Part shown: positions 1 through 64,000 of the stretch, piece by piece
How positions within the stretch are numbered: the stretch's first letter is position 1
Layout of the letters: the number at the start of each line of letters is the position of its first letter
Source: a virus
Direction: 5' to 3' (one strand)
DNA: 64,000 nucleotides
IMG/VR virus record: IMGVR_UViG_3300029177_000001
Coordinates: 26,630-90,629 of that record
The notes under the pieces: generated by a model
Seen by the model: only the letters and a program-made list of their open reading frames with translations
Told to the model about the DNA's origin: nothing
Databases searched by the model: none
Made by a program: the position numbers and the translations under genes

Positions 1-88
1 ACGTTTATTTCGGATGCATTTTTTTAGAAAATCATGTCAAATGTAGAGAATAACGTAATGAAAAGTAAAAAAGGAAAGGGTGATTAAA

Positions 89-751
89 ATGAATTGTGTC
101 GTGACTAACGACAAATTGTACATTAGGTTAAACTCTGAAGGGGCTCCTGTTACTTGTTCTAAAAGTAATGCTCAGGTTTTTGAAAAAGATAAAGCTGAGA
201 ACATACATAAAAATCTTCCCAAAGTATTGAAGAATTTTCATTTTAGAGTAAAACCTATTTCAAAGTCTGATCAGGAAGTTATTCAGAACAAAACGGATTC
301 AGATAGTGTACAAACAGAACAGAAGAAGTACATAAAAAAAGACTCATACATACCTTGTGATGAGGTTGTACAGTGGATTGAAAAATCAAAACAGTGTAGC
401 GAATTTGTGGAAGAGGCTACGAGAAGAAGAACAGTATTACATAAAAAATTGGCAAATATTGATCGTGAATTGTCAAACTGTATGCATCAGATAGAACTAG
501 AAAAATGGAAATCTGGTTGCGATGGATACAAACTTTACAAGAGAGAAAAAGAAATTTTAGAAAAGAGACGACAGATTAAAGATGAGTTGATAATCATTCA
601 ATCTGTTCTGGACAACACGAAATGTTCTGTTGTAATTAAGAATATTGAAAAGACATTCAATCGGTTAGGAACTAGGCGGTTTGAAGTAAGAATTGTGGAA
701 GACGATGATTTCTTTGATGAATTACAATCTGAAGGAGGCACATTAAAATGA
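89..751 (+). CDS. hypothetical protein
   Basis: ORF track 80..751. ATG at 89 follows aggaaaggg RBS-like purine run. ATGA overlap with next ORF. No domain recognised. Confidence 0.55.
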   Translation: MNCVVTNDKLYIRLNSEGAPVTCSKSNAQVFEKDKAENIHKNLPKVLKNFHFRVKPISKSDQEVIQNKTDSDSVQTEQKKYIKKDSYIPCDEVVQWIEKSKQCSEFVEEATRRRTVLHKKLANIDRELSNCMHQIELEKWKSGCDGYKLYKREKEILEKRRQIKDELIIIQSVLDNTKCSVVIKNIEKTFNRLGTRRFEVRIVEDDDFFDELQSEGGTLK

Positions 752-1392
752 GTAGACTGGACGAAAAAGAAATAGACGAGATATGTAGATTTTATGTAGG
801 AAACAACATGAAGGAAATCAGAAGAATTTGTGACAAGATTTTTTCTAGTACAAATATACCAAAAGGATATTTGGATGACTACTATGGAAAAGCGGTAGAA
901 ATTCTCGTGGAGAGCATAAAAACATACGATAAATTAAAAAAGTGTAAATTCAATACATATTATTATGGGAACCTTATAAGACGAAGAGAAACGTGGAAAA
1001 GAGATAATTTCAGGTTTAAGCGGTGTAATCTTGAAACAGACAAAAAAGGGAAAATTAAAAGGGATAGTAAAGGAAATCCTGTAATTATTACAGATATTTC
1101 TATACATATGAAAGTTGACCCAGATGAAGATTATACATTGGAAGAAAGCATCTCTTCAGGGTTTAATTTGGAGGATGAAGTAGAGAATAATATTTGTCCT
1201 ACTACAGATAGGATTGAAATGTACAAGAGTAATTTATCTTACAAACAACAAAAAGCGGTTGATCTTATTTGTTCTGGATATTCTCAGGAGGAGATTCTTA
1301 AAGAATTGCATATGACAGAGAGAGAATATAGAGATAAGATACTCGGATCTATGCAGCGTTATGAAAATGTAAAAATATTACTACGTAAGTAA
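748..1392 (+). CDS. sigma-70-family-like / HTH transcription factor
   Basis: C-terminal 'QQKAVDLICSGYSQEEILKELHMTEREYRDKI' resembles sigma region 4 / LuxR-type HTH. N-terminal 'YYGKAVEILVESIKTYD..KFNTYYYGNLIRRR' resembles region 2. Translationally coupled to upstream ORF. Confidence 0.5.
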   Translation: MSRLDEKEIDEICRFYVGNNMKEIRRICDKIFSSTNIPKGYLDDYYGKAVEILVESIKTYDKLKKCKFNTYYYGNLIRRRETWKRDNFRFKRCNLETDKKGKIKRDSKGNPVIITDISIHMKVDPDEDYTLEESISSGFNLEDEVENNICPTTDRIEMYKSNLSYKQQKAVDLICSGYSQEEILKELHMTEREYRDKILGSMQRYENVKILLRK

Positions 1393-1412
1393 AAAATTGG
1401 AGGAATATAATC

Positions 1413-2876
1413 ATGGCAAAGAAAATCAGAAAAAAGACTTTATCTCTGGAATCATACCTGGAGGAAATAGTAGAAGAGGATATCAGTGATAACCAGGATG
1501 TACAAAGGTTATTTTGTTGGGAAAATGGGATGATAAATGAGTTGATCAAAACGGTATTGACCGATGATTATATTCCTCCGATTATTTTGGGCGAAGAAGA
1601 TTTAGATGAAGATGTCGTGCAGCAATATATCGTAGATGGAATGCAAAGAAGTTCTGCATTGATTAAATTTAAGCATGAAAACTATAAAATTACAGCTACT
1701 TTAGAAGATCCGATTATCCAATATCAGAGAAAAAAGAAAGATGAAAACAATAAAATCTGTAAAGATGAATATGGAAAAGTTATTTGGGAATCTGTTGAAT
1801 ATGATTTGAGAAGAAAAACATATGAAATGTTGCCGCCAGAATTGAAAAAAATGTTTGATGATTATCAGATTGATATTACAATACATCAACACTGCACGAT
1901 GTCACAGATTAGTAAGTTGGTGAGAAGATATAACAATCATTTGGGAATGAATACATCTCAGAAAGCATTTACTTATATTGATTTACATGCAAGAAAAATA
2001 AGGACAATATCTGAGAAAAATAAATTCTTTAAAAATTGTATGTCTTGTTCCGGTAAACAGCAATCGAAAGGTATTAGAGAAAGACTTGTATGTGAATCTG
2101 TCATGACAACGTTTTTCTTTGATAACTGGAAAAGTGCAATAAAAAATATGAGCAAATACCTAAATGAGAATGCAACAGAAGAACATTTTGATACTGTAAA
2201 TGAATATTTTAGCAGGATTGAATCTGTGTGCAAAGATAATTTCACAGAAGTGTTTGTGCCAAAAAATGTTATTGTTTGGATTCCTGTGTTTAAAGAGTTT
2301 GCTAAATTTGGATTAGATGATATTAAGTTTAAGGATTTTGTAGAAGAATTTGAAAAGTCTTTATATAAAAAAGATGTAAATGGAGTAACATTTGACAAAT
2401 TAAACGAGGATCGTCATACAAAAGGCAAGGCTATTTTAAAAGAGAAAATTAACATCTTAACTGCTCTCATGAAAGAGTATTTACATATTAAAGAAGATGA
2501 AGGAAACTTTGTTGAAGTAGAAGAGAATAATGTAATTGAAAATGTTTGTACAGAACAGAATACACTAGAATTCATCAGACATAACGTAAAAGAAGATGTT
2601 ATCGAAGATGATATTGAATTGTACAAATCACTGCTAGAAGACTGGTCAGTGGAAGTGGATAATTCGTCAAAACTTCTTGAACCTGGAAATAATAATTCAT
2701 TACTTGCCGTAATTGCATACAGTATTGAAAATGAACTTGATGAAGAAATTCCGGCATGGATGATGAGTTTCTTTAAGAGAAACGATACATATATTAAAGA
2801 TCAGAAAGAGAATTATACATATATGGTGAATGATCTTAGTGAATTTTTGAGACATAAATATGAACTTGCTGGATAG
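1413..2876 (+). CDS. DUF262 (ParB/Srx-fold, GmrSD N-terminal-like) domain protein
   Basis: N-terminus 'QRLFCWENGMINELIKTVLTDDYIPPIILGEE...QYIVDGMQRSSALIKF' matches the DUF262 pattern (QR..W, IP.I, DGQQR-like 'DGMQR'). C-terminal 300 aa unassigned. Confidence 0.7.
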   Translation: MAKKIRKKTLSLESYLEEIVEEDISDNQDVQRLFCWENGMINELIKTVLTDDYIPPIILGEEDLDEDVVQQYIVDGMQRSSALIKFKHENYKITATLEDPIIQYQRKKKDENNKICKDEYGKVIWESVEYDLRRKTYEMLPPELKKMFDDYQIDITIHQHCTMSQISKLVRRYNNHLGMNTSQKAFTYIDLHARKIRTISEKNKFFKNCMSCSGKQQSKGIRERLVCESVMTTFFFDNWKSAIKNMSKYLNENATEEHFDTVNEYFSRIESVCKDNFTEVFVPKNVIVWIPVFKEFAKFGLDDIKFKDFVEEFEKSLYKKDVNGVTFDKLNEDRHTKGKAILKEKINILTALMKEYLHIKEDEGNFVEVEENNVIENVCTEQNTLEFIRHNVKEDVIEDDIELYKSLLEDWSVEVDNSSKLLEPGNNNSLLAVIAYSIENELDEEIPAWMMSFFKRNDTYIKDQKENYTYMVNDLSEFLRHKYELAG

Positions 2877-2893
2877 ATGGAGGTGAATAATAT

Positions 2894-3055
2894 ATGGATA
2901 AAACATTTTGGAACATAATGTCAGTAGGTGGATTAATTACATCGTGTTTAGCCGGCGCTAGATTATATGAAATTGGAGAAGAAGCATTTTTCTATGGATT
3001 TGTATTGGGTATCGGAGCATTGATGTTCGCTGCAAAATATATGGGAGATGAATAG
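2894..3055 (+). CDS. small membrane protein (53 aa)
   Basis: Not in ORF track (<60 aa). ATG 2894 preceded by ggaggtg. Translation MDKTFWNIMSVGGLITSCLAGARLYEIGEEAFFYGFVLGIGALMFAAKYMGDE has two hydrophobic segments. Confidence 0.45.
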   Translation: MDKTFWNIMSVGGLITSCLAGARLYEIGEEAFFYGFVLGIGALMFAAKYMGDE

Positions 3056-3159
3056 GAAAGAAAATGACAGTGGAAGAAATGCGACAGAAGATTGAAGAGC
3101 CGACAGGAGCAGAGATCGAGATTGTATAAATGTAATAATTAAAAAAGGAGAAATAAATT

Positions 3160-3924
3160 ATGTGTGAATTTAAAAGTGGAATTATTTTTAAGAATAGGGT
3201 GGAACTTGCGCCATTAGGGAATGAAAGTCATTCAAGTTTACTTGAAAACTTGGATGTAGAAGATAATGAATTTAATGCTTCTAAGAAATTTGTGAGAGCA
3301 GAATTAATTCCGCCAGAGAGATATGTTATCACTTCTGATATTTCAAAGTGGACTTATAAAGTCGATCAGGATATTGTGCCAGAATGGTATAGTAACGATC
3401 CAGAGAGATATGAAGAGGAATTTAAAGAATCTGTTAAGAATTTTATGGATAAAAATTTTACAGATGAATTTGGATATTATTGGACAAACATTCGAATGGA
3501 TGGAAAGATATATCATTTTATGTATGGAGTTCTTACGAAGATGAGTTTTGGTAGCAATAATAATTACGCAGAATCTTCTGTAAGAAAATATCTTAAAGAG
3601 CACAAACTTGCAAAAGACATTAAAGATAAATATGGGAATAGTATTGTTCCGTTTGAAAATAACTTGCTTAGTATGGATGGATTTAATGATTATGGCGTTG
3701 TAAAAGACGATGTATTATCTATTCCGACATTTTATTTATTCAGAAAATGTGGTGAAAAACTTCCATTAATCAATTATGCATACTGGCAGTCAACTCCAAA
3801 CCAGACACCGTCAAGAAAAGATTCTTCCTATGTTCAGGTTGTCTACAGTGGTGGGAACATGGGTTACGACGATTGCTGCTGGCTTGATCATGGGGTTCGT
3901 CCGTTTTTTATCACCGAATCTTAA
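3160..3924 (+). CDS. DGR variable (target) protein, C-terminal C-type-lectin/DUF1566-like fold
   Basis: C-terminus 'YWQSTPN...SYVQVVYSGGNMGYDDCCWLDHGVRPFFITES' contains the VR. The '...W..HGVRP' ending is typical of CLec-fold DGR targets. RBS aaaggag upstream of ATG 3160. Confidence 0.9.
   Translation: MCEFKSGIIFKNRVELAPLGNESHSSLLENLDVEDNEFNASKKFVRAELIPPERYVITSDISKWTYKVDQDIVPEWYSNDPERYEEEFKESVKNFMDKNFTDEFGYYWTNIRMDGKIYHFMYGVLTKMSFGSNNNYAESSVRKYLKEHKLAKDIKDKYGNSIVPFENNLLSMDGFNDYGVVKDDVLSIPTFYLFRKCGEKLPLINYAYWQSTPNQTPSRKDSSYVQVVYSGGNMGYDDCCWLDHGVRPFFITES
3826..3905 (+). repeat. DGR variable region (VR)
   Basis: 80-nt alignment to 4411..4490 at constant offset 585. 13 mismatches, every one at an A in TR. 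All 55 non-A positions identical. Confidence 0.93.
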
Positions 3925-3953
3925 ATCTGTTTATCTTGTCGATAACATTTTGT

Positions 3954-3998
3954 GGAGACGAAGACAGAACAATGCGCAAGCGTTGTTCGTAAGTCTCC
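3954..3998 (+). promoter_or_regulatory. stem-loop downstream of VR with GCAA (GNRA) tetraloop
   Basis: Inner hairpin 3967..3988 'gaacaatgc-GCAA-gcgttgttc' (9 bp including one G-U). Outer pairing ggagac(3954-3959)/gtctcc(3993-3998). Lies 49 nt 3' of the VR end. Confidence 0.7.
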
Positions 3999-4027
3999 GA
4001 AGAACTAAATGCAAGATTGGGGGTCAT

Positions 4028-4381
4028 GTGGAAGTTATTACAAAAGCTATTGATTTGATGCAGTATACATATTCTGTAACTTCAAATAAAAAGAGATATC
4101 CTGCGAAATATAGAATGCTTATAGAACGAATCCAGAATGAGTGTATGAATATATATGATTTCTTAATGAGCGCAAATAGAGTACAACTGAATATTGATAG
4201 ACAAGAAAGATTGGAATTGCAAACAAAATCGATTTCGTCATGTGACAAATTGTCCTGCTATGTTGAATTATCAATGAATATTAACCTTATAGGATCAGAT
4301 ACAGTTGAATATTGGCAGAAAAAGATATGCGATGTTAAGTACATGACAATAGCATGGAGAAGCAAAGATAAAACAAGATAA
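4028..4381 (+). CDS. avd: DGR accessory variability determinant (Avd)
   Basis: C-terminal 117 aa of ORF 3776..4381 ('VEVITKAIDLMQYTYSVTSNKKRYPAKYRMLIERIQNECMNIYDFLMSANR...'). Helical, basic, Avd-like size, and located between target and TR. Start uncertain: GTG 4028 after ggggg, or ATG 4058. Confidence 0.7.
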   Translation: MEVITKAIDLMQYTYSVTSNKKRYPAKYRMLIERIQNECMNIYDFLMSANRVQLNIDRQERLELQTKSISSCDKLSCYVELSMNINLIGSDTVEYWQKKICDVKYMTIAWRSKDKTR

Positions 4382-4410
4382 AATTTTTTTTGGTTGTTTG
4401 CTATATGACT

Positions 4411-4490
4411 TCCTATGTTCAGATTGTCAACAGTAATGGGAACATGAATTACAACGATTGCAACTGGAATAATCATGGAGTTCGTCCGTT
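4411..4490 (+). repeat. DGR template region (TR)
   Basis: Invariant copy of VR. Rich in AAC/AAT codons in the target reading frame (SYVQIVNSNGNMNYNDCNWNNHGVRP). Confidence 0.93.
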
Positions 4491-4609
4491 CTGGATCGGA
4501 AGACGAAATAGAGTAAGAGAAACACTGAAATTAGAGTCCCGATATCAAAAGAGCAAACAACCTTTCCTGTCTAATCAAAGACAGGATAAATACAAAGGTA
4601 GAATATATC
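4411..4609 (+). ncRNA. DGR template RNA (TR plus spacer region preceding RT)
   Basis: Non-coding 119-nt spacer between TR and the RT start contains hairpin cctgtct(4566-4572)/agacagg(4579-4585). ORF-track ORF 4390..4623 is just a translation of this RNA. Confidence 0.7.
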
Positions 4610-5647
4610 ATGATAAAAGGTAAAACAGATTTTGAAAAGGTATCGGATTTTGAAAATTTATATAAAGCGTATTTGGATTCAAAAGGTGGAAGAGGATTCA
4701 CAAAAAGCAGAATTAAATTTGAAATATCTGCCCTTGATGGGGTGTACCAGATTAAAAGACTTTTAGAAACAAAGAGATATGAAGTAGATAGATATAACAG
4801 ATTCAAAGTATATGAACCAAAAGAGAGAATTATAGAAGCAGGAAGTTTTAAAGACAAGATTGTGCAGCACAGTTTGTGTGACAATGTACTTCTTCCTATT
4901 TTAAGTAAGGAGTTTATATACACGAATTATGCTGGACAAGTAGGTAAAGGGACATTGTTTGGCTTAGACTGTTTGAAATATCAGATGTATTTAGCATATC
5001 AAAAATATGGATATGATTGCTGGATTATCAAAGGAGATATCAAAAAATTTTTTTATAATATTGAGCATGATGTTTTGAAAGATATTGTTTCTTACTTTAT
5101 ATCAGATTCAGATACATATTGGCTGTGCGAGAAATTCATTGATAGCACAAGTGAAAAAGGTCTACCGCTTGGAAATCAAGTTAGTCAGGTATTTGCTTTG
5201 TTATATCTCTCTGGTTTTGATCATTTTATAACCGGAGAATTAGGAATTAAATATTACGGGAGATACATGGATGATTTTTACTTAATTGTAGAATCAAAAG
5301 ATTATGCAAAATTCTGTTTACATGCTGCTGAAGAGTTTACTAAAACATTAGATATTGATCTGAATGAAAAAACTCAGATTATTCCTTTTAAAAATGGAAT
5401 TAAATTTTGTGGTTTTCACACCTATGTTACAAAAGATGGAAAAGTGATAAGAAAACTTGCAAATGAAAAGAAGAGAAAAGCAAAAAAGAAATATCGAAAA
5501 ATGGCAAAGATGTTAAGAGAGAATAAGTTATCAAAAGAAAAATTCCTAGAATCTTATGAATCTTGGAAGAATCATATTTCACATGGAAATTGTGTGAAAT
5601 TCACGTATGAGATGGACAAAATGGTGAATGAAATACTGTTTGGTTGA
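4610..5647 (+). CDS. DGR reverse transcriptase
   Basis: Motifs 'LPLGNQVSQVFALLYL' ([LIV]GxxxSQ, DGR hallmark), 'GRYMDDFYLIV' (YMDD) and 'IKFCGFH'. About 345 aa, typical DGR RT size. Confidence 0.93.
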   Translation: MIKGKTDFEKVSDFENLYKAYLDSKGGRGFTKSRIKFEISALDGVYQIKRLLETKRYEVDRYNRFKVYEPKERIIEAGSFKDKIVQHSLCDNVLLPILSKEFIYTNYAGQVGKGTLFGLDCLKYQMYLAYQKYGYDCWIIKGDIKKFFYNIEHDVLKDIVSYFISDSDTYWLCEKFIDSTSEKGLPLGNQVSQVFALLYLSGFDHFITGELGIKYYGRYMDDFYLIVESKDYAKFCLHAAEEFTKTLDIDLNEKTQIIPFKNGIKFCGFHTYVTKDGKVIRKLANEKKRKAKKKYRKMAKMLRENKLSKEKFLESYESWKNHISHGNCVKFTYEMDKMVNEILFG

Positions 5648-5796
5648 AATGTCGATTTCATCTGAAAATAAACACAATATATAGTGGTTCTGGTTAGGTA
5701 CAAATACTACATATTGTATGTATAATTCCTGAGATGGAAGTCATATACGGACAGTCATTGCAAGAAATGAATTGCAATGCGACAACTGTCACTTCG

Positions 5797-5901
5797 TCAA
5801 TTATCTCTTAGGATAATGGCGATAATGCTCATGGACGAATTCCCACTTCTGGAGCCGGAACCGCCAATAAGCATCGACATGAACCATATTATATTCAGCA
5901 T
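5797..5901 (-). CDS. candidate minus-strand mini-ORF (34 aa, hydrophobic)
   Basis: Minus-strand aggag (plus 5910-5914) lies 8 nt before ATG (5901). Peptide MLNIIWFMSMLIGGSGSRSGNSSMSIIAIILRDN. Lies in a 390-nt gap with no credible + ORF. Confidence 0.3.
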   Translation of the reverse strand: MLNIIWFMSMLIGGSGSRSGNSSMSIIAIILRDN

Positions 5902-6038
5902 AAAATCATCTCCTGGTTTCATGCAGACGAAAATATATCGCATGAATTTATCTGGATGATTTCTTGTATGTGGTGGTTGTCATAAAACAGTATATAACAA
6001 AATTTGAATGAAAGCAAATAGAAAAGGAGAATAAAACT

Positions 6039-6410
6039 ATGACAGTATATGATTTAGTAGCAATTGTGAATTTACTAGAAGACAAAAAACAAAAAGATTA
6101 TGGGTTTGCTTTATACAAGGAAGAATATGAATTACTTAGAACAGCAAGCTTAGAAAATACACTTGTAGTTGTTAATGCAAGAGGAAAAGATAGGAGAGTA
6201 TTAGGAAAAGTAAAAGTGATTTTACCTGCGAGTGTATATGGTAAATATCCTACAGCTCAGGTAGTTGGCGTTGTTAATATGGAGGCATATTCAAAACGTA
6301 AAGAGGAAGAAGAACGTATTGATAGAATCAAAGAAATAAATCGTTTAATTAATAAGAACAATAGAGAGTTAGTGAATTTAATGACAGAACTAAGAAAATT
6401 AGAAGGGTAA
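6039..6410 (+). CDS. hypothetical protein (C-terminal coiled coil)
   Basis: aaaaggag RBS before ATG 6039. No domain recognised. Confidence 0.6.
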   Translation: MTVYDLVAIVNLLEDKKQKDYGFALYKEEYELLRTASLENTLVVVNARGKDRRVLGKVKVILPASVYGKYPTAQVVGVVNMEAYSKRKEEEERIDRIKEINRLINKNNRELVNLMTELRKLEG

Positions 6411-6427
6411 AAGGAGAAATAAATAAT

Positions 6428-6610
6428 ATGAAATATCCATTCCAGTGCTCTAAATGTGGACACAAAGAAATTATTACAATGTCAATGAAAGAATACGTAG
6501 GAGAAGGGCATATGTGTCCTGAATGCGGAGAAGAAATGCAACGAGAAATTGACTCGATGGTCTGTAGAAGTATTGATAAAACAGGAGACTTTTACAGAAG
6601 CTTCAATTAA
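6428..6610 (+). CDS. zinc-ribbon protein (FmdB-like CxxC...CxxC)
   Basis: 'FQCSKCGH...HMCPECGEEM' has two CxxC pairs. aaggag RBS. Confidence 0.6.
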   Translation: MKYPFQCSKCGHKEIITMSMKEYVGEGHMCPECGEEMQREIDSMVCRSIDKTGDFYRSFN

Positions 6611-6624
6611 CGATTTATAAAAGT

Positions 6625-6695
6625 TGTGGATTAGTGTAACTGGTAGCACGATGCAGCGTGGCACATAAGTAAAGGTTCGATTCCTTTATCTACAA
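6625..6695 (+). tRNA. tRNA-like element with aberrant anticodon arm (possible pseudo-tRNA)
   Basis: Hand fold: 7-bp acceptor tgtggat/atctaca, U8, D arm gtgt-aactggta-gcac with GG, and perfect T arm aaagg-TTCGATT-ccttt. The 20 nt between position 26 and the T arm give no 5-bp stem with a 7-nt loop. No encoded CCA. Confidence 0.4.
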
Positions 6696-6696
6696 T

Positions 6697-6774
6697 TCAT
6701 ATGCAGAACAATTTCCTATACATGTTTCATGACTCCAATAAAATAAGATACATAAAGTTCTGCATATGATTTTT
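6697..6774 (+). terminator. long hairpin followed by T-run
   Basis: 13-bp perfect inverted repeat tcatatgcagaac (6697-6709) / gttctgcatatga (6757-6769), 47-nt loop, then ttttt (6770-6774). Confidence 0.45.
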
Positions 6775-6942
6775 CATTGGTGTTTATAATCAAATATCAC
6801 CTAAAGTAAATCAAATATTTAGAAACTGTAAACGTTGATTCAACAAACTATTTCATTTGTCGCTATTTGAAAATGTTTGTGAGCTGCATGTGATATAAGA
6901 TTGTAAATACCGATGTGATTAATATTAAAAGAGGTAAGTCAA

Positions 6943-7485
6943 ATGAGCAGTTGGACATATGTACATGGAACAATTGTTGTTTCTCCTCTAGGTAGGACAC
7001 AACATGAAAAGAGATATATTCTTGAAACCGCACTCGATCATCTTCCTGTCGTAACAGGGTCAGAAAGAGATATGGAAGTATATGTGATTCAAAAAAGAGG
7101 ACATAATTGTTCAAGTTTTTCTGACGAATTTCTTGAGAGAACAAATAATTTGAGAGATAGATATGGAGACAGAAATCGGAAACGAGGGTTCTTACGAACG
7201 CAAGACGAATATATTCTCGTTGTTGATGGATCACTACGTGATAGAGAGTTTAAAGATACATTTCAAGAATTTATGAAATGGATTTGTAGATTGTCAAAAC
7301 GAGTTATTGTATACGATGTAAATGTAAAAATTTGGGGATTTGATAAGCAATATTTTATCAATAATCCAGATCAGTTTTCTGATATGTATGAGTACAAAGA
7401 TAATTGGTGTAATTACTTAATGTGGGAATATGATAGAAATGAAGAAGGAAGTTTATTAAGTGGAAAGCCAGGGAAGAAAAGATGA
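6943..7485 (+). CDS. hypothetical protein (paralog of 25258..25647)
   Basis: aagaggtaag RBS. Shares 'MS.WT.V', 'LP..GSE..E' and 'G.LR....F.E..KW' with ORF 25258. Confidence 0.6.
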   Translation: MSSWTYVHGTIVVSPLGRTQHEKRYILETALDHLPVVTGSERDMEVYVIQKRGHNCSSFSDEFLERTNNLRDRYGDRNRKRGFLRTQDEYILVVDGSLRDREFKDTFQEFMKWICRLSKRVIVYDVNVKIWGFDKQYFINNPDQFSDMYEYKDNWCNYLMWEYDRNEEGSLLSGKPGKKR

Positions 7486-7883
7486 GAAAACCTAAAGTAG
7501 AAAATAAATACAACTTAACAATGAAGAAAATCCAAAAACTCAAAATTGGTGATGAGTACAAAATTAAGAAACCTTTATTTTGGAGAAATAATATTATTAA
7601 TGCATGGTGTATTAATGGAACTGTTGGAACGTATCAGGATATAAAGTACTGTACATATAATGAATTTTGGATAGGGATATATGATAAACCATATTGCAAT
7701 AGTAGAATTCGTGCTTATTGTAATTGTTGGGGAGGAATGGGTACTTATAAATTTGACAAGTTTTTTAGACCTGAAGATATTGAGTGTGAAAATGATTTAA
7801 AAGTACAGGAAGAGTTGTTAAAAACAATAAATAATTTGATTGATGAAGGGATTTTGGTGATGGAAGATGGACGGAACAGTTAA
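7482..7883 (+). CDS. hypothetical protein
   Basis: ATGA overlap with upstream ORF. No domain recognised. Confidence 0.55.
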   Translation: MRKPKVENKYNLTMKKIQKLKIGDEYKIKKPLFWRNNIINAWCINGTVGTYQDIKYCTYNEFWIGIYDKPYCNSRIRAYCNCWGGMGTYKFDKFFRPEDIECENDLKVQEELLKTINNLIDEGILVMEDGRNS

Positions 7884-8079
7884 ACAATTTTTAAAAAATA
7901 ATCCGTCAGTGATAGTTTCAATACGATATTATCCATTTAATGACGAATTTGAAGTAAGATTGAGCAATTATCATACAAATAAACATGCATATATGATATT
8001 TCGTGATATAAATGAAATTTCATTAGATAAAATGGTTTGGATTGTTAGTAATAGATTTAGAGAAGAATTGTTGGAGTGA
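7867..8079 (+). CDS. hypothetical protein
   Basis: Plus-strand ORF in collinear array. No domain recognised. Confidence 0.5.
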   Translation: MDGTVKQFLKNNPSVIVSIRYYPFNDEFEVRLSNYHTNKHAYMIFRDINEISLDKMVWIVSNRFREELLE

Positions 8080-8087
8080 TTATAAAT

Positions 8088-8402
8088 ATGAACGAGAAGA
8101 AAGTTAGAGAAGCGATAGGAAGGCTCCAAGTTGGGATTAATGCGAAAAGAGAAATGATAAAGCATAATAAAGCATTTTTCCAGAAACAAGATAACAGTTA
8201 TTTGGAAAGTGATATTGAGGTTTATTGTGCAGCAATCGAAGCATTGGAAAAGCAGTTACCAAAGAAAACTATAGATAAGAGTTGTGTGAAAGATAATGAT
8301 ACTATTTACGGATATGTTGGTATATGCCCTAGTTGTAACGGTATTGTTGACGATAGTATGATTGTTTGTGATTGTACACAAGTACTTGACTGGTCGGAAT
8401 AA
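8088..8402 (+). CDS. hypothetical protein, C-terminal Cys cluster
   Basis: ORF track 8076..8402. ATG 8088 follows ttggagtga. 'CPSCNG...CDC'. Confidence 0.55.
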   Translation: MNEKKVREAIGRLQVGINAKREMIKHNKAFFQKQDNSYLESDIEVYCAAIEALEKQLPKKTIDKSCVKDNDTIYGYVGICPSCNGIVDDSMIVCDCTQVLDWSE

Positions 8403-8452
8403 TATTCAAGTTCCCTGCGAGTAATCGTGGGAGAGCGGAAAGGTGGAAGAAA

Positions 8453-8662
8453 TTGAAGAACCCAAAGAAATGCCCGTTTTGTGATTCCGACAGTGGATAT
8501 TACATGCTGGAAAGAGTGCATAGAGCTTTATTGTTTAATTTTGACGGTGATCCGATCGGAGGAACGGAAGATGTGACAGACTACGCGGGGCGTAGAAAAC
8601 GATGTATGAACTGTCACAAGATACTCCCCAAAAAATTGTTTGAGGAAGTGATGGAAAAGTAA
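8453..8662 (+). CDS. zinc-ribbon protein
   Basis: 'KKCPFCDS...RKRCMNCHK'. TTG start after aaaggtgga. Confidence 0.5.
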   Translation: MKNPKKCPFCDSDSGYYMLERVHRALLFNFDGDPIGGTEDVTDYAGRRKRCMNCHKILPKKLFEEVMEK

Positions 8663-8725
8663 ATTATTATTCCAAGTTTCAGAAGAGCATTTGGAAAAAT
8701 ATTTTGAACCCTTGGAGGTGGAGTG

Positions 8726-8884
8726 ATGAAAACAATAATTTACACAGTAGATGACGAAGAACCAGATTGCAATAGATGTGATCATTGTTGCGGCGAAGAT
8801 TATTATTGTATCAAACAATGTGGAGCAGAACATGGGTGGAACGGATACGAAAGGTTAGAGAGAATTGAAAGTGATGAGGAGTAA
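8726..8884 (+). CDS. small Cys-rich protein (52 aa)
   Basis: Not in ORF track. ttggaggtggagtg RBS directly before ATG 8726. MKTIIYTVDDEEPDCNRCDHCCGEDYYCIKQCGAEHGWNGYERLERIESDEE. Confidence 0.5.
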   Translation: MKTIIYTVDDEEPDCNRCDHCCGEDYYCIKQCGAEHGWNGYERLERIESDEE

Positions 8885-8886
8885 CC

Positions 8887-9117
8887 ATGTGGAAAATATT
8901 TATTGAGTATGACGATAAGAGTAAAATTACATTAACAGGAAAACACAAAGATATTCCGCTAAGGCTTGCATTAAAATATAACCTACTGTATGCAAATTCC
9001 CAAAGCTGCATAGGTGCAAAATATCAACGATATCCAAAAAAGAATTATCCTGAAATGAGCTTAATGGATAAAATCGAGGAGCTGGAAATGATAGAGAGCG
9101 AGTTGGAGGTGGAATAG
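8887..9117 (+). CDS. hypothetical protein
   Basis: gaggag RBS. Plus-strand array. Confidence 0.55.
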   Translation: MWKIFIEYDDKSKITLTGKHKDIPLRLALKYNLLYANSQSCIGAKYQRYPKKNYPEMSLMDKIEELEMIESELEVE

Positions 9118-9330
9118 ATGGATCTAAAAATGGAATATTTAGGAATGGACACTATGACTTACAATTATCTTCTTCGTGCAGGCGCAAGATCAATATTAGA
9201 TGTATGTGATATTTTAAATGGCAAGAGAGCAATGCAGAGAAAAATTCCAGAATACGTTTTGAGAAAAGCGAAGGAATATGTTGAGACACAAGAAAGTATT
9301 TTGGGAGTCCGGTTGTTGGGAGAAGAGTAA
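9118..9330 (+). CDS. helix-hairpin-helix protein resembling RNA polymerase alpha C-terminal domain
   Basis: 'MDTMTYNYLLRAGARSILDVCDIL' resembles the RpoA-CTD 'L.LS.R..N.L.RAGI.T..DL' motif. ttggaggtgga RBS. Confidence 0.4.
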   Translation: MDLKMEYLGMDTMTYNYLLRAGARSILDVCDILNGKRAMQRKIPEYVLRKAKEYVETQESILGVRLLGEE

Positions 9331-9500
9331 TGAAGTATAACAGACAAAAGTTTTGCGATTGTAGCGACAAAGAAAAGTTGCGAATTGTAAAGGAAGAATT
9401 AGCACTTGAAACACATGACAGAACTACGAAAGATGATTTATTGATGCTGCTTGATTGGACGTATAACAGATTAATAAAAGGTGATTTGGAGGTGGAGTGA
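9330..9500 (+). CDS. small hypothetical protein (56 aa)
   Basis: Not in ORF track. ATG overlaps the upstream stop (TAATG). Ends at TGA overlapping the next start. Confidence 0.4.
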   Translation: MKYNRQKFCDCSDKEKLRIVKEELALETHDRTTKDDLLMLLDWTYNRLIKGDLEVE

Positions 9501-9898
9501 TGAAGATATATGATAAATCAGAATTAACGGGATTCTTCGAAGTAAAACCTACAGCTCAACCGCTCGCCGAAACAAAAGAGAATGTATATATTGGAGATAT
9601 TTTAAGGATTGATTGTAAATTATATAGTGTTTGTATGGTGGCAGCGAGAAGTAGATATGCTGTTGTGAATAAACTTAATATCATAGAATTTCCTGATAAT
9701 CCGAAAGAACAGGTAGGAACAAATGAAATTGTATGTCCTTATTGTCTTGAACAAACAGAAGGATTCGAAATGGATGATAGTGATGATGATTACGAATGTC
9801 CTTGCTGTGGTAGTCGTTTTTCATATCAAAGGGAAGTGATAGTTGCATATAATTCTCAACCGATTTCAAAGAATGAAAATATTTTGGAGATGGAATAA
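9500..9898 (+). CDS. zinc-ribbon protein
   Basis: ORF track 9497..9898. ATG 9500 after ttggaggtggagtg. 'CPYC...CPCCG'. Confidence 0.55.
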   Translation: MKIYDKSELTGFFEVKPTAQPLAETKENVYIGDILRIDCKLYSVCMVAARSRYAVVNKLNIIEFPDNPKEQVGTNEIVCPYCLEQTEGFEMDDSDDDYECPCCGSRFSYQREVIVAYNSQPISKNENILEME

Positions 9899-10222
9899 AT
9901 GAAATACAAAATAGGTCAAATCCTAACATCAAATTGTGATATAGAAGTAGAGAAGATGTTTGGAGAAAAAGTAATTATTCCAAAAGGGAATAAAATAATT
10001 ATTGGAGCTGACGAATTTGCACATCATTTAAAAGATGGAATGATTCAACCTTTACAGAAAGATACTATTGTCGAAGAATATGATACAGAGGGAATAGCAG
10101 AATACTTAATGAAAAAACTGTCTGAAGTATTTCCATTAGAAGAAATGCTTGAAGATTATGGTATTGAAAAAGAAGAATTTGAAGAAGAAATTGGTTTTTT
10201 CTTAGATGATATAGGATTTTAG
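9899..10222 (+). CDS. hypothetical acidic protein
   Basis: Abuts the upstream stop. No domain recognised. Confidence 0.55.
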   Translation: MKYKIGQILTSNCDIEVEKMFGEKVIIPKGNKIIIGADEFAHHLKDGMIQPLQKDTIVEEYDTEGIAEYLMKKLSEVFPLEEMLEDYGIEKEEFEEEIGFFLDDIGF

Positions 10223-10234
10223 GAGAGTGGAATA

Positions 10235-10777
10235 ATGGAGAACGTACTAGAGAAGATTTTGGAAGAAATAAAGCAATATACAGAAGATGTATACGAATGC
10301 GATCTTGACGATATCGTTGAGTATCAAAGAAGAAACAGAGAGGATAACTGTACATATATTGTACAAGGAATTGAAGAAGCAACAGAGTTTATCCGTTCAC
10401 ACATGGACGAAATAAGAACATTAAAGAAGAAGCCAGTATGGGAAATGGATGTTATGCATCACGAATCTTATGATTTGGGAAGAAATGTTGGGTGGAATGA
10501 ATGTTTAGAAACTATGCAGCGAAATACAAATAATAGTTGGATTCCGGTAGAGGAGAGGTTGCCGGAAGAAAAAGGATGGTATCAATGTACATGTTCTGAC
10601 AAGGAGATCTGGAATGATGATATAGTTAGAGATCTATATTATTACCCAGGAATAAAAGAATTTGTAGATAATATCAGATATGAAAATAATGGGTTAAAAA
10701 ATATTGAAAAATATGTTTGGACGAAATATGTAACAGCGTGGCAGCAACCCAAACCATATAAAGCAAAGGAAAAATAG
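10235..10777 (+). CDS. DUF551-like protein
   Basis: 'WIPVEERLPEEKGWYQCT' matches the DUF551 'W..v...lPe' pattern common in phages. Confidence 0.5.
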   Translation: MENVLEKILEEIKQYTEDVYECDLDDIVEYQRRNREDNCTYIVQGIEEATEFIRSHMDEIRTLKKKPVWEMDVMHHESYDLGRNVGWNECLETMQRNTNNSWIPVEERLPEEKGWYQCTCSDKEIWNDDIVRDLYYYPGIKEFVDNIRYENNGLKNIEKYVWTKYVTAWQQPKPYKAKEK

Positions 10778-10779
10778 TA

Positions 10780-10962
10780 ATGTTAGAAGATACGAAACAA
10801 CAGTTGCAAATTGTTCTTGATTTGCTGAGAAAATCATTGATAGATAATGGAGTTTCTATGGGAATATCAGGAAATAAAATTATGTTTTTTGATACAAAGA
10901 AATATTTATTAACAGGAAAGTTTGATGGATTTTCTGTAAATATTGATAACTTAGTTAAATAA
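10780..10962 (+). CDS. hypothetical protein
   Basis: Plus-strand ORF in array. Confidence 0.45.
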   Translation: MLEDTKQQLQIVLDLLRKSLIDNGVSMGISGNKIMFFDTKKYLLTGKFDGFSVNIDNLVK

Positions 10963-11002
10963 TGAAAGCAGAATTTCAAACGTAGAAAGAGAGAACTAAT
11001 AT

Positions 11003-11287
11003 ATGAAGAAAGACAATGTAAAAACAGTCACAATTAGATGTGACGATAATGCAGAAGCAGTTGTATTTTCTAAGTATACAATGAAAAATTCAACTGATTT
11101 TGAAATCTCTTTTGAGGATTCATATTGCGGTGGAGATTTTAAAGGAGTTATTGGAAGATTTAAAAGAGCATGGATGGCGTTCTGGAATAAGCCGGTGATT
11201 TATAATGGAATTTATTGTGGCGGCGAAGGAAGGGATAGAGTAAGAAATTTTCTGAAGGAATGCTTGGAATTGGTAGAAGGAGAATAG
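11003..11287 (+). CDS. hypothetical protein
   Basis: Plus-strand ORF in array. Confidence 0.5.
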   Translation: MKKDNVKTVTIRCDDNAEAVVFSKYTMKNSTDFEISFEDSYCGGDFKGVIGRFKRAWMAFWNKPVIYNGIYCGGEGRDRVRNFLKECLELVEGE

Positions 11288-11292
11288 GGGAT

Positions 11293-11865
11293 ATGAAAAC
11301 GATCTATATTGCAGATGATGGCAAGCAATTTGAGGATGAATATGAATGTAGAACCTGTGCTAATTACAATCCATTAAGGATGTTGTATGAAAAAGAAAAG
11401 AATGGTGTTCAGTTAGGCGTTCCGATTGAAGTAGTACCACTTGTATATGAAGGAACTGATAAATCAAAAATCCAAGAATTATTAGATAAAGATGATAATG
11501 ATGGTTGAGAAGGCTTGATGCTTAATAAGGATACTAAGTGGAAGTACAAGCGTAATAATGGATTCTTGAAAGTAAAATCATGGAAACATGCAGATTTACT
11601 TTGTACTGGCGTTATTGAGAGAGAAGGCAAAAATAAAGGAACTTTTGGGTCAATTGAATGTGATTATAAGGGATTCAAATTATGAGTACATGGCTTTACT
11701 GATGAAATGAGAGATTATTATTGGAATAATCCAAATGGGATTATTGGTAAGATTGCACAGATTAAATATAAGGGCGAAACAAAGAATAAGCAAGATGGCA
11801 TATCTGGACAGTTTCCAGGTTTCCAGTGTATTAGACATGATAAGACAGAGCCTAGCTATTACTAG
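11293..11865 (+). pseudogene. ATP-dependent DNA ligase relic (C-terminal motif IV-VI/OB part only) with two in-frame TGA codons
   Basis: One frame reads '...PLVYEGTDKSKIQELLDKDDNDG*EGLMLNKDTKWKYKRNNGFLKVKSWKHADLLCTGVIEREGKNKGTFGSIECDYKGFKL*VHGFTDEMRDYYWNNPNGIIGKIAQIKYKGETKNKQDGISGQFPGFQCIRHDKTEPSYY'. EGLMLK, LKVK, GFTDE and R.DK are ligase motifs. TGA at 11506 and 11683. No KxDG adenylation motif upstream. Confidence 0.6.
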
Positions 11866-11918
11866 ACTTTAGCCTTAAATCATCGGTTTTATTGTGGTTT
11901 TTGAAAGTAGGTGAATGT

Positions 11919-12434
11919 ATGAACGAAATGTTGAAACTTTGTATAGGACAAGGTTATGTGCCAGCAGATTGTAAATTAGATGGCATGTTGGTTTGGTTAT
12001 TAATCAATGAAGGTAAAAATCCTTGTGACGGATGTAACGCAAATTGTGTGCATAGAAGATGTTCTCACTGTGTCAAAAACGAATATGACAACTATAGAAA
12101 AGAAAAATTAGAACATAGAGAACGAATTGAAAAGAGGAAATCATTAGGCACTAATTCAGAAGCAATTATATATGTTGATACTGATTACGACAGTGCATTA
12201 ATAATGGCTATTGAGCCAAATAGTGAAAAGGGGTATTCGCTTAGATGTAAAGGAGCAGACGAAGCATCTCATTACATAGAAATTATGTGTAGTAAACACA
12301 AAGCAAGGCAAGTGATAATACCGTTAAATGGTTGGGGAGTAGCAATATATGATTGTTTAAAAATAAGAAATTTGAAAGATATAGATATTGTTCCACTTAG
12401 ATGCATAGGCGAAAAACTCAATAATTGGAGGTAA
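11919..12434 (+). CDS. hypothetical Cys-rich protein
   Basis: ORF track 11892..12434. ATG 11919 after aggtga. 'CDGCNANCVHRRCSHC'. Confidence 0.55.
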   Translation: MNEMLKLCIGQGYVPADCKLDGMLVWLLINEGKNPCDGCNANCVHRRCSHCVKNEYDNYRKEKLEHRERIEKRKSLGTNSEAIIYVDTDYDSALIMAIEPNSEKGYSLRCKGADEASHYIEIMCSKHKARQVIIPLNGWGVAIYDCLKIRNLKDIDIVPLRCIGEKLNNWR

Positions 12435-12439
12435 AACAA

Positions 12440-12562
12440 ATGACAACGGTTGAGAAGATAGATTACATGATTCAGTCTTTGAAGTTGGCAAAAAGACTTC
12501 TGCGAAGCAGTGTTAAGGAAATGGTTAGAAAATGTTTTAAATATAAAAGATTAGTTTTATAG
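12440..12562 (+). CDS. small hypothetical protein (40 aa)
   Basis: Not in ORF track. ttggaggt RBS before ATG 12440. Confidence 0.4.
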   Translation: MTTVEKIDYMIQSLKLAKRLLRSSVKEMVRKCFKYKRLVL

Positions 12563-12575
12563 GAGATGATCAAGA

Positions 12576-12956
12576 ATGGTTGATTTAGGTATTACAGAAA
12601 ATGATTTTCATACAGAATGGTATTATTTAACAGGCAGGGAAAATCAGTTATTAAAAGAGTTGTCAGAATGCGTTGGCGATAAAGAAATTATCGTAGTAGC
12701 AAGAGAATTGAAAAAAGTGGTATCTGAACTTCAAACAAAATACGGAGAATCGGATGAAAAGAAATATAAATATGGAGTTTGTTTATCAGCGGAAGATTAT
12801 TCTGATGGTTATGTAAGGTTGACAAGAAGAGAAGCTGAAATTGTTTTTTATGCGACAAGCGAATGTAATTGGGAAGATGCACATTCGAACCCTTATAGTG
12901 GTTCATTTTACATTGATTTGGATAATCCTGTTGAGATTGACGAAAAGGGGATGTAA
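12576..12956 (+). CDS. hypothetical protein
   Basis: aggag RBS. No domain recognised. Confidence 0.55.
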   Translation: MVDLGITENDFHTEWYYLTGRENQLLKELSECVGDKEIIVVARELKKVVSELQTKYGESDEKKYKYGVCLSAEDYSDGYVRLTRREAEIVFYATSECNWEDAHSNPYSGSFYIDLDNPVEIDEKGM

Positions 12957-12959
12957 ATT

Positions 12960-13778
12960 ATGGATAACAGCAATTTAGCAAAAAGAATGAAACAATATGA
13001 AAGTGTTTCAAAATCAACATTGATAAGACGTATGCCAGTGATCATCAGGCTTGACGGTAGAAGTTTTCATACATTTACAAAAGGGTTTAAAAGACCATTC
13101 GATGATGTATTAGTAAAAACAATGCAAGAGACAATGAAATACCTTTGTGAAAATATTCAAGGATGTGTATTAGGTTATACGCAGTCTGATGAAATTACAC
13201 TTGTGTTAGTAGATTATAAGAACTTAGATTCTCAACCTTGGTTTGATGATGAAGTGCAGAAGATATGTAGTATTGCAGCAAGTATGGCAACTATGGCTTT
13301 TAATAAAAATTTTGAACTTTTTTCTTTAACGATGCGATTAAAAGACTCTGTAGAAAGTAATAAACTTGGTGCAGTATATAAACAAGCAATGAATAAAGGT
13401 GCAATGTTTGATGCAAGATGTTTCAATATTCCAAAAGAAGAAGTAACTAATAATATTTACTGGAGACAACTTGATGCAACGAGAAATTCTATTCAAATGG
13501 TAGGACAAGCTAATTTTTCACATAAAGAATTACAGAATAAATCGTGCAATCAAATTCAAGACATGTTATTTACACAAAAAGGAATTAACTGGAATGATAT
13601 TTCTACATATTTAAAAAGAGGAAGTTGCTGCATTAGAGAAAATTATATTTTTGAAAATTCAAACCCAAATGGTGAGACGTGTGTAGAACGAAGTCGTTGG
13701 ATAATCGACAAAGAAATCCCTATTTTTAAGGGTGAGAATAGAGAATATATTAATAGATTGGTATATGTAGGAGAATAA
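12960..13778 (+). CDS. tRNA(His) guanylyltransferase family protein (Thg1-like, 3'-5' nucleotidyl transferase)
   Basis: 'MKQYESVSK...RMPVIIRLDGRSFHTFTKGFKRPFDDVLVKTMQETM...GYTQSDEITLVL' matches the Thg1/TLP N-terminal catalytic pattern (RxDG..F, KP.D, SDE). Confidence 0.85.
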   Translation: MDNSNLAKRMKQYESVSKSTLIRRMPVIIRLDGRSFHTFTKGFKRPFDDVLVKTMQETMKYLCENIQGCVLGYTQSDEITLVLVDYKNLDSQPWFDDEVQKICSIAASMATMAFNKNFELFSLTMRLKDSVESNKLGAVYKQAMNKGAMFDARCFNIPKEEVTNNIYWRQLDATRNSIQMVGQANFSHKELQNKSCNQIQDMLFTQKGINWNDISTYLKRGSCCIRENYIFENSNPNGETCVERSRWIIDKEIPIFKGENREYINRLVYVGE

Positions 13779-13782
13779 AACT

Positions 13783-14202
13783 GTGATTTCAAAAGAAGAA
13801 ATAATGAAGAAAAAAGACAGGTATAAACTACTTTTACATGCAAAAGATCAGTATTCAAAGGATTTTAATCGTGACTATGAGTTTAAGCATTTATCAAAAA
13901 ATACATTACATAAATTACTAAAGCAATACAAGCATTCGTGTATGGCTGAATGGAGCTATTGTTGCTATGGATTGTATCAAAATTGTTGGCAGGAACCATA
14001 TTTTGAAGGAAATTGGGATATGTCTCAGGAAAGAGTTGACGACGTGATCAGATATGTTATTGATAAAACTGCTAAGATCTGCAGAAAAGATAGCAGAATC
14101 TTGTATTGCAAAGATAATAATGAGATAAACATTGTAATTGTGGCAAGAGATGTATGCAAAAATGATTACTTGATTACATTTACAAATGAGGAAATGGAAT
14201 GA
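13783..14202 (+). CDS. hypothetical protein
   Basis: Plus-strand ORF. GTG start, or ATG 13804. Confidence 0.5.
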   Translation: MISKEEIMKKKDRYKLLLHAKDQYSKDFNRDYEFKHLSKNTLHKLLKQYKHSCMAEWSYCCYGLYQNCWQEPYFEGNWDMSQERVDDVIRYVIDKTAKICRKDSRILYCKDNNEINIVIVARDVCKNDYLITFTNEEME

Positions 14203-14543
14203 TGAATGTAATTGTTTTAAGTAAAAGAGAGCCGAATATAATTGATGTAGAATACTGGTGCGAAATTACGGAATATCTGGATGAATACATTAGGAAAAAT
14301 TATGGTAAGTTTAATCATTATTTTAGATGTTACATATATGACTGCAGAAGCTGGTGCAATAATACAATAGCGATTCGTATGCCAGGATCAACAATTGGAT
14401 GCATTCAGTTTGACGACGAAAATGTAATTACAGAATGTTGTATTTATGATGATGTAATATCTAAGAGTAGATGTTTTTCTGAAGACATCAATGAACGACT
14501 AAAACGGTTTGTTGGAAGAACATTGAAATTTCAAGAAGAATAG
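14199..14543 (+). CDS. hypothetical protein
   Basis: ATGA overlap with upstream ORF. Confidence 0.5.
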   Translation: MMNVIVLSKREPNIIDVEYWCEITEYLDEYIRKNYGKFNHYFRCYIYDCRSWCNNTIAIRMPGSTIGCIQFDDENVITECCIYDDVISKSRCFSEDINERLKRFVGRTLKFQEE

Positions 14544-14553
14544 AGGTGAAAAA

Positions 14554-15153
14554 GTGAATTATTATATTAGTGATTTACATTTATTTCATAAGAATGTGAC
14601 GAATGAAGGTTCTAATTTTGACAATAGACCATTTGATACATTGGAAGAAATGCATAAAGTGATTAAGGAAAATTGGAATTCGAAAATTACTAATGCGGAT
14701 CATGTCTATATTTTAGGAGATTTGGCATGGAAGGAAAACGAAGATGCGATTAAACTTGTTAGTACATTGCGTGGTAATAAACATCTAATTCTTGGCAATC
14801 ACGATAAAGCAACAGATCAAAGATATAAACAGTTATTTGTAGAAATAGCAAATTATAAAGAAGCGAAAGATATGATTGACGGAAAAGAGCATCATGTCGT
14901 AATGTCTCACTTTCCATTGGCTTTTTGGAATCATCAGCATCATTACAGAAGAGATGGAAAAGAGCATAAAGTGTGGTCTGTTCACTTATATGGGCACGTA
15001 CATAATTCTATGGAAGAAGATTATTATCAAGAGTATATCAAAAAACTAAACAGTGAATATGAAATTAAGTGCGTAGCAAAAAATGTAGGGTGTATGTTGT
15101 GGAATTATACACCAGTAACATTGAAAGAAATTTTAGGCAGTAAAGGAGAATAA
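14554..15153 (+). CDS. calcineurin-like metallophosphoesterase
   Basis: Motifs 'ISDLHLFH', 'ILGDLAW', 'GNHD' and 'GHVH'. gaggtga RBS before GTG. Confidence 0.8.
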   Translation: MNYYISDLHLFHKNVTNEGSNFDNRPFDTLEEMHKVIKENWNSKITNADHVYILGDLAWKENEDAIKLVSTLRGNKHLILGNHDKATDQRYKQLFVEIANYKEAKDMIDGKEHHVVMSHFPLAFWNHQHHYRRDGKEHKVWSVHLYGHVHNSMEEDYYQEYIKKLNSEYEIKCVAKNVGCMLWNYTPVTLKEILGSKGE

Positions 15154-15157
15154 ATTT

Positions 15158-15475
15158 ATGAGAGCAATGCTAAGTCAACCAATGGCAGGAAAAACAGATG
15201 AAGAAATTGTAAATACAAGAGAAAAGGCAATTGAATATCTAAGAGATAGAGGATATGAAGTTGTGAATACTTTGTTTACAGACGAATGGTATTCAAAACA
15301 AGTGAATGAATGTAATATTACAAATAGAGGACTCTTCTTTTTAGCAAAATCTTTAGAGCAGATGTCGTTATGTAATATTGTTTATTTTTGCAAAGGGTGG
15401 GAAGATTACAGAGAATGTCGTATTGAACACGCTGCAGCAATCTCTTATGGATTGGATATTATTTACGAGGAGTAA
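15158..15475 (+). CDS. hypothetical protein (weak DUF4406 / nucleoside deoxyribosyltransferase-like resemblance)
   Basis: 'LSQPMAGKTDEEI...RGYEVVN' gives only a weak pattern match. Confidence 0.5.
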   Translation: MRAMLSQPMAGKTDEEIVNTREKAIEYLRDRGYEVVNTLFTDEWYSKQVNECNITNRGLFFLAKSLEQMSLCNIVYFCKGWEDYRECRIEHAAAISYGLDIIYEE

Positions 15476-15480
15476 TTTTA

Positions 15481-15789
15481 ATGGGTAGTTTTGAAATACA
15501 TGGAATTCAAAATGTAAGCTTTGTAGATCTTAAAACTGGAAAGAAGATAAATATAGAAAATGCAGAAGTATCGACATTGAGCGAAAGCAAGGATGTTAAT
15601 GAGCGGAAACCTACTGGTAAGCTGGATATTTCTAAAACACCACATTTTACATGTGAACTTACATATCTAAATAGGAAGGAACTCTTTTGGGCATTATATG
15701 GAATCACAAATAACTACAGAAGATTACATGGTGGACATGCATTGAGAGAAACAACCAGAAGAAGATACATAATGAAACATAAAAAATGA
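15481..15789 (+). CDS. hypothetical basic protein
   Basis: Plus-strand ORF in array. Confidence 0.5.
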   Translation: MGSFEIHGIQNVSFVDLKTGKKINIENAEVSTLSESKDVNERKPTGKLDISKTPHFTCELTYLNRKELFWALYGITNNYRRLHGGHALRETTRRRYIMKHKK

Positions 15790-15791
15790 AT

Positions 15792-15873
15792 AAAAAAGAC
15801 ACACATCTCCGCGACCAAACTTTGATGTGTGTCTGTAAACACAAATACACTGAATAATTTGGAATCCAATGCA
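15792..15873 (-). ncRNA. candidate antisense small RNA (copy 1): promoter, conserved core, intrinsic terminator
   Basis: On the minus strand: TTGACT (15908-15903), 17-nt spacer, TAATAT (15885-15880). Then conserved core (complement of 15836-15863), 11-bp hairpin (15834-15824/15807-15797) and UUUUU (complement of 15796-15792). Confidence 0.5.
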
Positions 15874-15948
15874 TTTATTATATTACATATCTTTACATGT
15901 TTAGTCAAGCATGGATTTCCAAATTAAGAAAATTGAATATAGATAGGA

Positions 15949-16776
15949 GTGATTATTATCGGAGAGTACAAGCCAATTAATTTTACATATTATGATCCGA
16001 GAACCAGCATTTTTAAATCTGGGAAAAGTGACAGAGAAAGTATTTCTGTTTATAAGTGTAATAATTGCGAAAATTGCGATGCTTATAAGCGTAAATGTTG
16101 TGTGATGCTAAATTGGAGGCATAGTTGTCCTTACGGCACAATTGAAAAGAAAGAAGGTTTTACAAAAGCAGCACGTAAATGCGGATATTTAGTAAGTGAA
16201 TATAAGGGAAAATACGGAGATGTTGAATATGCGTTAAAATCATTAAATTTTGTATGTGAAATTGGAGATTATGTTTTTCTTGGATTGCCGCATCTTAATG
16301 GATATAATAATCCAATTCGAAATAGTGATTTCTTTGTAGATGATGACATGATTAAAAAAGATGAATTTACACCTGAATTCGTTGTAGAGCTTATTAAATA
16401 TAAACCATATGCGCTCATGGGTGGAGTAATTTCTTCTTATCAGAAAGAATATGTTCCAAAGTTTTGTGATCAACTAAAAAGACTTATGCCTGACATATAT
16501 AGAAAAGTATGTGAAATCTATCCGGAAATTGAACAGATAGTGGAGAATATTGATTATATAGACAAGATGGCAAAATTAATGACACTTCTTCCTGGGAAAG
16601 TTAAATTATCCACAGATATTCTTGAGTGGGATGGTGAATTATTACATGGGAAAGGAAAACAAATTTCTTTTTGGAAACTAAATGATGAGGAAGTGATTAT
16701 TTTTCCAAATAAAAACACGATAGTAACAATTTGTGATAATTCAACGGTGACTGAAGAGACAGAATTTATTGAATAG
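15949..16776 (+). CDS. hypothetical protein, N-terminal Cys cluster
   Basis: 'CNNCENCDAYKRKCC'. GTG start after aggag. Confidence 0.55.
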   Translation: MIIIGEYKPINFTYYDPRTSIFKSGKSDRESISVYKCNNCENCDAYKRKCCVMLNWRHSCPYGTIEKKEGFTKAARKCGYLVSEYKGKYGDVEYALKSLNFVCEIGDYVFLGLPHLNGYNNPIRNSDFFVDDDMIKKDEFTPEFVVELIKYKPYALMGGVISSYQKEYVPKFCDQLKRLMPDIYRKVCEIYPEIEQIVENIDYIDKMAKLMTLLPGKVKLSTDILEWDGELLHGKGKQISFWKLNDEEVIIFPNKNTIVTICDNSTVTEETEFIE

Positions 16777-16788
16777 AAGGTGTAAAAA

Positions 16789-17133
16789 GTGAAACATAAA
16801 GTTGGAGATAAAGTAAAGATCCGTAGAGATTTGCAGGTTGGAAAAATATATAATGGTGTTGCAGTTGTTGAAGAAATGGTCGAGCTTGCAGGGAAAACTG
16901 CAACAATAGAATGTGTTAATGAAGACTGCTATGGAGATATTAATTACTATTTAGAAGAGGATAAAGACGGTTGGTATTGGACGGAATTAATGTTTGATTA
17001 TGCCGTAACAAATGCAGACAGAATCAGAAATATGAGTGATGAAAAACTGGCTGATTTTTTAAGAAAGGTAACACTTGGTGCTGCATCTTGTGAGACATGG
17101 ATAGAGTGGTTGACAAGTAAAAAATGGAAATAA
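16789..17133 (+). CDS. hypothetical protein
   Basis: GTG start after aaggtg. Confidence 0.55.
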   Translation: MKHKVGDKVKIRRDLQVGKIYNGVAVVEEMVELAGKTATIECVNEDCYGDINYYLEEDKDGWYWTELMFDYAVTNADRIRNMSDEKLADFLRKVTLGAASCETWIEWLTSKKWK

Positions 17134-17182
17134 TAAGATAGAAATTCGTAATTTATATGAAATTTTAATGGTGTAAAAGTTT

Positions 17183-17476
17183 ATGGAAATAAGAAAACAT
17201 AAAGTAGATAATGTATGGATTTTTGGTGAATATGATTTCTATGTTGATAACAAATTAGTTGCACAACTCAGAAATCAATTGGTTGGAACAGATTATGTTT
17301 ATCTGTATTTTCTTCCAGATCTATATAATTGTACCGATAGAACAAGGATTAATTTGAGGTATATGACTTATAACGAAGTCATTAAAAAGGCAACTAATAT
17401 TGTAGTAAAAAAATTATATTTGATTACTACAAATGTATTATCGGAAATAAAAAAGGTTGAAATAATCGAGGAATAA
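17183..17476 (+). CDS. hypothetical protein
   Basis: Plus-strand ORF in array. Confidence 0.5.
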   Translation: MEIRKHKVDNVWIFGEYDFYVDNKLVAQLRNQLVGTDYVYLYFLPDLYNCTDRTRINLRYMTYNEVIKKATNIVVKKLYLITTNVLSEIKKVEIIEE

Positions 17477-17585
17477 TTGTTACGAATAAATTATCAAATA
17501 AGGAAGAATGGAGCTAGACTGGTGTATATATGATGGAGAATAAAACAAATGAAAACTGGATTTCAAACAGACTGGAGGAACAAAA

Positions 17586-17867
17586 GTGAAACCAAAACTA
17601 GGTAGAAAAGTATACTGCATTTATGAAACAGGAATTATGGTCGATCGTGTTGGCTATGTTGGAAAAGATAGTTTTATAGTTGAAAGTTATGGATTATCGA
17701 CAGTACCGAGTAGTTGGGAATGGAACTATGATATGTATGGAAAACGATGGTTTACAAACTTATCAGAAGCTAAAAAGGTGTTGATCGATATCTATAAAGA
17801 AAGATATGAAAACAAATTAAAAATAGTGAAGATTGCAGATGATTGGTATGCGCTTGAGTTTTGTTAA
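17586..17867 (+). CDS. hypothetical protein
   Basis: GTG start after ggagga. Confidence 0.5.
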   Translation: MKPKLGRKVYCIYETGIMVDRVGYVGKDSFIVESYGLSTVPSSWEWNYDMYGKRWFTNLSEAKKVLIDIYKERYENKLKIVKIADDWYALEFC

Positions 17868-17890
17868 TATGGGAGAAGGTGGTATAGAAA

Positions 17891-18169
17891 ATGAATAAAG
17901 ATTGGAATTCAATTAAGAGGGTTGGGCTTCCAGAATTAGAAGAGGTTACAACAACTAATTTTAGTTCTGTATATAAAAGCAAAGAAGTTCTAATTCAAAC
18001 CAAACGAGGTGAGCGGTTTGTAGCATATTGCAGAAAAGAAGTGTATGCGAACAAGAAATGGAAAGATGAAGTTTATTGGTTTTCACATGGAACAGGTGGA
18101 AGAAAAATGAAGGTGATGAGTACAGTTGTTGCTTGGATGGAATTACCTGAGAAATATGAAGGAGAATAA
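17891..18169 (+). CDS. DUF551-like protein
   Basis: 'W.SIKRVGLPELEE...VLIQT' is a DUF551-like pattern. aaggtgg RBS. Confidence 0.45.
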   Translation: MNKDWNSIKRVGLPELEEVTTTNFSSVYKSKEVLIQTKRGERFVAYCRKEVYANKKWKDEVYWFSHGTGGRKMKVMSTVVAWMELPEKYEGE

Positions 18170-18172
18170 GAA

Positions 18173-18601
18173 ATGATTAAAGAATTTTGCTTGGCATGGG
18201 AGAAAAATAAAGGAAAACTTGAGGAATATTTTAGAAATACAAAACAGGAAAAATACAATGTGTACAGAAATTTAGTTGAGCTGCTATTTGATATTGTTAT
18301 TAATCCTGAATTTGGAGGTTGGAATACTAACAAATTTGATACAAAAAATATTTTGACAATTGATGACGGAGATTATCAAGGAACAGAAATTTTTATTTTG
18401 CATAAGGATGTGTACCAGCCAGATATCGAAGATTATGTATATACAAATACATATTATGGTTCATGCAGCGGTTGTGATACTTTGTTATCAATTAACGAAT
18501 ACGAAGATGGATTACCAAGTGAGTCTCAGGTTAATGATTACATGGATCTATGTTTACATCTTTTACAGAGATGTCATTATATGATTGACGAGGAGAAATA
18601 A
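18173..18601 (+). CDS. hypothetical protein
   Basis: aaggaga RBS. No domain recognised. Confidence 0.55.
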   Translation: MIKEFCLAWEKNKGKLEEYFRNTKQEKYNVYRNLVELLFDIVINPEFGGWNTNKFDTKNILTIDDGDYQGTEIFILHKDVYQPDIEDYVYTNTYYGSCSGCDTLLSINEYEDGLPSESQVNDYMDLCLHLLQRCHYMIDEEK

Positions 18602-18608
18602 AGATTAT

Positions 18609-19034
18609 ATGAACACTGAATTTAATGAAGAAAAAGAGATTGAATTGATTAACAGTATTATACGAGAAGCTATTGTACATGGTTCTGATGAAGGAGGAGC
18701 ATATGAAATTAATGAAGATGGTCTTAGAGAATCAGTTTCAGAATGGCTTGAGTATCATGATTTGTCTGAAAAATATACATTAAGAGAATTTAGCGACGGA
18801 TGGAATGTTATGAAACTTTGTAGAAATTTTGAAACATTGACGGATATTAAAAATATGACAGATTTAAGGAAATGGGAACTATGGGTAAAATCTTTTGGAA
18901 TTAAATGTAGAATAGAAAATAATGATGCTCTTTCTTATAAATACTTATATGTGAACGGCATAAATTATTTGGTAAAAATTGTTTTTGATGGTGCAACAGA
19001 AATGTTCAAATATATCGACCAAGAAAATTATTAA
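18609..19034 (+). CDS. hypothetical protein
   Basis: ORF track 18585..19034. ATG 18609 follows gaggaga and avoids overlap. Confidence 0.55.
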   Translation: MNTEFNEEKEIELINSIIREAIVHGSDEGGAYEINEDGLRESVSEWLEYHDLSEKYTLREFSDGWNVMKLCRNFETLTDIKNMTDLRKWELWVKSFGIKCRIENNDALSYKYLYVNGINYLVKIVFDGATEMFKYIDQENY

Positions 19035-19074
19035 ATAGAAATTAAATCAGAAAGGATAAAAAGAATAGGTAGAT

Positions 19075-19419
19075 ATGACGTTTGAAAAATTACAGCAAAT
19101 TATAGAAGAAAATAATATTCCAGATGACGCTCAGTTACAATGTTATAGTGAACGGGAATGTCACGAAATAGAGATGGATGGACTTTATTATGATTCTGAA
19201 GAAAATAGATTGATTTTTACACGACAGGGAACCGTGTATGATAGATGTTTTCAAGAAGAGTTTTGTATCTTAAACGGGCGTAATAAAAGATGTAAAAATT
19301 GCAAACATTTATTATATTCAGATTGCGATTTACCAGGAAGAAGGATTCTTGGTGATTATATTAATGACAGAGAAATAGAAATTAACGACACATCGGATTG
19401 TAAGGATTTTGATTGTTAG
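19075..19419 (+). CDS. hypothetical Cys-rich protein
   Basis: 'CKNCKH...'. Plus-strand array. Confidence 0.5.
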   Translation: MTFEKLQQIIEENNIPDDAQLQCYSERECHEIEMDGLYYDSEENRLIFTRQGTVYDRCFQEEFCILNGRNKRCKNCKHLLYSDCDLPGRRILGDYINDREIEINDTSDCKDFDC

Positions 19420-19454
19420 TAATGAAATGTCTGTTTCATGTAAAGGAGTAGAAA

Positions 19455-19808
19455 ATGAAAATAGAGAAAAATAAACTTGTAAAAGTGAATTATAGTAGCG
19501 AAGAATTTATCGGGAACCTTTTTATAAAAAATGTAGAAGGATTAATTTTAGATACAATAAGAGTTTATGGATATATGCACAATGAAAGAAATAAAATGGA
19601 AGAATGTCCATATAGCATAGACAAAAATGATATCAATATTATAACTACTATTACTCCAGGAGGACATTATGATAGATACATTTTAAAAGCAATGCGAGTA
19701 ATTAATGCAGATGTAGTTAGAATTGATGCAGATGATTATTTAGACATTGGAGCAGATATGAACGGTAATTATGAGTTCGTTTTGAATAGAGAAAATATTG
19801 AAGTTTGA
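19455..19808 (+). CDS. hypothetical protein
   Basis: aaaggag RBS. Confidence 0.55.
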   Translation: MKIEKNKLVKVNYSSEEFIGNLFIKNVEGLILDTIRVYGYMHNERNKMEECPYSIDKNDINIITTITPGGHYDRYILKAMRVINADVVRIDADDYLDIGADMNGNYEFVLNRENIEV

Positions 19809-19811
19809 TTT

Positions 19812-20015
19812 ATGAAAATTATTAAACAAGGTGATTATATAACAGCTAATAGAATTATTAAATTTTCATGCCAAAATTGTGGTTGTGTATTTGAAGCGGG
19901 CAAGAATGAATATGCAGAATATTATGAATGCAAAAATAAAGTGCGTAAAGTACGCGCCATAATATTTTGTCCATGTTGTGGAAGAATGGTACATGGTTCA
20001 TATAACAAAAAGTAA
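19812..20015 (+). CDS. zinc-ribbon protein
   Basis: 'CQNCGC...CPCCG'. Confidence 0.55.
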   Translation: MKIIKQGDYITANRIIKFSCQNCGCVFEAGKNEYAEYYECKNKVRKVRAIIFCPCCGRMVHGSYNKK

Positions 20016-20071
20016 TATATAATATATCAACATTATGTTGATGAAGATATGAATTTAAAAGGAGCGTACAC

Positions 20072-20332
20072 ATGAATAGTTTTGAAAATATTTTTGGAGA
20101 TTACTTTGATGCATACAAAACTACATCCAGATATATGGATGATTCTAAGATGGAAATTATGTTTCGTCGTCAGGAATTTGAAAAGAATTTAGATGATATG
20201 TGGGCTAACTATAGCAAGGGTATAGTTGTGCAATTGGTTAATTATAATAAGCAGCTTGAGAGTATTAAGAGTTGTGGTTTAAAAGTATTAAGGAATTCAT
20301 CTGGACAACATAAGATCATTGTTCCGAAATAA
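20072..20332 (+). CDS. hypothetical protein
   Basis: aaaggag RBS. Confidence 0.55.
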   Translation: MNSFENIFGDYFDAYKTTSRYMDDSKMEIMFRRQEFEKNLDDMWANYSKGIVVQLVNYNKQLESIKSCGLKVLRNSSGQHKIIVPK

Positions 20333-20351
20333 AATACAATTTTTATTTTAG

Positions 20352-21491
20352 GTGGTGAGAAAAATTAAAGTATATAAAGATAAACAATATCTTGTTTTTG
20401 AATATGATGGAAAAATTGTTAAATATGATTTAGCAAATAAAGTAGGTATTGGTTTAAAGGGTAAACCAGTAAAAGGTTTGCAGCGACAACTTAAAGATAT
20501 AAAGATTAAAGATATTATTGAATCATGTGAAGACAAAAACTACTCAGAGTTTTTAAAATACATATATAAAAAATATAGTAAATATATATGCAATTCTGGA
20601 ACATTTCTTTCTATGATTAATGAAAACAAGCATTTAGAACAATTATTTTCTTCCGGTTTAAAAGCAAGTCAAATACCATATAAGTTTGATTATTCATTAA
20701 ATGATATTCCAAAGTCACTTATTAAAATTGCAAAAGAACGAGAAATAGAATTATCAGAATCATTAGTTAAGTATTGGAAACATAATATTGATGCTCATTA
20801 TATTGCGTTCCAAACAGAGTTTATTTCATTGACTGATAAAAATCTAATTGAACTTTTTACATATGAAAAAAATTTTGGAGATTATAGAATTCCAAACTAT
20901 CAATCCGTATTTAATTATTTGATTGATGTATATAATTACAACCCCAAATCTCTTCTTATGTACATTGATTCACTAATAACATATGAAGCAATAGATAGTA
21001 TTGGATATATAGCAAGAGAACTTTATGATTATGTGAAAATGATGAGTACGATCAGTAGTAAATTTGATAAATATCCAAGAAATTTTTTGACAACGCATAA
21101 AATTGCCTGTAGAAACTACAATCGTTTAAAGCAGGAGTTTTCAGAAGAACTGTTTAAGAAAAGAATCAGAACAGATTATGAGTGCGTATATAAAGGATAT
21201 CAATTTGTATATCCAAAATCTATACAAGAAATTAAAGACGAAGCTGTTCAACAACATAATTGCGTTGCTTCTTATATTGATGATGTTATCAATGGGAAAT
21301 GTCATATTCTATTTTTGAGAAAAAGAGATAGTTTAGATAAGAGTTTGGTAACTATTGAAGTAAATACATATACAGAAACTATTGTACAAGCCAAAGGAAA
21401 GTTTAATAGAGATACAACAGAAGAAGAGAATAAAGTAATAGAAGCATGGAATAAAAAGTTTTCAATTAAAAGAGAGGAGATGGCGGCATGA
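20352..21491 (+). CDS. PcfJ-like domain protein
   Basis: C-terminal 'EIKDEAVQQHNCVASYIDDVINGKCHILFLRKRDSLDKSLVTIEVN...IVQAKGKFN' matches the PcfJ-like pattern. Confidence 0.6.
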   Translation: MVRKIKVYKDKQYLVFEYDGKIVKYDLANKVGIGLKGKPVKGLQRQLKDIKIKDIIESCEDKNYSEFLKYIYKKYSKYICNSGTFLSMINENKHLEQLFSSGLKASQIPYKFDYSLNDIPKSLIKIAKEREIELSESLVKYWKHNIDAHYIAFQTEFISLTDKNLIELFTYEKNFGDYRIPNYQSVFNYLIDVYNYNPKSLLMYIDSLITYEAIDSIGYIARELYDYVKMMSTISSKFDKYPRNFLTTHKIACRNYNRLKQEFSEELFKKRIRTDYECVYKGYQFVYPKSIQEIKDEAVQQHNCVASYIDDVINGKCHILFLRKRDSLDKSLVTIEVNTYTETIVQAKGKFNRDTTEEENKVIEAWNKKFSIKREEMAA

Positions 21492-21943
21492 TTAAAGGAG
21501 ATAAGATAAAACTGGTAAAAAAGATGGGAATGTTTGATAACATTGGAGAAATCTGTGAAGTTATTAATGTAGATGAAAATGGAGTTATTAGTTTTAGGTT
21601 CGGTATAAATGGAATACATTTAGGATGTATGTCTTATAACGAATTTGAAAAATATTTTGAATTAGTTCAGGAGACAAAACGTGAATGGAGTTCTTGGAAA
21701 ACTGAAAGATTGTTTTATGAGAATTTAAATGGAGATCATATTTCAACAACTATTTATTACAGACATAATGGTAAAAAAATTAGAGTTAAAGGTCTTTGTG
21801 AAGATGGCACATTTGTTAGTGCAGAATCATCTTGTCATAGTGAAGATAAATTCAATTTAGACAGAGGACTAAAATTAGCAGAATATAGATTAGTAGTTAA
21901 ATTATTACAAAAAGAAGTAGAAGATTTTGCAAAGACAATGTAA
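21488..21943 (+). CDS. hypothetical protein (shares C-terminal motif with 30932..31444)
   Basis: ATGA overlap. 'CHSEDKFNLDRGLKLA' compares with 'CNDKDNFDLRRGLFVA' in ORF 30932. Confidence 0.55.
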   Translation: MIKGDKIKLVKKMGMFDNIGEICEVINVDENGVISFRFGINGIHLGCMSYNEFEKYFELVQETKREWSSWKTERLFYENLNGDHISTTIYYRHNGKKIRVKGLCEDGTFVSAESSCHSEDKFNLDRGLKLAEYRLVVKLLQKEVEDFAKTM

Positions 21944-21971
21944 AGAATTGTTTTGGTTTTGAGCTATTAAA

Positions 21972-22352
21972 ATGGTAGAAATTTTAGCAGAAACAGAATA
22001 TCAGGATTTATATAGGATTACAGATGGTGTGTTGCTTGTTGTAAATAAATTTAAACCGATTGATTATGGGGAAGACAAGTATGTTTCGCTGTATGATCCA
22101 AAGGTTAAATCGTATAACAAAGGATGTCAGAAACGATTAAAAATTCTAAAAGAAGATTATTATAAACAGTACGATGATATAACAGTACCTAAAGGAACTG
22201 TATTGTATTATGAAAGACCTGTTGAATTGGCGGATAAATCTGAATGGAATTATCAAGTTAAGACAACAGGCGAATCATTAAGTGGTGATTTTGATGAAGT
22301 TACAGAATTACTAAATGAAATTCTGAAAAAGATAAATAGCAACAGAGAATAA
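21972..22352 (+). CDS. hypothetical protein
   Basis: Plus-strand ORF in array. Confidence 0.5.
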   Translation: MVEILAETEYQDLYRITDGVLLVVNKFKPIDYGEDKYVSLYDPKVKSYNKGCQKRLKILKEDYYKQYDDITVPKGTVLYYERPVELADKSEWNYQVKTTGESLSGDFDEVTELLNEILKKINSNRE

Positions 22353-22470
22353 TTTTTTGACGGTCATGAACGTCGATTGAAATATATTTTTCATTTGAAT
22401 GAGATCAGTTGCAAATGGTCTTATTACATAGATATTTAAGAAAGGATAAATGAGCAATCCTAGGTAGAAT

Positions 22471-22496
22471 GTGTGTACACACCTCTTATATAGAGG
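22471..22496 (+). promoter_or_regulatory. two adjacent palindromes over the methyltransferase RBS
   Basis: gtgtgtacacac (22471-22482) is a perfect 12-bp palindrome. acctct-tatat-agaggt (22481-22497) pairs across the gagg SD 3 nt before ATG 22500. Confidence 0.4.
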
Positions 22497-22499
22497 TAA

Positions 22500-24335
22500 A
22501 TGGTAGAAAATAAAGATAAAAAATATAATTCAGATAAACATTGGGAACTTGTAAATTTTTGTGAATTTGATAAGTATGCAACAAAAAGCTACTGTGCAAT
22601 TCACGATGTAGATGAAAGTAAAAATCTTGGTGATATCACAAAGGTCGATGAAACTGAATTAGATGATTTTAATATGATTTGTGGAGGATCACCGTGCCAG
22701 GATTTCAGCGTGGCAGGAAAACAAAAGGGGTCTGTATGGACTTGTAAAGATTGTGGACATGAATATAATCCATTAACAGTTCATTGGAGTAAAAGAGATT
22801 GTTGTCCGAATTGTAAAAGCGAAAATATTGAAAAAACAAGATCATCTCTTCTTGTAGAATATTTACGAGTAGTTAGAGCAAATAAACCTAATTTTGGAAT
22901 TTATGAGAATGTAAAAAATATTGTTGGGAAACAGTTTAAAGATACAACTTTTAAATTATTTACTGATGAATTAGAGGAATATGGATATAACGTATATTGG
23001 AAGGTTTTGAATGCTAAAAATTATGGAATTCCACAGAACAGAGAACGTGTATATCTATTATTTATTAAAAAGGATTTGGATAATGGTAAGTTTGAATTTC
23101 CGGAACCTTTTGATAATGGTCTGAGATTGAAAGATTTATTAGAAGATAAAGTTGATGAGAAGTTTTATATTTCTGATGAGAAAGTTAATAGATTTATTAC
23201 AAATTTAAATGACAAAAATTCTTTATTATATGATCCATGCCAAGTAAAAAGAGAAGGAAAGAGCAGAGAATATTCTGAATATGCACCAACATTAACTTCG
23301 AGAGATTATAAAGATCCAAGATTAGTAAATGAAAATGTTGTAAGACAAGTTGGAAATATTTCCGATTGTAATGGAGCATGGGACAATCCGCAAGTAGGGA
23401 GAGTTTATGATGTAAGTGGTTGCAGTCCAACATTGAATACATGCAGTGGTGGTGGTCATGAACCGAAGGTTATTACAGGAATTGATAAGTCATATAACAA
23501 TCCAAAATTCATTGAAACAGCTAATTGTATTACTTCACGAGAAGATCGTGGTGTTTCAAATAGGGAATCCGAAGGTACAGCAGTTTTAGAAACTCCAAAT
23601 ATTAGTTATTGTTTGGATTCTAACTATTACAAAGGAACAACAATAGAACAATATATGAATAAACATCGTAGACAATTGATAGTCGAAAATAATAAAGTTG
23701 CAATCAGACAAGCCACTAAGCAAGGTTATATCGAATGTGAAGTAGGTGGAGTTGCAGATTTGTCTTATCCAGACAGTAAAACTAGAAGAGGCCGAGTACA
23801 GGATAATGGGAATACATGTCCGACAATTACTGCAACAGAAACAGGCATTTGTAGAATTGAGCCTAAAGAAAGATTTTTTAAACAAGCACTTGAAACTTTA
23901 AATGAAAATGATTGTAACTCTGGAGATACAATTAATGCATTTAATAAACATGTAGATAAAAGTGGGTATTCTCCTACATTAACAACAAGACCAGAAGGAT
24001 TTAAAACAGCAATTCTACCAGTTACAGATGATATTAGAATTCGTAAGCTAACTCCAAAAGAGTGTTTCAGGCTCATGGGATTTTCTGATGAAAATTTCGA
24101 TGCAGCACAGAAAGCAGGAGTTTCAAATAGTCAATTATATAAACAGGCAGGTAATTCAATTGTGGTAGATGTTCTTTATTACATATATGTAGAGTTATAT
24201 AAAGCTATGCCTTATTTGTTTGATGATCTGAAATTAAGTAGTTTCTTTTCAGGAATTGGCGCTTTTGAGATTGCGCTTGATAAATTATATAAAGGTATCA
24301 ATTCCGGAAATTTTATCAATCCACAGACAGAGTAA
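22500..24335 (+). CDS. DNA (cytosine-5)-methyltransferase, SPR-like with several TRD-like modules, motif I at the C-terminus
   Basis: 'GGSPCQDFSVAGK' (IV), 'ENVKN' (VI), 'QNRERV' (VIII), 'RKLTPKECFRLMGF' (IX), 'LYKQAGNSIVVDVL' (X), then 'LSSFFSGIGAFEIAL' (I) at aa 580-594. About 330-aa variable region with repeated T(L/I)T modules. Zn-ribbon insert 'CKDCGH...CCPNCK'. Confidence 0.9.
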   Translation: MVENKDKKYNSDKHWELVNFCEFDKYATKSYCAIHDVDESKNLGDITKVDETELDDFNMICGGSPCQDFSVAGKQKGSVWTCKDCGHEYNPLTVHWSKRDCCPNCKSENIEKTRSSLLVEYLRVVRANKPNFGIYENVKNIVGKQFKDTTFKLFTDELEEYGYNVYWKVLNAKNYGIPQNRERVYLLFIKKDLDNGKFEFPEPFDNGLRLKDLLEDKVDEKFYISDEKVNRFITNLNDKNSLLYDPCQVKREGKSREYSEYAPTLTSRDYKDPRLVNENVVRQVGNISDCNGAWDNPQVGRVYDVSGCSPTLNTCSGGGHEPKVITGIDKSYNNPKFIETANCITSREDRGVSNRESEGTAVLETPNISYCLDSNYYKGTTIEQYMNKHRRQLIVENNKVAIRQATKQGYIECEVGGVADLSYPDSKTRRGRVQDNGNTCPTITATETGICRIEPKERFFKQALETLNENDCNSGDTINAFNKHVDKSGYSPTLTTRPEGFKTAILPVTDDIRIRKLTPKECFRLMGFSDENFDAAQKAGVSNSQLYKQAGNSIVVDVLYYIYVELYKAMPYLFDDLKLSSFFSGIGAFEIALDKLYKGINSGNFINPQTE

Positions 24336-24535
24336 AATCTGTTTGTGGGAAAGAATATTTCTGTCTGAAGTATCAGAGAACTGAATATGCAAAAAAGATT
24401 AGAAAAGAATACGAAACAGGTAAAATAAAAGAACGTAGATGCAATATGAGAGAATATACATTTAGGACAGATGGATGTAGCAATACAATAACAACAGTTC
24501 AAAAAGATAATTATATTGCAGAGATAAATAATTGA
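24293..24535 (+). pseudogene. relic of a second C5-methyltransferase copy (TRD fragment, no start codon)
   Basis: Frame +2 relative to the MTase reads '...CGKEYFCLKYQRTEYAKKIRKEYETGKIKERRCNMREYTFRTDGCSNTITTVQKDNYIAEINN*'. 'DG.SNTITT' is a TRD-type module. No RBS or start. Confidence 0.5.
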
Positions 24536-24562
24536 AACTCACGTTTCAAATGGAGAAATAAA

Positions 24563-25054
24563 ATGAAAACAAGATTGATTGATGCAGATAAGTTGGTTGA
24601 TTCGTTAAGAGCAAGTATGAATCATGGACGCGAAACATTTCCAGTAGATCTTATTGTTGAAGCGATTGATGAGCAACCAACTATTAAATATATAGAACAA
24701 ATATCCAGAGATGATATAGAGGATATATGTTTTAAATTAACATGTTATTACATAGCAACAACAGAACTATATGATAGATCATTGACTGATGAAAGAAGAG
24801 TAGAAGACAATACTGAGGCGTTTACATATTCAGATCCTAGAATCAGACGACTGTCTAATAAAAACGCTATTCTTACATATAAAATGATACAAACAATTGC
24901 AGAGTATAAATTTGGAATATCACGACTTGTCTTTAATAGAAGCTATAAAGAACAATTGAAAAGATGTGGCAATTTATCCGCACAGTGGTGGATAGATAAA
25001 TATAATTTTCTCTGTGAAAATGGTGAAATGGATTTTATTGAGGAGTGTTTATGA
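24563..25054 (+). CDS. hypothetical protein
   Basis: atggaga RBS. No domain recognised. Confidence 0.55.
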   Translation: MKTRLIDADKLVDSLRASMNHGRETFPVDLIVEAIDEQPTIKYIEQISRDDIEDICFKLTCYYIATTELYDRSLTDERRVEDNTEAFTYSDPRIRRLSNKNAILTYKMIQTIAEYKFGISRLVFNRSYKEQLKRCGNLSAQWWIDKYNFLCENGEMDFIEECL

Positions 25055-25230
25055 GCGATAAAAGCATGTCTGAATACTTTAGTAAAATGCGAAGAGAAAG
25101 ATATGAAGAGCAAAATTGCGAAAATAAAAATACTAAAAAAGAACAACTTATACAAGCGTTAGTAAAAGAATTAGGTTCATCAAAGGACAGAGAAAAGAGA
25201 ATCAGAAGAATTGTAAATAAATATTTGTGA
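25051..25230 (+). CDS. small basic hypothetical protein
   Basis: ORF track 25045..25230. ATG 25051 after gaggag, ATGA-type overlap. Confidence 0.5.
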   Translation: MSDKSMSEYFSKMRRERYEEQNCENKNTKKEQLIQALVKELGSSKDREKRIRRIVNKYL

Positions 25231-25257
25231 AGATGAGGTTATTATGAGGTGAAAATT

Positions 25258-34054: not shown

Positions 34055-34261
34055 ATGAAAAAGAACTTTAAAATTACAGGATTCTCAGCATTTATATTTA
34101 TCAACATTCTGTTCTCCATTCAATGTTTGCTTGTATGTGGAGCAATGAAATTATTAACGTTGATTTTGCCTATTGATTTCAATCTGGAATTAACAGTTGT
34201 GACATTTACAGTATGTAAGGCATTTCAGATTATTGGATGTTCTGTTAGATCTAGGGAGTAA
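34055..34261 (+). CDS. small membrane protein
   Basis: 'ITGFSAFIFINILFSIQCLLVCGAM'. acggaga RBS. Confidence 0.5.
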   Translation: MKKNFKITGFSAFIFINILFSIQCLLVCGAMKLLTLILPIDFNLELTVVTFTVCKAFQIIGCSVRSRE

Positions 34262-34273
34262 AAAACGAAAGAG

Positions 34274-34705
34274 GTGTCAAAAGAATTGTGGATTAGCAGA
34301 AAAAGATTTAAAGAGTTGGAAGAGAAGTACAAGAGATTAGAACAAATACAAGATACTCAAAATAATTATTTAAATCGTATAGAACGCATAGAAAGAATTA
34401 TGAAAAATGCAAGGGACGGAAAAGTAAATTACGTAAGAAAAAATAGATCTTGTGTCAGCATCAATGATTATCTTATGGATGAGTTATATTACATTTATTT
34501 AGATAATTTAGAGTATGAAATTTCAGTACCGTTTTTACAAAAAATATATGATGTTAAAAGAACGAAAAATAAAAATGTTGTTATTGTCATGAGTAGAGAA
34601 AATACTACAGATGATGATCCTGTATATTGTAATTTTGTCATTGATTTGCAATCAGGAGATAAGGTAGAGATTACATTGGATGAAGTAAATAAATTGAAAA
34701 TTTAG
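34274..34705 (+). CDS. hypothetical protein
   Basis: GTG start. Plus-strand array. Confidence 0.5.
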   Translation: MSKELWISRKRFKELEEKYKRLEQIQDTQNNYLNRIERIERIMKNARDGKVNYVRKNRSCVSINDYLMDELYYIYLDNLEYEISVPFLQKIYDVKRTKNKNVVIVMSRENTTDDDPVYCNFVIDLQSGDKVEITLDEVNKLKI

Positions 34706-34728
34706 TTTCGTTTGGAGGACGAAGAATA

Positions 34729-35085
34729 ATGGGAGTAGAATTTTATACATGTGACAATTGCGGAACAACATTTCCAGATTGTGGGGAATACGTATCATGT
34801 GAAACTTGTCGGACAAAATGGCGTTGTGATGAATGCGCTGAAGAAGATGGTTATGTGAGAGAACATTGTAAATTGCATCCAGATTTAGATGATTATGACC
34901 TTATGTATGAATATAGAAAAAAACATTGTAAATACGACAGTTGTACAGACTGTGAGCATTATGTGCCTGATAGCTGCAAGTATTGTAGAAAAGAAGATTA
35001 TCCTGACAATGTGTTACTGGATTATTGCATGGAATTACTCGGTGTTACAAGAGATCAGTTAGTTGAGAAATATAATAATAGGTAA
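34729..35085 (+). CDS. Cys-rich (multi-CxxC) protein
   Basis: 'CDNCG...CETCRTKWRCDEC...CTDCEH...CKYC'. ggaggac RBS. Confidence 0.55.
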   Translation: MGVEFYTCDNCGTTFPDCGEYVSCETCRTKWRCDECAEEDGYVREHCKLHPDLDDYDLMYEYRKKHCKYDSCTDCEHYVPDSCKYCRKEDYPDNVLLDYCMELLGVTRDQLVEKYNNR

Positions 35086-35090
35086 AGAGT

Positions 35091-36119
35091 ATGAATCTGA
35101 AACAAATTAAAGAAACGATAAAGAAACAAGAATATGATTTCTTAAAAGAGAATGAGCACTTAGGTAACAATATTATCTTACTTACGCTTGGCGGCAGTCA
35201 CGCATATGGAATGGATAAAGAGGACAGTGATTTAGACGTAAGAGGAGTTACACTAAATAGCAAAGAGGAAATTCTTCTTGGAAAAGACTTTGAACAGGTT
35301 GTAGAGATTGATACAGATACGACAGTTTATTCATTCAATAAAATTTTACAATTACTAAAATCAAACAATCCTAACACTATTGAAATTTTAGGATGTAAAC
35401 CTGAGCATTATTTATATTTGTCTGATGTTGGAAGAGAATTGTTAAATAATAGAAAAATGTTCTTATCCAAGATTTGTATTAATTCTTTTGCAGGATACGC
35501 TTCAAGTCAATTAAGGCGTATGGAGAACAAAGCTGCTAGATTAGTTGGACAAGCACAAAATGAAGAGTACATTTTAAAATCAATTAATAATGCAAGTTAT
35601 GATTTTAAAAATCGTTATTTCCCAATGAATGATGGATCACTCAATCTTTATACAGATAAAGCAGTACAGGAAGGCTATGACACTGAAATTTTTATGGATA
35701 TTGACTTGCGACATTATCCTCTAAGAGATTGGGCTGGTATGTGGAATGAGATGAAAGCTATTGTAAGTAGTTATAACAAAATCGGTAGGCGAAACGAAAA
35801 AGCAATGAACAAGGACAAACTTGGAAAGCATATGGCTCATTTGATCAGATTATACATGATGTGTATTGACATTCTTGAAAAAGAAGAAATTATCACTTAT
35901 CGAGATAAAGAACATGATCTACTTATGAGTATACGAAACGGAGAATACTTAGATATCAATAGGCAGCCAACTTCTGAATTTTATGATTTGCTAAATGAAT
36001 ATGAAAAACGATTCGATTACGCTAAAGAAAATACTTCGTTGCCAAATGTACCGGACTACAAGAGAATCGAAGAGTTTAAAATGTATGTAAATGAACGAAT
36101 TGTGAAAGGAGATATATAA
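35091..36119 (+). CDS. PF10127 (RlaP)-type nucleotidyltransferase
   Basis: 'ILLTLGGSHAYGMDKEDSDLDVRGV' is a Pol-beta-superfamily NTase G[SG]..YG...SD.D motif as in the PF10127 family. Confidence 0.7.
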   Translation: MNLKQIKETIKKQEYDFLKENEHLGNNIILLTLGGSHAYGMDKEDSDLDVRGVTLNSKEEILLGKDFEQVVEIDTDTTVYSFNKILQLLKSNNPNTIEILGCKPEHYLYLSDVGRELLNNRKMFLSKICINSFAGYASSQLRRMENKAARLVGQAQNEEYILKSINNASYDFKNRYFPMNDGSLNLYTDKAVQEGYDTEIFMDIDLRHYPLRDWAGMWNEMKAIVSSYNKIGRRNEKAMNKDKLGKHMAHLIRLYMMCIDILEKEEIITYRDKEHDLLMSIRNGEYLDINRQPTSEFYDLLNEYEKRFDYAKENTSLPNVPDYKRIEEFKMYVNERIVKGDI

Positions 36120-37081
36120 TGGATATTTCTGAAAAACTGAAAGAACGTTTCTGTAAAGATTGTAATATTCCATTGAAACTATTTAAGGAACCATATTTTA
36201 CAGACAGACTTCAATTATATGATAACTATTACAATACATTGGATAAATGGAATATTTTTGTAAGAGAATTAGATAAATATAAGTGTGAGCAAGATTATCT
36301 TGAAGAATATAATCGAGTAAAGAATGCTGCAATAAAGGACATTAAAGATTCTGATGGTTACAAGAGATTTAATGTAGAAGACATGAATAAGTACACAGTA
36401 AAATACAAAGATCTTCCGGGAAAAGATATTTATAAACCATCAAACATCGGAAAACTGTTTATCAGTATTGATATGAGAAAGGCAAATTTTTCAGCATTAA
36501 AATTTTATGATAAAAGTATTTTTAGTAACTCTGATACATGGGAAGAATTTATTGAAAGATATACGGAGAATAAACATATCGTAAACAGCAAATATATTAG
36601 ACAAGTCATTCTTGGAAACTGTAATCCTAAAAGGCAGGTGACTTATGAAAAATATTTGATGGGTCTTGTATTAGAAGTTCTTATTGATGAATTAGGATAT
36701 TCCACTAGTGATATTGCGTTTTACTCTAATGATGAAATTGTTATTGATATGGGAAAATATAAAGGCTGTATAAATAAACAAAAAATATTAGAAATGGCAG
36801 TTAACGTACGTTTTAATATTCCATTCAGGATTGAATTGTTTTACTTACACAAAATTACTGGTACAGATGGATATTACAAGGAAATTGTAAAAAATATTAT
36901 TGAAATAGAATATGAATTTAAATGCTTAAACAATTATACATTACCATTTGTGCTGAGAAAGTTTAATGGAGAAGAAATCACTGAAAACGATAAAGTATTT
37001 TATCATGAAGGGCTACTATCAAAGTTTATGGAAGTACCAAATATGGAGGTAAAATTGAATGAAAATAAATATTCCGTCTGA
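36119..37081 (+). CDS. hypothetical protein (possible palm-type nucleotidyltransferase)
   Basis: Coupled on both sides (ATG overlaps upstream stop; 23-nt overlap with cca). 'ISIDMRKANFSAL' and 'FYSNDEIVID' are loosely reminiscent of family-A polymerase motifs A and C. Very tentative. Confidence 0.55.
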   Translation: MDISEKLKERFCKDCNIPLKLFKEPYFTDRLQLYDNYYNTLDKWNIFVRELDKYKCEQDYLEEYNRVKNAAIKDIKDSDGYKRFNVEDMNKYTVKYKDLPGKDIYKPSNIGKLFISIDMRKANFSALKFYDKSIFSNSDTWEEFIERYTENKHIVNSKYIRQVILGNCNPKRQVTYEKYLMGLVLEVLIDELGYSTSDIAFYSNDEIVIDMGKYKGCINKQKILEMAVNVRFNIPFRIELFYLHKITGTDGYYKEIVKNIIEIEYEFKCLNNYTLPFVLRKFNGEEITENDKVFYHEGLLSKFMEVPNMEVKLNENKYSV

Positions 37082-38396
37082 TGCAAATGAGTTGATTCAT
37101 ACACTTCAAAATCACGGAAATTCCGCTTATGTGGTAGGTGGTTGTGTAAGAGATAGCATCATTGGAAGACAAATTCACGATTGGGATATTTGTACATCTG
37201 CAACACCAGACGAAATGCTGGAGATTTTTAAGGATAAAAAAGTAATTGAAACTGGCTTAAAACACGGAACTATAACTGTTGTGGTAAAAGGAGAATCATA
37301 TGAATTAACAACATTTCGTATTGATGGAAAATATTCTGATAGTCGTAGACCTGATTCAGTAATTTTCACAAGTAGTTTAATTGAAGATTTAAAGAGACGT
37401 GATTTCACAATCAATGCAATGGCATATAATGATGACGAAGGATTAATTGATCCATTTGGGGGATTAGAAGATATTGAATATAAAAAAATTCAATGTGTAG
37501 GTTCTGAAAAAGATAGATTTGGAGAAGATGCTTTAAGGATCTTGAGAGCAATTCGTTTTGCTTCTCAACTTGAATTTGTGATGACCCCGGAAACAAGTTA
37601 TGAAATCAATAAACAATACAAAAATTTGAAGAATATTTCGATTGAGAGAATAAATAGTGAGTTTTGCAAAATCGCCGCATCAAGAGATTTCTGTGTAGAA
37701 ATGGTTTTATATAAAGATGTGTTTGCATTGTTTATACCGGAATTAAAAGATATGTTTGAATTCCAACAGAATAACCCATATCACGATTATGATGTTTACA
37801 GTCATACAGTACATTCAATTGAACATTGTAAATCCGATAATTTGGTTGTTAGATTGGCGGTTTTCTTTCATGATATTGGAAAACCTCATTCATTTCAAGA
37901 TGGCGAAGACGGTATTAGACACTTTAAAGGACATGGAAAAGTTAGTGCAGACATTACAGACAATATTATGAAACGTCTCAAATTTGACAATGAGACAAGA
38001 AATAATGTGGTTGAATTGGTGTATTACCATGATGCAACCTTTGAGGTTGGTAAAAAATATGTGAGAAGATGGATCAATAAGATTGGAGTAGAACAGTTTA
38101 GAAGACTATTGGAAGTTAGGAAAGCAGATATTTTAGGGCAGAAAGAATCTTATGAGCAGTATAGGATTAACAAAGTTAATAATATTAAACAAATTCTTGA
38201 AGAAGTTCTACGAGAAGAAACATGTTTTACACTTAAAGATTTAGCTGTCAATGGCAACGATTTAATGAGTATTGGTTATAAAGAAAACAAAGAATTAGGC
38301 AATACACTAAATGAATTATTACGATTAGTAATTGATGAAGAATGTCCTAATAAAAAAGAAAAATTATTAGAAGTAGCAATTGAAAGGAGAATGTAA
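37059..38396 (+). CDS. cca: CCA-adding enzyme (tRNA nucleotidyltransferase) with HD domain
   Basis: 'YVVGGCVRDSIIGRQIHDWDICT', 'RRDFTINAMAY', 'EDALRILRAIRFASQL' and HD 'FFHDIGKP'. ggaggt RBS. Confidence 0.9.
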   Translation: MKINIPSDANELIHTLQNHGNSAYVVGGCVRDSIIGRQIHDWDICTSATPDEMLEIFKDKKVIETGLKHGTITVVVKGESYELTTFRIDGKYSDSRRPDSVIFTSSLIEDLKRRDFTINAMAYNDDEGLIDPFGGLEDIEYKKIQCVGSEKDRFGEDALRILRAIRFASQLEFVMTPETSYEINKQYKNLKNISIERINSEFCKIAASRDFCVEMVLYKDVFALFIPELKDMFEFQQNNPYHDYDVYSHTVHSIEHCKSDNLVVRLAVFFHDIGKPHSFQDGEDGIRHFKGHGKVSADITDNIMKRLKFDNETRNNVVELVYYHDATFEVGKKYVRRWINKIGVEQFRRLLEVRKADILGQKESYEQYRINKVNNIKQILEEVLREETCFTLKDLAVNGNDLMSIGYKENKELGNTLNELLRLVIDEECPNKKEKLLEVAIERRM

Positions 38397-39302
38397 TTGA
38401 TTAAATTATTCACACACCGGGATTTAGATGGAATTGGTTGTGCGGTTCTGGCACAATTGACATTTGGTAAAAATGTAGATATTACATATTGTAACTATGA
38501 TGAAGTAGATTCTCTTGTGAAAGAATACATTACCAAAATGGACAAAGATCATGATACGTGTTTTATTACAGACATTAGTATTAAGGATGATTTGGCTTCT
38601 GAGATTGATAGAGAATATAAAAATAATTTCAAATTATTTGATCATCACAAAACAGCATTAGAACTCAATAAATATGATTGGTGTACTGTTGAAACAGAGA
38701 ATAATGATACAGGTCTTATGACAAGCGGTACAGAATTATTTAGTAAATATCTGATTGACCATAAATATTTAGATGTGGATGTAAGTGATTTTGTAAGAAT
38801 TGTAACAGATTACGACACATGGAGATGGTCAACACTTGGTAAGGACGGACTCGTTTCAAAAGATGTAAATGACTTGTTGTATTTATATGGAAGAGAAAAA
38901 TTTGAAACGTGGTGTATTAGATGTATTGAATCTGGCAGATTTCCTCATTTTGACCAAGAGTCAAGTTTGATGTTGTCATTTAATAGGAATGAAATTGAAA
39001 AATATATCAAAGAAAAAGATAAGACAATTATTGTTAAGTGCAATGGAGAATATATGTATGGTGTTGTTTTTGCAGATAAATATATCAGTGAATTAGGTAA
39101 TGAATTATGTAAATTGAATAGAGAACTTGATTATATTGCAATTGTAAATATGAGTACACGTTCAGTTTCTTATAGAACTATCAAAGATGATATTGACATG
39201 GGTATGATTGCAAAGAAATATGGAGGCGGTGGTCATCCAAAAGCAGCAGGATCAAAATTTGATGTTTATAAACTTGCAAGATTTCTTGATGAGTTGTTGT
39301 GA
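38397..39302 (+). CDS. DHH-family phosphoesterase (NrnA-like)
   Basis: 'THRDLDGIGCAV', 'FITDIS', 'LFDHHKT' and 'YGGGGHPKAAG' (DHHA1 GGGH). Confidence 0.8.
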   Translation: MIKLFTHRDLDGIGCAVLAQLTFGKNVDITYCNYDEVDSLVKEYITKMDKDHDTCFITDISIKDDLASEIDREYKNNFKLFDHHKTALELNKYDWCTVETENNDTGLMTSGTELFSKYLIDHKYLDVDVSDFVRIVTDYDTWRWSTLGKDGLVSKDVNDLLYLYGREKFETWCIRCIESGRFPHFDQESSLMLSFNRNEIEKYIKEKDKTIIVKCNGEYMYGVVFADKYISELGNELCKLNRELDYIAIVNMSTRSVSYRTIKDDIDMGMIAKKYGGGGHPKAAGSKFDVYKLARFLDELL

Positions 39303-39319
39303 TATGGAGAATAAGAAAT

Positions 39320-39679
39320 ATGGAGCTGACAAGAGAAGAAGCGGTTTCAGAACACAGAAAAATGTGGAACTGGATTGCAGATAAGATTGAAGAAGAAAAG
39401 AGAGATCAAGATATCTTTGATTTAAAAGAAGAATATTGTAATAGAGAAGGATATAACGACATAAGAAGCGATTGTTTTTGTTGTGGATATACAAAATACA
39501 TTTGTGATTATTGTCCTATCGAGTGGGGAAGTGAGGTTGAATATTTTATGTGTCTTGATAAATATGAAGACAACGATTACAAAGGATTGTATTCATTATG
39601 TTGTAACGAATCAGATTGGAGGGAACAGGCAAAATTAGCAAGACAGATTGCAAATCTACCAGAAAGAGAGAATGTGTAA
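39320..39679 (+). CDS. hypothetical Cys-rich protein
   Basis: ORF track 39299..39679. ATG 39320 after tggaga. Confidence 0.5.
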   Translation: MELTREEAVSEHRKMWNWIADKIEEEKRDQDIFDLKEEYCNREGYNDIRSDCFCCGYTKYICDYCPIEWGSEVEYFMCLDKYEDNDYKGLYSLCCNESDWREQAKLARQIANLPERENV

Positions 39680-39680
39680 T

Positions 39681-40043
39681 ATGGATAGATTATATAGAAC
39701 AGAATTAGGGGTTAGTTTAGACATATACGATAAATGCCCTACGTGTAGTATTTGCTGGAATTGTGATATCCCAGTAAGAGAATGTGGATACATGTACGAT
39801 GCACTAGAAAAACTTGCAGAATATGAAGATACAAAATTGACACTTGAGCAGATACGGAACCTGAATGAGCGTGACACAGCGAAGAAACCAGATATCGAGG
39901 GAGACGGGTATGCTCCAGATGGAACATTTATATATGACACCTGGATCTGTCCAAACTGTAATGAACATTACGAGATTGATTACGATGACTATGATTTTTG
40001 TCCGAAGTGTGGACAAAGAATTGATAGGAGTGAATTGAAATAA
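39681..40043 (+). CDS. zinc-ribbon protein
   Basis: ORF track 39648..40043. ATG 39681 avoids overlap. 'CPTCSICWNC' and 'CPNCNE...CPKCGQ'. Confidence 0.5.
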   Translation: MDRLYRTELGVSLDIYDKCPTCSICWNCDIPVRECGYMYDALEKLAEYEDTKLTLEQIRNLNERDTAKKPDIEGDGYAPDGTFIYDTWICPNCNEHYEIDYDDYDFCPKCGQRIDRSELK

Positions 40044-40136
40044 AATGGCGAATAAGAAATGCAACAATTTAAAAATTCAAAAATTTGTATTTCACGAACC
40101 CGCATGGTTGCTACGTTTGTTGGAGGTGAAAATCGA

Positions 40137-40382
40137 ATGAAACTGGAATTTCAAACGGAGAATAAAGATACAAAGGTGATATCTCATCCAAGAAGCAGAA
40201 AAGAACTTTGGAGGGATATACATAAAGTACTAGAAGACATGGGATTCAAAACCTATTACCAGAGATTGTATATGGAGAATGATAAATTAAAAATAGATTT
40301 TGGATCACACACTGAATTCTTCTATGTGACTGATTTAACAGTTTCAGATCTGAGAGAGTTATCAATTGAAATTATCAATTGA
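40137..40382 (+). CDS. hypothetical protein
   Basis: ORF track 40059..40382. ATG 40137 after ggaggtga. Confidence 0.5.
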   Translation: MKLEFQTENKDTKVISHPRSRKELWRDIHKVLEDMGFKTYYQRLYMENDKLKIDFGSHTEFFYVTDLTVSDLRELSIEIIN

Positions 40383-40601
40383 GTAAGATAATTCACGTAT
40401 AAAATTGCAAATCAATAGTTTCTATAAATTCAAATTATAGAATTAAATAATTTAAAAATTTGTCGTGAAAGTGCGACAGTTTCTTAAATGCACCCATTTT
40501 TGGGGTTTTACATAGAAATTTACATATTAGTAACTCTATGCTCCGGCTGCTGTGCGGTCGTTCACATATATAAATATACATACAAAAGGAGATTTTATTT
40601 T

Positions 40602-41789
40602 ATGGCAAGAAAAGAAAAAGCAGTTTTAGAAAAAAAAGGATGGTCAAATTCATTTGTACTGGTTGGAGAGGCAAAAATTAATGCTGATTATACATACAAA
40701 TTGGATGAACATTCTGAGAAATCAGATTGGGTTTACAATTCATTAAATCTTGGTGTTGATTGCGGAGATGTATGCGGAACAGTTTATGCCGAATTGATGG
40801 GCGGATATGGTGCAGAACGAGACAATGTTGTTTATGTCCATGGTAAAGACGCAGATGGCAAGGATGATTTTGAAAACAGATTTACTATTGATTGGGATGA
40901 CAGGTTTGATGAAAAAATCTTGGAGTCTGTCGGAGATTTATGTTTTATGACTGTCGGTCTTGAAAAGGATAAAAATGAAAAGGTGTTTTACAAAAAATTC
41001 TTAACACCATATGACATGATCGCTTATATCAATGAAAATCTAGAGGATGGAATGGTTGTTAATGTAAAAGGACAGCTTAAATATTCTTCATACGAAGGCA
41101 GTGTACAGGTAAAAAAAGAAATTTCAAGTCTTGTGCTTTCCAAAGTAGATGACAGAAGTAAGTATCATGCAAACTTTACACAGACAATGTTGCTTACAAG
41201 AGATAGTGTTGGCAAGCCAGACAAATCAACAGGAATTTTGCCAATCTATGCAAAGATTCTCGATTATGTAAAAGAGTATAAAGGAAAAGAAGTTAGATGC
41301 AATATTCCATATGATAAAGCATTTGAATATGAACTCGATTTAACTAAACCGGAGATGTCACAGAAAGTAATCGAAAAACTTTTTAAAGTGAAAAAGGGAG
41401 TTACAGAAATTACATTTGAAGGAGATTTGATTGAAGGCGGAGCAGTAGTCACAGCAACAGAAGATGATATTCCAGACGACATCAAAACTCTTATTGAGAT
41501 TGGTGTATTCACTTTAGAAGAAGCTCTTCAGAAATGTACTGTTAATTCAGGAAGAGAAAGGAGAATGGTTATTAGAAGACCACAGATTAAAAATGTTGAG
41601 GGAAAAGATGGGACAAAAACTCCAGTCCTCCAGAAGTTTGAACAGAAGTACGACGAAGATGATTTGATTCTTGATTTTATGTATGAAGAAGAATCAGAAG
41701 ATGAAAATAGTGATGTTTACGTCGAAGACGAATCTGAGGATGTTGCAGAAAATCCAAATGATATGTCATGGCTTGATGCACTTGGATAA
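40602..41789 (+). CDS. replication-module protein with acidic C-terminal tail (possible ssDNA-binding protein)
   Basis: ORF track 40488..41789. ATG 40602 after aaaggaga. First gene of the replication block. Tail 'EEESEDENSDVYVEDESEDVAENPNDMSWLDALG'. Function inferred from position and tail only. Confidence 0.6.
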   Translation: MARKEKAVLEKKGWSNSFVLVGEAKINADYTYKLDEHSEKSDWVYNSLNLGVDCGDVCGTVYAELMGGYGAERDNVVYVHGKDADGKDDFENRFTIDWDDRFDEKILESVGDLCFMTVGLEKDKNEKVFYKKFLTPYDMIAYINENLEDGMVVNVKGQLKYSSYEGSVQVKKEISSLVLSKVDDRSKYHANFTQTMLLTRDSVGKPDKSTGILPIYAKILDYVKEYKGKEVRCNIPYDKAFEYELDLTKPEMSQKVIEKLFKVKKGVTEITFEGDLIEGGAVVTATEDDIPDDIKTLIEIGVFTLEEALQKCTVNSGRERRMVIRRPQIKNVEGKDGTKTPVLQKFEQKYDEDDLILDFMYEEESEDENSDVYVEDESEDVAENPNDMSWLDALG

Positions 41790-41796
41790 AAGCATT

Positions 41797-41870
41797 AAAA
41801 AGTCTACGCAGCACAAGACTGCGTAGACAGCAAATAAAACACAAATACATTGAATAATTTGGAGGATAGA
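41797..41870 (-). ncRNA. candidate antisense small RNA (copy 2) overlapping the RBS of ORF 41875
   Basis: Minus strand: conserved core (complement of 41835-41863), 10-bp hairpin (41828-41819/41811-41802), UUUUU (complement of 41801-41797). Upstream promoter weak (TATATT only). Confidence 0.35.
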
Positions 41871-41874
41871 ATAT

Positions 41875-42987
41875 ATGGCAAGAAAATTTGGAAAGAAAAA
41901 AGAAGTGAAAATTGATCCATTAGCTTACAACATTGGACTGGCAGGATTATCTGGTATCGGTAAAACTACTCTTATTAAAAATGTATGTGAGGAACTTGTT
42001 GGAGAAGACGGATATTTAATGTTGGATATCGGGAAAGAAAGTGGACATGATTGTATTGATGGAATTGTGAGTGAAGAATGTGCGGACTGGGAGAAGTTAG
42101 ATGAAGTTCTTGATGACATTATTGACAATAGAACAACAGATTACAAAGATTTGAAAGTGATTGTTTTCGATACATTAGATGAATTATTTACAATTGGAGA
42201 GGAAGAAACGATTGCACAGTGGAATCGATCAAATCCGGACAAACGAACCAAAACAATTAACAGTGTAAATGGCGGATTTGGGAAAGGTCTTGATGCCTGT
42301 ATTGAAATGGTATTAGACAGAATTTGGTCTTTAAAAGATGTTGGAATTTCATTCATTGTAATTGTACATACAAAAACAAAAGACGTGGAAGATCCAATTA
42401 CAGGACAAACATATCAGGTTATTACAGCAAATATGCCACAAAGATATTTTAATGCAATCAAAACAAAATTAGATATTTTTGGTGTTGCATATATTGACAG
42501 AGATATTGTAACAGAAAAACTTGGTAGAAAAGATATTAAAGGAAAAGAAATTACAAGGAACGTTGTTTCAAAAGAGGCACGTAAAATTGCATTCAGATCA
42601 GATAATTATAATCTTGATAGTAAATGCAGATTTCCAGAAATTGTAAGCGAAATCGATCTTGATCCACATCAGTTTATCCAGGCAATTACAGATGCTATCA
42701 AAGCAGAACAAGCTAAATCAGGTAAATCATTTGAAGAATCTGAAAAAGAACAGGCTGCAAAGGAGGCAGAAGAAATGAAAGAACTGGCTAAAAAAGAGGC
42801 AGAAAAGAAAGAAGAGAAAAAAATTGAGTTTGTGATTGATCAGATTAAAGATTTTATCAAAGACAATAAGGGGAATATGGAAGCAATTAAACCATTGCTT
42901 GAATTTTCAAAAGAAAATGGATATGCGAACCCAACTTTAATTGACGATTTATCAATTGCGGAACAGGCATTGAAAATTATTGCTTAA
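41875..42987 (+). CDS. AAA_24 / Sak4-like RecA-fold ATPase
   Basis: 'YNIGLAGLSGIGKTTLIKNV' (Walker A), 'LKVIVFDTLDE' (Walker B). Size and position typical of phage AAA_24 recombination ATPases. Confidence 0.7.
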   Translation: MARKFGKKKEVKIDPLAYNIGLAGLSGIGKTTLIKNVCEELVGEDGYLMLDIGKESGHDCIDGIVSEECADWEKLDEVLDDIIDNRTTDYKDLKVIVFDTLDELFTIGEEETIAQWNRSNPDKRTKTINSVNGGFGKGLDACIEMVLDRIWSLKDVGISFIVIVHTKTKDVEDPITGQTYQVITANMPQRYFNAIKTKLDIFGVAYIDRDIVTEKLGRKDIKGKEITRNVVSKEARKIAFRSDNYNLDSKCRFPEIVSEIDLDPHQFIQAITDAIKAEQAKSGKSFEESEKEQAAKEAEEMKELAKKEAEKKEEKKIEFVIDQIKDFIKDNKGNMEAIKPLLEFSKENGYANPTLIDDLSIAEQALKIIA

Positions 42988-43002
42988 TAGGATGGTGATG
43001 TA

Positions 43003-43476
43003 ATGAGAGTAAAGCCTGAATCAGTGAAGATGACAGATGTTGAAAAGCAAGAATGGGATGAACTATACAGATATGTAAAAAAAGAAATTCTATTTTATGA
43101 CGACAATCAGAGTTTGTCCAGTTTTATTTGTACTAAACTAAAAGGTATTAGAACCGGTAAATTTATCGAAAATAAAAAAATCAAAAGTCAGGCTGAGTAT
43201 CCATACAAAATCATTTTATATACATTCCAGATATGCAGACCAAAAATATTGGCTGCATTATCTGGAAAAACATTTGAGTCAGAAACACAGAAAATTAATT
43301 ATATTTGTGCAATTGTAAGAAACAACATAAACGACGTTTATGAGATGGTTAAGAGAAAAGAACGTAACGAAGAAAAAGTTAAAACTATGGATACAAATAT
43401 TCTGACACATAAAGCAGCTCATTACCAAACAAAAACTAAGGAATTAAAAAACGATAAATTAAAAAACTTATGGTGA
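43003..43476 (+). CDS. hypothetical protein (between ATPase and helicase; possible loader/organiser)
   Basis: Position only. No motif recognised. Confidence 0.5.
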   Translation: MRVKPESVKMTDVEKQEWDELYRYVKKEILFYDDNQSLSSFICTKLKGIRTGKFIENKKIKSQAEYPYKIILYTFQICRPKILAALSGKTFESETQKINYICAIVRNNINDVYEMVKRKERNEEKVKTMDTNILTHKAAHYQTKTKELKNDKLKNLW

Positions 43477-43491
43477 GGAGCATATTAACTA

Positions 43492-44991
43492 ATGGGGACA
43501 AAATCAAATGTAAAAAAACTAACACCATTTGAAAAAGAGTTAATCGAAACTATTAAACAGGTGAATCAATACAAGGAAGCTGATGAGGCAAATATTGTTG
43601 CGATTTTATATAAGAATTCAGATTTGATTTATGAAACAAATTTACATTTAGAGGAATTTGGTAATAACGTTTGGAGAGTATACTGGACAATTGCTGATGA
43701 CATTATAAAGGTAGAAAAGAAGAAAACGTTGGATGAAATTACGGTTGGTTTGTATCTTGAAAAACATCCAAAATTAAGAGAAAAATATGATGAGTATGGC
43801 GGATATGAAACTATTGAAGCAGCAGGTGGATATGTAAAATCAGAAAATCTTTATGGATATATTGACGAGCTTCGTAAATGGAATAGTGTAATCAAATTAG
43901 CAAAAATGCGATGTGCGGTAAACGACAGATTAAGTGATTACTGCGATATGACTGCGGAAGAAATTTACAATGAGTGGGAAGCTCAGATCAACGATATTTT
44001 CTCTAATATTGATTACGATGTAAAAAGCTACGACATTTGTGACGGGATATATGAACTGATTGAGAAATTGGACGAGGGGTATGCAGTCGGTCTTCCATAT
44101 AACAATATGGAGATCATTACAAAAGAAACCGGTGGACAATATCTTGGTAGTATTACTTTGGTTGGAGGGTTGAGTAATGTTGGTAAATCAACATTTGCTC
44201 GAAATGCAGTTATTCCAACTGCAATAAAAGAGAAAGAAAGAATCGTAATCATTGTCAACGAGGATGGTTTAGAAAAATGGCAAAGAGAGCTTCTAGTATT
44301 CGCAGCAAATAATATTATCAAAGATGATTTACAAAAGCATGTCGTAAGAGATGGTCATTTTGAGAAGGAAACAAAGGAAATCTTGTATAAAGCAGCAGAT
44401 TGGCTAAAAGAACAAACGGACAATCATATCATAACAATTCTTCCGTTTCAGCAATACAAAACAGAAAATGCTATAAAAACCATAAAGAAATACTCAAGTA
44501 TGGGAGTTAAGTATTTTTTGTTGGATACATTTAAATTAGATGCAGGAAATGTAAGTGATAAAGCATGGCTTGAAATGCAGCAAAATATGGTAAAAATCAA
44601 TGACGTTATTAAACCAGAGGCAAAAAATCTACATATTCTTATTACATTTCAGTTAGCAAAGGGAAGTGTAAAACAAAGATATTACACGCAAGATAATATT
44701 GGAATGTCTAAGAATATTATTGATGTTGCTTCAACATGTATTATGATTCGTGATTTATACGATGATGAATATACAGGAGAAAAAAGGGAGTTAAAAGTAT
44801 ATAAGTTAGAGGGTAAAAATGGAAAGACGAAAATTCCAGTAAAGTTAGATAAAGATAAACATTATCAGATTCTATTTATCATCAAAAACCGTGAAGGTTC
44901 TGCAAATAGGTATCAGGTGGTGATTGAACATGATATGTCAAGAAATATTATTAAAGAAGTTGGGATTACAAATGTTCCAGTAGACTTTTAA
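43492..44991 (+). CDS. dnaB: DnaB-like replicative DNA helicase
   Basis: 'ITLVGGLSNVGKSTFARN' (Walker A), 'VIIVNEDG', DnaB-like N-terminal domain, about 500 aa. Confidence 0.8.
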   Translation: MGTKSNVKKLTPFEKELIETIKQVNQYKEADEANIVAILYKNSDLIYETNLHLEEFGNNVWRVYWTIADDIIKVEKKKTLDEITVGLYLEKHPKLREKYDEYGGYETIEAAGGYVKSENLYGYIDELRKWNSVIKLAKMRCAVNDRLSDYCDMTAEEIYNEWEAQINDIFSNIDYDVKSYDICDGIYELIEKLDEGYAVGLPYNNMEIITKETGGQYLGSITLVGGLSNVGKSTFARNAVIPTAIKEKERIVIIVNEDGLEKWQRELLVFAANNIIKDDLQKHVVRDGHFEKETKEILYKAADWLKEQTDNHIITILPFQQYKTENAIKTIKKYSSMGVKYFLLDTFKLDAGNVSDKAWLEMQQNMVKINDVIKPEAKNLHILITFQLAKGSVKQRYYTQDNIGMSKNIIDVASTCIMIRDLYDDEYTGEKRELKVYKLEGKNGKTKIPVKLDKDKHYQILFIIKNREGSANRYQVVIEHDMSRNIIKEVGITNVPVDF

Positions 44992-45011
44992 GAAAGGCGG
45001 TAAACAGTGTT

Positions 45012-46094
45012 GTGACGATTGGCGAACTAAAAACTTATATATATAAAGAAAATAAGATTGAATATGTACTTCAAGAAATTGGATGTCATCACATTGTTTA
45101 CCATCAAAACAAAGAATATTACTCATGTGGGAATGTAGATGGCGATAATAAATCATGTGTAATTGTACGGAATAATGAATATTTAAATGTTGTGAATTAT
45201 ACAAGAGAAAATTTTTTTGATGACAGATCAGACATTATTACACTCGTTCAGTATAACTTGTCGGCAAAACATAAAGATTCTACTACGTGGGAAGCTGTGA
45301 AAATCCTACATAAGATTTTAGGACTAAGATTATCATTTAAAAAAGAAGAGAAGAAGAAAGAAAAAATTGATCCACTTCAAATATTCAAAAGAGTTAAAAC
45401 GAGACGAAAAAAAATAAATGTTTTAGATTTTGAAGTGCATGACGAAAAAGAACTAGACGCTTTTGTTCCTTATGTACACATTGATTGGTACAAGGAAGGT
45501 GTCATGCCATGGACAGTAAAAAAATTTAAACTTGGATATAGTTATAAGTATAAAAGAAATGTTATTCCACTAAGATACTGGCTTACAGGAGAATTAATGG
45601 GATACAACATGAGAACAACGGTTGAAAACTATGATCTATTTGATATCAAAAAATATTACATTACACCAGGATATCCAAAACAGATTAATTTGTATGGTCT
45701 ATATGAGAATAGAGAGTCGATTGAAAAATCAGATTATGTTGTGGTTGTAGAAAGTGAAAAATCTGTATTAAAGAGAGACAGCCTTTGTGATTCTACATGT
45801 GTTGCTGTTTCTGGACATGAAATATCAGATGAACAGGCAAGGATACTAATAGGTCTAAATAAAGAAGTTATTATCTGCTTTGATAAAGATATTGATATTA
45901 ACCATGTAAGACATTGCTGTGAGAAATTTTATCATATTAGGAAAGTTAGCTATATGTATGACAAATGGGGAATCATAGGTGACAAAGACTCACCAGTAGA
46001 TGCACGAAACCAGATATATGAATTCATGATGAAATATAGAGTAACGTATGACGAACGTGAACATAAAGAATATTTAAAAGCATTACGAAAGTAG
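45012..46094 (+). CDS. dnaG: DNA primase (TOPRIM)
   Basis: 'YVVVVESEKSVL' (TOPRIM Glu), 'VIICFDKDID' (DxD), N-terminal Cys/His cluster 'GCHHIVYHQNKEYYSCGN'. Confidence 0.75.
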   Translation: MTIGELKTYIYKENKIEYVLQEIGCHHIVYHQNKEYYSCGNVDGDNKSCVIVRNNEYLNVVNYTRENFFDDRSDIITLVQYNLSAKHKDSTTWEAVKILHKILGLRLSFKKEEKKKEKIDPLQIFKRVKTRRKKINVLDFEVHDEKELDAFVPYVHIDWYKEGVMPWTVKKFKLGYSYKYKRNVIPLRYWLTGELMGYNMRTTVENYDLFDIKKYYITPGYPKQINLYGLYENRESIEKSDYVVVVESEKSVLKRDSLCDSTCVAVSGHEISDEQARILIGLNKEVIICFDKDIDINHVRHCCEKFYHIRKVSYMYDKWGIIGDKDSPVDARNQIYEFMMKYRVTYDEREHKEYLKALRK

Positions 46095-47306
46095 GTGTTT
46101 ATTATAGGACGCAAAACTAAAGAAGAATTAAATGAAATTATGTCTTATTACAAGACTGATCGATTATGGAGTTGGTCTAAATTTAATACATATCACACAT
46201 CTCCATATGAATACTTTCTTAAATATATAAAACATGTACCCGAAGATAGGGATGACTGTATCTATGTAGTTACCGGAGGAATGGCACATGAGATTATGGA
46301 AGATTTGTATTTAGGACATATTAAATATGAAGAGATGGATGAAAAATTCGAAGATTCTTGGCTGACAGCAGAAGTGGCTGATTTAAAATTTGACAGAAAC
46401 GACGAAAAGAAAAATGAGAGTGTTAAACAAAAATATTATGAATGTCTAAAACATTTCTTTAACCACCATAAGATGTTTGAACAGCATATGGAAATAGAAA
46501 GATTTGTAACAGCTAAAATTGGAGAAAATGTATTTCAAGGATATATTGATGCTGTTTATAAGGATAAAGATGGCAATTTTCATATATTAGATTGGAAAAC
46601 AAGTTCTATTTATAAAGGTAAAAAAGCAGAAAATGAATGCGGGCAGTTGATTGTGTATGCAATTGCATTGAACCAAATGGGAATTCCGATGGATAAAATT
46701 CGTATCTCATGGGATTTTCTAAAATATGTTTCAATTGATTGTCAGCAAGCAAATGGGAAATGGACAACGAGAGAAATTGAAAGAAATCAGATTGGCATGA
46801 AATTGCAAACAAGCGTGAAGATGTGGCTAAAAAAATGTGGATACGAGGAAAATCAGTTGGAGTATCTTGATCTTCTTATGCAGACAAATGATATTAAATG
46901 TCTTCCAAAAGATGTACAAGAAAAGTATAGAATGAATGATTGTATTGTGACAGTTTCAATCACAGAGGAACTTTTGAATAAATGGACAACAGATATTATC
47001 GAAACAATTTCTGAAATTGAAGAGAAGGAGGATAAATATAAGAAACTGAAAGATAGCAATTTATTAAAAGCAGAAAAAGAGTTTTGGGATTCAGATGACC
47101 TAGTAGAAAAGCAAAGCTATTATTTTTCTACATTATGTGCTTACTCTCCGAATGTACATCTGCCATATAAAAAATATTTAGACAAGCTAAATGCCAAGAA
47201 AGAGCAGCAGGATAATATTTTTGCAGGTGTTGGTGAAGATGCCATATCTAATGTTCAAGGAGAATTATTGGATGAAGACGATATGTCTTGGTTAAATGAT
47301 TTATAG
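46095..47306 (+). CDS. PD-(D/E)xK (Cas4/RecB-like) nuclease with acidic tail
   Basis: 'QGYIDAVYKDKDGNFHILDWKTS' (D...D.K core), 'GQLIVYAIAL'. Tail 'ELLDEDDMSWLNDL'. Confidence 0.7.
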   Translation: MFIIGRKTKEELNEIMSYYKTDRLWSWSKFNTYHTSPYEYFLKYIKHVPEDRDDCIYVVTGGMAHEIMEDLYLGHIKYEEMDEKFEDSWLTAEVADLKFDRNDEKKNESVKQKYYECLKHFFNHHKMFEQHMEIERFVTAKIGENVFQGYIDAVYKDKDGNFHILDWKTSSIYKGKKAENECGQLIVYAIALNQMGIPMDKIRISWDFLKYVSIDCQQANGKWTTREIERNQIGMKLQTSVKMWLKKCGYEENQLEYLDLLMQTNDIKCLPKDVQEKYRMNDCIVTVSITEELLNKWTTDIIETISEIEEKEDKYKKLKDSNLLKAEKEFWDSDDLVEKQSYYFSTLCAYSPNVHLPYKKYLDKLNAKKEQQDNIFAGVGEDAISNVQGELLDEDDMSWLNDL

Positions 47307-47321
47307 AACTGGGGTGAGTAA

Positions 47322-48422
47322 GTGGAGAAGAATTATGTACCAACTAAAGAAGAGTTGTACAACGAGATTATTAGAGTATATAAGAAATGCGAAAAAATGA
47401 ACAAGATAATTCTAAAGGAAGAATCTAATATAGAAATAAGTGATTATTGTTTACATAAGCATGGAGGACTACAAAAGATATGTAAGGAATTGAATATACC
47501 ATTTACATTCCACCAAAGAGTTGATCATAAGGATGTTGTTCAAGATTTATTGAGGGTATTTAATGAGCATCAATATTTAAGTACAGAAAGTTATAAGAAA
47601 TACGGTAAATATTCTGTTACCTGCGTTAAAGATCATTTTGATGGATCTTTTAATAAAGCATTAGAAACTCTTAATTTACCTATTAATATGTATAAGAATG
47701 TTACGAAAAAAGATATTAAAGATGACGTTTTAGAAATATTTAAAGACAAAAAAGTTAGTAGTACTGTTTACAGACGCGATGGCAAATATTCACAATCTAC
47801 CATTGAACGATTATTTGGTTCATGGAAAGGACTAATGAAAGAAATGGATTTGCCATATACTTCACATGATTATGGATTTGATGAAATGTTAAGGCAATTA
47901 AATAATGTGTATGAAAAATATGGATGCATAAATAAAACACTGATAGATGAGGAATGTGACTTTACTTATCAGGCATTGAAATATTATATAAAAGATAAAG
48001 AAGAACTATGTAAATTACTTAATAAAGAAAATTTGTTTTCAGATTCTTTGAGTGTAAAAGCTAATCTTTTAAGACGTATATTATATTTATTATTCGGAGA
48101 TGAAAATATTGAATCTGAAAAAACATGGAGTTGGTTAAAAAATGATAAAACTCAAAAAAATCTATATGTTGATTTCTATATAGATAAATTTAATTTAGCA
48201 ATTGAATACGATGGAATACAACATTACAAGATGTATACAAGTTTTCATAGAACTGAACAAGATTTCATTGACTCTTGCGCTAGAGATAAATTAAAAGAAA
48301 AACTTTTAAAGCAACACAAAATTGATTTAATAAGAATCCCATATACATTAAAGTTATGTGAAAAAAATGTAAATAATCTTGTAATTAGCAACTTATTAAG
48401 TAAGAATGGAACGAAAATATGA
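47322..48422 (+). CDS. free-standing homing-endonuclease-like protein (4 HEN-associated repeats + DUF559/Vsr-like nuclease domain)
   Basis: Four repeats of about 55 aa ending in '...G(G/S)(L/F/W)(Q/N/K)K(I/A/G)...L(N/D)(I/L)P(F/I/Y)'. C-terminal 'LYVDFYIDKFNLAIEYDGIQH...IDLIRIPY' is DUF559-like. Confidence 0.6.
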   Translation: MEKNYVPTKEELYNEIIRVYKKCEKMNKIILKEESNIEISDYCLHKHGGLQKICKELNIPFTFHQRVDHKDVVQDLLRVFNEHQYLSTESYKKYGKYSVTCVKDHFDGSFNKALETLNLPINMYKNVTKKDIKDDVLEIFKDKKVSSTVYRRDGKYSQSTIERLFGSWKGLMKEMDLPYTSHDYGFDEMLRQLNNVYEKYGCINKTLIDEECDFTYQALKYYIKDKEELCKLLNKENLFSDSLSVKANLLRRILYLLFGDENIESEKTWSWLKNDKTQKNLYVDFYIDKFNLAIEYDGIQHYKMYTSFHRTEQDFIDSCARDKLKEKLLKQHKIDLIRIPYTLKLCEKNVNNLVISNLLSKNGTKI

Positions 48423-51400
48423 AGAGATACGAAAATTATCATAAACATTGTCATGAAAGTAATATTACAACATTAGATTGTGTTGTAAAAAATACAGATT
48501 ATATTTCTAGAAGTTTAGAATTAGGCTGTAAAAACTATTTTACGACTCAACATGGATGGACTGGAAAATATTTAGAGGCGTATGATTTATGTAAAAAAAA
48601 TAATTTGAAAATGATATATGCTGCGGAATTATATATGGTAAAAGATAGAAAAGAAAAAGATAATTCAAATTATCATATTGTAATTGTAGCAAAAAATCAA
48701 GATGGATTTTATGAATTAAATGAAATTATGTCGGAAAGTAATAAAACAGGTTTTTATTACAAACCAAGGATTGATATAGAGTTAATTAAAAGATTAAATC
48801 CAAACAACTTCATTGTAACTTCAGCTTGTGTGGGCGGAATATTGAGACCAGGCAATGATATGAAAGTTATGTTTGAAACTATATATGGACATTTTAATAA
48901 AAATTTTTATTTAGAAGTGCAAAATCATCAATATGATATACAGACTAGTCATAATAAAAATATGCTGTTGTTGAAACAACATTATGGCTTAAAGTTAATA
49001 CATGCAAATGATAGTCACTATATTTATCCGGAACAGTCAAAAGACAGACTAAATTTTTTAAAAGGTAAAGGAATGAACTATGGTGATGAAGATAGTTTTA
49101 TTCTTGATTTTCCTGATTATGACACAATTGTAGAACGATATAAAAAACAAGGGATCTTATCAGATTGGCAAATTGAAGAAGCATTACAAAATACACTAAT
49201 TTTTGATGAATGTGAAAATTTATATTTTGACAAGGAAATTAAAATGCCAACTATTTATCCAGGATATACACAAGAAGAAAAAGATAAGGAACTTGCAAAG
49301 CATATATGTAGTAAATGGGATAATGAAAAGGTAAATGTTGATAAATCAAGATGGGAAGAGTATAAAAAGGGAATTGCATATGAATATAAAATAATAAAAG
49401 ATACTAAAATGTCTGACTATTTTTTGTTTAATGAAAAAATGGTAGATCTTGCGAAGAGAAAATATGGTGGAGTTTTATCAAGAACAGGTAGGGGATCAGC
49501 AGTTTCTTTCTATATTAATAAGTTACTTGGATTTACTGAAATTGATAGATTTGCAGCACCAGTACCATTATATCCAACTAGGTTCATGAGTACTGCTAGA
49601 ATTTTAGAAACAAGATCTTTACCAGATATAGATCAGAATTGGGCACAGGTTGATGCACCAATTAAAGCCTCAAAAGAATTATTAGGTGATGATGGTGTTT
49701 ACTATATGTATGCACTAGGTACTATGAAGGAATCATCAGCATTTAGAAATCTTTGTAGAGCATATGAATTTCCAATGCATGAGTATAACGAAGTCGCTAA
49801 AAATATTGATGCATATAGGGAGGATAAGAAATGGAAAAATATTATTGAAGAATCACAGAAGTATATTGGTACAATTGAAAGTATTTCACCAAGTCCGTGC
49901 AGTTTTGTTTTGTCAAATAAACCTTTATCTAGAGAATTAGGTTTAATTAGGATTGGTGGAGAATTATGTGCATGTATTGATGGATATACATCTGATGTAT
50001 GGAAATATCTTAAAAACGATTACCTTACTGTAACAGTGTGGCGTATAATTTCAAATTTTTATAAAAGAATTAAACAACCAATTCCTAATATTCGTGAACT
50101 ATTAAATAAAATAGATGGAAATACATGGAAATTATATGAAGATGGTATGACATCAACATTAAATCAAGCTGATACAGAGATTTCCACGTCAATGTTAAAA
50201 AAATATAAACCAAAAACAGATGCAGAAATGAGTGCTTTTGTAGCTGCAATTAGACCTGGGTTTGCAAGCTTGGTAAATACATTTCTAAATAGAAAAAAAT
50301 ATACTACTGGTGTAAAAGAAATCGATGAAATATTGGCACCGAGTTATCATTTTATGTTGTACCAAGAATCTATTATGGCATTTTTAGTATGGTGCGGCAT
50401 GAAAGAGGATCATACATATGACATCATTAAAAAGATTAGTAAGAAAAAATTTACAGATGATGCAAAAGAAGAGTTAAGACAAGAATTGTTGCATGGATAT
50501 AAAAAGAATCTAGGAACAGAAAAGGGATTTGATGAAGTTTGGCAAGTAGTAGATGATGCGGCTAGATACAGCTTTAATGCTTCACATGCAGTATCAGTAG
50601 CATACGATAGCCTATATGGTGCTGAAGCAAAATCACATCATCCATTAGAGTATTTTGAAACAGTGTTGAATGAATATAAATCAGATAATGAAAAAACTAG
50701 CCGTATTATTGCTGAATTAGATTATTTTGGTATTACATTAGAGGGTATTAAATTCGGAAAATCAAAGAATGAATATACGTCAGATAAAGAAACAAACACA
50801 ATATATAAGTCTATTTCATCTATTAAATATTGTAACGAAAAAATAGCCACAGAATTATATGAACTTGGTAGTAAAAATAAATATAACAGCTTCGTAGAAG
50901 TGTTGGACGACATTAAGAAGAAAACATCAGTCAATTCTAAACAGCTTACAATCCTTACTGGTCTAAATTTCTTTAGTGAATTTGGTGGTAATAAATATCT
51001 ACTAAATGTTATTGACATCTATGAAAAGTTTTCAAAATGTAAACAAATCAGTAAAAAGAAATTAGATTCATTGGGACTAACAGAGTTTTTGATGAAAAAA
51101 TACTCTGGTAAAGAAACGGCTTCATTATATAAGGATATAGATAATGTAGGTTTAATAGAAGAACTTTGTAGTCACGTAGAGAATAAAAAAATGGGTATTA
51201 TTGAATCTATGAAATTTGAGAAAGAATATCTTGAGTATATCGTATATACCAATGAAAATGTTTCTCCGCTTTATTATATGGTCACAGATTTTAAGACTTA
51301 CAAAGATACAACAAAACCATATATTACAGCAAGACAGATTAGAACAGGGAAAGAGGTTAAAACCAGAATTAAACAAGGTAAAATTTTCAAAGAAAATCCA

Positions 51401-51532
51401 TTTGGTCAATGGTCTGTTCTAAAAATAAATGAATTCTCGCAAGAATTTAAGAAACGACCGAATGCTGAAGGTAAGTGGGAGGCGACAGATGAACTAGAAG
51501 ATATCCTTACAGAATATGAGGTGATTAGGTGA
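48419..51532 (+). CDS. dnaE: DNA polymerase III alpha subunit (DnaE-type, PHP domain)
   Basis: N-terminal PHP 'YHKHCHESN...D', 'HANDSHY', 'GRGSAVSFYINKLLGFTEID', 'LPDIDQN'. 1037 aa. Confidence 0.85.
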   Translation: MKRYENYHKHCHESNITTLDCVVKNTDYISRSLELGCKNYFTTQHGWTGKYLEAYDLCKKNNLKMIYAAELYMVKDRKEKDNSNYHIVIVAKNQDGFYELNEIMSESNKTGFYYKPRIDIELIKRLNPNNFIVTSACVGGILRPGNDMKVMFETIYGHFNKNFYLEVQNHQYDIQTSHNKNMLLLKQHYGLKLIHANDSHYIYPEQSKDRLNFLKGKGMNYGDEDSFILDFPDYDTIVERYKKQGILSDWQIEEALQNTLIFDECENLYFDKEIKMPTIYPGYTQEEKDKELAKHICSKWDNEKVNVDKSRWEEYKKGIAYEYKIIKDTKMSDYFLFNEKMVDLAKRKYGGVLSRTGRGSAVSFYINKLLGFTEIDRFAAPVPLYPTRFMSTARILETRSLPDIDQNWAQVDAPIKASKELLGDDGVYYMYALGTMKESSAFRNLCRAYEFPMHEYNEVAKNIDAYREDKKWKNIIEESQKYIGTIESISPSPCSFVLSNKPLSRELGLIRIGGELCACIDGYTSDVWKYLKNDYLTVTVWRIISNFYKRIKQPIPNIRELLNKIDGNTWKLYEDGMTSTLNQADTEISTSMLKKYKPKTDAEMSAFVAAIRPGFASLVNTFLNRKKYTTGVKEIDEILAPSYHFMLYQESIMAFLVWCGMKEDHTYDIIKKISKKKFTDDAKEELRQELLHGYKKNLGTEKGFDEVWQVVDDAARYSFNASHAVSVAYDSLYGAEAKSHHPLEYFETVLNEYKSDNEKTSRIIAELDYFGITLEGIKFGKSKNEYTSDKETNTIYKSISSIKYCNEKIATELYELGSKNKYNSFVEVLDDIKKKTSVNSKQLTILTGLNFFSEFGGNKYLLNVIDIYEKFSKCKQISKKKLDSLGLTEFLMKKYSGKETASLYKDIDNVGLIEELCSHVENKKMGIIESMKFEKEYLEYIVYTNENVSPLYYMVTDFKTYKDTTKPYITARQIRTGKEVKTRIKQGKIFKENPFGQWSVLKINEFSQEFKKRPNAEGKWEATDELEDILTEYEVIR

Positions 51533-51541
51533 TGAAAAATT

Positions 51542-53818
51542 ATGGATAAAAAAGAAGTTAAATTTAAATGTTCTGTTGTTAGAAAAACATATGACGGTGG
51601 AGATTACAAAATCTACGCTGTTGATGTTGACAAAAATAAATATCCGGATATAAAGTTCACAAAATATGGAAATGTAACATTAACAGGAGAAATGCATGAA
51701 CTTGGCGTAGGGTCAAATTATGAAGTTGCTGCGGTTGAGCAGTTATCTAAATATGGATACGGTTACAAGGTAACAAACATTAAAAGAGATAGACCAACAA
51801 ACGCAGAAGAAACTTATGTTTTCTTAAGAGAAATTCTCACAGAAAATCAAGCCGATGTTTTATGCAAGGTTTATCCAGATATTGTGGATAGGGTAATCAA
51901 TAACAGATTGGATGATATTGATTTAAACAAAACACCTGGAATAAAAGAGTATACGTTTGATGTGATCAAAAATAAGATTGTCGAAAACTTTTGTTTGGCA
52001 GAAATTGTAACGGAGTTTCAAGGAATGCTGACGCTTTCTATGGTAAAAAAATTGCATGAAAAATATTCATCTGTTCAAATGATAAAACAAAAAATGAGAG
52101 AAGATCCATATAAATGCCTATGTGGATTGGCAAGAGTTGGTTTTAAAACTGCGGACTCAATTTTACTTGAATTGGAAAGAGAGTCTTTGGAAAGTATTAA
52201 AAACGGAAAGAAGCCAATAATAGAATTTAATTGTGATTTGAAAACAAGTAAACAAAGATGTTTATCATGTGTGTTGTACCTATTAGAAGAGAATGAAAAT
52301 AACGGACATACTGTGATGGATATTGTTGATTTAAGAAATCAATGTATGAAATTAACCCCTGCATGTTCAGATTTGTTTGTGGATTGCATCAAACATGAAA
52401 GTATCATTTATGACAGGGATACGATGAACGTAGCTTTGAAGTCTACATATGATACAGAACAATGTATTGCAAATGCGATTATTGAAGGACTAAGGCAAAA
52501 TACAAAATGGAATTTTAATATAGAAAAATATAGAACTGTAAATAATGGATGTGAATTGTCAACTGAGCAGATAAAAATACTGGATTATATTTGTAAATAT
52601 AACATTTGTATACTGAATGGATCAGGAGGAACTGGTAAAACATTTTCGACACAATCTGTTATTCAAATGCTTAAAGACAATAATAAGTCATATGAGTTAT
52701 TTTCACCAACAGGTAAAGCAGCAAAAGTTTTGTCTGAAAATACTGGTGAACAAGCAAGTACAATTCATAGAGGTCTTGGATATATGCCACCCGACAAATG
52801 GGGATATAACGAAGCAGAAAAGATGATGTGTGATGTATTAATTGTGGATGAGTTTTCTATGGTTGATTTGCGATTATTTAAACATATTATAGATGCGATT
52901 GATTTCAAGCGCACAAAACTTCTAATGATAGGAGACAACGCACAGCTTCCGTCTGTTTCATGCGGGAATTTACTTCATGACTTTATGCAGTCCAAAATGA
53001 TTCCGACTGTTACTCTTACGAAAGTATTTAGATACGGCGAAGGTGGTTTAATGAAAGTAGCTACAGACGTAAGACAATGTAAACAATATCTTAATAATAT
53101 TAATCAACAATGTACATATTTTGGAGACAACAAAGATTATGCTTTTATAAATGTTGGTTCAAGCACAATTGTCAAAAATCTAATTGCTCTATATCAAAAA
53201 TTGCTTTCGAGTGGGAAATATAATGTAGATGATATTCAAGTTCTTACTTCCTATAAGAAAGGCGATTATGGACAGATTGTAATTAATAACCAATTACAAA
53301 AAATAGCGAATAAAAATTATGGCAGTCAAGATTTTATGAAGGTTGGAGATATTACTTATTATAAAGACGACATCATCATACAAAATACTAATAATTATCA
53401 TGCTCGAATTTTCTATGAAGATGACTTTATTCCAGATGATATGCCGAAGGAAACGTTTATTGCGAATGGCGAGACAGGGAAAATTAAAAAAATTGATCAA
53501 AATAAAGTTATTATCGAATTTGATGATGTGTTAGTAGAATACGATAGAAGCGCAATGCAAATGTGTGGATTAGGCTATTGTATTACCATTCACAAATCTC
53601 AAGGAAGCAGTATTAAAGTCGTATTACTGATCACTCCTGCAGCACATACATATATGTTAAATTCAAATCTAATTTATGTAGGTTTAACAAGAATGAAAGA
53701 AAGATGTTTTCATTTTGGAGATACAACAACTGTGAATAGAGCTATTAAGAAAAAGGCTAATTTATCAAGAAATACGTTTATGCAGAAGTTATTAAAAAGC
53801 AAAGCAAAAGGAGAATGA
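51542..53818 (+). CDS. recD: RecD-like SF1 DNA helicase
   Basis: 'ILNGSGGTGKTFS' (Walker A), 'VLIVDEFSMVD', 'GDNAQLPSVSCG', 'ITIHKSQGSS', 'YVGLTRMKE'. Confidence 0.85.
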   Translation: MDKKEVKFKCSVVRKTYDGGDYKIYAVDVDKNKYPDIKFTKYGNVTLTGEMHELGVGSNYEVAAVEQLSKYGYGYKVTNIKRDRPTNAEETYVFLREILTENQADVLCKVYPDIVDRVINNRLDDIDLNKTPGIKEYTFDVIKNKIVENFCLAEIVTEFQGMLTLSMVKKLHEKYSSVQMIKQKMREDPYKCLCGLARVGFKTADSILLELERESLESIKNGKKPIIEFNCDLKTSKQRCLSCVLYLLEENENNGHTVMDIVDLRNQCMKLTPACSDLFVDCIKHESIIYDRDTMNVALKSTYDTEQCIANAIIEGLRQNTKWNFNIEKYRTVNNGCELSTEQIKILDYICKYNICILNGSGGTGKTFSTQSVIQMLKDNNKSYELFSPTGKAAKVLSENTGEQASTIHRGLGYMPPDKWGYNEAEKMMCDVLIVDEFSMVDLRLFKHIIDAIDFKRTKLLMIGDNAQLPSVSCGNLLHDFMQSKMIPTVTLTKVFRYGEGGLMKVATDVRQCKQYLNNINQQCTYFGDNKDYAFINVGSSTIVKNLIALYQKLLSSGKYNVDDIQVLTSYKKGDYGQIVINNQLQKIANKNYGSQDFMKVGDITYYKDDIIIQNTNNYHARIFYEDDFIPDDMPKETFIANGETGKIKKIDQNKVIIEFDDVLVEYDRSAMQMCGLGYCITIHKSQGSSIKVVLLITPAAHTYMLNSNLIYVGLTRMKERCFHFGDTTTVNRAIKKKANLSRNTFMQKLLKSKAKGE

Positions 53819-53822
53819 AGAT

Positions 53823-54056
53823 ATGAATTCAGAAATTATTATTGCAATAGTTTTATCAATGCTGGTTGTAATATATGCAGTTATTGAAATTATAAATATT
53901 GCATCAAACATAAAGGTTAAAAATACTTATATTGAATATAGAGATCTATTAAAAGAACAGAATGACTTGTTAAATGAAGATATCCATTGCTTGAAGACGC
54001 TTCTTGGGATTGTGGTTGACAAAGTAGAATCAGAGAGAAAAGGAAATAAAAAATGA
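53823..54056 (+). CDS. small single-TM protein
   Basis: 'IIIAIVLSMLVVIYAVIEII'. ATGA overlap with folD. Confidence 0.5.
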   Translation: MNSEIIIAIVLSMLVVIYAVIEIINIASNIKVKNTYIEYRDLLKEQNDLLNEDIHCLKTLLGIVVDKVESERKGNKK

Positions 54057-54883
54057 GAACAGATATTGTATCGTGCAAAGATTATGTAGAGATTAAAAAG
54101 AAAGAATTAGAAGAAGAGATTCAACATTTCAATAGAAAACCTGTACTTGCTGTAATTCAGATTGACAATGATCAGGCATCAAACTCCTATATCAAAGGGA
54201 AACAAAAAGATTGTGATGAGATTGGAATAGAAATGCGTCATGTAAATATTTATTCTAATGTAGCAGGGCAGAAGGAAGTTGAATGTATTATCAAAGATAT
54301 TGCAAAATCTGATGCAGATGGAATTATTATTCAACTCCCAATTCCAGATAAATATGATTTAAATCAGTTACAGAATTTAATTCCACCAGAAAAAGATGTA
54401 GATGGATTTAGAAAAGGCAGTTGTTTCAAACCATGTACTCCAAAAGGAATTATCGATTGGATGGAATATAACAACTTCGAGTTTAAAGGCAAGGATTGCT
54501 GTGTATTAGGCAGAAGTAAAATTGTTGGGCTTCCATTGACCAATATGCTAATTGAAAAAGGGGCAACAGTTACATGCTGTAATAGTACGACTCCGAGTAC
54601 ATGGTACTACACTAGAAATGCAGATTATGCTTTTTCTGCAGTTGGAGTTCCAAACTATTTTGATTTTTCAGACTTCCAAGATTTTTGTGAACTTGTTGTA
54701 GATATTGGAATTAATCGAGATGAGAATGGAAAATTATGTGGTGATGTAAACAATGCTGGGTTTGAGAGTAGTTTAAATGATACATATGTTACGCCGGTAC
54801 CCGGCGGGGTAGGATTACTCACAAGATTGGCATTAATGCAAAATGTTGTAGACGCATATAAAATTCAGAAAATGAAAGGATGA
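54053..54883 (+). CDS. folD: bifunctional methylenetetrahydrofolate dehydrogenase/cyclohydrolase
   Basis: 'LAVIQIDNDQASNSYIKGKQKDCDEIGI', 'IIIQLPIP', 'DVDGF', 'GRSKIVGLPL', 'TPVPGGVGLLT'. Confidence 0.85.
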   Translation: MRTDIVSCKDYVEIKKKELEEEIQHFNRKPVLAVIQIDNDQASNSYIKGKQKDCDEIGIEMRHVNIYSNVAGQKEVECIIKDIAKSDADGIIIQLPIPDKYDLNQLQNLIPPEKDVDGFRKGSCFKPCTPKGIIDWMEYNNFEFKGKDCCVLGRSKIVGLPLTNMLIEKGATVTCCNSTTPSTWYYTRNADYAFSAVGVPNYFDFSDFQDFCELVVDIGINRDENGKLCGDVNNAGFESSLNDTYVTPVPGGVGLLTRLALMQNVVDAYKIQKMKG

Positions 54884-54887
54884 TTGA

Positions 54888-55166
54888 ATGTTTAAGTTTT
54901 TTAAATGTAATCACGAATATAAAGAAGTCGGAAAATATTACACAATCGTCATGGATTATGAGTGCAAACATATTATGGCTGTTTCCGTATCCGAATGTAC
55001 AGTTTGCGGAGAACGAAAATCTGATGTTGTATATGAAGAAACTATTTCTTCAAATTCAGAATACGAAGTTGATGACGTGATTCAAACATTAGAAGATAGA
55101 GGGTTTTGTCCAAAATTAAACTTCATGTTGGATGATTATGAACGAAGAAAAAATGCAAAGGAGTGA
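54888..55166 (+). CDS. hypothetical Cys-containing protein
   Basis: aaagga RBS. Preferred over the overlapping alternative-frame ORF 54880..55080. Confidence 0.5.
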   Translation: MFKFFKCNHEYKEVGKYYTIVMDYECKHIMAVSVSECTVCGERKSDVVYEETISSNSEYEVDDVIQTLEDRGFCPKLNFMLDDYERRKNAKE

Positions 55167-55170
55167 TTTG

Positions 55171-57135
55171 ATGGATAAGATTAAAAGAATTCAAGAACTT
55201 GTAAAGCAGCTAAATGAATATAGAAACGCTTACTATAATGAAGCAAGGTCTGATGTTTCTGATGCAGCATATGACAAATTATTCGATGAGTTATCAGAAC
55301 TTGAAAAAGAAACTGGAGTTGTATATGCAAATTCACCAACACAAACTGTTGGATATGTGGTGAAATCAGAACTTGAAAAAGTTAAACATTCTCATCCAAT
55401 GTTATCGCTAGATAAAACAAAATCTGTTGATGATTTAGTAAAATTTGCCCGAGAAAAAGACTGTATTTTAAGTCTGAAAATGGATGGATTGACATGTCTT
55501 CTTACATATGAAAACGGAGAGTTGGTTCAGGCGGAAACTCGTGGAGATGGAGAAGTCGGGGAATTAATCACTCATAATGCAAAAGTCTTTGATAATATTC
55601 CTCTAACGATTGATTATAAAGGACATTTTGAGATCGAAGGAGAAGCCATTATTACATATGATGACTTTAATAAAATTAATGAGTTTTTGTCGGATGATAA
55701 GAAATATAAGAATCCAAGGAATTTAGCTTCTGGATCTGTGCGACAGTTAGATAGCAAGATTGCATCACAAAGACATATTAAATTTATTGCTTGGAAAGTC
55801 CCGACAGAAGTTGCATCAAATAGTTTTATCAATAGATTACAGTATGCTGCAGAATTAGGATTTGACACAGTCCCATTTTTGCCTATTCGTGGAAATTCTA
55901 ATGCAGAATTTATTAATATTGTGATTGAACAATTGCAGAGACGGGCGAATGAAAAGGGCTTTCCGATTGATGGCTTAGTGGCAACGTACAACGATATTAC
56001 ATACGGAGAGTCACTTGGAATGACAGGTCATCATCCTAAACATTCTATTGCATTTAAATTTTACGATGAAGAAGTCGAAACGGTATTGAAGAATATTGAA
56101 TGGTCAATGGGCAAGACCGGTTCATTAACACCTGTAGCAATTTTCGATCCTGTAGAAATTGACGGGACTATGGTGGAAAGAGCCAGCCTTCACAATGTAA
56201 GTATTCTTACTAAATTAGATTTACAAATTGGAGATACAATTATTGTATATAAAGCAAATCAAATTATCCCACAAGTAAAAGAAAACTTATCTGCAAAAGA
56301 CAGAGAATCAGCTTATATCCGGATTCCATCACAGTGTCCTGTATGTGAATCATCAACACAGATTGTAAAAGAAAATGATTCAGAAGTTTTGATGTGCACT
56401 AATCCACATTGTAAAGGTAAATTGCTAGGAAGAGTTTCTCATTTTGTTTCCAAGAAAGGTATGGATATTTCGGGATTGTCCGAAGAAACAATCAAGAAAT
56501 TTATTGAACTTGGATGGATTGCAGAAATTACAGACGTATATAATCTTGAGCAACATTATGACAGACTTTCTACAATGAGTGGTTTTGGAAGGAAATCAGT
56601 AGATAAATTAAGAAAGTCGATTGAAAATAGCAAGACAGTAAGATTGGACAAGTTTATTACTTCATTGAGTATTCCTGGAATCGGAACTTCACAATCAAGG
56701 GAGTTGGCAAAAGTATTTAACACATGGGATGATTTTAGAGATGCAAGTGTTGGGTGTTATAACTTTACACAGATAGATGGATTTGGAGATGTATTAAGTA
56801 AAAATATCCACTCATGGTTTAAAGACATGTGCGGTATTGCAGATAACCTTGCTTCTCTTATGACTTTTGAAGCAAAAGAAAAACAAAATGCAGATAATTC
56901 GTTAGATGGCAAATCATTTGTTGTGACAGGGAAAGTTTTCAGATTCAAAAATCGTGACGAAGTAAAAGCAGAAATTGAAAAACGTGGTGGAAAAGTTGCT
57001 GGATCAGTAACCAAATCTACATATGCTTTGATTAATAATGATATTGAATCAAATAGCAGTAAAAATAAAAAAGCAAAAGAACTTGGTGTAAAGATTATCA
57101 CCGAAGATCAATTGATTGAAATGTTGGGTATGTAG
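55171..57135 (+). CDS. ligA: NAD-dependent DNA ligase
   Basis: ORF track 55132..57135. ATG 55171 after aaggag and after the upstream stop. 'YYNEARSDVSDAAYDKL', 'LSLKMDGLT' (KxDG), Zn finger 'CPVCES...CTNPHC', HhH and BRCT 'GKSFVVTG'. Confidence 0.9.
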   Translation: MDKIKRIQELVKQLNEYRNAYYNEARSDVSDAAYDKLFDELSELEKETGVVYANSPTQTVGYVVKSELEKVKHSHPMLSLDKTKSVDDLVKFAREKDCILSLKMDGLTCLLTYENGELVQAETRGDGEVGELITHNAKVFDNIPLTIDYKGHFEIEGEAIITYDDFNKINEFLSDDKKYKNPRNLASGSVRQLDSKIASQRHIKFIAWKVPTEVASNSFINRLQYAAELGFDTVPFLPIRGNSNAEFINIVIEQLQRRANEKGFPIDGLVATYNDITYGESLGMTGHHPKHSIAFKFYDEEVETVLKNIEWSMGKTGSLTPVAIFDPVEIDGTMVERASLHNVSILTKLDLQIGDTIIVYKANQIIPQVKENLSAKDRESAYIRIPSQCPVCESSTQIVKENDSEVLMCTNPHCKGKLLGRVSHFVSKKGMDISGLSEETIKKFIELGWIAEITDVYNLEQHYDRLSTMSGFGRKSVDKLRKSIENSKTVRLDKFITSLSIPGIGTSQSRELAKVFNTWDDFRDASVGCYNFTQIDGFGDVLSKNIHSWFKDMCGIADNLASLMTFEAKEKQNADNSLDGKSFVVTGKVFRFKNRDEVKAEIEKRGGKVAGSVTKSTYALINNDIESNSSKNKKAKELGVKIITEDQLIEMLGM

Positions 57136-57182
57136 TTATTTTGCATACCGAAACAACATCATAATAGGAAGGAATTTTGATT

Positions 57183-57422
57183 ATGGAGTTATATATTAAA
57201 TTAAATACTGTAAAAAATGCAATGCTATTTGCAACGGTTTGTGACAATTATGAAGAAGATATTGATTATATTTGTGGGAGATATCAGATTGATGCTAAAT
57301 CAATTCTTGGGATTATGGGAATTGGACTCGAAAGAGAATGCACAGTTGTGCTCCATTCAGAAGATGAGTATGTAAAAAATAAATTTAAAGAAGATATGAA
57401 ACTATGGATTGTGGAGGAATAA
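57183..57422 (+). CDS. HPr-like domain protein lacking the His15 site
   Basis: 'YQIDAKSILGIMGIGLERECTVVLHSEDE' matches the HPr Ser46 region. N-terminal 'NTVKNAMLFATV' replaces the 'GIHARPA' active-site His. Confidence 0.45.
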   Translation: MELYIKLNTVKNAMLFATVCDNYEEDIDYICGRYQIDAKSILGIMGIGLERECTVVLHSEDEYVKNKFKEDMKLWIVEE

Positions 57423-57425
57423 TTT

Positions 57426-58049
57426 ATGAATAAACCCGATTTATCAAAAATGCGCGTAGAAATCAAATGGGCTGAAGATATGTGGCAGCAGATTAAAGAT
57501 GCAACAATGACTACGATTGGTAAAGACAAAGGTTCTTATCCTGATCATGATTGGAAATTGAAGCTTTTAATGGCAGAACACTCTCCGGTCAGACTTGGAT
57601 TTGTAATTTTGAAAATCTATGATGCACCACAATTTGTACATGGACATTTAGTGCGTCATTCAAATGGGGTTGTTCCGTTTGTATCATCACTCAGAAGTGA
57701 CAGGAATAACTATAATGAAGTTCCTGATAGAAACACATTACAGAGTGCTACATATTACTTTAATTTTCAAGCTTTAATCAATGTTGCGAGAAAAAGACTA
57801 TGTAATTGTGCTAGTTACGAAACACAGAAAGCATTTAAGATGATTAAAGATGAAATTGTTAAATTTGAACCAGAAGCAGCAAGCAGAATGGTTAGAGAAT
57901 GCGTGTATAGAAATGGTCTTTGTCCGGAAATGTTTACGTGCGGATATAATAAAACACAAGCATTTGAAGAGGAGTTAAAGGAATATATTAAAGGATTCGA
58001 GCCTCAAATCTGTGACAAAACGAATATCAGAAAAGGAACGAATGAATAA
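57426..58049 (+). CDS. ThyX-like (flavin-dependent thymidylate synthase family) protein with altered signature
   Basis: 'EHSPVRLGFVILKIYDAPQFVHGHLVRHSNGVVPFVSSLRSDR' aligns by eye with ThyX '...AP.FV..Q..RHR..S.....S.RY', but reads RHS instead of RHR and LRSD instead of GRY. Confidence 0.5.
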   Translation: MNKPDLSKMRVEIKWAEDMWQQIKDATMTTIGKDKGSYPDHDWKLKLLMAEHSPVRLGFVILKIYDAPQFVHGHLVRHSNGVVPFVSSLRSDRNNYNEVPDRNTLQSATYYFNFQALINVARKRLCNCASYETQKAFKMIKDEIVKFEPEAASRMVRECVYRNGLCPEMFTCGYNKTQAFEEELKEYIKGFEPQICDKTNIRKGTNE

Positions 58050-58249
58050 TGCCAGATATGATTTATTATTGCAAACATGAGGAAAATGATTGTCCTGTAA
58101 AAGATACATGTGAAAGATATGTAGATGCGGAACAGCATGAATGTAAAGTTACCTTATATAAAGCGATGTGTGTTGATGATAATGGACGAGTATTGTTTAT
58201 TAATAAAACACCATTAAATATAGAAGATACAGAGGTGAAATTAGAATAA
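58049..58249 (+). CDS. small Cys-containing hypothetical protein
   Basis: ATG overlaps the upstream stop. The next gene overlaps its stop. Confidence 0.5.
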   Translation: MPDMIYYCKHEENDCPVKDTCERYVDAEQHECKVTLYKAMCVDDNGRVLFINKTPLNIEDTEVKLE

Positions 58250-58803
58250 TGGCAATTATAATCTTCGGTAAAACAGCAAGTGGAAAGAGTAGGATTGTTG
58301 ATGAACTTGTAAAACAAGGATACAAGAAAATTGTAACGACAACAACAAGACCGGCAAGAAAAGGTGAAATTGATGGAGTTGATTACAATTTTATTTCCGA
58401 AGAGGAGTTTGAACAACTTATTAATACACGATATTTTGCGGAATGGAAGAAATACGACACCGTAGAAGGTGTTTGGTATTATGGTTCTCCTTTAGATGAA
58501 ATATCAAGAGTGGACAATAAATCGATCGTAATTCTGACTCCAGATGGATATAGAGACATTAAAGATGAATTGGATGATCATATTGCTATTTATATATATG
58601 CAAACAATAAAACAATTAGAAGCAGACTATCTAAACGTGGAGACAAGAAAGAAGAGGCTGATCGTAGAATTAAACAGGATAACAAAGATTTTAAAGATGC
58701 TGAATTTCTAGCGGATAGAATTTTTTACAATAATGAAGACAAGGATATCAGTGATCTAGTAGATGAAATTTGTAAATACTTAAAAACGAGAGAGGATGAA
58801 TAA
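58249..58803 (+). CDS. gmk: guanylate kinase-like nucleoside monophosphate kinase
   Basis: 'IIIFGKTASGKSRIV' (P-loop), 'VTTTTRPARKGEIDGVDYNFISEEEF' (guanylate kinase signature). Confidence 0.8.
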   Translation: MAIIIFGKTASGKSRIVDELVKQGYKKIVTTTTRPARKGEIDGVDYNFISEEEFEQLINTRYFAEWKKYDTVEGVWYYGSPLDEISRVDNKSIVILTPDGYRDIKDELDDHIAIYIYANNKTIRSRLSKRGDKKEEADRRIKQDNKDFKDAEFLADRIFYNNEDKDISDLVDEICKYLKTREDE

Positions 58804-58808
58804 ATAAA

Positions 58809-59000
58809 TTGATCAGAACGAGTGGCATGTTGATGAGAGAGTTGGGAATGTATCCTGACGATTTCATCACAGTTAGATTAGGAGAAGAAGAATATGTAAT
58901 TGATAGTATTGGACACACGAAAACACATGGAAACATCGATGACATCTCTCACTTATGTTTAAACGTGAGAGATGGAGGAAGTGGATTTATTAGGAGGTAA
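58809..59000 (+). CDS. hypothetical protein
   Basis: TTG start in ORF track. Start uncertain. Confidence 0.35.
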   Translation: MIRTSGMLMRELGMYPDDFITVRLGEEEYVIDSIGHTKTHGNIDDISHLCLNVRDGGSGFIRR

Positions 59001-59007
59001 AGTAAGT

Positions 59008-59292
59008 ATGGATTTTAATCAACTTGGAACAGTGATTTTTGCAATTGGGACAACAATGTGGATTCCAATCTGGTCATTGTTTGAAGGTGTTGCAAAATGT
59101 ATTCGTGCATTCAAAGGTACAGATGTGACTATGGAAGGGTTTAGAAGCAATAAAAGTCATGAATGGTCTGATTCTGATGGTGAAGAAGATTTGGGAGAAG
59201 ACGAACCAAAAGAAGTGAATAATACAATGGAGCAGAAAACAAAAAGAACCAGACCTACAACGAAGACAACAAAAGATAGTTCTCAGAAGTAA
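59008..59292 (+). CDS. small membrane-anchored acidic/basic protein
   Basis: ORF track 58972..59292. ATG 59008 after aggagg. 'LGTVIFAIGTTMWIPIWSLF' is a TM segment. Confidence 0.5.
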   Translation: MDFNQLGTVIFAIGTTMWIPIWSLFEGVAKCIRAFKGTDVTMEGFRSNKSHEWSDSDGEEDLGEDEPKEVNNTMEQKTKRTRPTTKTTKDSSQK

Positions 59293-59298
59293 GAAAGG

Positions 59299-61482
59299 AT
59301 GATGTATTTGATGAAAGTAATTAAAAGAGATTGTACTGTGGCAGAATTTGAAAAGAAAAAAATTTACGATGCTATTATGAAGTCGATGAAAAACGGGAGC
59401 GGAATTATTAAACCCAAAATCGCAGAATCGATTGCAGATGAAATTTATGAAGAGAATAAGGATAGACAGGATATTAGTATTTCTGAAATTGAGATGTCTG
59501 TGTATGATAAGCTAATTACTAAAAAACAGCGATTGACGGCTAAGGCTTATGAAGGATATCGATGTGTCAGAGAATTTCAGAGAGAAAATATGAATACAAC
59601 AGATGAACAAATTTCAGAACTTTTAAGCGGATCAAGTGATTACTGGAATAACGAGAACTCGAATAAAAATCCTAAATTGCTCACAACTCAGAGAGATTAC
59701 ATGGCAGGAATTTTAAGCACTGATATTACAAGAAGATTTCTACTTCCTCCAGAAATTGTACAAGCTCATGATGAAGGAATGATTCATTTTCATGATGCGG
59801 ATTATTACGCACAGAACGCAATTTCAAACTGTTGTTTAATCAATCTTGAAGATATGTTGCAAAACGGAACATGTATTAACAAAGTGACAATTGATAAGCC
59901 ACATAGACTAATTACCGCAACAACAATTGCTACACAAATTATAACTGCCGTTACATCTTCACAATATGGCGGAGCAACAATCACATTAACACATTTGGCT
60001 CCATTTGTAAGAGATAGCTTCAATATCTATATGGAGAAATATAAAAATAGAGGACTGTCTTATCAGCAGTGTCTTGAATTTTCAAGAGAAGATATTAAAA
60101 AAGAAATTGCGGATTCAGTACAGACTTTTAATTATCAGGTGAATTCTATGACGACAACGAATGGACAATCTCCATTCCTGTCAGTATTTATGTATCTTGG
60201 AGAAACTGAAGAATACAAAGAAGAGCTTGCAATGCTTATTGAAGAATTCTTAAAACAAAGAATTCAAGGATTGAAAAATGAAGAGGGCGTATATGTTACA
60301 CAGGCATTCCCAAAATTATTGTATGTATTAGAGCCATGCAATATTGATAAAGACGGAAGTTACTTCTATTTGACAAAATTGGCAGCAGAATGTACAGCTA
60401 AGAGAATGGTTCCTGATTATATTTCTGAAAAAGTTATGCTTGAAAATAAGATTGATAAAAATGGCAACGGAAATGTGTATGGCTGCATGGGTTGTCGCAG
60501 CTTTCTTACTCCATACATTAGCAAGACTGGAAAATCGCAGTATTATGGTCGATTTAACCAAGGTGTTGTTACATTAAACTTAGTAGATATCGCACTCTCA
60601 TCTGGAGGAGATATCGATTCATTTTGGACAATTTTTGATGAAAGATCAGAATTATGTCATAAGGCATTGAAACTTAGACACGAGAGACTTGAAGGAACTT
60701 TGTCTGATGTCGCTCCTGTTTTATATCAGGACGGAGCGTTTGCAAGGCTAAAAAAAGGAGAAAAGATTGACGAACTTTTGCATGACGGGTATTCAACAAT
60801 TTCACTTGGATATGCAGGTTTATATGAATGCGTAAAATATATGACAGGCAATTCTCATACAGATGAAGATATTGGAACATCATTTGGTTTAGAGGTTATG
60901 AAGAGACTTAATGATAAATGCAATGAATGGAAAGAAAAAGAAAATATTGATTACAGCTTATATGGAAGTCCAATTGAATCAACCACGTATAAATTTGCTA
61001 AATGTTTAAAGAAACGATTTGGCGTGATCGATGGAATTACGGATAGAGACTACATTACAAATTCATACCATGTGCCAGTATTTGAAGAAATTGATCCATT
61101 TAAAAAACTAGAACTTGAAAGCAAGTTCCAAAAACTGAGTCCCGGTGGTGCAATTAGCTATGTTGAATGTGCAGATTTAACCCAAAATACAGAAGTAGTG
61201 ATTGAGATCATGAAATTTATTTATGAGCATATTATGTATGCAGAGTTAAATACAAAATCTGATTATTGTCAGGAATGTGGGTATAATGGAGAGATTAAAA
61301 TTATTGATGAAGATGGTGAACTGATCTGGGAGTGCCCAAATTGCGGTAATAGAAACAAAGATAAAATGAATGTGACAAGAAGAACATGTGGATATATTGG
61401 TACGAACTTCTGGAATCAAGGAAGAACGGAAGAAATTAAAGAACGATATGTTCATGTAGACGATCATGAAGCGGAGGTATAA
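59299..61482 (+). CDS. nrdD: anaerobic ribonucleoside-triphosphate reductase (class III)
   Basis: N-terminal ATP-cone 'VIKRDCTVAEFEKKKI', C-terminal Zn site 'CQECGY...CPNCG' and glycyl-radical motif 'RRTCGYIG'. Start could be 59299, 59302 or 59311. Confidence 0.92.
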   Translation: MMYLMKVIKRDCTVAEFEKKKIYDAIMKSMKNGSGIIKPKIAESIADEIYEENKDRQDISISEIEMSVYDKLITKKQRLTAKAYEGYRCVREFQRENMNTTDEQISELLSGSSDYWNNENSNKNPKLLTTQRDYMAGILSTDITRRFLLPPEIVQAHDEGMIHFHDADYYAQNAISNCCLINLEDMLQNGTCINKVTIDKPHRLITATTIATQIITAVTSSQYGGATITLTHLAPFVRDSFNIYMEKYKNRGLSYQQCLEFSREDIKKEIADSVQTFNYQVNSMTTTNGQSPFLSVFMYLGETEEYKEELAMLIEEFLKQRIQGLKNEEGVYVTQAFPKLLYVLEPCNIDKDGSYFYLTKLAAECTAKRMVPDYISEKVMLENKIDKNGNGNVYGCMGCRSFLTPYISKTGKSQYYGRFNQGVVTLNLVDIALSSGGDIDSFWTIFDERSELCHKALKLRHERLEGTLSDVAPVLYQDGAFARLKKGEKIDELLHDGYSTISLGYAGLYECVKYMTGNSHTDEDIGTSFGLEVMKRLNDKCNEWKEKENIDYSLYGSPIESTTYKFAKCLKKRFGVIDGITDRDYITNSYHVPVFEEIDPFKKLELESKFQKLSPGGAISYVECADLTQNTEVVIEIMKFIYEHIMYAELNTKSDYCQECGYNGEIKIIDEDGELIWECPNCGNRNKDKMNVTRRTCGYIGTNFWNQGRTEEIKERYVHVDDHEAEV

Positions 61483-61485
61483 ATA

Positions 61486-62127
61486 GTGAGATATGCATCA
61501 ATAAGGAAGCTTGACATTTCCAACGGAGAGGGTATTGGTGCATCTCTCTTCGTTCAAGGATGTCATTTTCATTGCAAGAATTGTTTTAACAAGGATACGT
61601 GGGATTTTGATGGTGGAAAAGAGTGGACAAAAGATGTTAAGAAAAAATTTATGCAATTAACGGAATCGTCATACATAAAAAGAATTAGCATTCTCGGAGG
61701 AGAACCACTCGCAAATGAAAATCTTAAAGATGTTTTTGAATTGATTACAGACTTACGGTCAAAGTATCCAATAAAAAGAAAAATATGTACAATATATAGT
61801 TGTGGAAACAATTATGAACACAATATATTGACAAGAAATTCGGATGAAATTCGTCTTTCATATCCAGAAAAAACAATCTGGTTATATACAGGATACACAT
61901 GGGAACAGATTATGTATCCGGTTGTTACAGACGATTTTAATCCAGAACGAGATAAACTTGTAAAAATGCGACAAGATATCGTAAGGCAATGTGATGTTCT
62001 CGTAGACGGAAGATATGAAGAAGACAAACGTGATGTTACTTATCACTGGGCTGGCAGCACAAATCAAAGAGTAATTGATATAAGAAGAACATTAGAACAA
62101 GGAAGTGTGGTTCTATGGGAGAGTTAG
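61486..62127 (+). CDS. nrdG: anaerobic RNR activating radical-SAM protein
   Basis: 'FVQGCHFHCKNCFN' (CxxxCxxC). Directly follows nrdD. Confidence 0.88.
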   Translation: MRYASIRKLDISNGEGIGASLFVQGCHFHCKNCFNKDTWDFDGGKEWTKDVKKKFMQLTESSYIKRISILGGEPLANENLKDVFELITDLRSKYPIKRKICTIYSCGNNYEHNILTRNSDEIRLSYPEKTIWLYTGYTWEQIMYPVVTDDFNPERDKLVKMRQDIVRQCDVLVDGRYEEDKRDVTYHWAGSTNQRVIDIRRTLEQGSVVLWES

Positions 62128-62387
62128 TAAAAGTAAAAGATATTTTATATTACGCAAGAATTATTCCTACGGTTGGCATATTTGATGTATGCCAACTAAC
62201 AATAAGAACAGTAAAAGAAGATTATTTTGTTGGATGCGACAAAGTAGACAAACATGCTTATCTATTTAGTTATTCTGATTTGGAAGAGATTGTGTTTCAC
62301 GATCGTAAACAAGCGTTAGATAAAGTTCTTGTTGCAGAGAATAATAAAAAGAAAATAAATAATGAAGTATTTTACGAGGAGTATTGA
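62115..62387 (+). CDS. hypothetical protein
   Basis: Overlaps the nrdG end. Plus-strand array. Confidence 0.5.
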   Translation: MGELVKVKDILYYARIIPTVGIFDVCQLTIRTVKEDYFVGCDKVDKHAYLFSYSDLEEIVFHDRKQALDKVLVAENNKKKINNEVFYEEY

Positions 62388-62388
62388 A

Positions 62389-62517
62389 ATGGGTGTATTT
62401 ATAGGATTTATGGTTGGATTTTTTATTGGAGTAGTCGCCAGTTTGTTTGCGATTTCTTTATGTGTTGCCTCAGATGAGAGAGAGAATTTTTATGATGAAG
62501 AGGACGGTGATAAATAA
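62389..62517 (+). CDS. small single-TM peptide (42 aa)
   Basis: Not in ORF track. MGVFIGFMVGFFIGVVASLFAISLCVASDERENFYDEEDGDK. Start abuts the upstream stop. Confidence 0.4.
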   Translation: MGVFIGFMVGFFIGVVASLFAISLCVASDERENFYDEEDGDK

Positions 62518-63147
62518 TTGTCATACTTGATGAGATATAAAGGCACATATAGGTTAAAAGTGCCGTATGACTTGCGAAATAATCAGTATGGAAGAAAGCT
62601 GAATGGAACATTAGAAGACATTGATGTTTATATAGATTGTCAGCATGGTAATAAAGTTTTCCATTATGGAAGATCAATATTACAAGCGTATATTCCATCA
62701 CTAATTCGTGGTCATAACGTTCTGAAGAAACTTACAGATTTATATGGACAAGATATTGTATCAGATATAGAAGAAAGTGATTCGGAAGTGTTATTTAGAT
62801 TTAATGCAAGAGATATCAAAAAAATAATTCCATTATTAAAACCTAGAACAAATGGTTCTGGCATTAGCCCTTTTAGCAGTAAAAATCTACCTAAAACAAA
62901 GTATATTATTCCAGACGAAGATTTTGCTATGTATAAAAATATCATCAAAAACATACCTCAAAAAGAAGTTTTAGGTATAAGTCATATGACAAATGATTTT
63001 GTCAAAAGTATCTCTACAAAAAATAATACTTATGAAAATATAAAAAATGACATGATTGCCAAAGGTCTAAAAGGGAAAGAATATATTCACAGCATTGGAA
63101 AATGGAATGAGTATATTGGATTTTTACGAGATAAATTAAAGGAGTAA
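62518..63147 (+). CDS. hypothetical protein
   Basis: TTG 62518 or ATG 62530. No domain recognised. Confidence 0.55.
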   Translation: MSYLMRYKGTYRLKVPYDLRNNQYGRKLNGTLEDIDVYIDCQHGNKVFHYGRSILQAYIPSLIRGHNVLKKLTDLYGQDIVSDIEESDSEVLFRFNARDIKKIIPLLKPRTNGSGISPFSSKNLPKTKYIIPDEDFAMYKNIIKNIPQKEVLGISHMTNDFVKSISTKNNTYENIKNDMIAKGLKGKEYIHSIGKWNEYIGFLRDKLKE

Positions 63148-63153
63148 TGGATT

Positions 63154-63486
63154 ATGAAGCAGCTTAAATTACATAGGCAATGTACACATGATAAGTTAAT
63201 CAATTTTGGATTTAGGAAGTGCGGCTTAAATTATAAGTTGTTTCGTCCTCTATATGAGAACAAGTCAAAGACAGTAATTGCTGCAGAATTTCTTGTCTCA
63301 TCTTTAGACAACTATGTTGGATATGATGTCATAGATGTATGTGGTGACACATTGTATACGGCATTTTACGACAAAGAATATACAAACGAAGAGAAAAACG
63401 ATGTCTATAGAACAGTATACACAAGACTATCTGACATTATGGATGAAATGGTAAAAGCAAAAATTATTAGAAAGAGAGTGATTTAA
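63154..63486 (+). CDS. hypothetical protein
   Basis: aaggag RBS. Confidence 0.55.
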   Translation: MKQLKLHRQCTHDKLINFGFRKCGLNYKLFRPLYENKSKTVIAAEFLVSSLDNYVGYDVIDVCGDTLYTAFYDKEYTNEEKNDVYRTVYTRLSDIMDEMVKAKIIRKRVI

Positions 63487-63489
63487 TTT

Positions 63490-63996
63490 ATGAGAAAAAT
63501 AGCAGTTTTTAGAAAAGTAAGTGAAGAACAATTCGTAGGTGATTGTTCAAATGCATTTGGAGATGATAATATTTTAGACATACGAAAAAAATATAAAGAA
63601 ATAAATCTGCCAAAACGTAGCACAAGATTTAGCGCAGGACATGACATCTGTACTCCATTTGATGTGAAACTTTGTCCAGGTGAAAAGTTAATGATACCAA
63701 CTGGAATTAGATGTGAAATGAGTGAAGAATATGTTATGTTGATTTTTCCACGCAGTAGTCTTGGAATTAAAAAAGGAATGACTATTTCAAATACAGTTCC
63801 TGTTGTGGACGCAGATTATTTCTTTGCGGATAATGAGGGACATATTTTTATTAGTATTAAAAATAATGGAAATGATGTTTTGGAATTGAGATCAGGAGAA
63901 AAAATTGTACAGGCTGTATTTGTTCCATTCGGTGTTGCAGATGAAGAAGAAATCACAACTGAACGTACTGGCGGTATTGGCTCAACAGGAAAGTAG
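63490..63996 (+). CDS. dut: dUTP diphosphatase
   Basis: 'RFSAGHDICTP', 'PRSSLGIK', 'VVDADY' and C-terminal 'RTGGIGSTGK' (dUTPase motifs 1-5 pattern). Confidence 0.85.
   Translation: MRKIAVFRKVSEEQFVGDCSNAFGDDNILDIRKKYKEINLPKRSTRFSAGHDICTPFDVKLCPGEKLMIPTGIRCEMSEEYVMLIFPRSSLGIKKGMTISNTVPVVDADYFFADNEGHIFISIKNNGNDVLELRSGEKIVQAVFVPFGVADEEEITTERTGGIGSTGK

Positions 63997-64000: not shown

Follow-up and report, generated by a model that had tools for sequence, protein, structure and literature searches.

A candidate pT181-like antisense RNA in a large Ruminococcus gnavus phage, with conserved complementarity to the leader of a replication gene

Known antisense RNAs and the phage locus

Phage-encoded regulatory RNAs are few, and nearly all come from E. 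coli phages (PMC12197685). Lambda OOP and P22 sar are short untranslated RNAs, each made from a promoter and ended by a terminator of its own; they restrain phage genes by pairing and overlap the gene or ribosome-binding site (RBS) that they control. The c4 RNA of P1/P7 and the CI RNA of P4 are also short untranslated phage RNAs that restrain phage genes by pairing; they form part of immunity regions and arise by processing of longer transcripts, and their targets are not simply their own complement. To our knowledge, none of these four RNAs acts on the leader of a replication operon at a distance of 26 kb. Among the Gram-positive countertranscripts, pT181 RNAI is an RNA of ~85-90 nt that runs against its neighbouring genes from a constitutive sigma-70-type promoter. 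It is built of two hairpins joined by a short linker, and the 3' one has a 16-nt loop and is followed by a U-run; the mechanism of this type of control has been described (PMC5703833). RNAII of pMV158/pLS1, a cis-encoded RNA of 48 nt whose only hairpin lacks a U-turn motif in its loop, inhibits repB translation through the region directly upstream of the RBS, the hairpin being auxiliary (PMC4485353, PMC5703833).

The locus described here lies in a 64-kb window (the whole stretch of DNA analysed, 31% GC) from a large phage of ~160 kb whose host is Mediterraneibacter (Ruminococcus) gnavus. Since contigs that carry the phage helicase reach 343 kb, the phage is probably temperate. A gap of 159 nt (15790-15948) separates two forward-facing genes, ORF 15481-15789 and ORF 15949-16776, and holds an element reversed relative to these neighbours. 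The RNA predicted from it is confined to the gap, starting 75 nt before ORF 15949 and ending 1 nt past the stop codon of ORF 15481, and in contrast to OOP and sar it overlaps neither a coding region nor an RBS. ORF 15949-16776 matched no family in Pfam or PHROG, and its homologues are unnamed phage proteins that adjoin SSB, RusA or methylase genes. The initial annotation had likened the RNA to lambda OOP and P22 sar. The pT181-type loop is absent from these two, as it is from c4 and CI, and the likeness is closer to pT181 RNAI and, in mechanism, to pMV158 RNAII. With moderate confidence, and on sequence evidence, we think that the RNA of ~85 nt acts in trans as a repressor of the replication module and also serves as antisense to read-through transcripts. 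It would then be a well-supported candidate regulatory RNA in a large temperate phage of R. gnavus, a prominent human gut species.

Promoter, fold and conservation of the minus-strand element

A promoter scan recovered both hexamers of the minus-strand promoter that had been proposed at the outset, with the same 17-nt spacing (Table 1). By itself such a match is at chance level, with 6 sites in the window against 7.8 +/- 3.3 expected at 31% GC. Related loci were drawn from a comparison set of more than 60 phage and gut-metagenome contigs. Both hexamers are essentially invariant and the spacer is variable across 24 loci retrieved by the neighbouring protein and 31 gut-metagenome loci, the latter retrieved by a pattern lying outside the promoter. 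The sole -35 variant, TTGACC, occurs in three loci (L003, L006 and L283). A search of GTDB species genomes with the promoter pattern gave zero matches.

Table 1. Positions of the features discussed in the text
Feature	Position	Strand	Basis or remark
Predicted small RNA, ~85 nt	15790-15874	-	Two-hairpin fold; Rfam ctRNA_pT181 match
-35 hexamer TTGACT	15903-15908	-	Promoter scan
Promoter spacer, 17 nt	15886-15902	-	~6 positions variable, length constant
-10 hexamer TAATAT	15880-15885	-	Promoter scan; within invariant 14-nt block 15879-15892
5' hairpin (helix 1), 10 bp	15846-15873	-	15864-15873 pairs with 15846-15855; 8-nt loop (loop 1) 15856-15863
Single-stranded linker UAUUUGUGUUU(AC), 11 nt	15835-15845	-	Complement of the best-conserved part of the shared core
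3' hairpin, 11 bp, 16-nt loop AAAGUUUGGUCGCGGA	15797-15834	-	Predicted fold, -16.6 kcal/mol
3' stem arms	15797-15807 (AGACACACATC) and 15824-15834 (GATGTGTGTCT)		16-nt loop 15808-15823
U-run UUUUUAU after 3' hairpin	15790-15796	-	Sequence; presumed 3' end
Core copy 1, 27 nt	15837-15863	+	Minus strand = loop 1, helix 1 3' arm and linker
Candidate trans target, AAA_24/Sak4-like leader	41837-41864	+	Predicted continuous 28-bp duplex reaching GGAG
Hairpin upstream of target	41802-41828	+	Sequence unrelated to copy 1 hairpin; preceding A-run not conserved
Imperfect inverted repeat, 18 nt	15858-15875 and 15910-15927	.	Brackets the promoter
Palindrome TGGATTTCCA	15912-15921		Within right arm of inverted repeat
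TTGGAATCCAA	15859-15869		Partner of palindrome TGGATTTCCA; centres ~53 bp apart, promoter between

We infer that the element is transcribed, with a 5' end near 15874-15872 and a 3' end within the U-run. Two hairpins make up the minimum free energy fold (-26.9 kcal/mol, z = -4.1). The 5' part had been described as unstructured, which applies to the linker and to loop 1; the conserved hairpin of helix 1 had been overlooked. Read on the minus strand, helix 1 is paired in 150 of 150 alignment cells (100%), and the plus-strand reading of the same columns gives 77%. Four of its pairs switch between AU, GU and GC or between UA and UG, while true double-sided compensatory changes in the RNA structure are few (2 pairs). 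Because the wobble pairing of helix 1 is strand-specific and the best Rfam match is to an antisense family on the minus strand, we assign the RNA to that strand.

The 3' hairpin adjoins an A-run (15792-15797), the last A of which doubles as the first stem base. It is followed by GTAAACAC, which lacks a T-run, on the plus strand and by UUUUUAUU on the minus strand, in agreement with the initial annotation, where it was terminator-like on the minus strand only. The term 'canonical' that had been applied to it does not fully fit. Canonical intrinsic terminators have a G+C-rich stem, a loop of 3-8 nt and at least 5 U, and here an 11-bp stem and U5-6 accompany a 16-nt loop, as in pT181 RNAI; a simple terminator scan returned 0 sites, as this loop places the hairpin outside its range. 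The loop is nearly invariant among relatives and the U-run keeps at least 3-4 U in all variants. Variants that lack its first U have one more base pair in the 3' stem (T-A or C-G). The invariant promoter is accompanied by a conserved hairpin and U-run, an own promoter and an own terminator as expected of a trans-acting small RNA. The RNA does not encode a protein, since a variant clade carries a 1-nt indel in the core that puts the sequence out of frame. Minus-strand ORFs of 56 or 64 aa were rejected on this ground and on account of start codon changes, and a plus-strand mini-ORF of 11 codons (15869-15904), whose ATG the same clade has lost, was rejected as well.

Loss of the core and terminator beside conserved flanking genes had been named at the outset as the pattern that would speak against an RNA gene. 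The reverse was found: core, promoter and terminator are retained in relatives in which the flanking genes have been swapped or have diverged. The RNA region retains 87-98% identity beside a different upstream gene, and 93-96% identity where the flanking DNA, in the downstream ORF (56% amino-acid identity), is only 65-70% identical. It is also retained in L079/L302, where the downstream gene has been replaced, and it is absent beside more distant homologues of the downstream ORF. This pattern supports, at the level of sequence, the presence of an independent minus-strand RNA gene in the gap. It also bears on the suggestion that the element is a non-functional or selfish remnant, such as a mosaic junction, a linker or a captured plasmid control fragment, kept in place by kinship and recombination. 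Gene swaps exactly at the element borders, flanking genes that are themselves more than 85% identical in most relatives and a plasmid-like hairpin without its usual partner features would all suit such a remnant. Yet the element is better conserved than its diverged flanks, and its substitutions are structured, falling in the spacer and not in the hexamers, being confined in helix 1 to wobble or compensatory changes and adding a stem pair upon loss of a U, with the 3' loop invariant; we consider this explanation extremely improbable. Similarity searches of the gap DNA against cultured phages and plasmids gave no meaningful matches, and both the RNA and the leader motif described below are missing from the replication region of Clostridium phage c-st, the nearest cultured relative.

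Likeness to pT181 countertranscripts

The best Rfam match is RF00242, ctRNA_pT181, which aligns at full length on the minus strand (15888-15784; model positions 1-94) with 37.4 bits and an E value of ~1e-3 for the region. This score, like those of relatives (34.4 and 33.3 bits), lies below the gathering score of 56 bits, and in gathering mode Rfam reports only tRNA in the window. ctRNA_pT181 was the lone Rfam match across 37 kb of relatives. The architecture of the family is present, namely two hairpins, a large UUUGGUC/YUNR recognition loop (aligned as AAA-UUUGGUC--GGA) and a U-run. Conversely, when the phage RNAs were made into a covariance model, it ranked the countertranscripts of pT181, pC221 and an E. 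faecium plasmid first per locus and on the correct strand, with scores of ~20 bits that are slightly over a noise level of 16.9 bits (26 kb of c-st). Length, orientation against neighbouring genes, sigma-70-type promoter and order of structural parts are those of pT181 RNAI; the 3' loops are near-identical (AAAGUUUGGUCGCGGA in the phage and AAACUUUGGUCAGGGC in pT181 RNAI), and both systems have an A-run ahead of the hairpin on the sense strand.

We nevertheless describe the phage RNA as resembling the ctRNA_pT181 family and not as a member of it, because it lacks the attenuator and the Rep gene of pT181. In the pT181 system the countertranscript is complementary to the untranslated leader of a Rep_trans initiator gene, whereas the ORF downstream of the phage element matches no Pfam or PHROG family. 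The plus-strand leader (15835-15960) has no pT181-style attenuator, pre-emptor repeat or RBS-sequestering hairpin; it contains no T-run hairpin and no repeat of GATGTGTGTCT or AGACACACATC, and constrained folding gave weak, unconvincing refolding. Since the terminator-like RBS stem-loop (stem-loop IV) and the pre-emptor repeat of pT181 and pC221 are both lacking, pT181-type attenuation cannot operate in the phage. A further difference from pT181 RNAI, besides residence in a ~160-kb phage, is that the phage RNA has another site complementary to it, at the replication module and not linked to its own gene.

The same comparison frames a reading in which the RNA is a countertranscript in cis only, controlling the plus-strand transcript that it overlaps, which reads through to ORF 15949 and further genes. 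Kissing-loop pairing, cleavage triggered by the duplex or transcriptional interference would be the means, and the 27-nt identity to the distant leader would be a by-product of recombination between two intergenic regions that plays no part in regulation. The family likeness is to cis-encoded countertranscripts, and the distance from RNA start to next start codon, ~80 nt, matches that of pC221 (~90 nt). No plus-strand promoter is visible in the gap (15790-15948), which implies that the downstream genes rely on read-through, and the initiation region of ORF 15949 is odd, GGAG abutting GTG. The bare leader described above speaks against this reading, as does the persistence of the element beside a different or strongly diverged downstream gene. 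Together with the evidence of the next section, this leads us to regard action in cis alone as unlikely.

Complementarity to the leader of the replication module

Action of the RNA in trans, which we favour, is suggested by a second copy of its core in front of the AAA_24 gene. This gene heads a replication block in the order AAA_24, DnaB, primase, nuclease, PolIII-alpha and RecD-like (SPbeta/c-st-type), which is syntenic with that of c-st. The recurrence of the core had been noted initially as 15836-15863 and 41835-41863; we find it at 15837-15863 and 41837-41863, identical apart from C at 15849 and T at 41849. This C/T difference was part of the initial annotation, whereas the extra A reported along with it arises only when a flanking T is included. 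At up to 3 mismatches the core has just two copies in the window, with 0 expected from shuffled sequences. Copy 2 ends in the GGA of GGAGG (41861-41865), 10 nt upstream of the ATG at 41875, and complementarity of the RNA to the leader up to the GGAGG, as first proposed, is borne out by a predicted 28-bp duplex, in which the C/T difference becomes a G.U pair. The duplex has a predicted energy of -36.7 kcal/mol against a background of -11.6 +/- 3.2 (2549 windows), which makes the AAA_24 leader the best non-self target in the window by far. Another strong duplex (46656-46695, -29.2 kcal/mol) is interrupted and intragenic, and we treat it as due to chance. Full pairing requires the opening of helix 1, where most of the complementary region sits; the linker and loop 1 are probable seeds.

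The complementarity is preserved in all 16 genomes in which both loci are readable, at -23 to -39 kcal/mol, which argues against action in cis alone. Pairing preferences are partly reciprocal, variant RNAs preferring variant leaders and window-type RNAs window-type leaders, and a 1-nt deletion is common to both loci in 5 genomes; 3 genomes have a 'mixed' RNA/leader pair that leaves a 1-nt bulge, and this co-variation of the two loci amounts to one or two evolutionary events. Identity over the full 27 nt is restricted to one clade, as would be expected if it were a by-product of recombination. However, chance recombination does not explain why the leader motif AAACAC(A)AATACATT still precedes GGAGG in relatives that share just 60% identity in the AAA_24 protein.

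The two copies could also be plus-strand signals, such as a phage promoter or -10-like element or a protein site serving two operons, and not pairing sites; the hairpins would then be 3'-end or stabiliser structures of plus-strand RNAs, and the minus-strand promoter and U-run incidental or secondary. Both copies do share a plus-strand layout of gene end, hairpin and core, hairpins without a U-run trail several plus-strand genes in the window and in relatives, a weak promoter-like site (TAGACA/16/TACATT) overlaps copy 2, and one common variant of the 3' stem favours plus-strand pairing, being U.G there and C.A on the minus strand. On the other hand, with two copies in 64 kb and four near-matches that lie in coding sequence without hairpins, we rejected the core as a general phage promoter. 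Relatives differ in the spacing between the -35-like element and TACATT (8 to 20 nt), a -35 is lacking at copy 1, and the core is non-palindromic. The covariation in helix 1 is specific to the minus strand, and fixed minus-strand hexamers around a variable spacer would be left unexplained. A plus-strand signal therefore seems very unlikely. We also considered copy 2 as a second small-RNA gene, given a minus-strand promoter-like site, a hairpin with T5 and a weak model match (15.9 bits, E 0.27) in the window, and rejected it because its A-run and -10 are not conserved in relatives. As a replication origin the region was likewise rejected, GC skew being monotonic across the window without a switch.

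Proposed action, loop class and flanking repeat

For the trans-acting repressor we propose the following sequence of events. Host RNA polymerase would start the RNA at the sigma-70-type promoter, and the large-loop hairpin and U-run would end it, giving an RNA built like pT181 RNAI, in which a short linker separates the 5' hairpin from a 3' hairpin bearing the 16-nt UUUGGUC (YUNR/U-turn) loop. The linker, the loop of the 5' hairpin and its 3' arm would pair with the AAA_24 leader, the duplex extending up to and into the Shine-Dalgarno sequence. By blocking ribosome binding, by forming an RNase III substrate or by both, it would hold down the replication genes; we infer repression as the direction of control, and the brake might act during lysogeny or work as a timing device. 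Any plus-strand read-through of the gap has perfect complementarity to the RNA, and strong early plus-strand transcription would titrate it and collide with its promoter. The proposed mode is that of pMV158 RNAII, in which unpaired bases on the 5' side of the terminator hairpin bind directly upstream of the RBS; the comparison rests on mode of action, with no part played by sequence likeness, and differs in that the phage RNA is encoded 26 kb from its target. If this is correct, a phage has taken over a plasmid copy-control RNA design to act from afar on the genes for its own replication. The prediction is concrete: it names the RNA and its 28-nt target exactly, variant pairs occur in nature, and the host can be cultured.

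Hairpins topped by this loop also occur in plasmids, prophages and integrative elements from several phyla, which suggests a widespread antisense-control module missing from the catalogues of RNA families. These hairpins may form a class with a near-fixed loop (sense ...CC..GACCAAA.TT..., antisense UUUGGUC) on otherwise unrelated stems. Since loops that need to match only their own partner should diverge between replicons, a fixed loop core would point to a common outside partner or constraint; possible candidates are the ACCA 3' end of uncharged tRNA, facing UGGU, or a universal fast-kissing module. The window contains no further site with complementarity to the 16-nt loop. That the phage RNA belongs to a large uncatalogued cross-phylum class of countertranscripts, whose module a temperate phage of ~160 kb has turned into a dosage-dependent brake on its replication operon, strikes us as rather improbable.

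Finally, an imperfect inverted repeat that was absent from the initial annotation brackets the small-RNA promoter (Table 1), and its arms may act as an operator pair.

Evidence for a predicted small-RNA gene on the minus strand

All features that the initial annotation had described in the gap between ORFs 15481-15789 and 15949-16776 are present in the sequence, including the A-run. Behind the 11-bp stem, which encloses a 16-nt loop, the plus strand has no T-run and the minus strand reads UUUUUAUU; the minus-strand promoter comprises TTGACT, 17 nt and TAATAT. The core recurring before the AAA_24 gene, previously put at 28 nt, is a 27-nt repeat with the single C/T difference already noted, and the window holds no further copies at three or fewer mismatches (0 expected). 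Promoter-like hexamer pairs occur six times in the window against 7.8 expected, the chance level in this AT-rich DNA, and the 3' hairpin is missed by a standard terminator scan owing to its 16-nt loop. The case must therefore rest on comparative evidence.

Positions of the features discussed (window coordinates)
Feature	Position	Strand
Predicted small RNA	15790-15874	-
Minus-strand promoter	15908-15880	-
A-run	15792-15797	
11-bp stem of the 3' hairpin	15797-15807 / 15824-15834	
Loop 15-mer	15808-15822	
Helix 1 (5' hairpin)	15864-15873 / 15846-15855	-
Core, copy 1	15837-15863	
Core, copy 2	41837-41863	
ctRNA_pT181 match	15888-15784	-
Imperfect inverted repeat	15858-15875 / 15910-15927	
Start region of ORF 15949-16776	15944-15960	+
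YorF-like protein, start of replication block	40488-41789	+
Predicted duplex, AAA_24 leader	41837-41864	
AAA_24/Sak4-like gene	41875-42987	+
89-nt repeats	3824-3912, 4409-4497	
Reverse transcriptase (RVT_1, E 1e-13)	4610-5647	+
Rfam tRNA call (46.9 bits)	6625-6695	
Thg1-like	12960-13778	+
RlaP-like	35091-36119	+
CCA-adding enzyme	37059-38396	+
Hairpins lacking a U-run	24321-24348, 32466-32495, 41802-41828	+

Loci from related contigs were retrieved by the downstream protein (n=24), by the promoter pattern (n=28) and, from gut metagenomes, by a hairpin and linker pattern outside the promoter (n=33). In the two promoter-unbiased sets the -10 block, TATATTACATA[T/C]CT, and the -35 element, [A/G]GTCAAGCAT, are unchanged, TTGACC being the sole -35 variant, and the 17-nt spacer varies at about six positions at constant length. 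When 15 distinct RNA variants were aligned, helix 1 was paired on the minus strand in 150 of 150 cells, with four pairs switching among AU/GU/GC or UA/UG. Only 77% of cells pair when the same columns are read on the plus strand, because each G.U turns into C.A; this asymmetry between the strands speaks directly in favour of an RNA made from the minus strand. In the 3' hairpin, pairing stands at about 98% whichever strand is read. One frequent variant is U.G on the plus strand and C.A on the minus strand and another shows the reverse, as expected if the RNA and the complementary plus transcript both fold. In variants with another base in place of the first U behind the stem, the stem is extended by one pair, T-A or C-G, and four or more U still come next. 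A plus-strand promoter or protein site common to two operons would leave both the minus-strand-specific wobble pattern and the conservation of the minus promoter unexplained; with just two copies present, we regard it as distinctly improbable. The structured substitution pattern makes a neutral mosaic joint more improbable still, to the point of being hard to entertain. A small-RNA gene at this site is predicted with good confidence. Overlapping minus-strand ORFs are excluded as genes by a 1-nt indel in the core.

The element starts directly after the stop codon of the upstream gene, whichever gene that is (at least two unrelated ones), and in L079/L302 it lies beside another downstream gene. 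In L101, L078 and L003 the downstream ORF shows 65-70% DNA identity (56% protein) compared with 93-96% for the RNA region. Distant homologues of this ORF in other phages, adjoining SSB, RusA or methylase genes, lack a gap of this kind. Since the element is kept while its neighbours change, it behaves as its own module and not as the leader of one particular gene. Loss of core and terminator beside conserved flanks had been named as evidence against the proposal; we observed the opposite, a retained element with swapped or diverged flanks.

The small-RNA promoter is flanked on both sides by the arms of an imperfect inverted repeat. The repeat contains the palindromes TTGGAATCCAA and TGGATTTCCA, whose centres are separated by about 53 bp, and may represent a protein operator pair or a plus-strand RNA hairpin.

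Resemblance to plasmid countertranscripts

At relaxed thresholds, the best Rfam match of the region was ctRNA_pT181 (full model, E ~1e-3 for the stretch searched), at 37.4 bits against a gathering score of 56 bits, so the RNA is not a formal member of this family. Nothing else matched with E <1 when 37 kb of relatives were searched. It is the 3' hairpin that drives the alignment; its loop reads AAAGUUUGGUCGCGGA in the phage as opposed to AAACUUUGGUcaGGGa in the family, followed by CUUUUUAUUU. Conversely, a covariance model derived from the 15 phage variants placed the genuine pT181, pC221 and E. faecium megaplasmid countertranscripts top in each locus on the right strand, with 20, 19.6 and 16.8 bits. 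These scores are slightly above noise (26 kb of Clostridium phage c-st gave up to 16.9 bits), and the matches carry weight because they fall exactly on known countertranscript RNAs. Homology with the pT181 class, below formal thresholds, is plausible.

In pT181, loop-loop kissing of RNAI with the repC leader allows an RBS-containing terminator to form just before the start codon, which a pre-emptor repeat otherwise prevents (PMC5703833, PMC3753616). Both elements are readable in the pT181 and pC221 leaders. The phage plus-strand leader has neither, constrained folding gave no convincing RBS switch, and the phage lacks a Rep_trans gene; the build is of pT181 type, but attenuation of that type is impossible. 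A purely cis-acting countertranscript is unlikely, as no leader switch is present and the element is indifferent to its downstream neighbour.

We searched GTDB genomes and IMG/VR for the loop 15-mer TCCGCGACCAAACTT. Many matches are due to chance, in coding DNA; 12 of 120 genome matches are exactly hairpin loops, compared with about 1.5 expected, as are those in about seven independent viral or plasmid-like elements (loop-hairpin loci L124, L176, L193, L219, L225, L230, L246, L248, L258, L259 and L263). The stems are unrelated (7 to 14 bp), often with an A-run on the 5' side. These hairpins sit on plasmids, prophages and integrative elements from several phyla, often upstream of replication genes or adjoining integrases. 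The Trichormus hairpin precedes a Prim-Pol replication protein, that of Alkalihalobacillus an HTH_36-like protein adjoining an integrase, and that of Sphingobacterium lies on a 6-kb contig with a ParM-like gene. In Firmicute phages, hairpins separate a small RHH-like gene from the gene that follows it, and others adjoin integrases or are antisense to a DnaD-like rep gene leader. An Rfam search of these hairpins gave no family matches. When 13 of these hairpins, pT181 among them, were aligned, 11 of 11 stem pairs showed compensatory changes; because the hairpins were chosen for having stems, this illustrates the pattern and does not test it. The invariant loop core, GACCAAA (UUUGGUC on the other strand), includes the YUNR U-turn motif, described as common among antisense loops that pair fast (PMC4485353, citing Franch 1999).

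Predicted pairing with the AAA_24 leader

Duplex energies were computed between the 5'-terminal 38 nt of the RNA and each 50-nt window along the plus strand. The RNA's own locus scored -58 kcal/mol and the AAA_24 leader -36.7 kcal/mol, the latter as a predicted uninterrupted 28-bp duplex covering GGAG of the Shine-Dalgarno sequence. The background was -11.6 +/- 3.2 kcal/mol, and the next best site (-29.2) was an interrupted duplex within a gene. Relatives whose AAA_24 is only 60% identical keep AAACAC(A)AATACATT 10-15 nt before GGAGG, with a changed preceding hairpin sequence; the motif is absent from phages at 45-50% identity. Cognate pairs gave -23 to -39 kcal/mol in 16 of 16 genomes with both loci readable. 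In a clade with a 1-nt deletion (RNA linker ACACAATACA), the leader carries the same deletion in five genomes. Deletion-clade RNA favours its own leader (-28.2 versus -24.8), as does window-type RNA (-38.6 versus -22.6), and three genomes with a mixed pair show bulged pairing (-24.5). This co-variation is supportive, not decisive, because few events underlie it. All genomes share the part that corresponds to the single-stranded linker and the start of the 3' arm of helix 1, the expected site of a seed. In pMV158, RNAII likewise uses a single-stranded 5' tail to block repB translation (PMC4485353). Support for the AAA_24 leader as a trans target is moderate, somewhat better than even. The original finding holds up, and its most likely reading is a plasmid-style countertranscript that would act as a small RNA of the phage and has a conserved target far away, at the replication module.

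The RNA would be made constitutively, would probably be short-lived, and would pair with the replication-operon leader and cover its Shine-Dalgarno sequence; the 28-bp duplex might also be an RNase III substrate. Such pairing would hold the replication genes down. Because plus-strand read-through transcripts match the RNA with perfect complementarity and meet its promoter head-on, strong early transcription would be expected to titrate the RNA and disturb its synthesis, which would free the replication block.

In the window, copy 2 has, on the minus strand, a promoter-like site and a hairpin with T5. A second RNA gene there is improbable, as neither the A-run nor the -10 is conserved in relatives. 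In some relatives the AAA_24 leader carries extra motif copies: L066 (~2880-3000) has two in tandem, AAACATAAATACATTG and AAACACAAATACATTG, and L048-L058 (~2870-3000) a partial AAACACAAATA before the leader hairpin.

Phage and host setting

The window (31% G+C, all sizeable ORFs on the plus strand) carries auxiliary genes (among them a reverse transcriptase alongside a TR/VR repeat pair, Thg1-like, CCA-adding enzyme, cytosine methylase and NrdD) and a replication block, in which AAA_24 is followed by DnaB, primase, PD-(D/E)XK nuclease, PolIII-alpha and RecD-like helicase. The block is syntenic with that of c-st, the best cultured match (PolIII-alpha, 52% identity); BoNT phages of this type persist as circular plasmids with a copy number of about one (PMC3098183). 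Relatives come from two sources, IMG/VR (contigs of ~160 kb) and human-gut metagenomes. When clustered at 90%, the DnaB protein groups with Mediterraneibacter gnavus records on contigs of up to 343 kb, which implies a temperate R. gnavus phage that in some strains is probably integrated. The element and phage helicase also occur on contigs far exceeding the ~160-kb phage (L282, L284 and L300, 300-535 kb), and the helicase in M. gnavus assemblies, implying host-chromosome integration in some strains.

The 89-nt repeats are 82% identical, with differences at A positions of the second copy, and with the adjacent reverse transcriptase are probably the template and variable repeats of a diversity-generating retroelement. 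The tRNA called by Rfam may be atypical, as ARAGORN found none in the whole window; the phage also encodes three RNA-repair enzymes (Thg1-like, CCA-adding and RlaP-like). Strong hairpins lacking a U-run follow several plus-strand genes, likewise upstream of AAA_24 in distant relatives (L059-L071), and may be RNA 3'-end or processing signals rather than classical terminators. At ORF 15949-16776, GGAG abuts GTG, the sole canonical start codon, and at normal spacing the in-frame codons that come next read ATT, ATT and ATC (ATA or GTT in relatives), which suggests weak or non-canonical initiation.

Follow-up and report, generated by a model that had tools for sequence, protein, structure and literature searches.

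This locus raises the question of whether four closely packed genes, which encode a PF10127 nucleotidyltransferase (RlaP), a 320-aa protein (ORF2), a CCA-adding enzyme and a DHH phosphoesterase, act together in RNA 3′-end chemistry, and what the second of them might be. The genes lie within a 64-kb stretch of DNA, referred to here as the window, from a ∼160-kb gut phage of Lachnospiraceae. We confirmed the four ORFs, all on the plus strand, and their junctions (Table 1). The RlaP stop codon overlaps the ATG of ORF2 by 1 nt (TAATG), ORF2 and cca overlap by 23 nt, and the TAA of cca is directly followed by the TTG of the DHH gene.

Table 1. Positions of the four genes, of the ribosome-binding-like sites ahead of them and of the distal Thg1 gene in the window
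Feature	Position	Strand	Description
RlaP ORF	35091..36119	+	Pol-beta nucleotidyltransferase, 342 aa
ORF2	36119..37081	+	Undescribed minimal palm+fingers polymerase-like protein (predicted), 320 aa
cca	37059..38396	+	Class II CCA-adding tRNA nucleotidyltransferase (predicted), C-terminal HD domain, 445 aa
DHH gene	38397..39302	+	DHH/DHHA1 phosphoesterase, NrnA/NrnB-like, 301 aa, TTG start
Shine-Dalgarno-like AAAGGAG	36105..36111	+	7 nt before ORF2 ATG; read from sequence
Shine-Dalgarno-like GGAGG	37045..37049	+	9 nt before cca ATG, in ORF2 3′ end; read from sequence
Shine-Dalgarno-like AAAGGAG	38383..38389	+	7 nt before DHH TTG; read from sequence
Thg1/Thg1-like 3′-5′ nucleotidyltransferase	12960..13778	+	272 aa; shares the functional theme from a distance

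The original prediction took these junctions as the sign of one translational unit of four genes. This was not supported, as genes are packed in this way throughout the genome, including those on either side of the block. Among the 100 plus-strand junctions of the window, 29 overlap or abut (≤0 nt) and 49 are ≤10 nt. The gene upstream ends 5 nt before RlaP, the two junctions next downstream also overlap, and the tightly packed array (32546–40382) reaches beyond the four genes in both directions. A promoter/terminator scan found no terminator-like site within this array, showed no enrichment and did not delimit the four-gene unit. Tight coupling is not specific to RlaP, ORF2, cca and DHH. The four genes do not form a fixed set either: in the closest clade a 78-aa ORF stands in place of CCA, DHH is absent from many loci, and ORF2 is deleted in three loci (L073, L074 and L076) where RlaP is kept.

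The predicted enzyme identities fared better. For RlaP, the PF10127 assignment was upheld by the Pfam profile score (E 8.9e-21, 75.1 bits, cut-off 23) and by the Pol-beta nucleotidyltransferase active-site signature hG[GS]...D-x-[DE], which reads LGGSHAYG...SDLDV in the translation; the protein also matched phrog_388 (1.6e-47). RlaP enzymes add 1–2 NMP to the 3′-OH of RNA and not to DNA, a property described for Pseudomonas enzymes only (bioRxiv 10.64898/2025.12.29.696909). The cca product scored 302.5 bits against the NF009814 equivalog (cut-off 290) and contains PF01743 (PolyA_pol head, 7e-40), PF13735 (tRNA_NucTran2_2, 2e-12) and PF01966 (HD, 4.7e-07). Its best PDB sequence matches were the CCA-adding enzymes of Planococcus (E 8e-60) and Geobacillus (2.5e-58), and the PcnB and A-adding models scored far under their cut-offs. 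The head-domain motifs A (GGxVRD...DxD), B (RRD) and D (EDxxR) appear in its translation as GGCVRD, DWD, RRDFT and EDALR. The equivalog match and the motifs bear out the annotation, and from its sequence the protein is predicted to be a bona fide class II equivalog.

We observed that the DHH protein fell under the Pfam DHH cut-off (26.2 bits against 28.1) and just over that of DHHA1 (26.0 against 25.9). The annotation was sustained, though these Pfam scores are weak, by the match to phrog_4771 (8e-30) and by all the DHH motifs (DxD, D, DHH and GGGH, present as HRDLDG, FITD, FDHHK and YGGGGH in the translation). Its proposed membership in RNA repair is only a loose link. A homologue annotated nrnB follows rtcB in the Clostridioides phage AR1086-1 (OR397124.1; C. 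difficile phage), and homologues in three other lineages occur in replication or unknown contexts; as to the proposed degradation of cyclic-oligonucleotide signals, a PADLOC search gave no relevant match. The distal Thg1 gene was confirmed by its match to PF04446 (2.5e-33, 115.2 bits, cut-off 29.2; Thg1C 1e-4).

PF10127 nucleotidyltransferases had also been expected beside RNA-repair ligases. In relatives, Rnl lies near the cluster (L002, L029/L030, L055, L098 and L291) and a kinase-HD gene is also nearby; in the window, tblastn with the Rnl-type RNA ligase and kinase genes of L002 found no match. As no ligase was found in the window and RlaP is coupled to ORF2 and CCA, the arrangement points to 3′-terminal rather than anticodon-loop repair. 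The broader theme of RNA 3′-end chemistry stands on the published RlaP activity, the CCA equivalog, Thg1 in the window and Rnl and kinase-HD in relatives.

ORF2, which had been listed as an unknown protein, belongs to a conserved family of putative polymerase-like enzymes and is the gene that accompanies RlaP most constantly. Its structure model shows the palm of a right-hand polymerase, into which fingers are inserted: helices (5–92) are followed by palm and fingers, in a topology that agrees with the published RRM-palm description. In the model D118 ends the strand 113–119, K158, R161 and G166 lie on the helices of 122–191, and D205/E206 are at the 199–210 hairpin, so that the acidic residues of the palm superfamily are present both where strand 1 ends and in the β2–β3 hairpin. 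Among 150 sequences, D118 is conserved in 145, D205 in 147 and E206 in 149, and K158, R161 and G166 are each kept in at least 145. N123 or F124 is a candidate for the steric-gate residue.

At the sequence level, ORF2 and 43 relatives had no consistent match in Pfam, PHROGs, NCBIfam, PADLOC or PDB sequences, and the family, whose clusters number more than 1,500, is not covered by current domain libraries. Although palm and fingers resemble those of family B, we rejected membership of that family by sequence: no profile matched in the 44 members and the motifs differ (DxxSLYPS, KxxxNSxYG and DTD in family B; SIDMxKANF, SKYIRQVxxG and xDE in ORF2). Unlike family B DNA polymerases, the ∼310-aa protein lacks the N-terminal 3′-5′ exonuclease and a canonical thumb domain. 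The longer family members P0124 to P0256 have no recognisable extra domain. In the Mollyvirus homologue Mo0101_0218 (hhalign probability 97.4%, catalytic residues retained), a DEDDy 3′-5′ exonuclease domain is found at the C-terminus. Structural matches in BFVD include Klosneuvirus A0A1V0SKG9 (TM 0.84, E 3e-17), R3H domain-annotated proteins and Medusavirus A0A3T1CWG1, annotated as a DEDDy 3′-5′ exonuclease; Thg1 was not among the structural matches listed. These giant-virus and megaphage proteins (Klosneuvirus, Medusavirus and Mollyvirus), which are known by annotation, share the fold or family of ORF2 but are longer. Searching GenBank phages with ORF2 (tblastn) returned 4 records only and a metagenome scan close relatives only; the profile scan of genome contigs used an alignment of 8 sequences, and the distant members P0264, P0266 and P0238, each used alone as a query, gave no matches in viral scans. 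T4 NrdC.10 was dropped as a detectable homologue, there being no T4 match by tblastn. Two further roles were discarded: that of the phage replicative polymerase, since the replicase of this phage is Pol III alpha, and that of a non-catalytic RlaP partner, since its catalytic-type residues are kept and copies also occur on their own.

Next, we compared the gene neighbourhoods of ORF2 across lineages. RlaP and ORF2 are adjacent in ∼30 of the 48 ORF2 clusters, in both gene orders, and CCA, Thg1 or an RNA ligase often stands beside the pair. In most related loci an RlaP orthologue, 74–98% identical, directly precedes ORF2, and RlaP–ORF2–CCA recurs in the distant lineages L098, L100, L102, L191 and L192. 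The order is reversed (ORF2–RlaP) in L099, L190 and L218. Thg1 is next to RlaP/ORF2 in L193 (as ORF2–RlaP–Thg1), L058–L060 and L249/L271/L272, the order Thg1–RlaP–ORF2 also occurring, and next to ORF2 without RlaP in L219/L220. An RNA ligase follows in L291 (RlaP–ORF2–CCA–Rnl) and in L096/L097 (ORF2–Rnl). About one-third of the sampled lineages have ORF2 without an RNA-repair neighbour, for example Salicola phage SCTP-2, L110 and L196 (helicases); in L087 it adjoins a NAD-dependent DNA ligase and in L088 a chromosomal copy lies between rlmH and ruvAB. Since a single phage group supplies most of the loci sampled, part of this synteny reflects inheritance and not independent selection. RlaP, ORF2 and CCA form a recurrent gene cluster. 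From the model and these neighbourhoods, we infer that ORF2 is a miniature enzyme of polymerase-like type, not described before, whose gene stands beside tRNA-end repair genes in many phages; its polymerase fold and its association with RNA repair are both well supported.

How these genes are related in function can be read in several ways. We consider it somewhat probable that the block is the core of a phage RNA (most likely tRNA) end-repair cassette, in which ORF2 is a new polymerase component. The folds closest to ORF2, those of DNA polymerases of families B and Y, also suit a small gap-filling, translesion or end-processing DNA polymerase that works on DNA of the phage or host and sits by RlaP and CCA only through the clustering of auxiliary nucleic-acid genes in phage early regions. 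The S-x-D-E motif and faint IMS matches in 2 of 44 family members, the stand-alone copies by ruvA/ruvB, NAD-dependent DNA ligase and SNF2/UvrD helicases, and the DEDDy exonuclease fusions, which are typical of DNA polymerases, agree with such a role. We regard it as unlikely, as ORF2 accompanies the RNA-specific RlaP, CCA, Thg1 and Rnl in varied orders and in distant lineages, RlaP is inactive on DNA, and the exonuclease is fused at the C-terminus, which is not its place in A- and B-family DNA polymerases.

Less likely again is that the four are independent neighbours in a co-directional array, with CCA maturing or maintaining tRNAs, DHH acting on nanoRNA/pAp or signalling nucleotides, RlaP taking part in ligase-based anticodon-loop repair and ORF2 unrelated to them. 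The ordinary tightness of the junctions, the possible separate loss of each gene, the DHH homologues in replication contexts and a tRNA-like gene without encoded CCA (6625–6695) would fit this. Against it, the RlaP–ORF2 adjacency outlasts rearrangement and at least 55–60% sequence divergence, and the pair is joined by Thg1, CCA or Rnl in differing combinations, which argues for a shared function of RlaP and ORF2. Finally, it appears highly improbable that ORF2 acts as a GGDEF/Cas10-like palm-domain enzyme, a nucleotide cyclase or oligonucleotide synthase, and makes a small nucleotide product for which DHH would be the phosphodiesterase: polymerase matches outscore cyclase-type ones and align ∼2-fold more residues, the fingers insert that carries K...R...G and separates strand 1 from the hairpin is a feature of polymerases, and DHH is absent from most of the distant ORF2 contexts.

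If the block is an RNA end-repair cassette, its enzymes could act in series. A host or competitor nuclease would trim or damage tRNA 3′ ends; Cas12a3, which trims tRNA tails up to the discriminator, is a precedent for such damage. The broken end would be healed to a 3′-OH, a step that the CCA enzyme might perform with its HD domain; DHH may remove frayed nucleotides or dispose of nanoRNA/pAp. ORF2 would then extend the recessed 3′ strand in the 5′→3′ direction on the acceptor-stem 5′ strand as template, RlaP would add the untemplated discriminator nucleotide and the CCA enzyme would rebuild CCA. In mirror image, the Thg1-like protein would repair the 5′ strand from a template. The substrate of ORF2 and the templated fill-in step are conjecture.

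Phage RNA repair has so far been understood to consist of end-healing and ligation, untemplated tailing by RlaP and CCA enzymes, and 5′ repair by Thg1. A conserved and abundant polymerase-like family wired into RNA-repair clusters would add a templated 3′-synthesis step, and such synthesis would explain how viruses could outlive nucleases (Cas12a3-type, HEPN, Schlafen-like and CdiA-type) that cut into the tail or acceptor stem of tRNAs. For the long-sought enzyme of templated tRNA 3′ editing, ORF2 offers a concrete, clonable candidate of ∼310 aa. We put forward only tentatively that its family may be the first template-dependent 5′→3′ RNA-repair polymerase, rebuilding the tRNA acceptor-stem 3′ strand in series with RlaP and CCA and mirroring Thg1-like proteins. 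It could then be a means, carried by viruses, of countering immunity that cleaves tRNA tails, with a spread that runs from gut phages to giant viruses, and a candidate prototype of the templated tRNA 3′-editing activity.

Known systems resemble parts of this proposal. The RlaP operons (Pseudomonas RtcB–RlaP–RtcA, T4 NrdC.11 and RlaP by 5′-P RNA ligases) contain the same PF10127 family, and RlaP is predicted there to put back the nucleotides that broken RNA ends have lost; the partner in those operons is a ligase, whereas here the partners are a polymerase-like protein and a CCA-adding enzyme. Thg1-like proteins perform templated 3′-5′ repair of tRNA 5′ ends. Like ORF2, they are small palm-domain enzymes proposed to rebuild one acceptor-stem strand from the other; they belong to a different family and have the opposite polarity, and the two co-occur. 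For templated tRNA 3′ editing, a templated polymerase, untemplated addition of N73 and CCA addition have been postulated (PMC4284800). In the mitochondrial tRNA 3′ editing of Lithobius and Seculamonas, nuclease removal is followed by templated synthesis of the 3′ strand, an untemplated discriminator and CCA (PMC4284800). The enzyme types predicted here match this eukaryotic pathway as an analogy only.

All four plus-strand ORFs of the original prediction were present at the positions assigned to them (see the table), and the annotations held for three of them, RlaP, CCA and DHH. RlaP scored 75 bits with PF10127 (cut-off 23) and matched phrog_388 at 1.6e-47. The CCA-adding enzyme was assigned to class II (NF009814, 302.5 bits; cut-off 290); it has a PolyA_pol head, tRNA_NucTran2_2 and HD domains, and its top PDB sequence matches were the Planococcus and Geobacillus CCA enzymes. 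The Pfam score of the DHH/DHHA1 phosphoesterase (DHH) was weak, yet it matched phrog_4771 (8e-30) and every DHH and GGGH motif was intact. The Thg1-like gene at 12960-13778 is also real. No Rnl-type RNA ligase or kinase-HD gene was detectable in the 64-kb window.

The junctions are as tight as had been described: RlaP and ORF2 share 1 nt at TAATG, ORF2 and cca overlap by 23 nt, and the TAA of cca is directly followed by the TTG of DHH. A Shine-Dalgarno-like sequence lies 7-9 nt upstream of each of ORF2, cca and DHH. The packing gave no support to the claim that the four genes form one translational unit. The window has a coding density of 93% on one strand, and of its 100 junctions 29 abut or overlap (≤0 nt) and 49 measure ≤10 nt; the gene 5′ of RlaP stops 5 nt before it, and the next two junctions 3′ of DHH overlap too. 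Because tight packing is common across the window and extends beyond the four genes, such a unit cannot be deduced from it. The tight array spans 32546-40382, where a promoter/terminator scan found neither a terminator-like site nor an excess of promoter-like sites.

Features of the four-gene region and other elements of the window
Feature	Position	Strand	Remarks
RlaP ORF	35091-36119	+	342 aa
ORF2	36119-37081	+	320 aa
CCA ORF	37059-38396	+	445 aa
DHH ORF	38397-39302	+	301 aa, TTG start
GmrSD_N-like ORF, weak	1413-2876		
Reverse transcriptase ORF	4610-5647	+	345 aa, RVT_1 E 1e-13; ~1 kb 5′ of tRNA-like element
tRNA-like element (Rfam tRNA match)	6625-6695	+	46.9 bits, E 7e-07; no ARAGORN call
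PcfJ-like ORF	20352-21491		
C5 cytosine methylase	22500-24335		N-terminal zinc ribbon
SPFH/Band_7 protein	31608-32450		
Weak terminator-like hairpin	40460-40479	+	3′ of tight gene array
Perfect palindrome	41802-41828		11-bp stem, GTCTACGCAGTCTTGTGCTGCGTAGAC; between ORFs 40488-41789 and 41875-42987
HNH-repeat homing-endonuclease-like ORF	47322-48422		inserted between PD-(D/E)XK nuclease and Pol III alpha genes

The tRNA-like element has an anticodon arm that is one nucleotide short or irregular. It has no encoded CCA (…CUACAA then TTC) and so, if functional, would depend on a CCA-adding enzyme. A Band_7 gene lies ~2.5 kb 5′ of RlaP in relatives too (locus L001), and the related loci L001 and L002 have GIY-YIG or HNH_3 genes elsewhere in the replication module.

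ORF2, previously left as a protein of unknown function, belongs to a family of 1,577 representatives (50% identity, E≤1e-3), 402 of them at E≤1e-30. A 44-sequence sample of this family gave no match to Pfam, PHROG, NCBIfam or PADLOC models or to PDB sequences. In the family alignment we observed the motifs F-I-S-I-D-M-x-K-A-N-F, S-K-Y-I-R-Q-V-I-x-G-N-C-N-P and S-N-D-E-I-V, followed by K268 and D291. Conservation was nearly complete (n = 150) at D118 (145), N123 (145), K158 (148), R161 (149), D205 (147), E206 (149), K268 (145) and D291 (149). D118 is predicted to lie at a strand end; in the model K158, R161 and G166 are on the helices after this strand, forming a fingers insert, and D205/E206 are at a beta-hairpin. 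As modelled, this arrangement is that of a canonical RRM-palm, and together with the strong constraint on catalytic-type residues it indicates that ORF2 is a minimal palm-plus-fingers polymerase-like protein. By sequence it does not belong to family B. The phage replicase is Pol III alpha, encoded together with DnaB, a Toprim primase, a RecD2-like helicase and an NAD-dependent ligase, so ORF2 would be an accessory enzyme.

A BFVD fold search with ORF2 returned strong giant-virus matches, including a Klosneuvirus 'R3H domain protein' (TM 0.84, E 3e-17), a Medusavirus protein annotated as 'DEDDy 3′-5′ exonuclease', and proteins of Hyperionvirus, Barrevirus, Clandestinovirus, Pandoravirus, Tupanvirus and Moumouvirus. 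The megaphage Mollyvirus protein Mo0101_0218 matched the family profile with 97.4% probability, kept the conserved residues and has a C-terminal DNA_pol_A_exo1 domain. This exonuclease fusion and the R3H/exonuclease annotations of the structural matches point to a family acting on nucleic-acid 3′ ends.

The window falls within a group of phage contigs of ~150-190 kb, and related sequences were also found in Lachnospiraceae genome assemblies. We scanned 200 related loci, a sample dominated by one phage group, for RlaP, ORF2, CCA and DHH using profiles built from the window proteins. The RlaP-ORF2 junction was retained in nearly all of them; CCA comes next in most clades whose ORF2 is 55-62% identical to that of the window, and DHH next in about half of the loci. 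RlaP was adjacent in ~30 of 48 ORF2 clusters (75% identity clustering; mostly one phage group). The order RlaP-ORF2-CCA recurred in Ruminococcus and Clostridia MAGs with ORF2 only 41-42% identical, and an unrelated contig carried PF10127, then ORF2, then PolyA_pol. Other loci had ORF2-RlaP (L099, L190, L218), ORF2-RlaP-Thg1 (L193), Thg1-RlaP-ORF2 (L058-L060, L249, L271, L272), ORF2-Thg1 without RlaP (L219/L220) and, with domains confirmed, RlaP-ORF2-CCA-Rnl (L291) and ORF2-Rnl (L096/L097). The RlaP/ORF2 association thus outlasts rearrangement and deep divergence. The clade closest to the window (L001-L004, L009-L013, L015, L062) often lacks cca, which suggests recent gain or loss of this gene, and has an ORF of 78-110 aa in its place between ORF2 and DHH (e.g. 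L001 10948-11184). In a separate observation, L002 (505-2739) has an RNA ligase (PF09414; homologues with a PHA02142-type OB domain) adjoining an AAA_33/KTI12 kinase, whose C-terminal part faintly matches the HD region of the window CCA enzyme (tblastn, window 37782-37949); the kinase looks like a Pnk-HD end-healing enzyme.

ORF2 also occurs without RNA-repair partners, in Salicola phage SCTP-2 (gp208) and locus L110, among helicases (L196) and adjoining an NAD-dependent DNA ligase (L087). On a Lachnospiraceae chromosome (L088 7001-7960) a lone homologue is flanked by rlmH (SPOUT methyltransferase) and ruvA/ruvB, a stand-alone position that suggests a domesticated cellular copy. Another (L093 5153-6937), directly 3′ of an AAA_21/AAA_15 ATPase and DUF4276 pair and followed by a gene for a 1,201-aa DUF4132 protein, is possibly within a defence island. 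Some homologues (L094 6413-7912 and L104, 499 aa; family protein P0124, 496 aa) are extended at the N or C terminus by ~190 aa, a stretch that had no Pfam match. The copies adjoining DNA-repair genes, together with the nearest folds, which are DNA polymerases of families B and Y, favour the main rival explanation. This casts ORF2 as a small DNA repair polymerase, and we nevertheless judge it unlikely.

The RlaP-ORF2 pair is not strictly obligate, since ORF2 is deleted or reduced to 19-49 codons in L073, L074 and L076 with RlaP intact; L073 keeps CCA and DHH as well despite this loss. A DHH homologue directly follows rtcB in Clostridioides phage AR1086-1, those of three other lineages lie in replication or unassigned contexts, and the linkage pattern of DHH differs from that of RlaP/ORF2/CCA. 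Of the lesser rivals, four merely independent neighbours seem distinctly improbable, and we give very little credence to ORF2 as a cyclase-type synthase paired with DHH. We lean, with modest confidence, towards an RNA-repair cassette in which ORF2 would be an active polymerase component.

CCA enzymes restore CCA, Thg1-like proteins repair tRNA 5′ ends via templated 3′-5′ synthesis, and immune nucleases that trim tRNA tails, cutting up to the discriminator, exist (e.g. Cas12a3). RlaP enzymes add 1-2 NMP to RNA 3′-OH, preferring damaged-tRNA mimics, and DNA is not a substrate (bioRxiv 10.64898/2025.12.29.696909). ORF2 is predicted to provide the missing templated step, copying the 5′ strand of the acceptor stem to lengthen a recessed tRNA 3′ end. 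RlaP would follow with the unpaired discriminator, and the CCA enzyme would finally rebuild CCA. Phosphorylated ends may be healed by the HD domain of this last enzyme, and DHH may serve to trim or remove small products. This specific acceptor-stem fill-in by ORF2 is a tentative and rather doubtful proposal.

Earlier work has discussed RNA-repair or counter-signalling functions for RlaP, CCA, Thg1, PTH2 and DHH of large phages (PMC7824862), and hence the general framing of the original prediction is known biology. In four domain libraries and the RlaP-related literature we found no prior description of the ORF2 family or of its linkage to RlaP, CCA, Thg1 or Rnl; the family may add a new polymerase-like component to the RNA-repair systems of viruses. 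Template-dependent tRNA 3′ editing, a postulated pathway whose enzymes are unidentified, follows the same three-activity logic as the one proposed here for ORF2, RlaP and the CCA enzyme (PMC4284800).

Follow-up and report, generated by a model that had tools for sequence, protein, structure and literature searches.

A core of 28 nucleotides occurs exactly twice on the plus strand of the 64-kb stretch of phage DNA analyzed here (hereafter, the window), at 15836-15863 and 41835-41863, where none would be expected by chance, and its second copy runs directly into the ribosome-binding site of a replication gene. This raises the question of what copy 2 is: an RNA gene in its own right, the target of an RNA made elsewhere, or something other than either. 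We give a probability of roughly one in two to the reading that copy 2, rather than being another RNA gene, is a docking site for an antisense RNA made 26 kb away, a reading that comes from sequence comparison and folding. If it is such a site, one small RNA (sRNA) may hold back the replication genes of the phage.

The window covers the early genes and DNA-metabolism genes of a large SPbeta-like phage that infects an anaerobic Firmicute, probably a member of the Lachnospiraceae, and its sequence is frequent in gut metagenomes. The gene that follows copy 2 (41875-42987, plus strand, ATG at 41875) encodes a Sak4-like AAA_24 ATPase (Pfam AAA_24, 1.4e-21; PHROG Sak4-like, 1.4e-28) and is gene 2 of an SPbeta-like replication operon, with genes for YorH-like, DnaB-like helicase, primase, exonuclease, and DNA polymerase proteins located 3' of it. 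Upstream, a 395-aa gene (ORF 40602, 40602-41789, plus strand) ends with TAA at 41787-41789 and is followed by a run of five A residues (41797-41801, T5 on the minus strand) and a plus-strand stem-loop (41802-41828) with a stem of 10 to 11 bp and a 7-nt loop (arms GTCTACGCAG at 41802-41811 and CTGCGTAGAC at 41819-41828, loop CACAAGA). The core, TAAAACACAAATACATTGAATAATTTGGA, begins after the spacer AGCAAA and is continuous with the Shine-Dalgarno sequence GGAGG (41861-41865). The initial annotation had described the same order of A5, 10-bp hairpin, GGAGG, and ATG, and only its count of seven extra nucleotides after the hairpin needs correction, to six.

Direct comparison confirmed that copy 2 matches copy 1 at 27 of 28 positions with one inserted A: the copies (TAAACAC...CACTG... 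and TAAAACAC...CATTG...) differ by one C/T change and by that additional A. A 25-nt pattern, ACACAAATACAYTGAATAATTTGGA, matched twice in the 64 kb (15839-15863 and 41839-41863) and in none of 100 shuffles, even with 3 mismatches tolerated. A search for further copies, as the initial annotation had suggested, found only these two in the window and no third in 713 kb of related-phage loci, and a 23-nt core is kept at the same two loci in related IMG/VR contigs. The presence of only two core sites per genome fits an RNA and its target better than a class of promoters. A scan of the collection with the bare 15-mer was uninformative, with unrelated contigs among the matches listed. The hairpins beside the two copies are unrelated in sequence, and both have an A-run on the 5' side and no T-run on the 3' side of the plus strand, so the description of a shared architecture with different hairpin sequences holds.

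By every in-silico test available, copy 1 is a real minus-strand small RNA gene. The gene of ∼85 nt (15788-15878, predicted transcript from about 15876 to 15791) has a sigma-A-type promoter (15880-15908; TTGACT at 15908-15903, 17 nt, TAATAT at 15885-15880), two predicted hairpins, and a U-run terminator. The first hairpin (HP1) comprises a 5' arm (15876-15864), the loop UCCAAAUU (15863-15856), and a 3' arm (15855-15843), and it is joined by an 8-nt single-stranded linker (GUGUUUAC, 15842-15835) to a terminator hairpin (HP2, 15834-15797) whose 16-nt loop, AAAGUUUGGUCGCGGA, includes a UUGG element and which is followed by the U-run (15796-15791). Read on the minus strand, the core at copy 1 comprises three consecutive parts of the sRNA, namely the loop and 3' arm of HP1 and the linker, and identity between copies 1 and 2 stops exactly where the loop meets the 5' arm.

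The minus strand of copy 1 folds at -29.3 kcal/mol (z, -5.2) and the plus strand at -17.8, and all 16 variants of the sRNA have an identical fold that is more stable on the minus strand and a U-run 3' of the terminator hairpin. In their alignment 96.9% of the cells at paired positions are paired, and the five variable pairs of HP1 are all kept by wobble or Watson-Crick changes, one of them passing from A-U through G-U to G-C. The promoter hexamers are invariant across the 16 variants save for one TTGACC, while the spacer and +1 region vary. A covariance model of the sRNA (R1), which scores copy 1 at 116 bits, also recovered a homologue in a distant relative (L047; 47.7 bits, E of 7e-10) that has its own extended -10 promoter at the equivalent position (TTGATA-17-TGtTAAAAT) and lies directly 5' of the replication operon of that phage; no trans target was found within the 5.8-kb locus. 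Another match (L043; 17 bits, within a coding region) was judged to be noise. In the 41 kb examined of the SPbeta-like Bacillus velezensis plaBV1, which has the same replication synteny, we found neither an sRNA homologue nor the core. On the sense strand, the 275-aa gene located 3' of copy 1 could be assigned to no family in Pfam or PHROG, and no toxin ORF was found opposite the sRNA. Coprococcus phoceensis genomes contain homologues of the gene adjacent to the sRNA. The fold does not predict sequestration of the Shine-Dalgarno sequence of this gene upon sRNA binding, and we do not rely on a long plus-strand hairpin (15855-15927) as a conserved 5' untranslated region structure because type B variants carry two uncompensated changes in it.

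In a duplex scan with the 44-nt 5' part of the sRNA, copy 2 was the best trans match in the window, with 28 contiguous pairs that include one G-U pair, which accounts for the C/T difference between the copies. The predicted duplex has an energy of -37.4 kcal/mol; the background in the window is -12.9 ± 3.6, and the best duplexes of 14 shuffled RNAs reached -24.6 to -30.2. The predicted binding site on the mRNA (41837-41864, plus strand) extends from -38 to -11 relative to the ATG and ends within the Shine-Dalgarno sequence, the first bases of which are part of the duplex, in a region that is mostly open in the predicted mRNA fold. Its complement in the sRNA consists of the HP1 loop and 3' arm together with the linker. 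Across five versions of the spacer among relatives (V1 to V5), AAACACA(A)ATACATT, which matches the 3' arm and linker of the sRNA, and TTTGGAGGA, which matches its loop, are invariant, and the flanks vary. No complement of the UUGG terminator loop, the best recognition element of the sRNA, was found at copy 2, and pairing at this site would rely on a loop that lacks a YUNR motif. The initial annotation had suggested copy 1 as the source of an antisense regulator and copy 2 as its target. At the level of sequence, the first part of that suggestion is supported by the conserved promoter, two-hairpin fold, terminator, and distant homologue, and the second by the 28 contiguous complementary bases reaching the Shine-Dalgarno sequence.

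In the window, and in each of the 14 contigs that showed both loci, the RNA gene and the core occur together. Outside this clade, AAA_24 lineages have the hairpin only or nothing, and no core, and lineages with the 275-aa gene have no RNA gene adjacent to it. An identical one-base deletion (ACACAATACATT) is found in type B RNAs and in the V4 target, and cognate duplexes are predicted to be stronger than noncognate ones (A/V1, -39 versus B/V1, -26; B/V4, -28 versus A/V4, -21). This co-variation is essentially one event, the shared deletion of an A, and three contigs are mixed, having a V4 target but an RNA of type A. In V2, V3, and V5 the central part of the site has diverged with no matching changes in the sRNA; these versions retain a helix of 15 to 17 nt (-38 to about -22) and a short contact between the loop and the Shine-Dalgarno sequence.

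Because this compensatory evidence is thin, a protein site on the sense strand has to be weighed. The core could be a DNA or RNA signal at both loci, such as an operator bound by a phage regulator or a promoter read by a phage-specific sigma factor or polymerase, placed before the 275-aa and AAA_24 genes and only incidentally complementary to the antisense RNA. We consider this unlikely, although several features would suit it: a 15-mer is conserved at two loci and includes a -10-like TACATT (on the plus strand at copy 2, TAGACA-16-TACATT), each copy lies between a hairpin and a gene start, V4 and V5 carry additional partial copies of the 15-mer as in operator arrays, and the divergence at mid-site has no compensation in the RNA. 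SPbeta-type phages, moreover, encode their own RNA polymerase (YonO). The promoter version of this reading nevertheless lacks a conserved -35 element, as TAGACA-16-TACATT occurs in the window only, with its -35 within the hairpin arm, and the distance from hairpin to TACATT is 16, 17, 21, or 42 nt among variants. A transcript starting 7 nt past TACATT would begin 0 to 5 nt before the copy-2 Shine-Dalgarno sequence, and at copy 1 such a promoter would run head-on into the sRNA promoter 20 to 40 nt away. Each genome also has just two sites, with no other operon preceded by one, and a protein site does not predict that identity should end at the boundary between the sRNA loop and its 5' arm.

It is more doubtful still that copy 2 is a functionless remnant, either a decayed duplicate of part of the RNA locus or a short shared "joint" at module boundaries that does no more than promote phage recombination. 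Both loci are mosaic boundaries, with two unrelated upstream genes adjoining the copy-1 hairpin in different relatives, a highly variable spacer at copy 2, and hairpin loops that are inverted between near-identical genomes, all of which would suit a remnant. The 15-mer and TTTGGAGGA, however, are invariant in five diverged spacer versions across which AAA_24 protein identity falls to 60%, and a neutral remnant would be expected to decay alongside its surroundings.

The hairpin at copy 2 bears on the last alternative, that copy 2 is part of a second core-plus-terminator unit with its own cis-antisense RNA, as the initial annotation had proposed. On the minus strand the hairpin (41828-41802, 11 pairs, 6 of them G-C) is followed by TTTTT, and it passes a terminator scan on that strand only. 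The sRNA covariance model scores copy 2 at just 12.5 bits (E of 0.72) with the first hairpin broken, the Rfam ctRNA model has no match there up to an E of 10, and the putative terminator loop is unrelated to that of the sRNA. The A-run that would supply the U-run of an antisense transcript is present in V1 and V5 and absent from V2, V3, and V4, and U-G pairs in the V2 and V3 stems on the plus strand would be C-A mismatches on the minus strand. Promoter-like sites around copy 2 occur at a chance level (4 found versus 2.7 expected), and no minus-strand promoter is conserved, as TTGCCA and AATTAT vary in relatives. A hairpin is found at this position in every examined AAA_24 lineage with an intergenic gap, including those without the core or the RNA gene, and its sequence is unrelated from lineage to lineage. 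It is therefore older than the core and no part of a duplicated unit. We read the stem-loop as a sense-strand mRNA structure, perhaps one for 3' protection or processing, rather than the terminator of an antisense RNA. An independent RNA gene that starts in the 5' end of AAA_24 and stops at the hairpin and T5 is thus very improbable, even though TTGCCA-16-AATTAT and TATATT lie upstream on the minus strand, 9 of 11 HP1-like stem pairs are possible, and copy 2 is the third-best match of the RNA model, as TTGCCA is the complement of Met-Ala codons that is lost in V2 and V3 and the stem wobbles favor the plus strand. As separate observations, the copy-2 hairpin loop is inverted between V1 and V3, and inverted loops between near-identical genomes show active rearrangement at these sites; a CTGCRTAG hairpin family in the window shows weak enrichment, and only three of its members are hairpins.

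Returning to copy 2 as a docking site, we hypothesize that the sRNA would make a "loop-linear" contact with the unstructured leader, using the loop and linker that it leaves exposed, after which HP1 would open to give a 28-bp duplex. This duplex would block 30S binding at the AAA_24 start and would probably also be a site for RNase III, so that the operon mRNA would be cut immediately downstream of the protecting stem-loop. Expression of the upstream gene would in this way be uncoupled from that of the Sak4-like gene and of the replication genes that follow it. Given its host-type promoter, the sRNA would be expressed during lysogeny or soon after infection and would restrain the replication module. 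It is also fully complementary to sense read-through transcripts of its own locus, where its terminator loop could kiss the matching loop of the sense RNA.

At least 67 distinct phage or prophage loci have terminator hairpins topped by the structured loop of the sRNA terminator. The putative family would be defined by 18 nt, C-AAA-N-UUUGGUCG-N'-GGAG, with N and N' paired in every case. The loop would sit in either orientation on stems that can have any sequence, with a host-type promoter 30 to 50 nt upstream; at 59 other phage loci, promoter-like sites 20 to 60 nt 5' of homologous hairpins numbered 40, versus 15 in the control. Frequent locations of these hairpins are the interval that separates the integrase gene from the lysogeny operon and the interior of early operons, and the loop is not in Rfam as a family. 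In bacterial genome contigs the loop pattern had five matches, in unrelated bacteria and none in a hairpin, which is about the number expected by chance. We rejected the hairpins as attP sites or mimics of tRNA 3' ends: they lie between lysogeny genes and int rather than at prophage ends, they accompany recombinases of the tyrosine and the serine type alike, and the loop of pT181 is unlike a tRNA end. One family match (L248) is a tRNA 3' end, and the complement of the loop resembles CUCCCCGACCA. Literature searches by sequence string and by topic found no description of the sRNA or of the loop family.

A broader and more tentative suggestion is that the sRNA terminator hairpin belongs to a large, uncatalogued antisense family of Firmicute phages and prophages, of which the pT181 countertranscripts would be the one studied relative, and that here the sRNA gained a second target when its 5' part was duplicated before the Sak4-like gene, turning a cis countertranscript into an RNA that regulates phage DNA replication in trans. 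The control of plasmid copy number by antisense RNA is a textbook subject, whereas, to our knowledge, almost nothing has been described of small RNAs that control the replication genes of large Gram-positive phages. If the proposed model is right, an SPbeta-like gut phage would have recruited a plasmid-type countertranscript, and a 28-base duplication would have rewired it to a ribosome-binding site 26 kb away, before the Sak4-like and replication genes, a simple and testable case of a cis-antisense RNA turning trans-acting. The loop family may matter more than copy 2 itself, as a potentially widespread and neglected level of RNA control in temperate Firmicute phages.

Among known systems, the closest in sequence is the pT181 countertranscript RNA. 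The Rfam model ctRNA_pT181 (RF00242) aligns in full (model positions 1-94) to the minus strand of copy 1 (15784-15888) with 37.4 bits (E of 7e-4 when 301 nt were searched), which falls short of the 56-bit gathering score; a scan of the whole window at gathering thresholds returned tRNA only. The hallmarks of this family (two stem-loops, a U-run, and a large terminator loop) are found at copy 1 and not at copy 2. Both the pT181 RNAs and the sRNA are ∼85 to 95 nt long, consist of a 5' hairpin and a terminator hairpin with a U-run, have a host-type promoter, and are antisense to a replication-related transcript, and their terminator loops are nearly identical (RF00242 consensus AAACUUUGGUcaGGGa versus AAAGUUUGGUCGCGGA in the sRNA). 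However, pT181 is a rolling-circle plasmid and the sRNA is encoded by a phage of roughly 160 kb. The sense gene of pT181 is a Rep_trans initiator, whereas the gene adjacent to the sRNA has no Pfam match, and there is no RepC-type (Rep_trans) initiator gene opposite copy 1, which sits in a large SPbeta-like phage. Attenuation in the style of pT181 was discarded: no terminator-like site was found on the plus strand in 15500-16200 or 41500-42200, and the sense leader folds into a long plus-strand hairpin with no U-run. The sRNA also has a predicted second target, distant and at a ribosome-binding site, and we know of no such target for pT181 RNAs. The pT181-like terminator loop of the sRNA is of the YUNR U-turn kind, and such loops start contacts between sense and antisense RNAs (PMC3834814).

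Other antisense RNAs resemble the proposed mechanism more than the sequence. RNAII of pMV158 is an antisense RNA that blocks translation of a replication gene (PMC4485353), and in the loop-linear class a structured RNA pairs through its single-stranded parts with an unstructured leader (PMC3753616). RNAs of the pMV158 RNAII class are cis-encoded opposite their only target, whereas the proposed target of the sRNA is 26 kb off. In SR4/bsrG and par RNAII/fst, which are type I antitoxin systems of Firmicute prophages and plasmids, contact begins at a terminator loop, complementarity lies in separate segments, and the outcome is ribosome-binding-site occlusion plus mRNA decay (PMC3834814). The bsrG/SR4 pair resides in SPbeta, the type of phage to which this replication module is related. 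SR4 and par RNAII oppose toxins, however, while the sRNA has no toxin ORF at copy 1 and its proposed target is a replication ATPase gene.

A trans-acting precedent is the c4 RNA of phages P1 and P7, which acts on short complementary repeats elsewhere, one of them covering a ribosome-binding site, so that the operon downstream stays off. It is processed from the transcript of its target operon in a Gram-negative phage and controls an antirepressor. There is no sequence or structural similarity between c4 and the proposed sRNA, whose target would be replication genes, but both are encoded by a phage, and the sRNA, like c4, would act in trans on a repeated complementary sequence at a ribosome-binding site.

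The initial annotation's description of the sequence at copy 2 was confirmed on rereading of 41787-41875. On the + strand, the stop codon of a 395-aa ORF (41787-41789) is followed by an A5 run (41797-41801), a hairpin with arms GTCTACGCAG and CTGCGTAGAC and a 7-nt loop (41802-41828), the core TAAAACACAAATACATTGAATAATTTGGA (41835-41863) running into GGAGG, and the ATG of the AAA_24 gene (41875), with 6 nt rather than the reported 7 between hairpin and core. The core of copy 1 (15836-15863) differs from it by one C/T substitution and by one A that only copy 2 has, and the adjacent hairpins have unrelated stem sequences within a shared architecture in which, on the + strand, an A-run precedes each hairpin and neither is followed by a T-run, all as first described. 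In a search for further copies, a 25-nt core pattern had exactly two matches in the window (15839-15863 and 41839-41863) and none in 100 shuffles with up to 3 mismatches allowed, and a third core site is absent from 713 kb of related loci.

Every long ORF in the window lies on the + strand, and the G+C content is 31%. Copy 2 is placed between the 395-aa gene (PHROG 2367, no known function) and the gene for a Sak4-like AAA_24 ATPase (41875-42987), 3′ of which lie genes for a YorH-like protein, DnaB-like helicase, primase, exonuclease, DNA polymerase, ExoV/Dda helicase, ligase, and NrdD; an SPbeta-like Bacillus velezensis element has a matching gene order. Megabase-size contigs carry homologues of the gene adjoining copy 1, and one homologue cluster (longest contig, 3.5 Mb) includes a protein named by NCBI from Coprococcus phoceensis. 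Judged from gene content and order together with these contigs, the window comes from the region of early and replication genes in a large SPbeta-like phage that infects a gut anaerobe, and the megabase contigs suggest that the phage is temperate. An 89-nt direct repeat (3824-3912 and 4409-4497; 82% identity, 585 nt apart) lies close to the window's left end. The sole clear minus-strand coding candidate seen in the window is a 27-aa hydrophobic ORF (MKKLTKLVDSLTLLVMASAVLQLISNL, 28572-28655) which is preceded by AAAGGAGG and lies where 356 nt separate + strand genes; it resembles a type I toxin of the kind that SPbeta-type prophages carry.

The minus strand at copy 1 encodes a predicted small RNA. 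The promoter found by scanning (TTGACT-17-TAATAT, 15908-15880) is by itself a chance-level match for AT-rich DNA; across the 16 distinct variants that related IMG/VR contigs provide, its hexamers are invariant but for one TTGACC, and its spacer and the first transcribed bases differ. From the presumed start, the ∼85-nt RNA is predicted to form two hairpins followed by U6, with a fold energy of −29.3 kcal/mol (z −5.2) versus −17.8 for the plus strand, whose fold lacks the first hairpin. The fold is identical in all variants, with the minus strand more stable in each, and the five varying pairs of the first hairpin are all kept by G-U or Watson-Crick changes that would be C-A mismatches if read on the + strand. 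A covariance model built from 14 variants (R1) recovered a homologue (47.7 bits, E = 7e-10) in locus L047, where the AAA_24 protein has 47% identity to that of the window; the RNA gene of L047 is preceded by a promoter of its own (TTGATA-17-TGtTAAAAT) and lies on the antisense strand ∼210 nt upstream of the replication operon of that phage.

An inverted repeat (AATTTGGAATCCAATGC/GCATGGATTTCCAAATT, 15856-15872 and 15910-15926) flanks the small RNA promoter on both sides and, on the + strand, is predicted to fold into a long hairpin within the 275-aa gene's leader. Either an operator pair or a structure of the sense RNA is possible, and type B variants carry two uncompensated changes in the repeat. 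The 275-aa gene itself (start region, 15946-15960) has no ATG near its Shine-Dalgarno sequence and its listed GTG overlaps GGAG, so that ATT or ATC may serve as the start codon (ATA in relatives). Its product has a CxxCxxC cluster near the N terminus and no family assignment, and deposited phages offer a single homologue, a hypothetical protein from Bacillus phage Eldridge.

The best-supported explanation of copy 2, to which we give roughly even odds, is that it is the target of this small RNA, in line with the initial proposal of copy 1 as the regulator source. A scan for duplexes between the 5′ part of the RNA (44 nt) and the window's entire + strand gave 28 contiguous predicted pairs at 41837-41864, with an energy of −37.4 kcal/mol (background, −12.9 ± 3.6; best duplexes of 14 shuffled RNAs, −24.6 to −30.2). 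The predicted duplex engages the first-hairpin loop (UCCAAAUU), the 3′ arm, and the single-stranded linker, accommodates the C/T difference as a G-U pair, and terminates inside GGAGG, 11 nt before the AAA_24 ATG; the two copies cease to be identical precisely where the loop meets the 5′ arm. In five diverged versions of the copy-2 spacer from related phages (V1 to V5), the invariant blocks are the 15-mer AAACACA(A)ATACATT and TTTGGAGGA, corresponding to the arm plus linker and to the loop, respectively. The window and every one of the 14 contigs readable at both loci carry the small RNA gene as well as the core; outside this clade, AAA_24 leaders lack the core and the 275-aa gene has no RNA gene beside it. 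Within the exonuclease gene (46095-47306), positions 46651-46695 (+) show imperfect complementarity to nearly all of the 5′ part (−33.8 kcal/mol, ∼37 predicted pairs, many G-U; best of 14 shuffled RNAs, −30.2), which could be a second trans target within the replication operon or chance.

We hypothesize that the small RNA would be made by host RNA polymerase during early infection or lysogeny and would dock on the open leader 3′ of the copy-2 stem-loop, the 28-bp duplex hiding the ribosome-binding site of the Sak4-like gene and probably being cut by RNase III. The upstream message would stay capped by the stem-loop, and the replication genes would be silenced. At copy 1 the RNA would pair fully with sense read-through transcripts; no attenuator was found and no Shine-Dalgarno trap predicted in the sense leader of the 275-aa gene.

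Co-variation between RNA and target is thin in the variants compared. A one-base deletion is common to type B RNA and the V4 target, and cognate duplexes are stronger than noncognate ones (A/V1, −39; B/V1, −26; B/V4, −28; A/V4, −21). Three contigs combine type A RNA with a V4 target, and V2, V3, and V5 diverge mid-site with no corresponding changes on the RNA side. Additional incomplete copies of the 15-mer occur in the V4 spacer upstream of the hairpin (AAACACAAATA, L028 2385-2395) and in the V5 spacer in tandem with the full core (ACATAAATACATTGA, L042 2439-2452), and copy 2 contains nothing complementary to the terminator loop of the small RNA. For these reasons, a protein-binding site on the sense strand is a serious rival explanation of the core.

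The initial annotation also read copy 2 as a cis-antisense RNA gene with its own terminator, and this we reject. On the minus strand the R1 score was only 12.5 bits (E = 0.72) and the first hairpin was disrupted, the Rfam countertranscript was not found at copy 2, and promoter-like sites were no more frequent than chance; TTGCCA as a −35 element is merely the complement of Met-Ala codons and is lost in two variants. Across the five spacer versions (AAA_24 protein identity, 60 to 99%), the A-run 5′ of the hairpin is absent from V2, V3, and V4, and the V2 and V3 stems contain U-G pairs on the + strand that are C-A mismatches on the minus strand. In more distant AAA_24 lineages (45 to 77% identity), this position is taken by a hairpin unrelated in sequence and the core is missing; one lineage has neither. 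From the stem wobbles, the lost A-run, and the coreless hairpins, we infer that the copy-2 hairpin is a structure of the operon mRNA, on the sense strand, that predates the core. Hairpins with CTGCATA-type arms also occur after a tRNA gene (6625-6695) at 6698-6771, with a 45-nt loop and then a T-run, and after a stop codon at 32466-32496, without a T-run; the latter is similar to the copy-2 hairpin arms of relatives. A sigma-A promoter does not account well for the core: relatives do not conserve the −35, TACATT lies anywhere from 16 to 42 nt from the hairpin, and the predicted start would leave almost no leader.

The copy-1 terminator hairpin (15797-15834) carries an 18-nt loop, CAAA-N-TTTGGTCG-N′-GGAG, shared with loci L226-L338, L199, and L045-L047. 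Scanning IMG/VR for the loop pattern CAAANTTTGGTCGNGGAG gave at least 120 matches; those listed represent at least 81 distinct contexts, at least 67 of them hairpins from phage and prophage contigs with unrelated stems (median, 10 bp). Among the matches listed, N and N′ pair in all 67 hairpins (T-A, 37; C-G, 23; A-T, 4; G-C, 2; T-G, 1), a T-run lies 3′ of the motif strand in 31 hairpins and an A-run 5′ in 30, with no hairpin showing both, the motif sitting on the terminated strand in half of the cases and on the opposite strand in the other half, and the terminated strand is enriched in sigma-A-like promoters 20 to 60 nt upstream of the hairpin (40 sites versus 15 in the control). All 10 loci inspected are Firmicute-type prophage regions, with the hairpin either placed between the integrase gene and the final gene of the lysogeny operon or located inside an early operon, and the terminators are antisense to their neighbors wherever orientation was checked; in L199 the genes on either side of the loop encode a DnaC-like protein and an SSB.

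The sole difference between L045 or L046 and L047 (937-976) is an inverted terminator loop of the small RNA, and the copy-2 loop is likewise flipped between near-identical genomes (CACAAGA in V1, window 41812-41818, versus TCTTGTG in V3, L022). Recombination between hairpin arms appears to flip the loops in both cases. In other systems the U-turn may be carried by either the sense or the antisense partner (PMC3834814), and by analogy the L045/L046 inversion fits a sense-antisense kissing pair. None of 13 loop-hairpin loci tested reached an Rfam gathering score, and the family is not in Rfam, where the nearest entry is the pT181 countertranscript loop. The Rfam model ctRNA_pT181 matches the small RNA strand over its full length at 37.4 bits in a permissive scan (gathering score, 56), and the terminator loops of the pT181 countertranscript and the small RNA are nearly identical.
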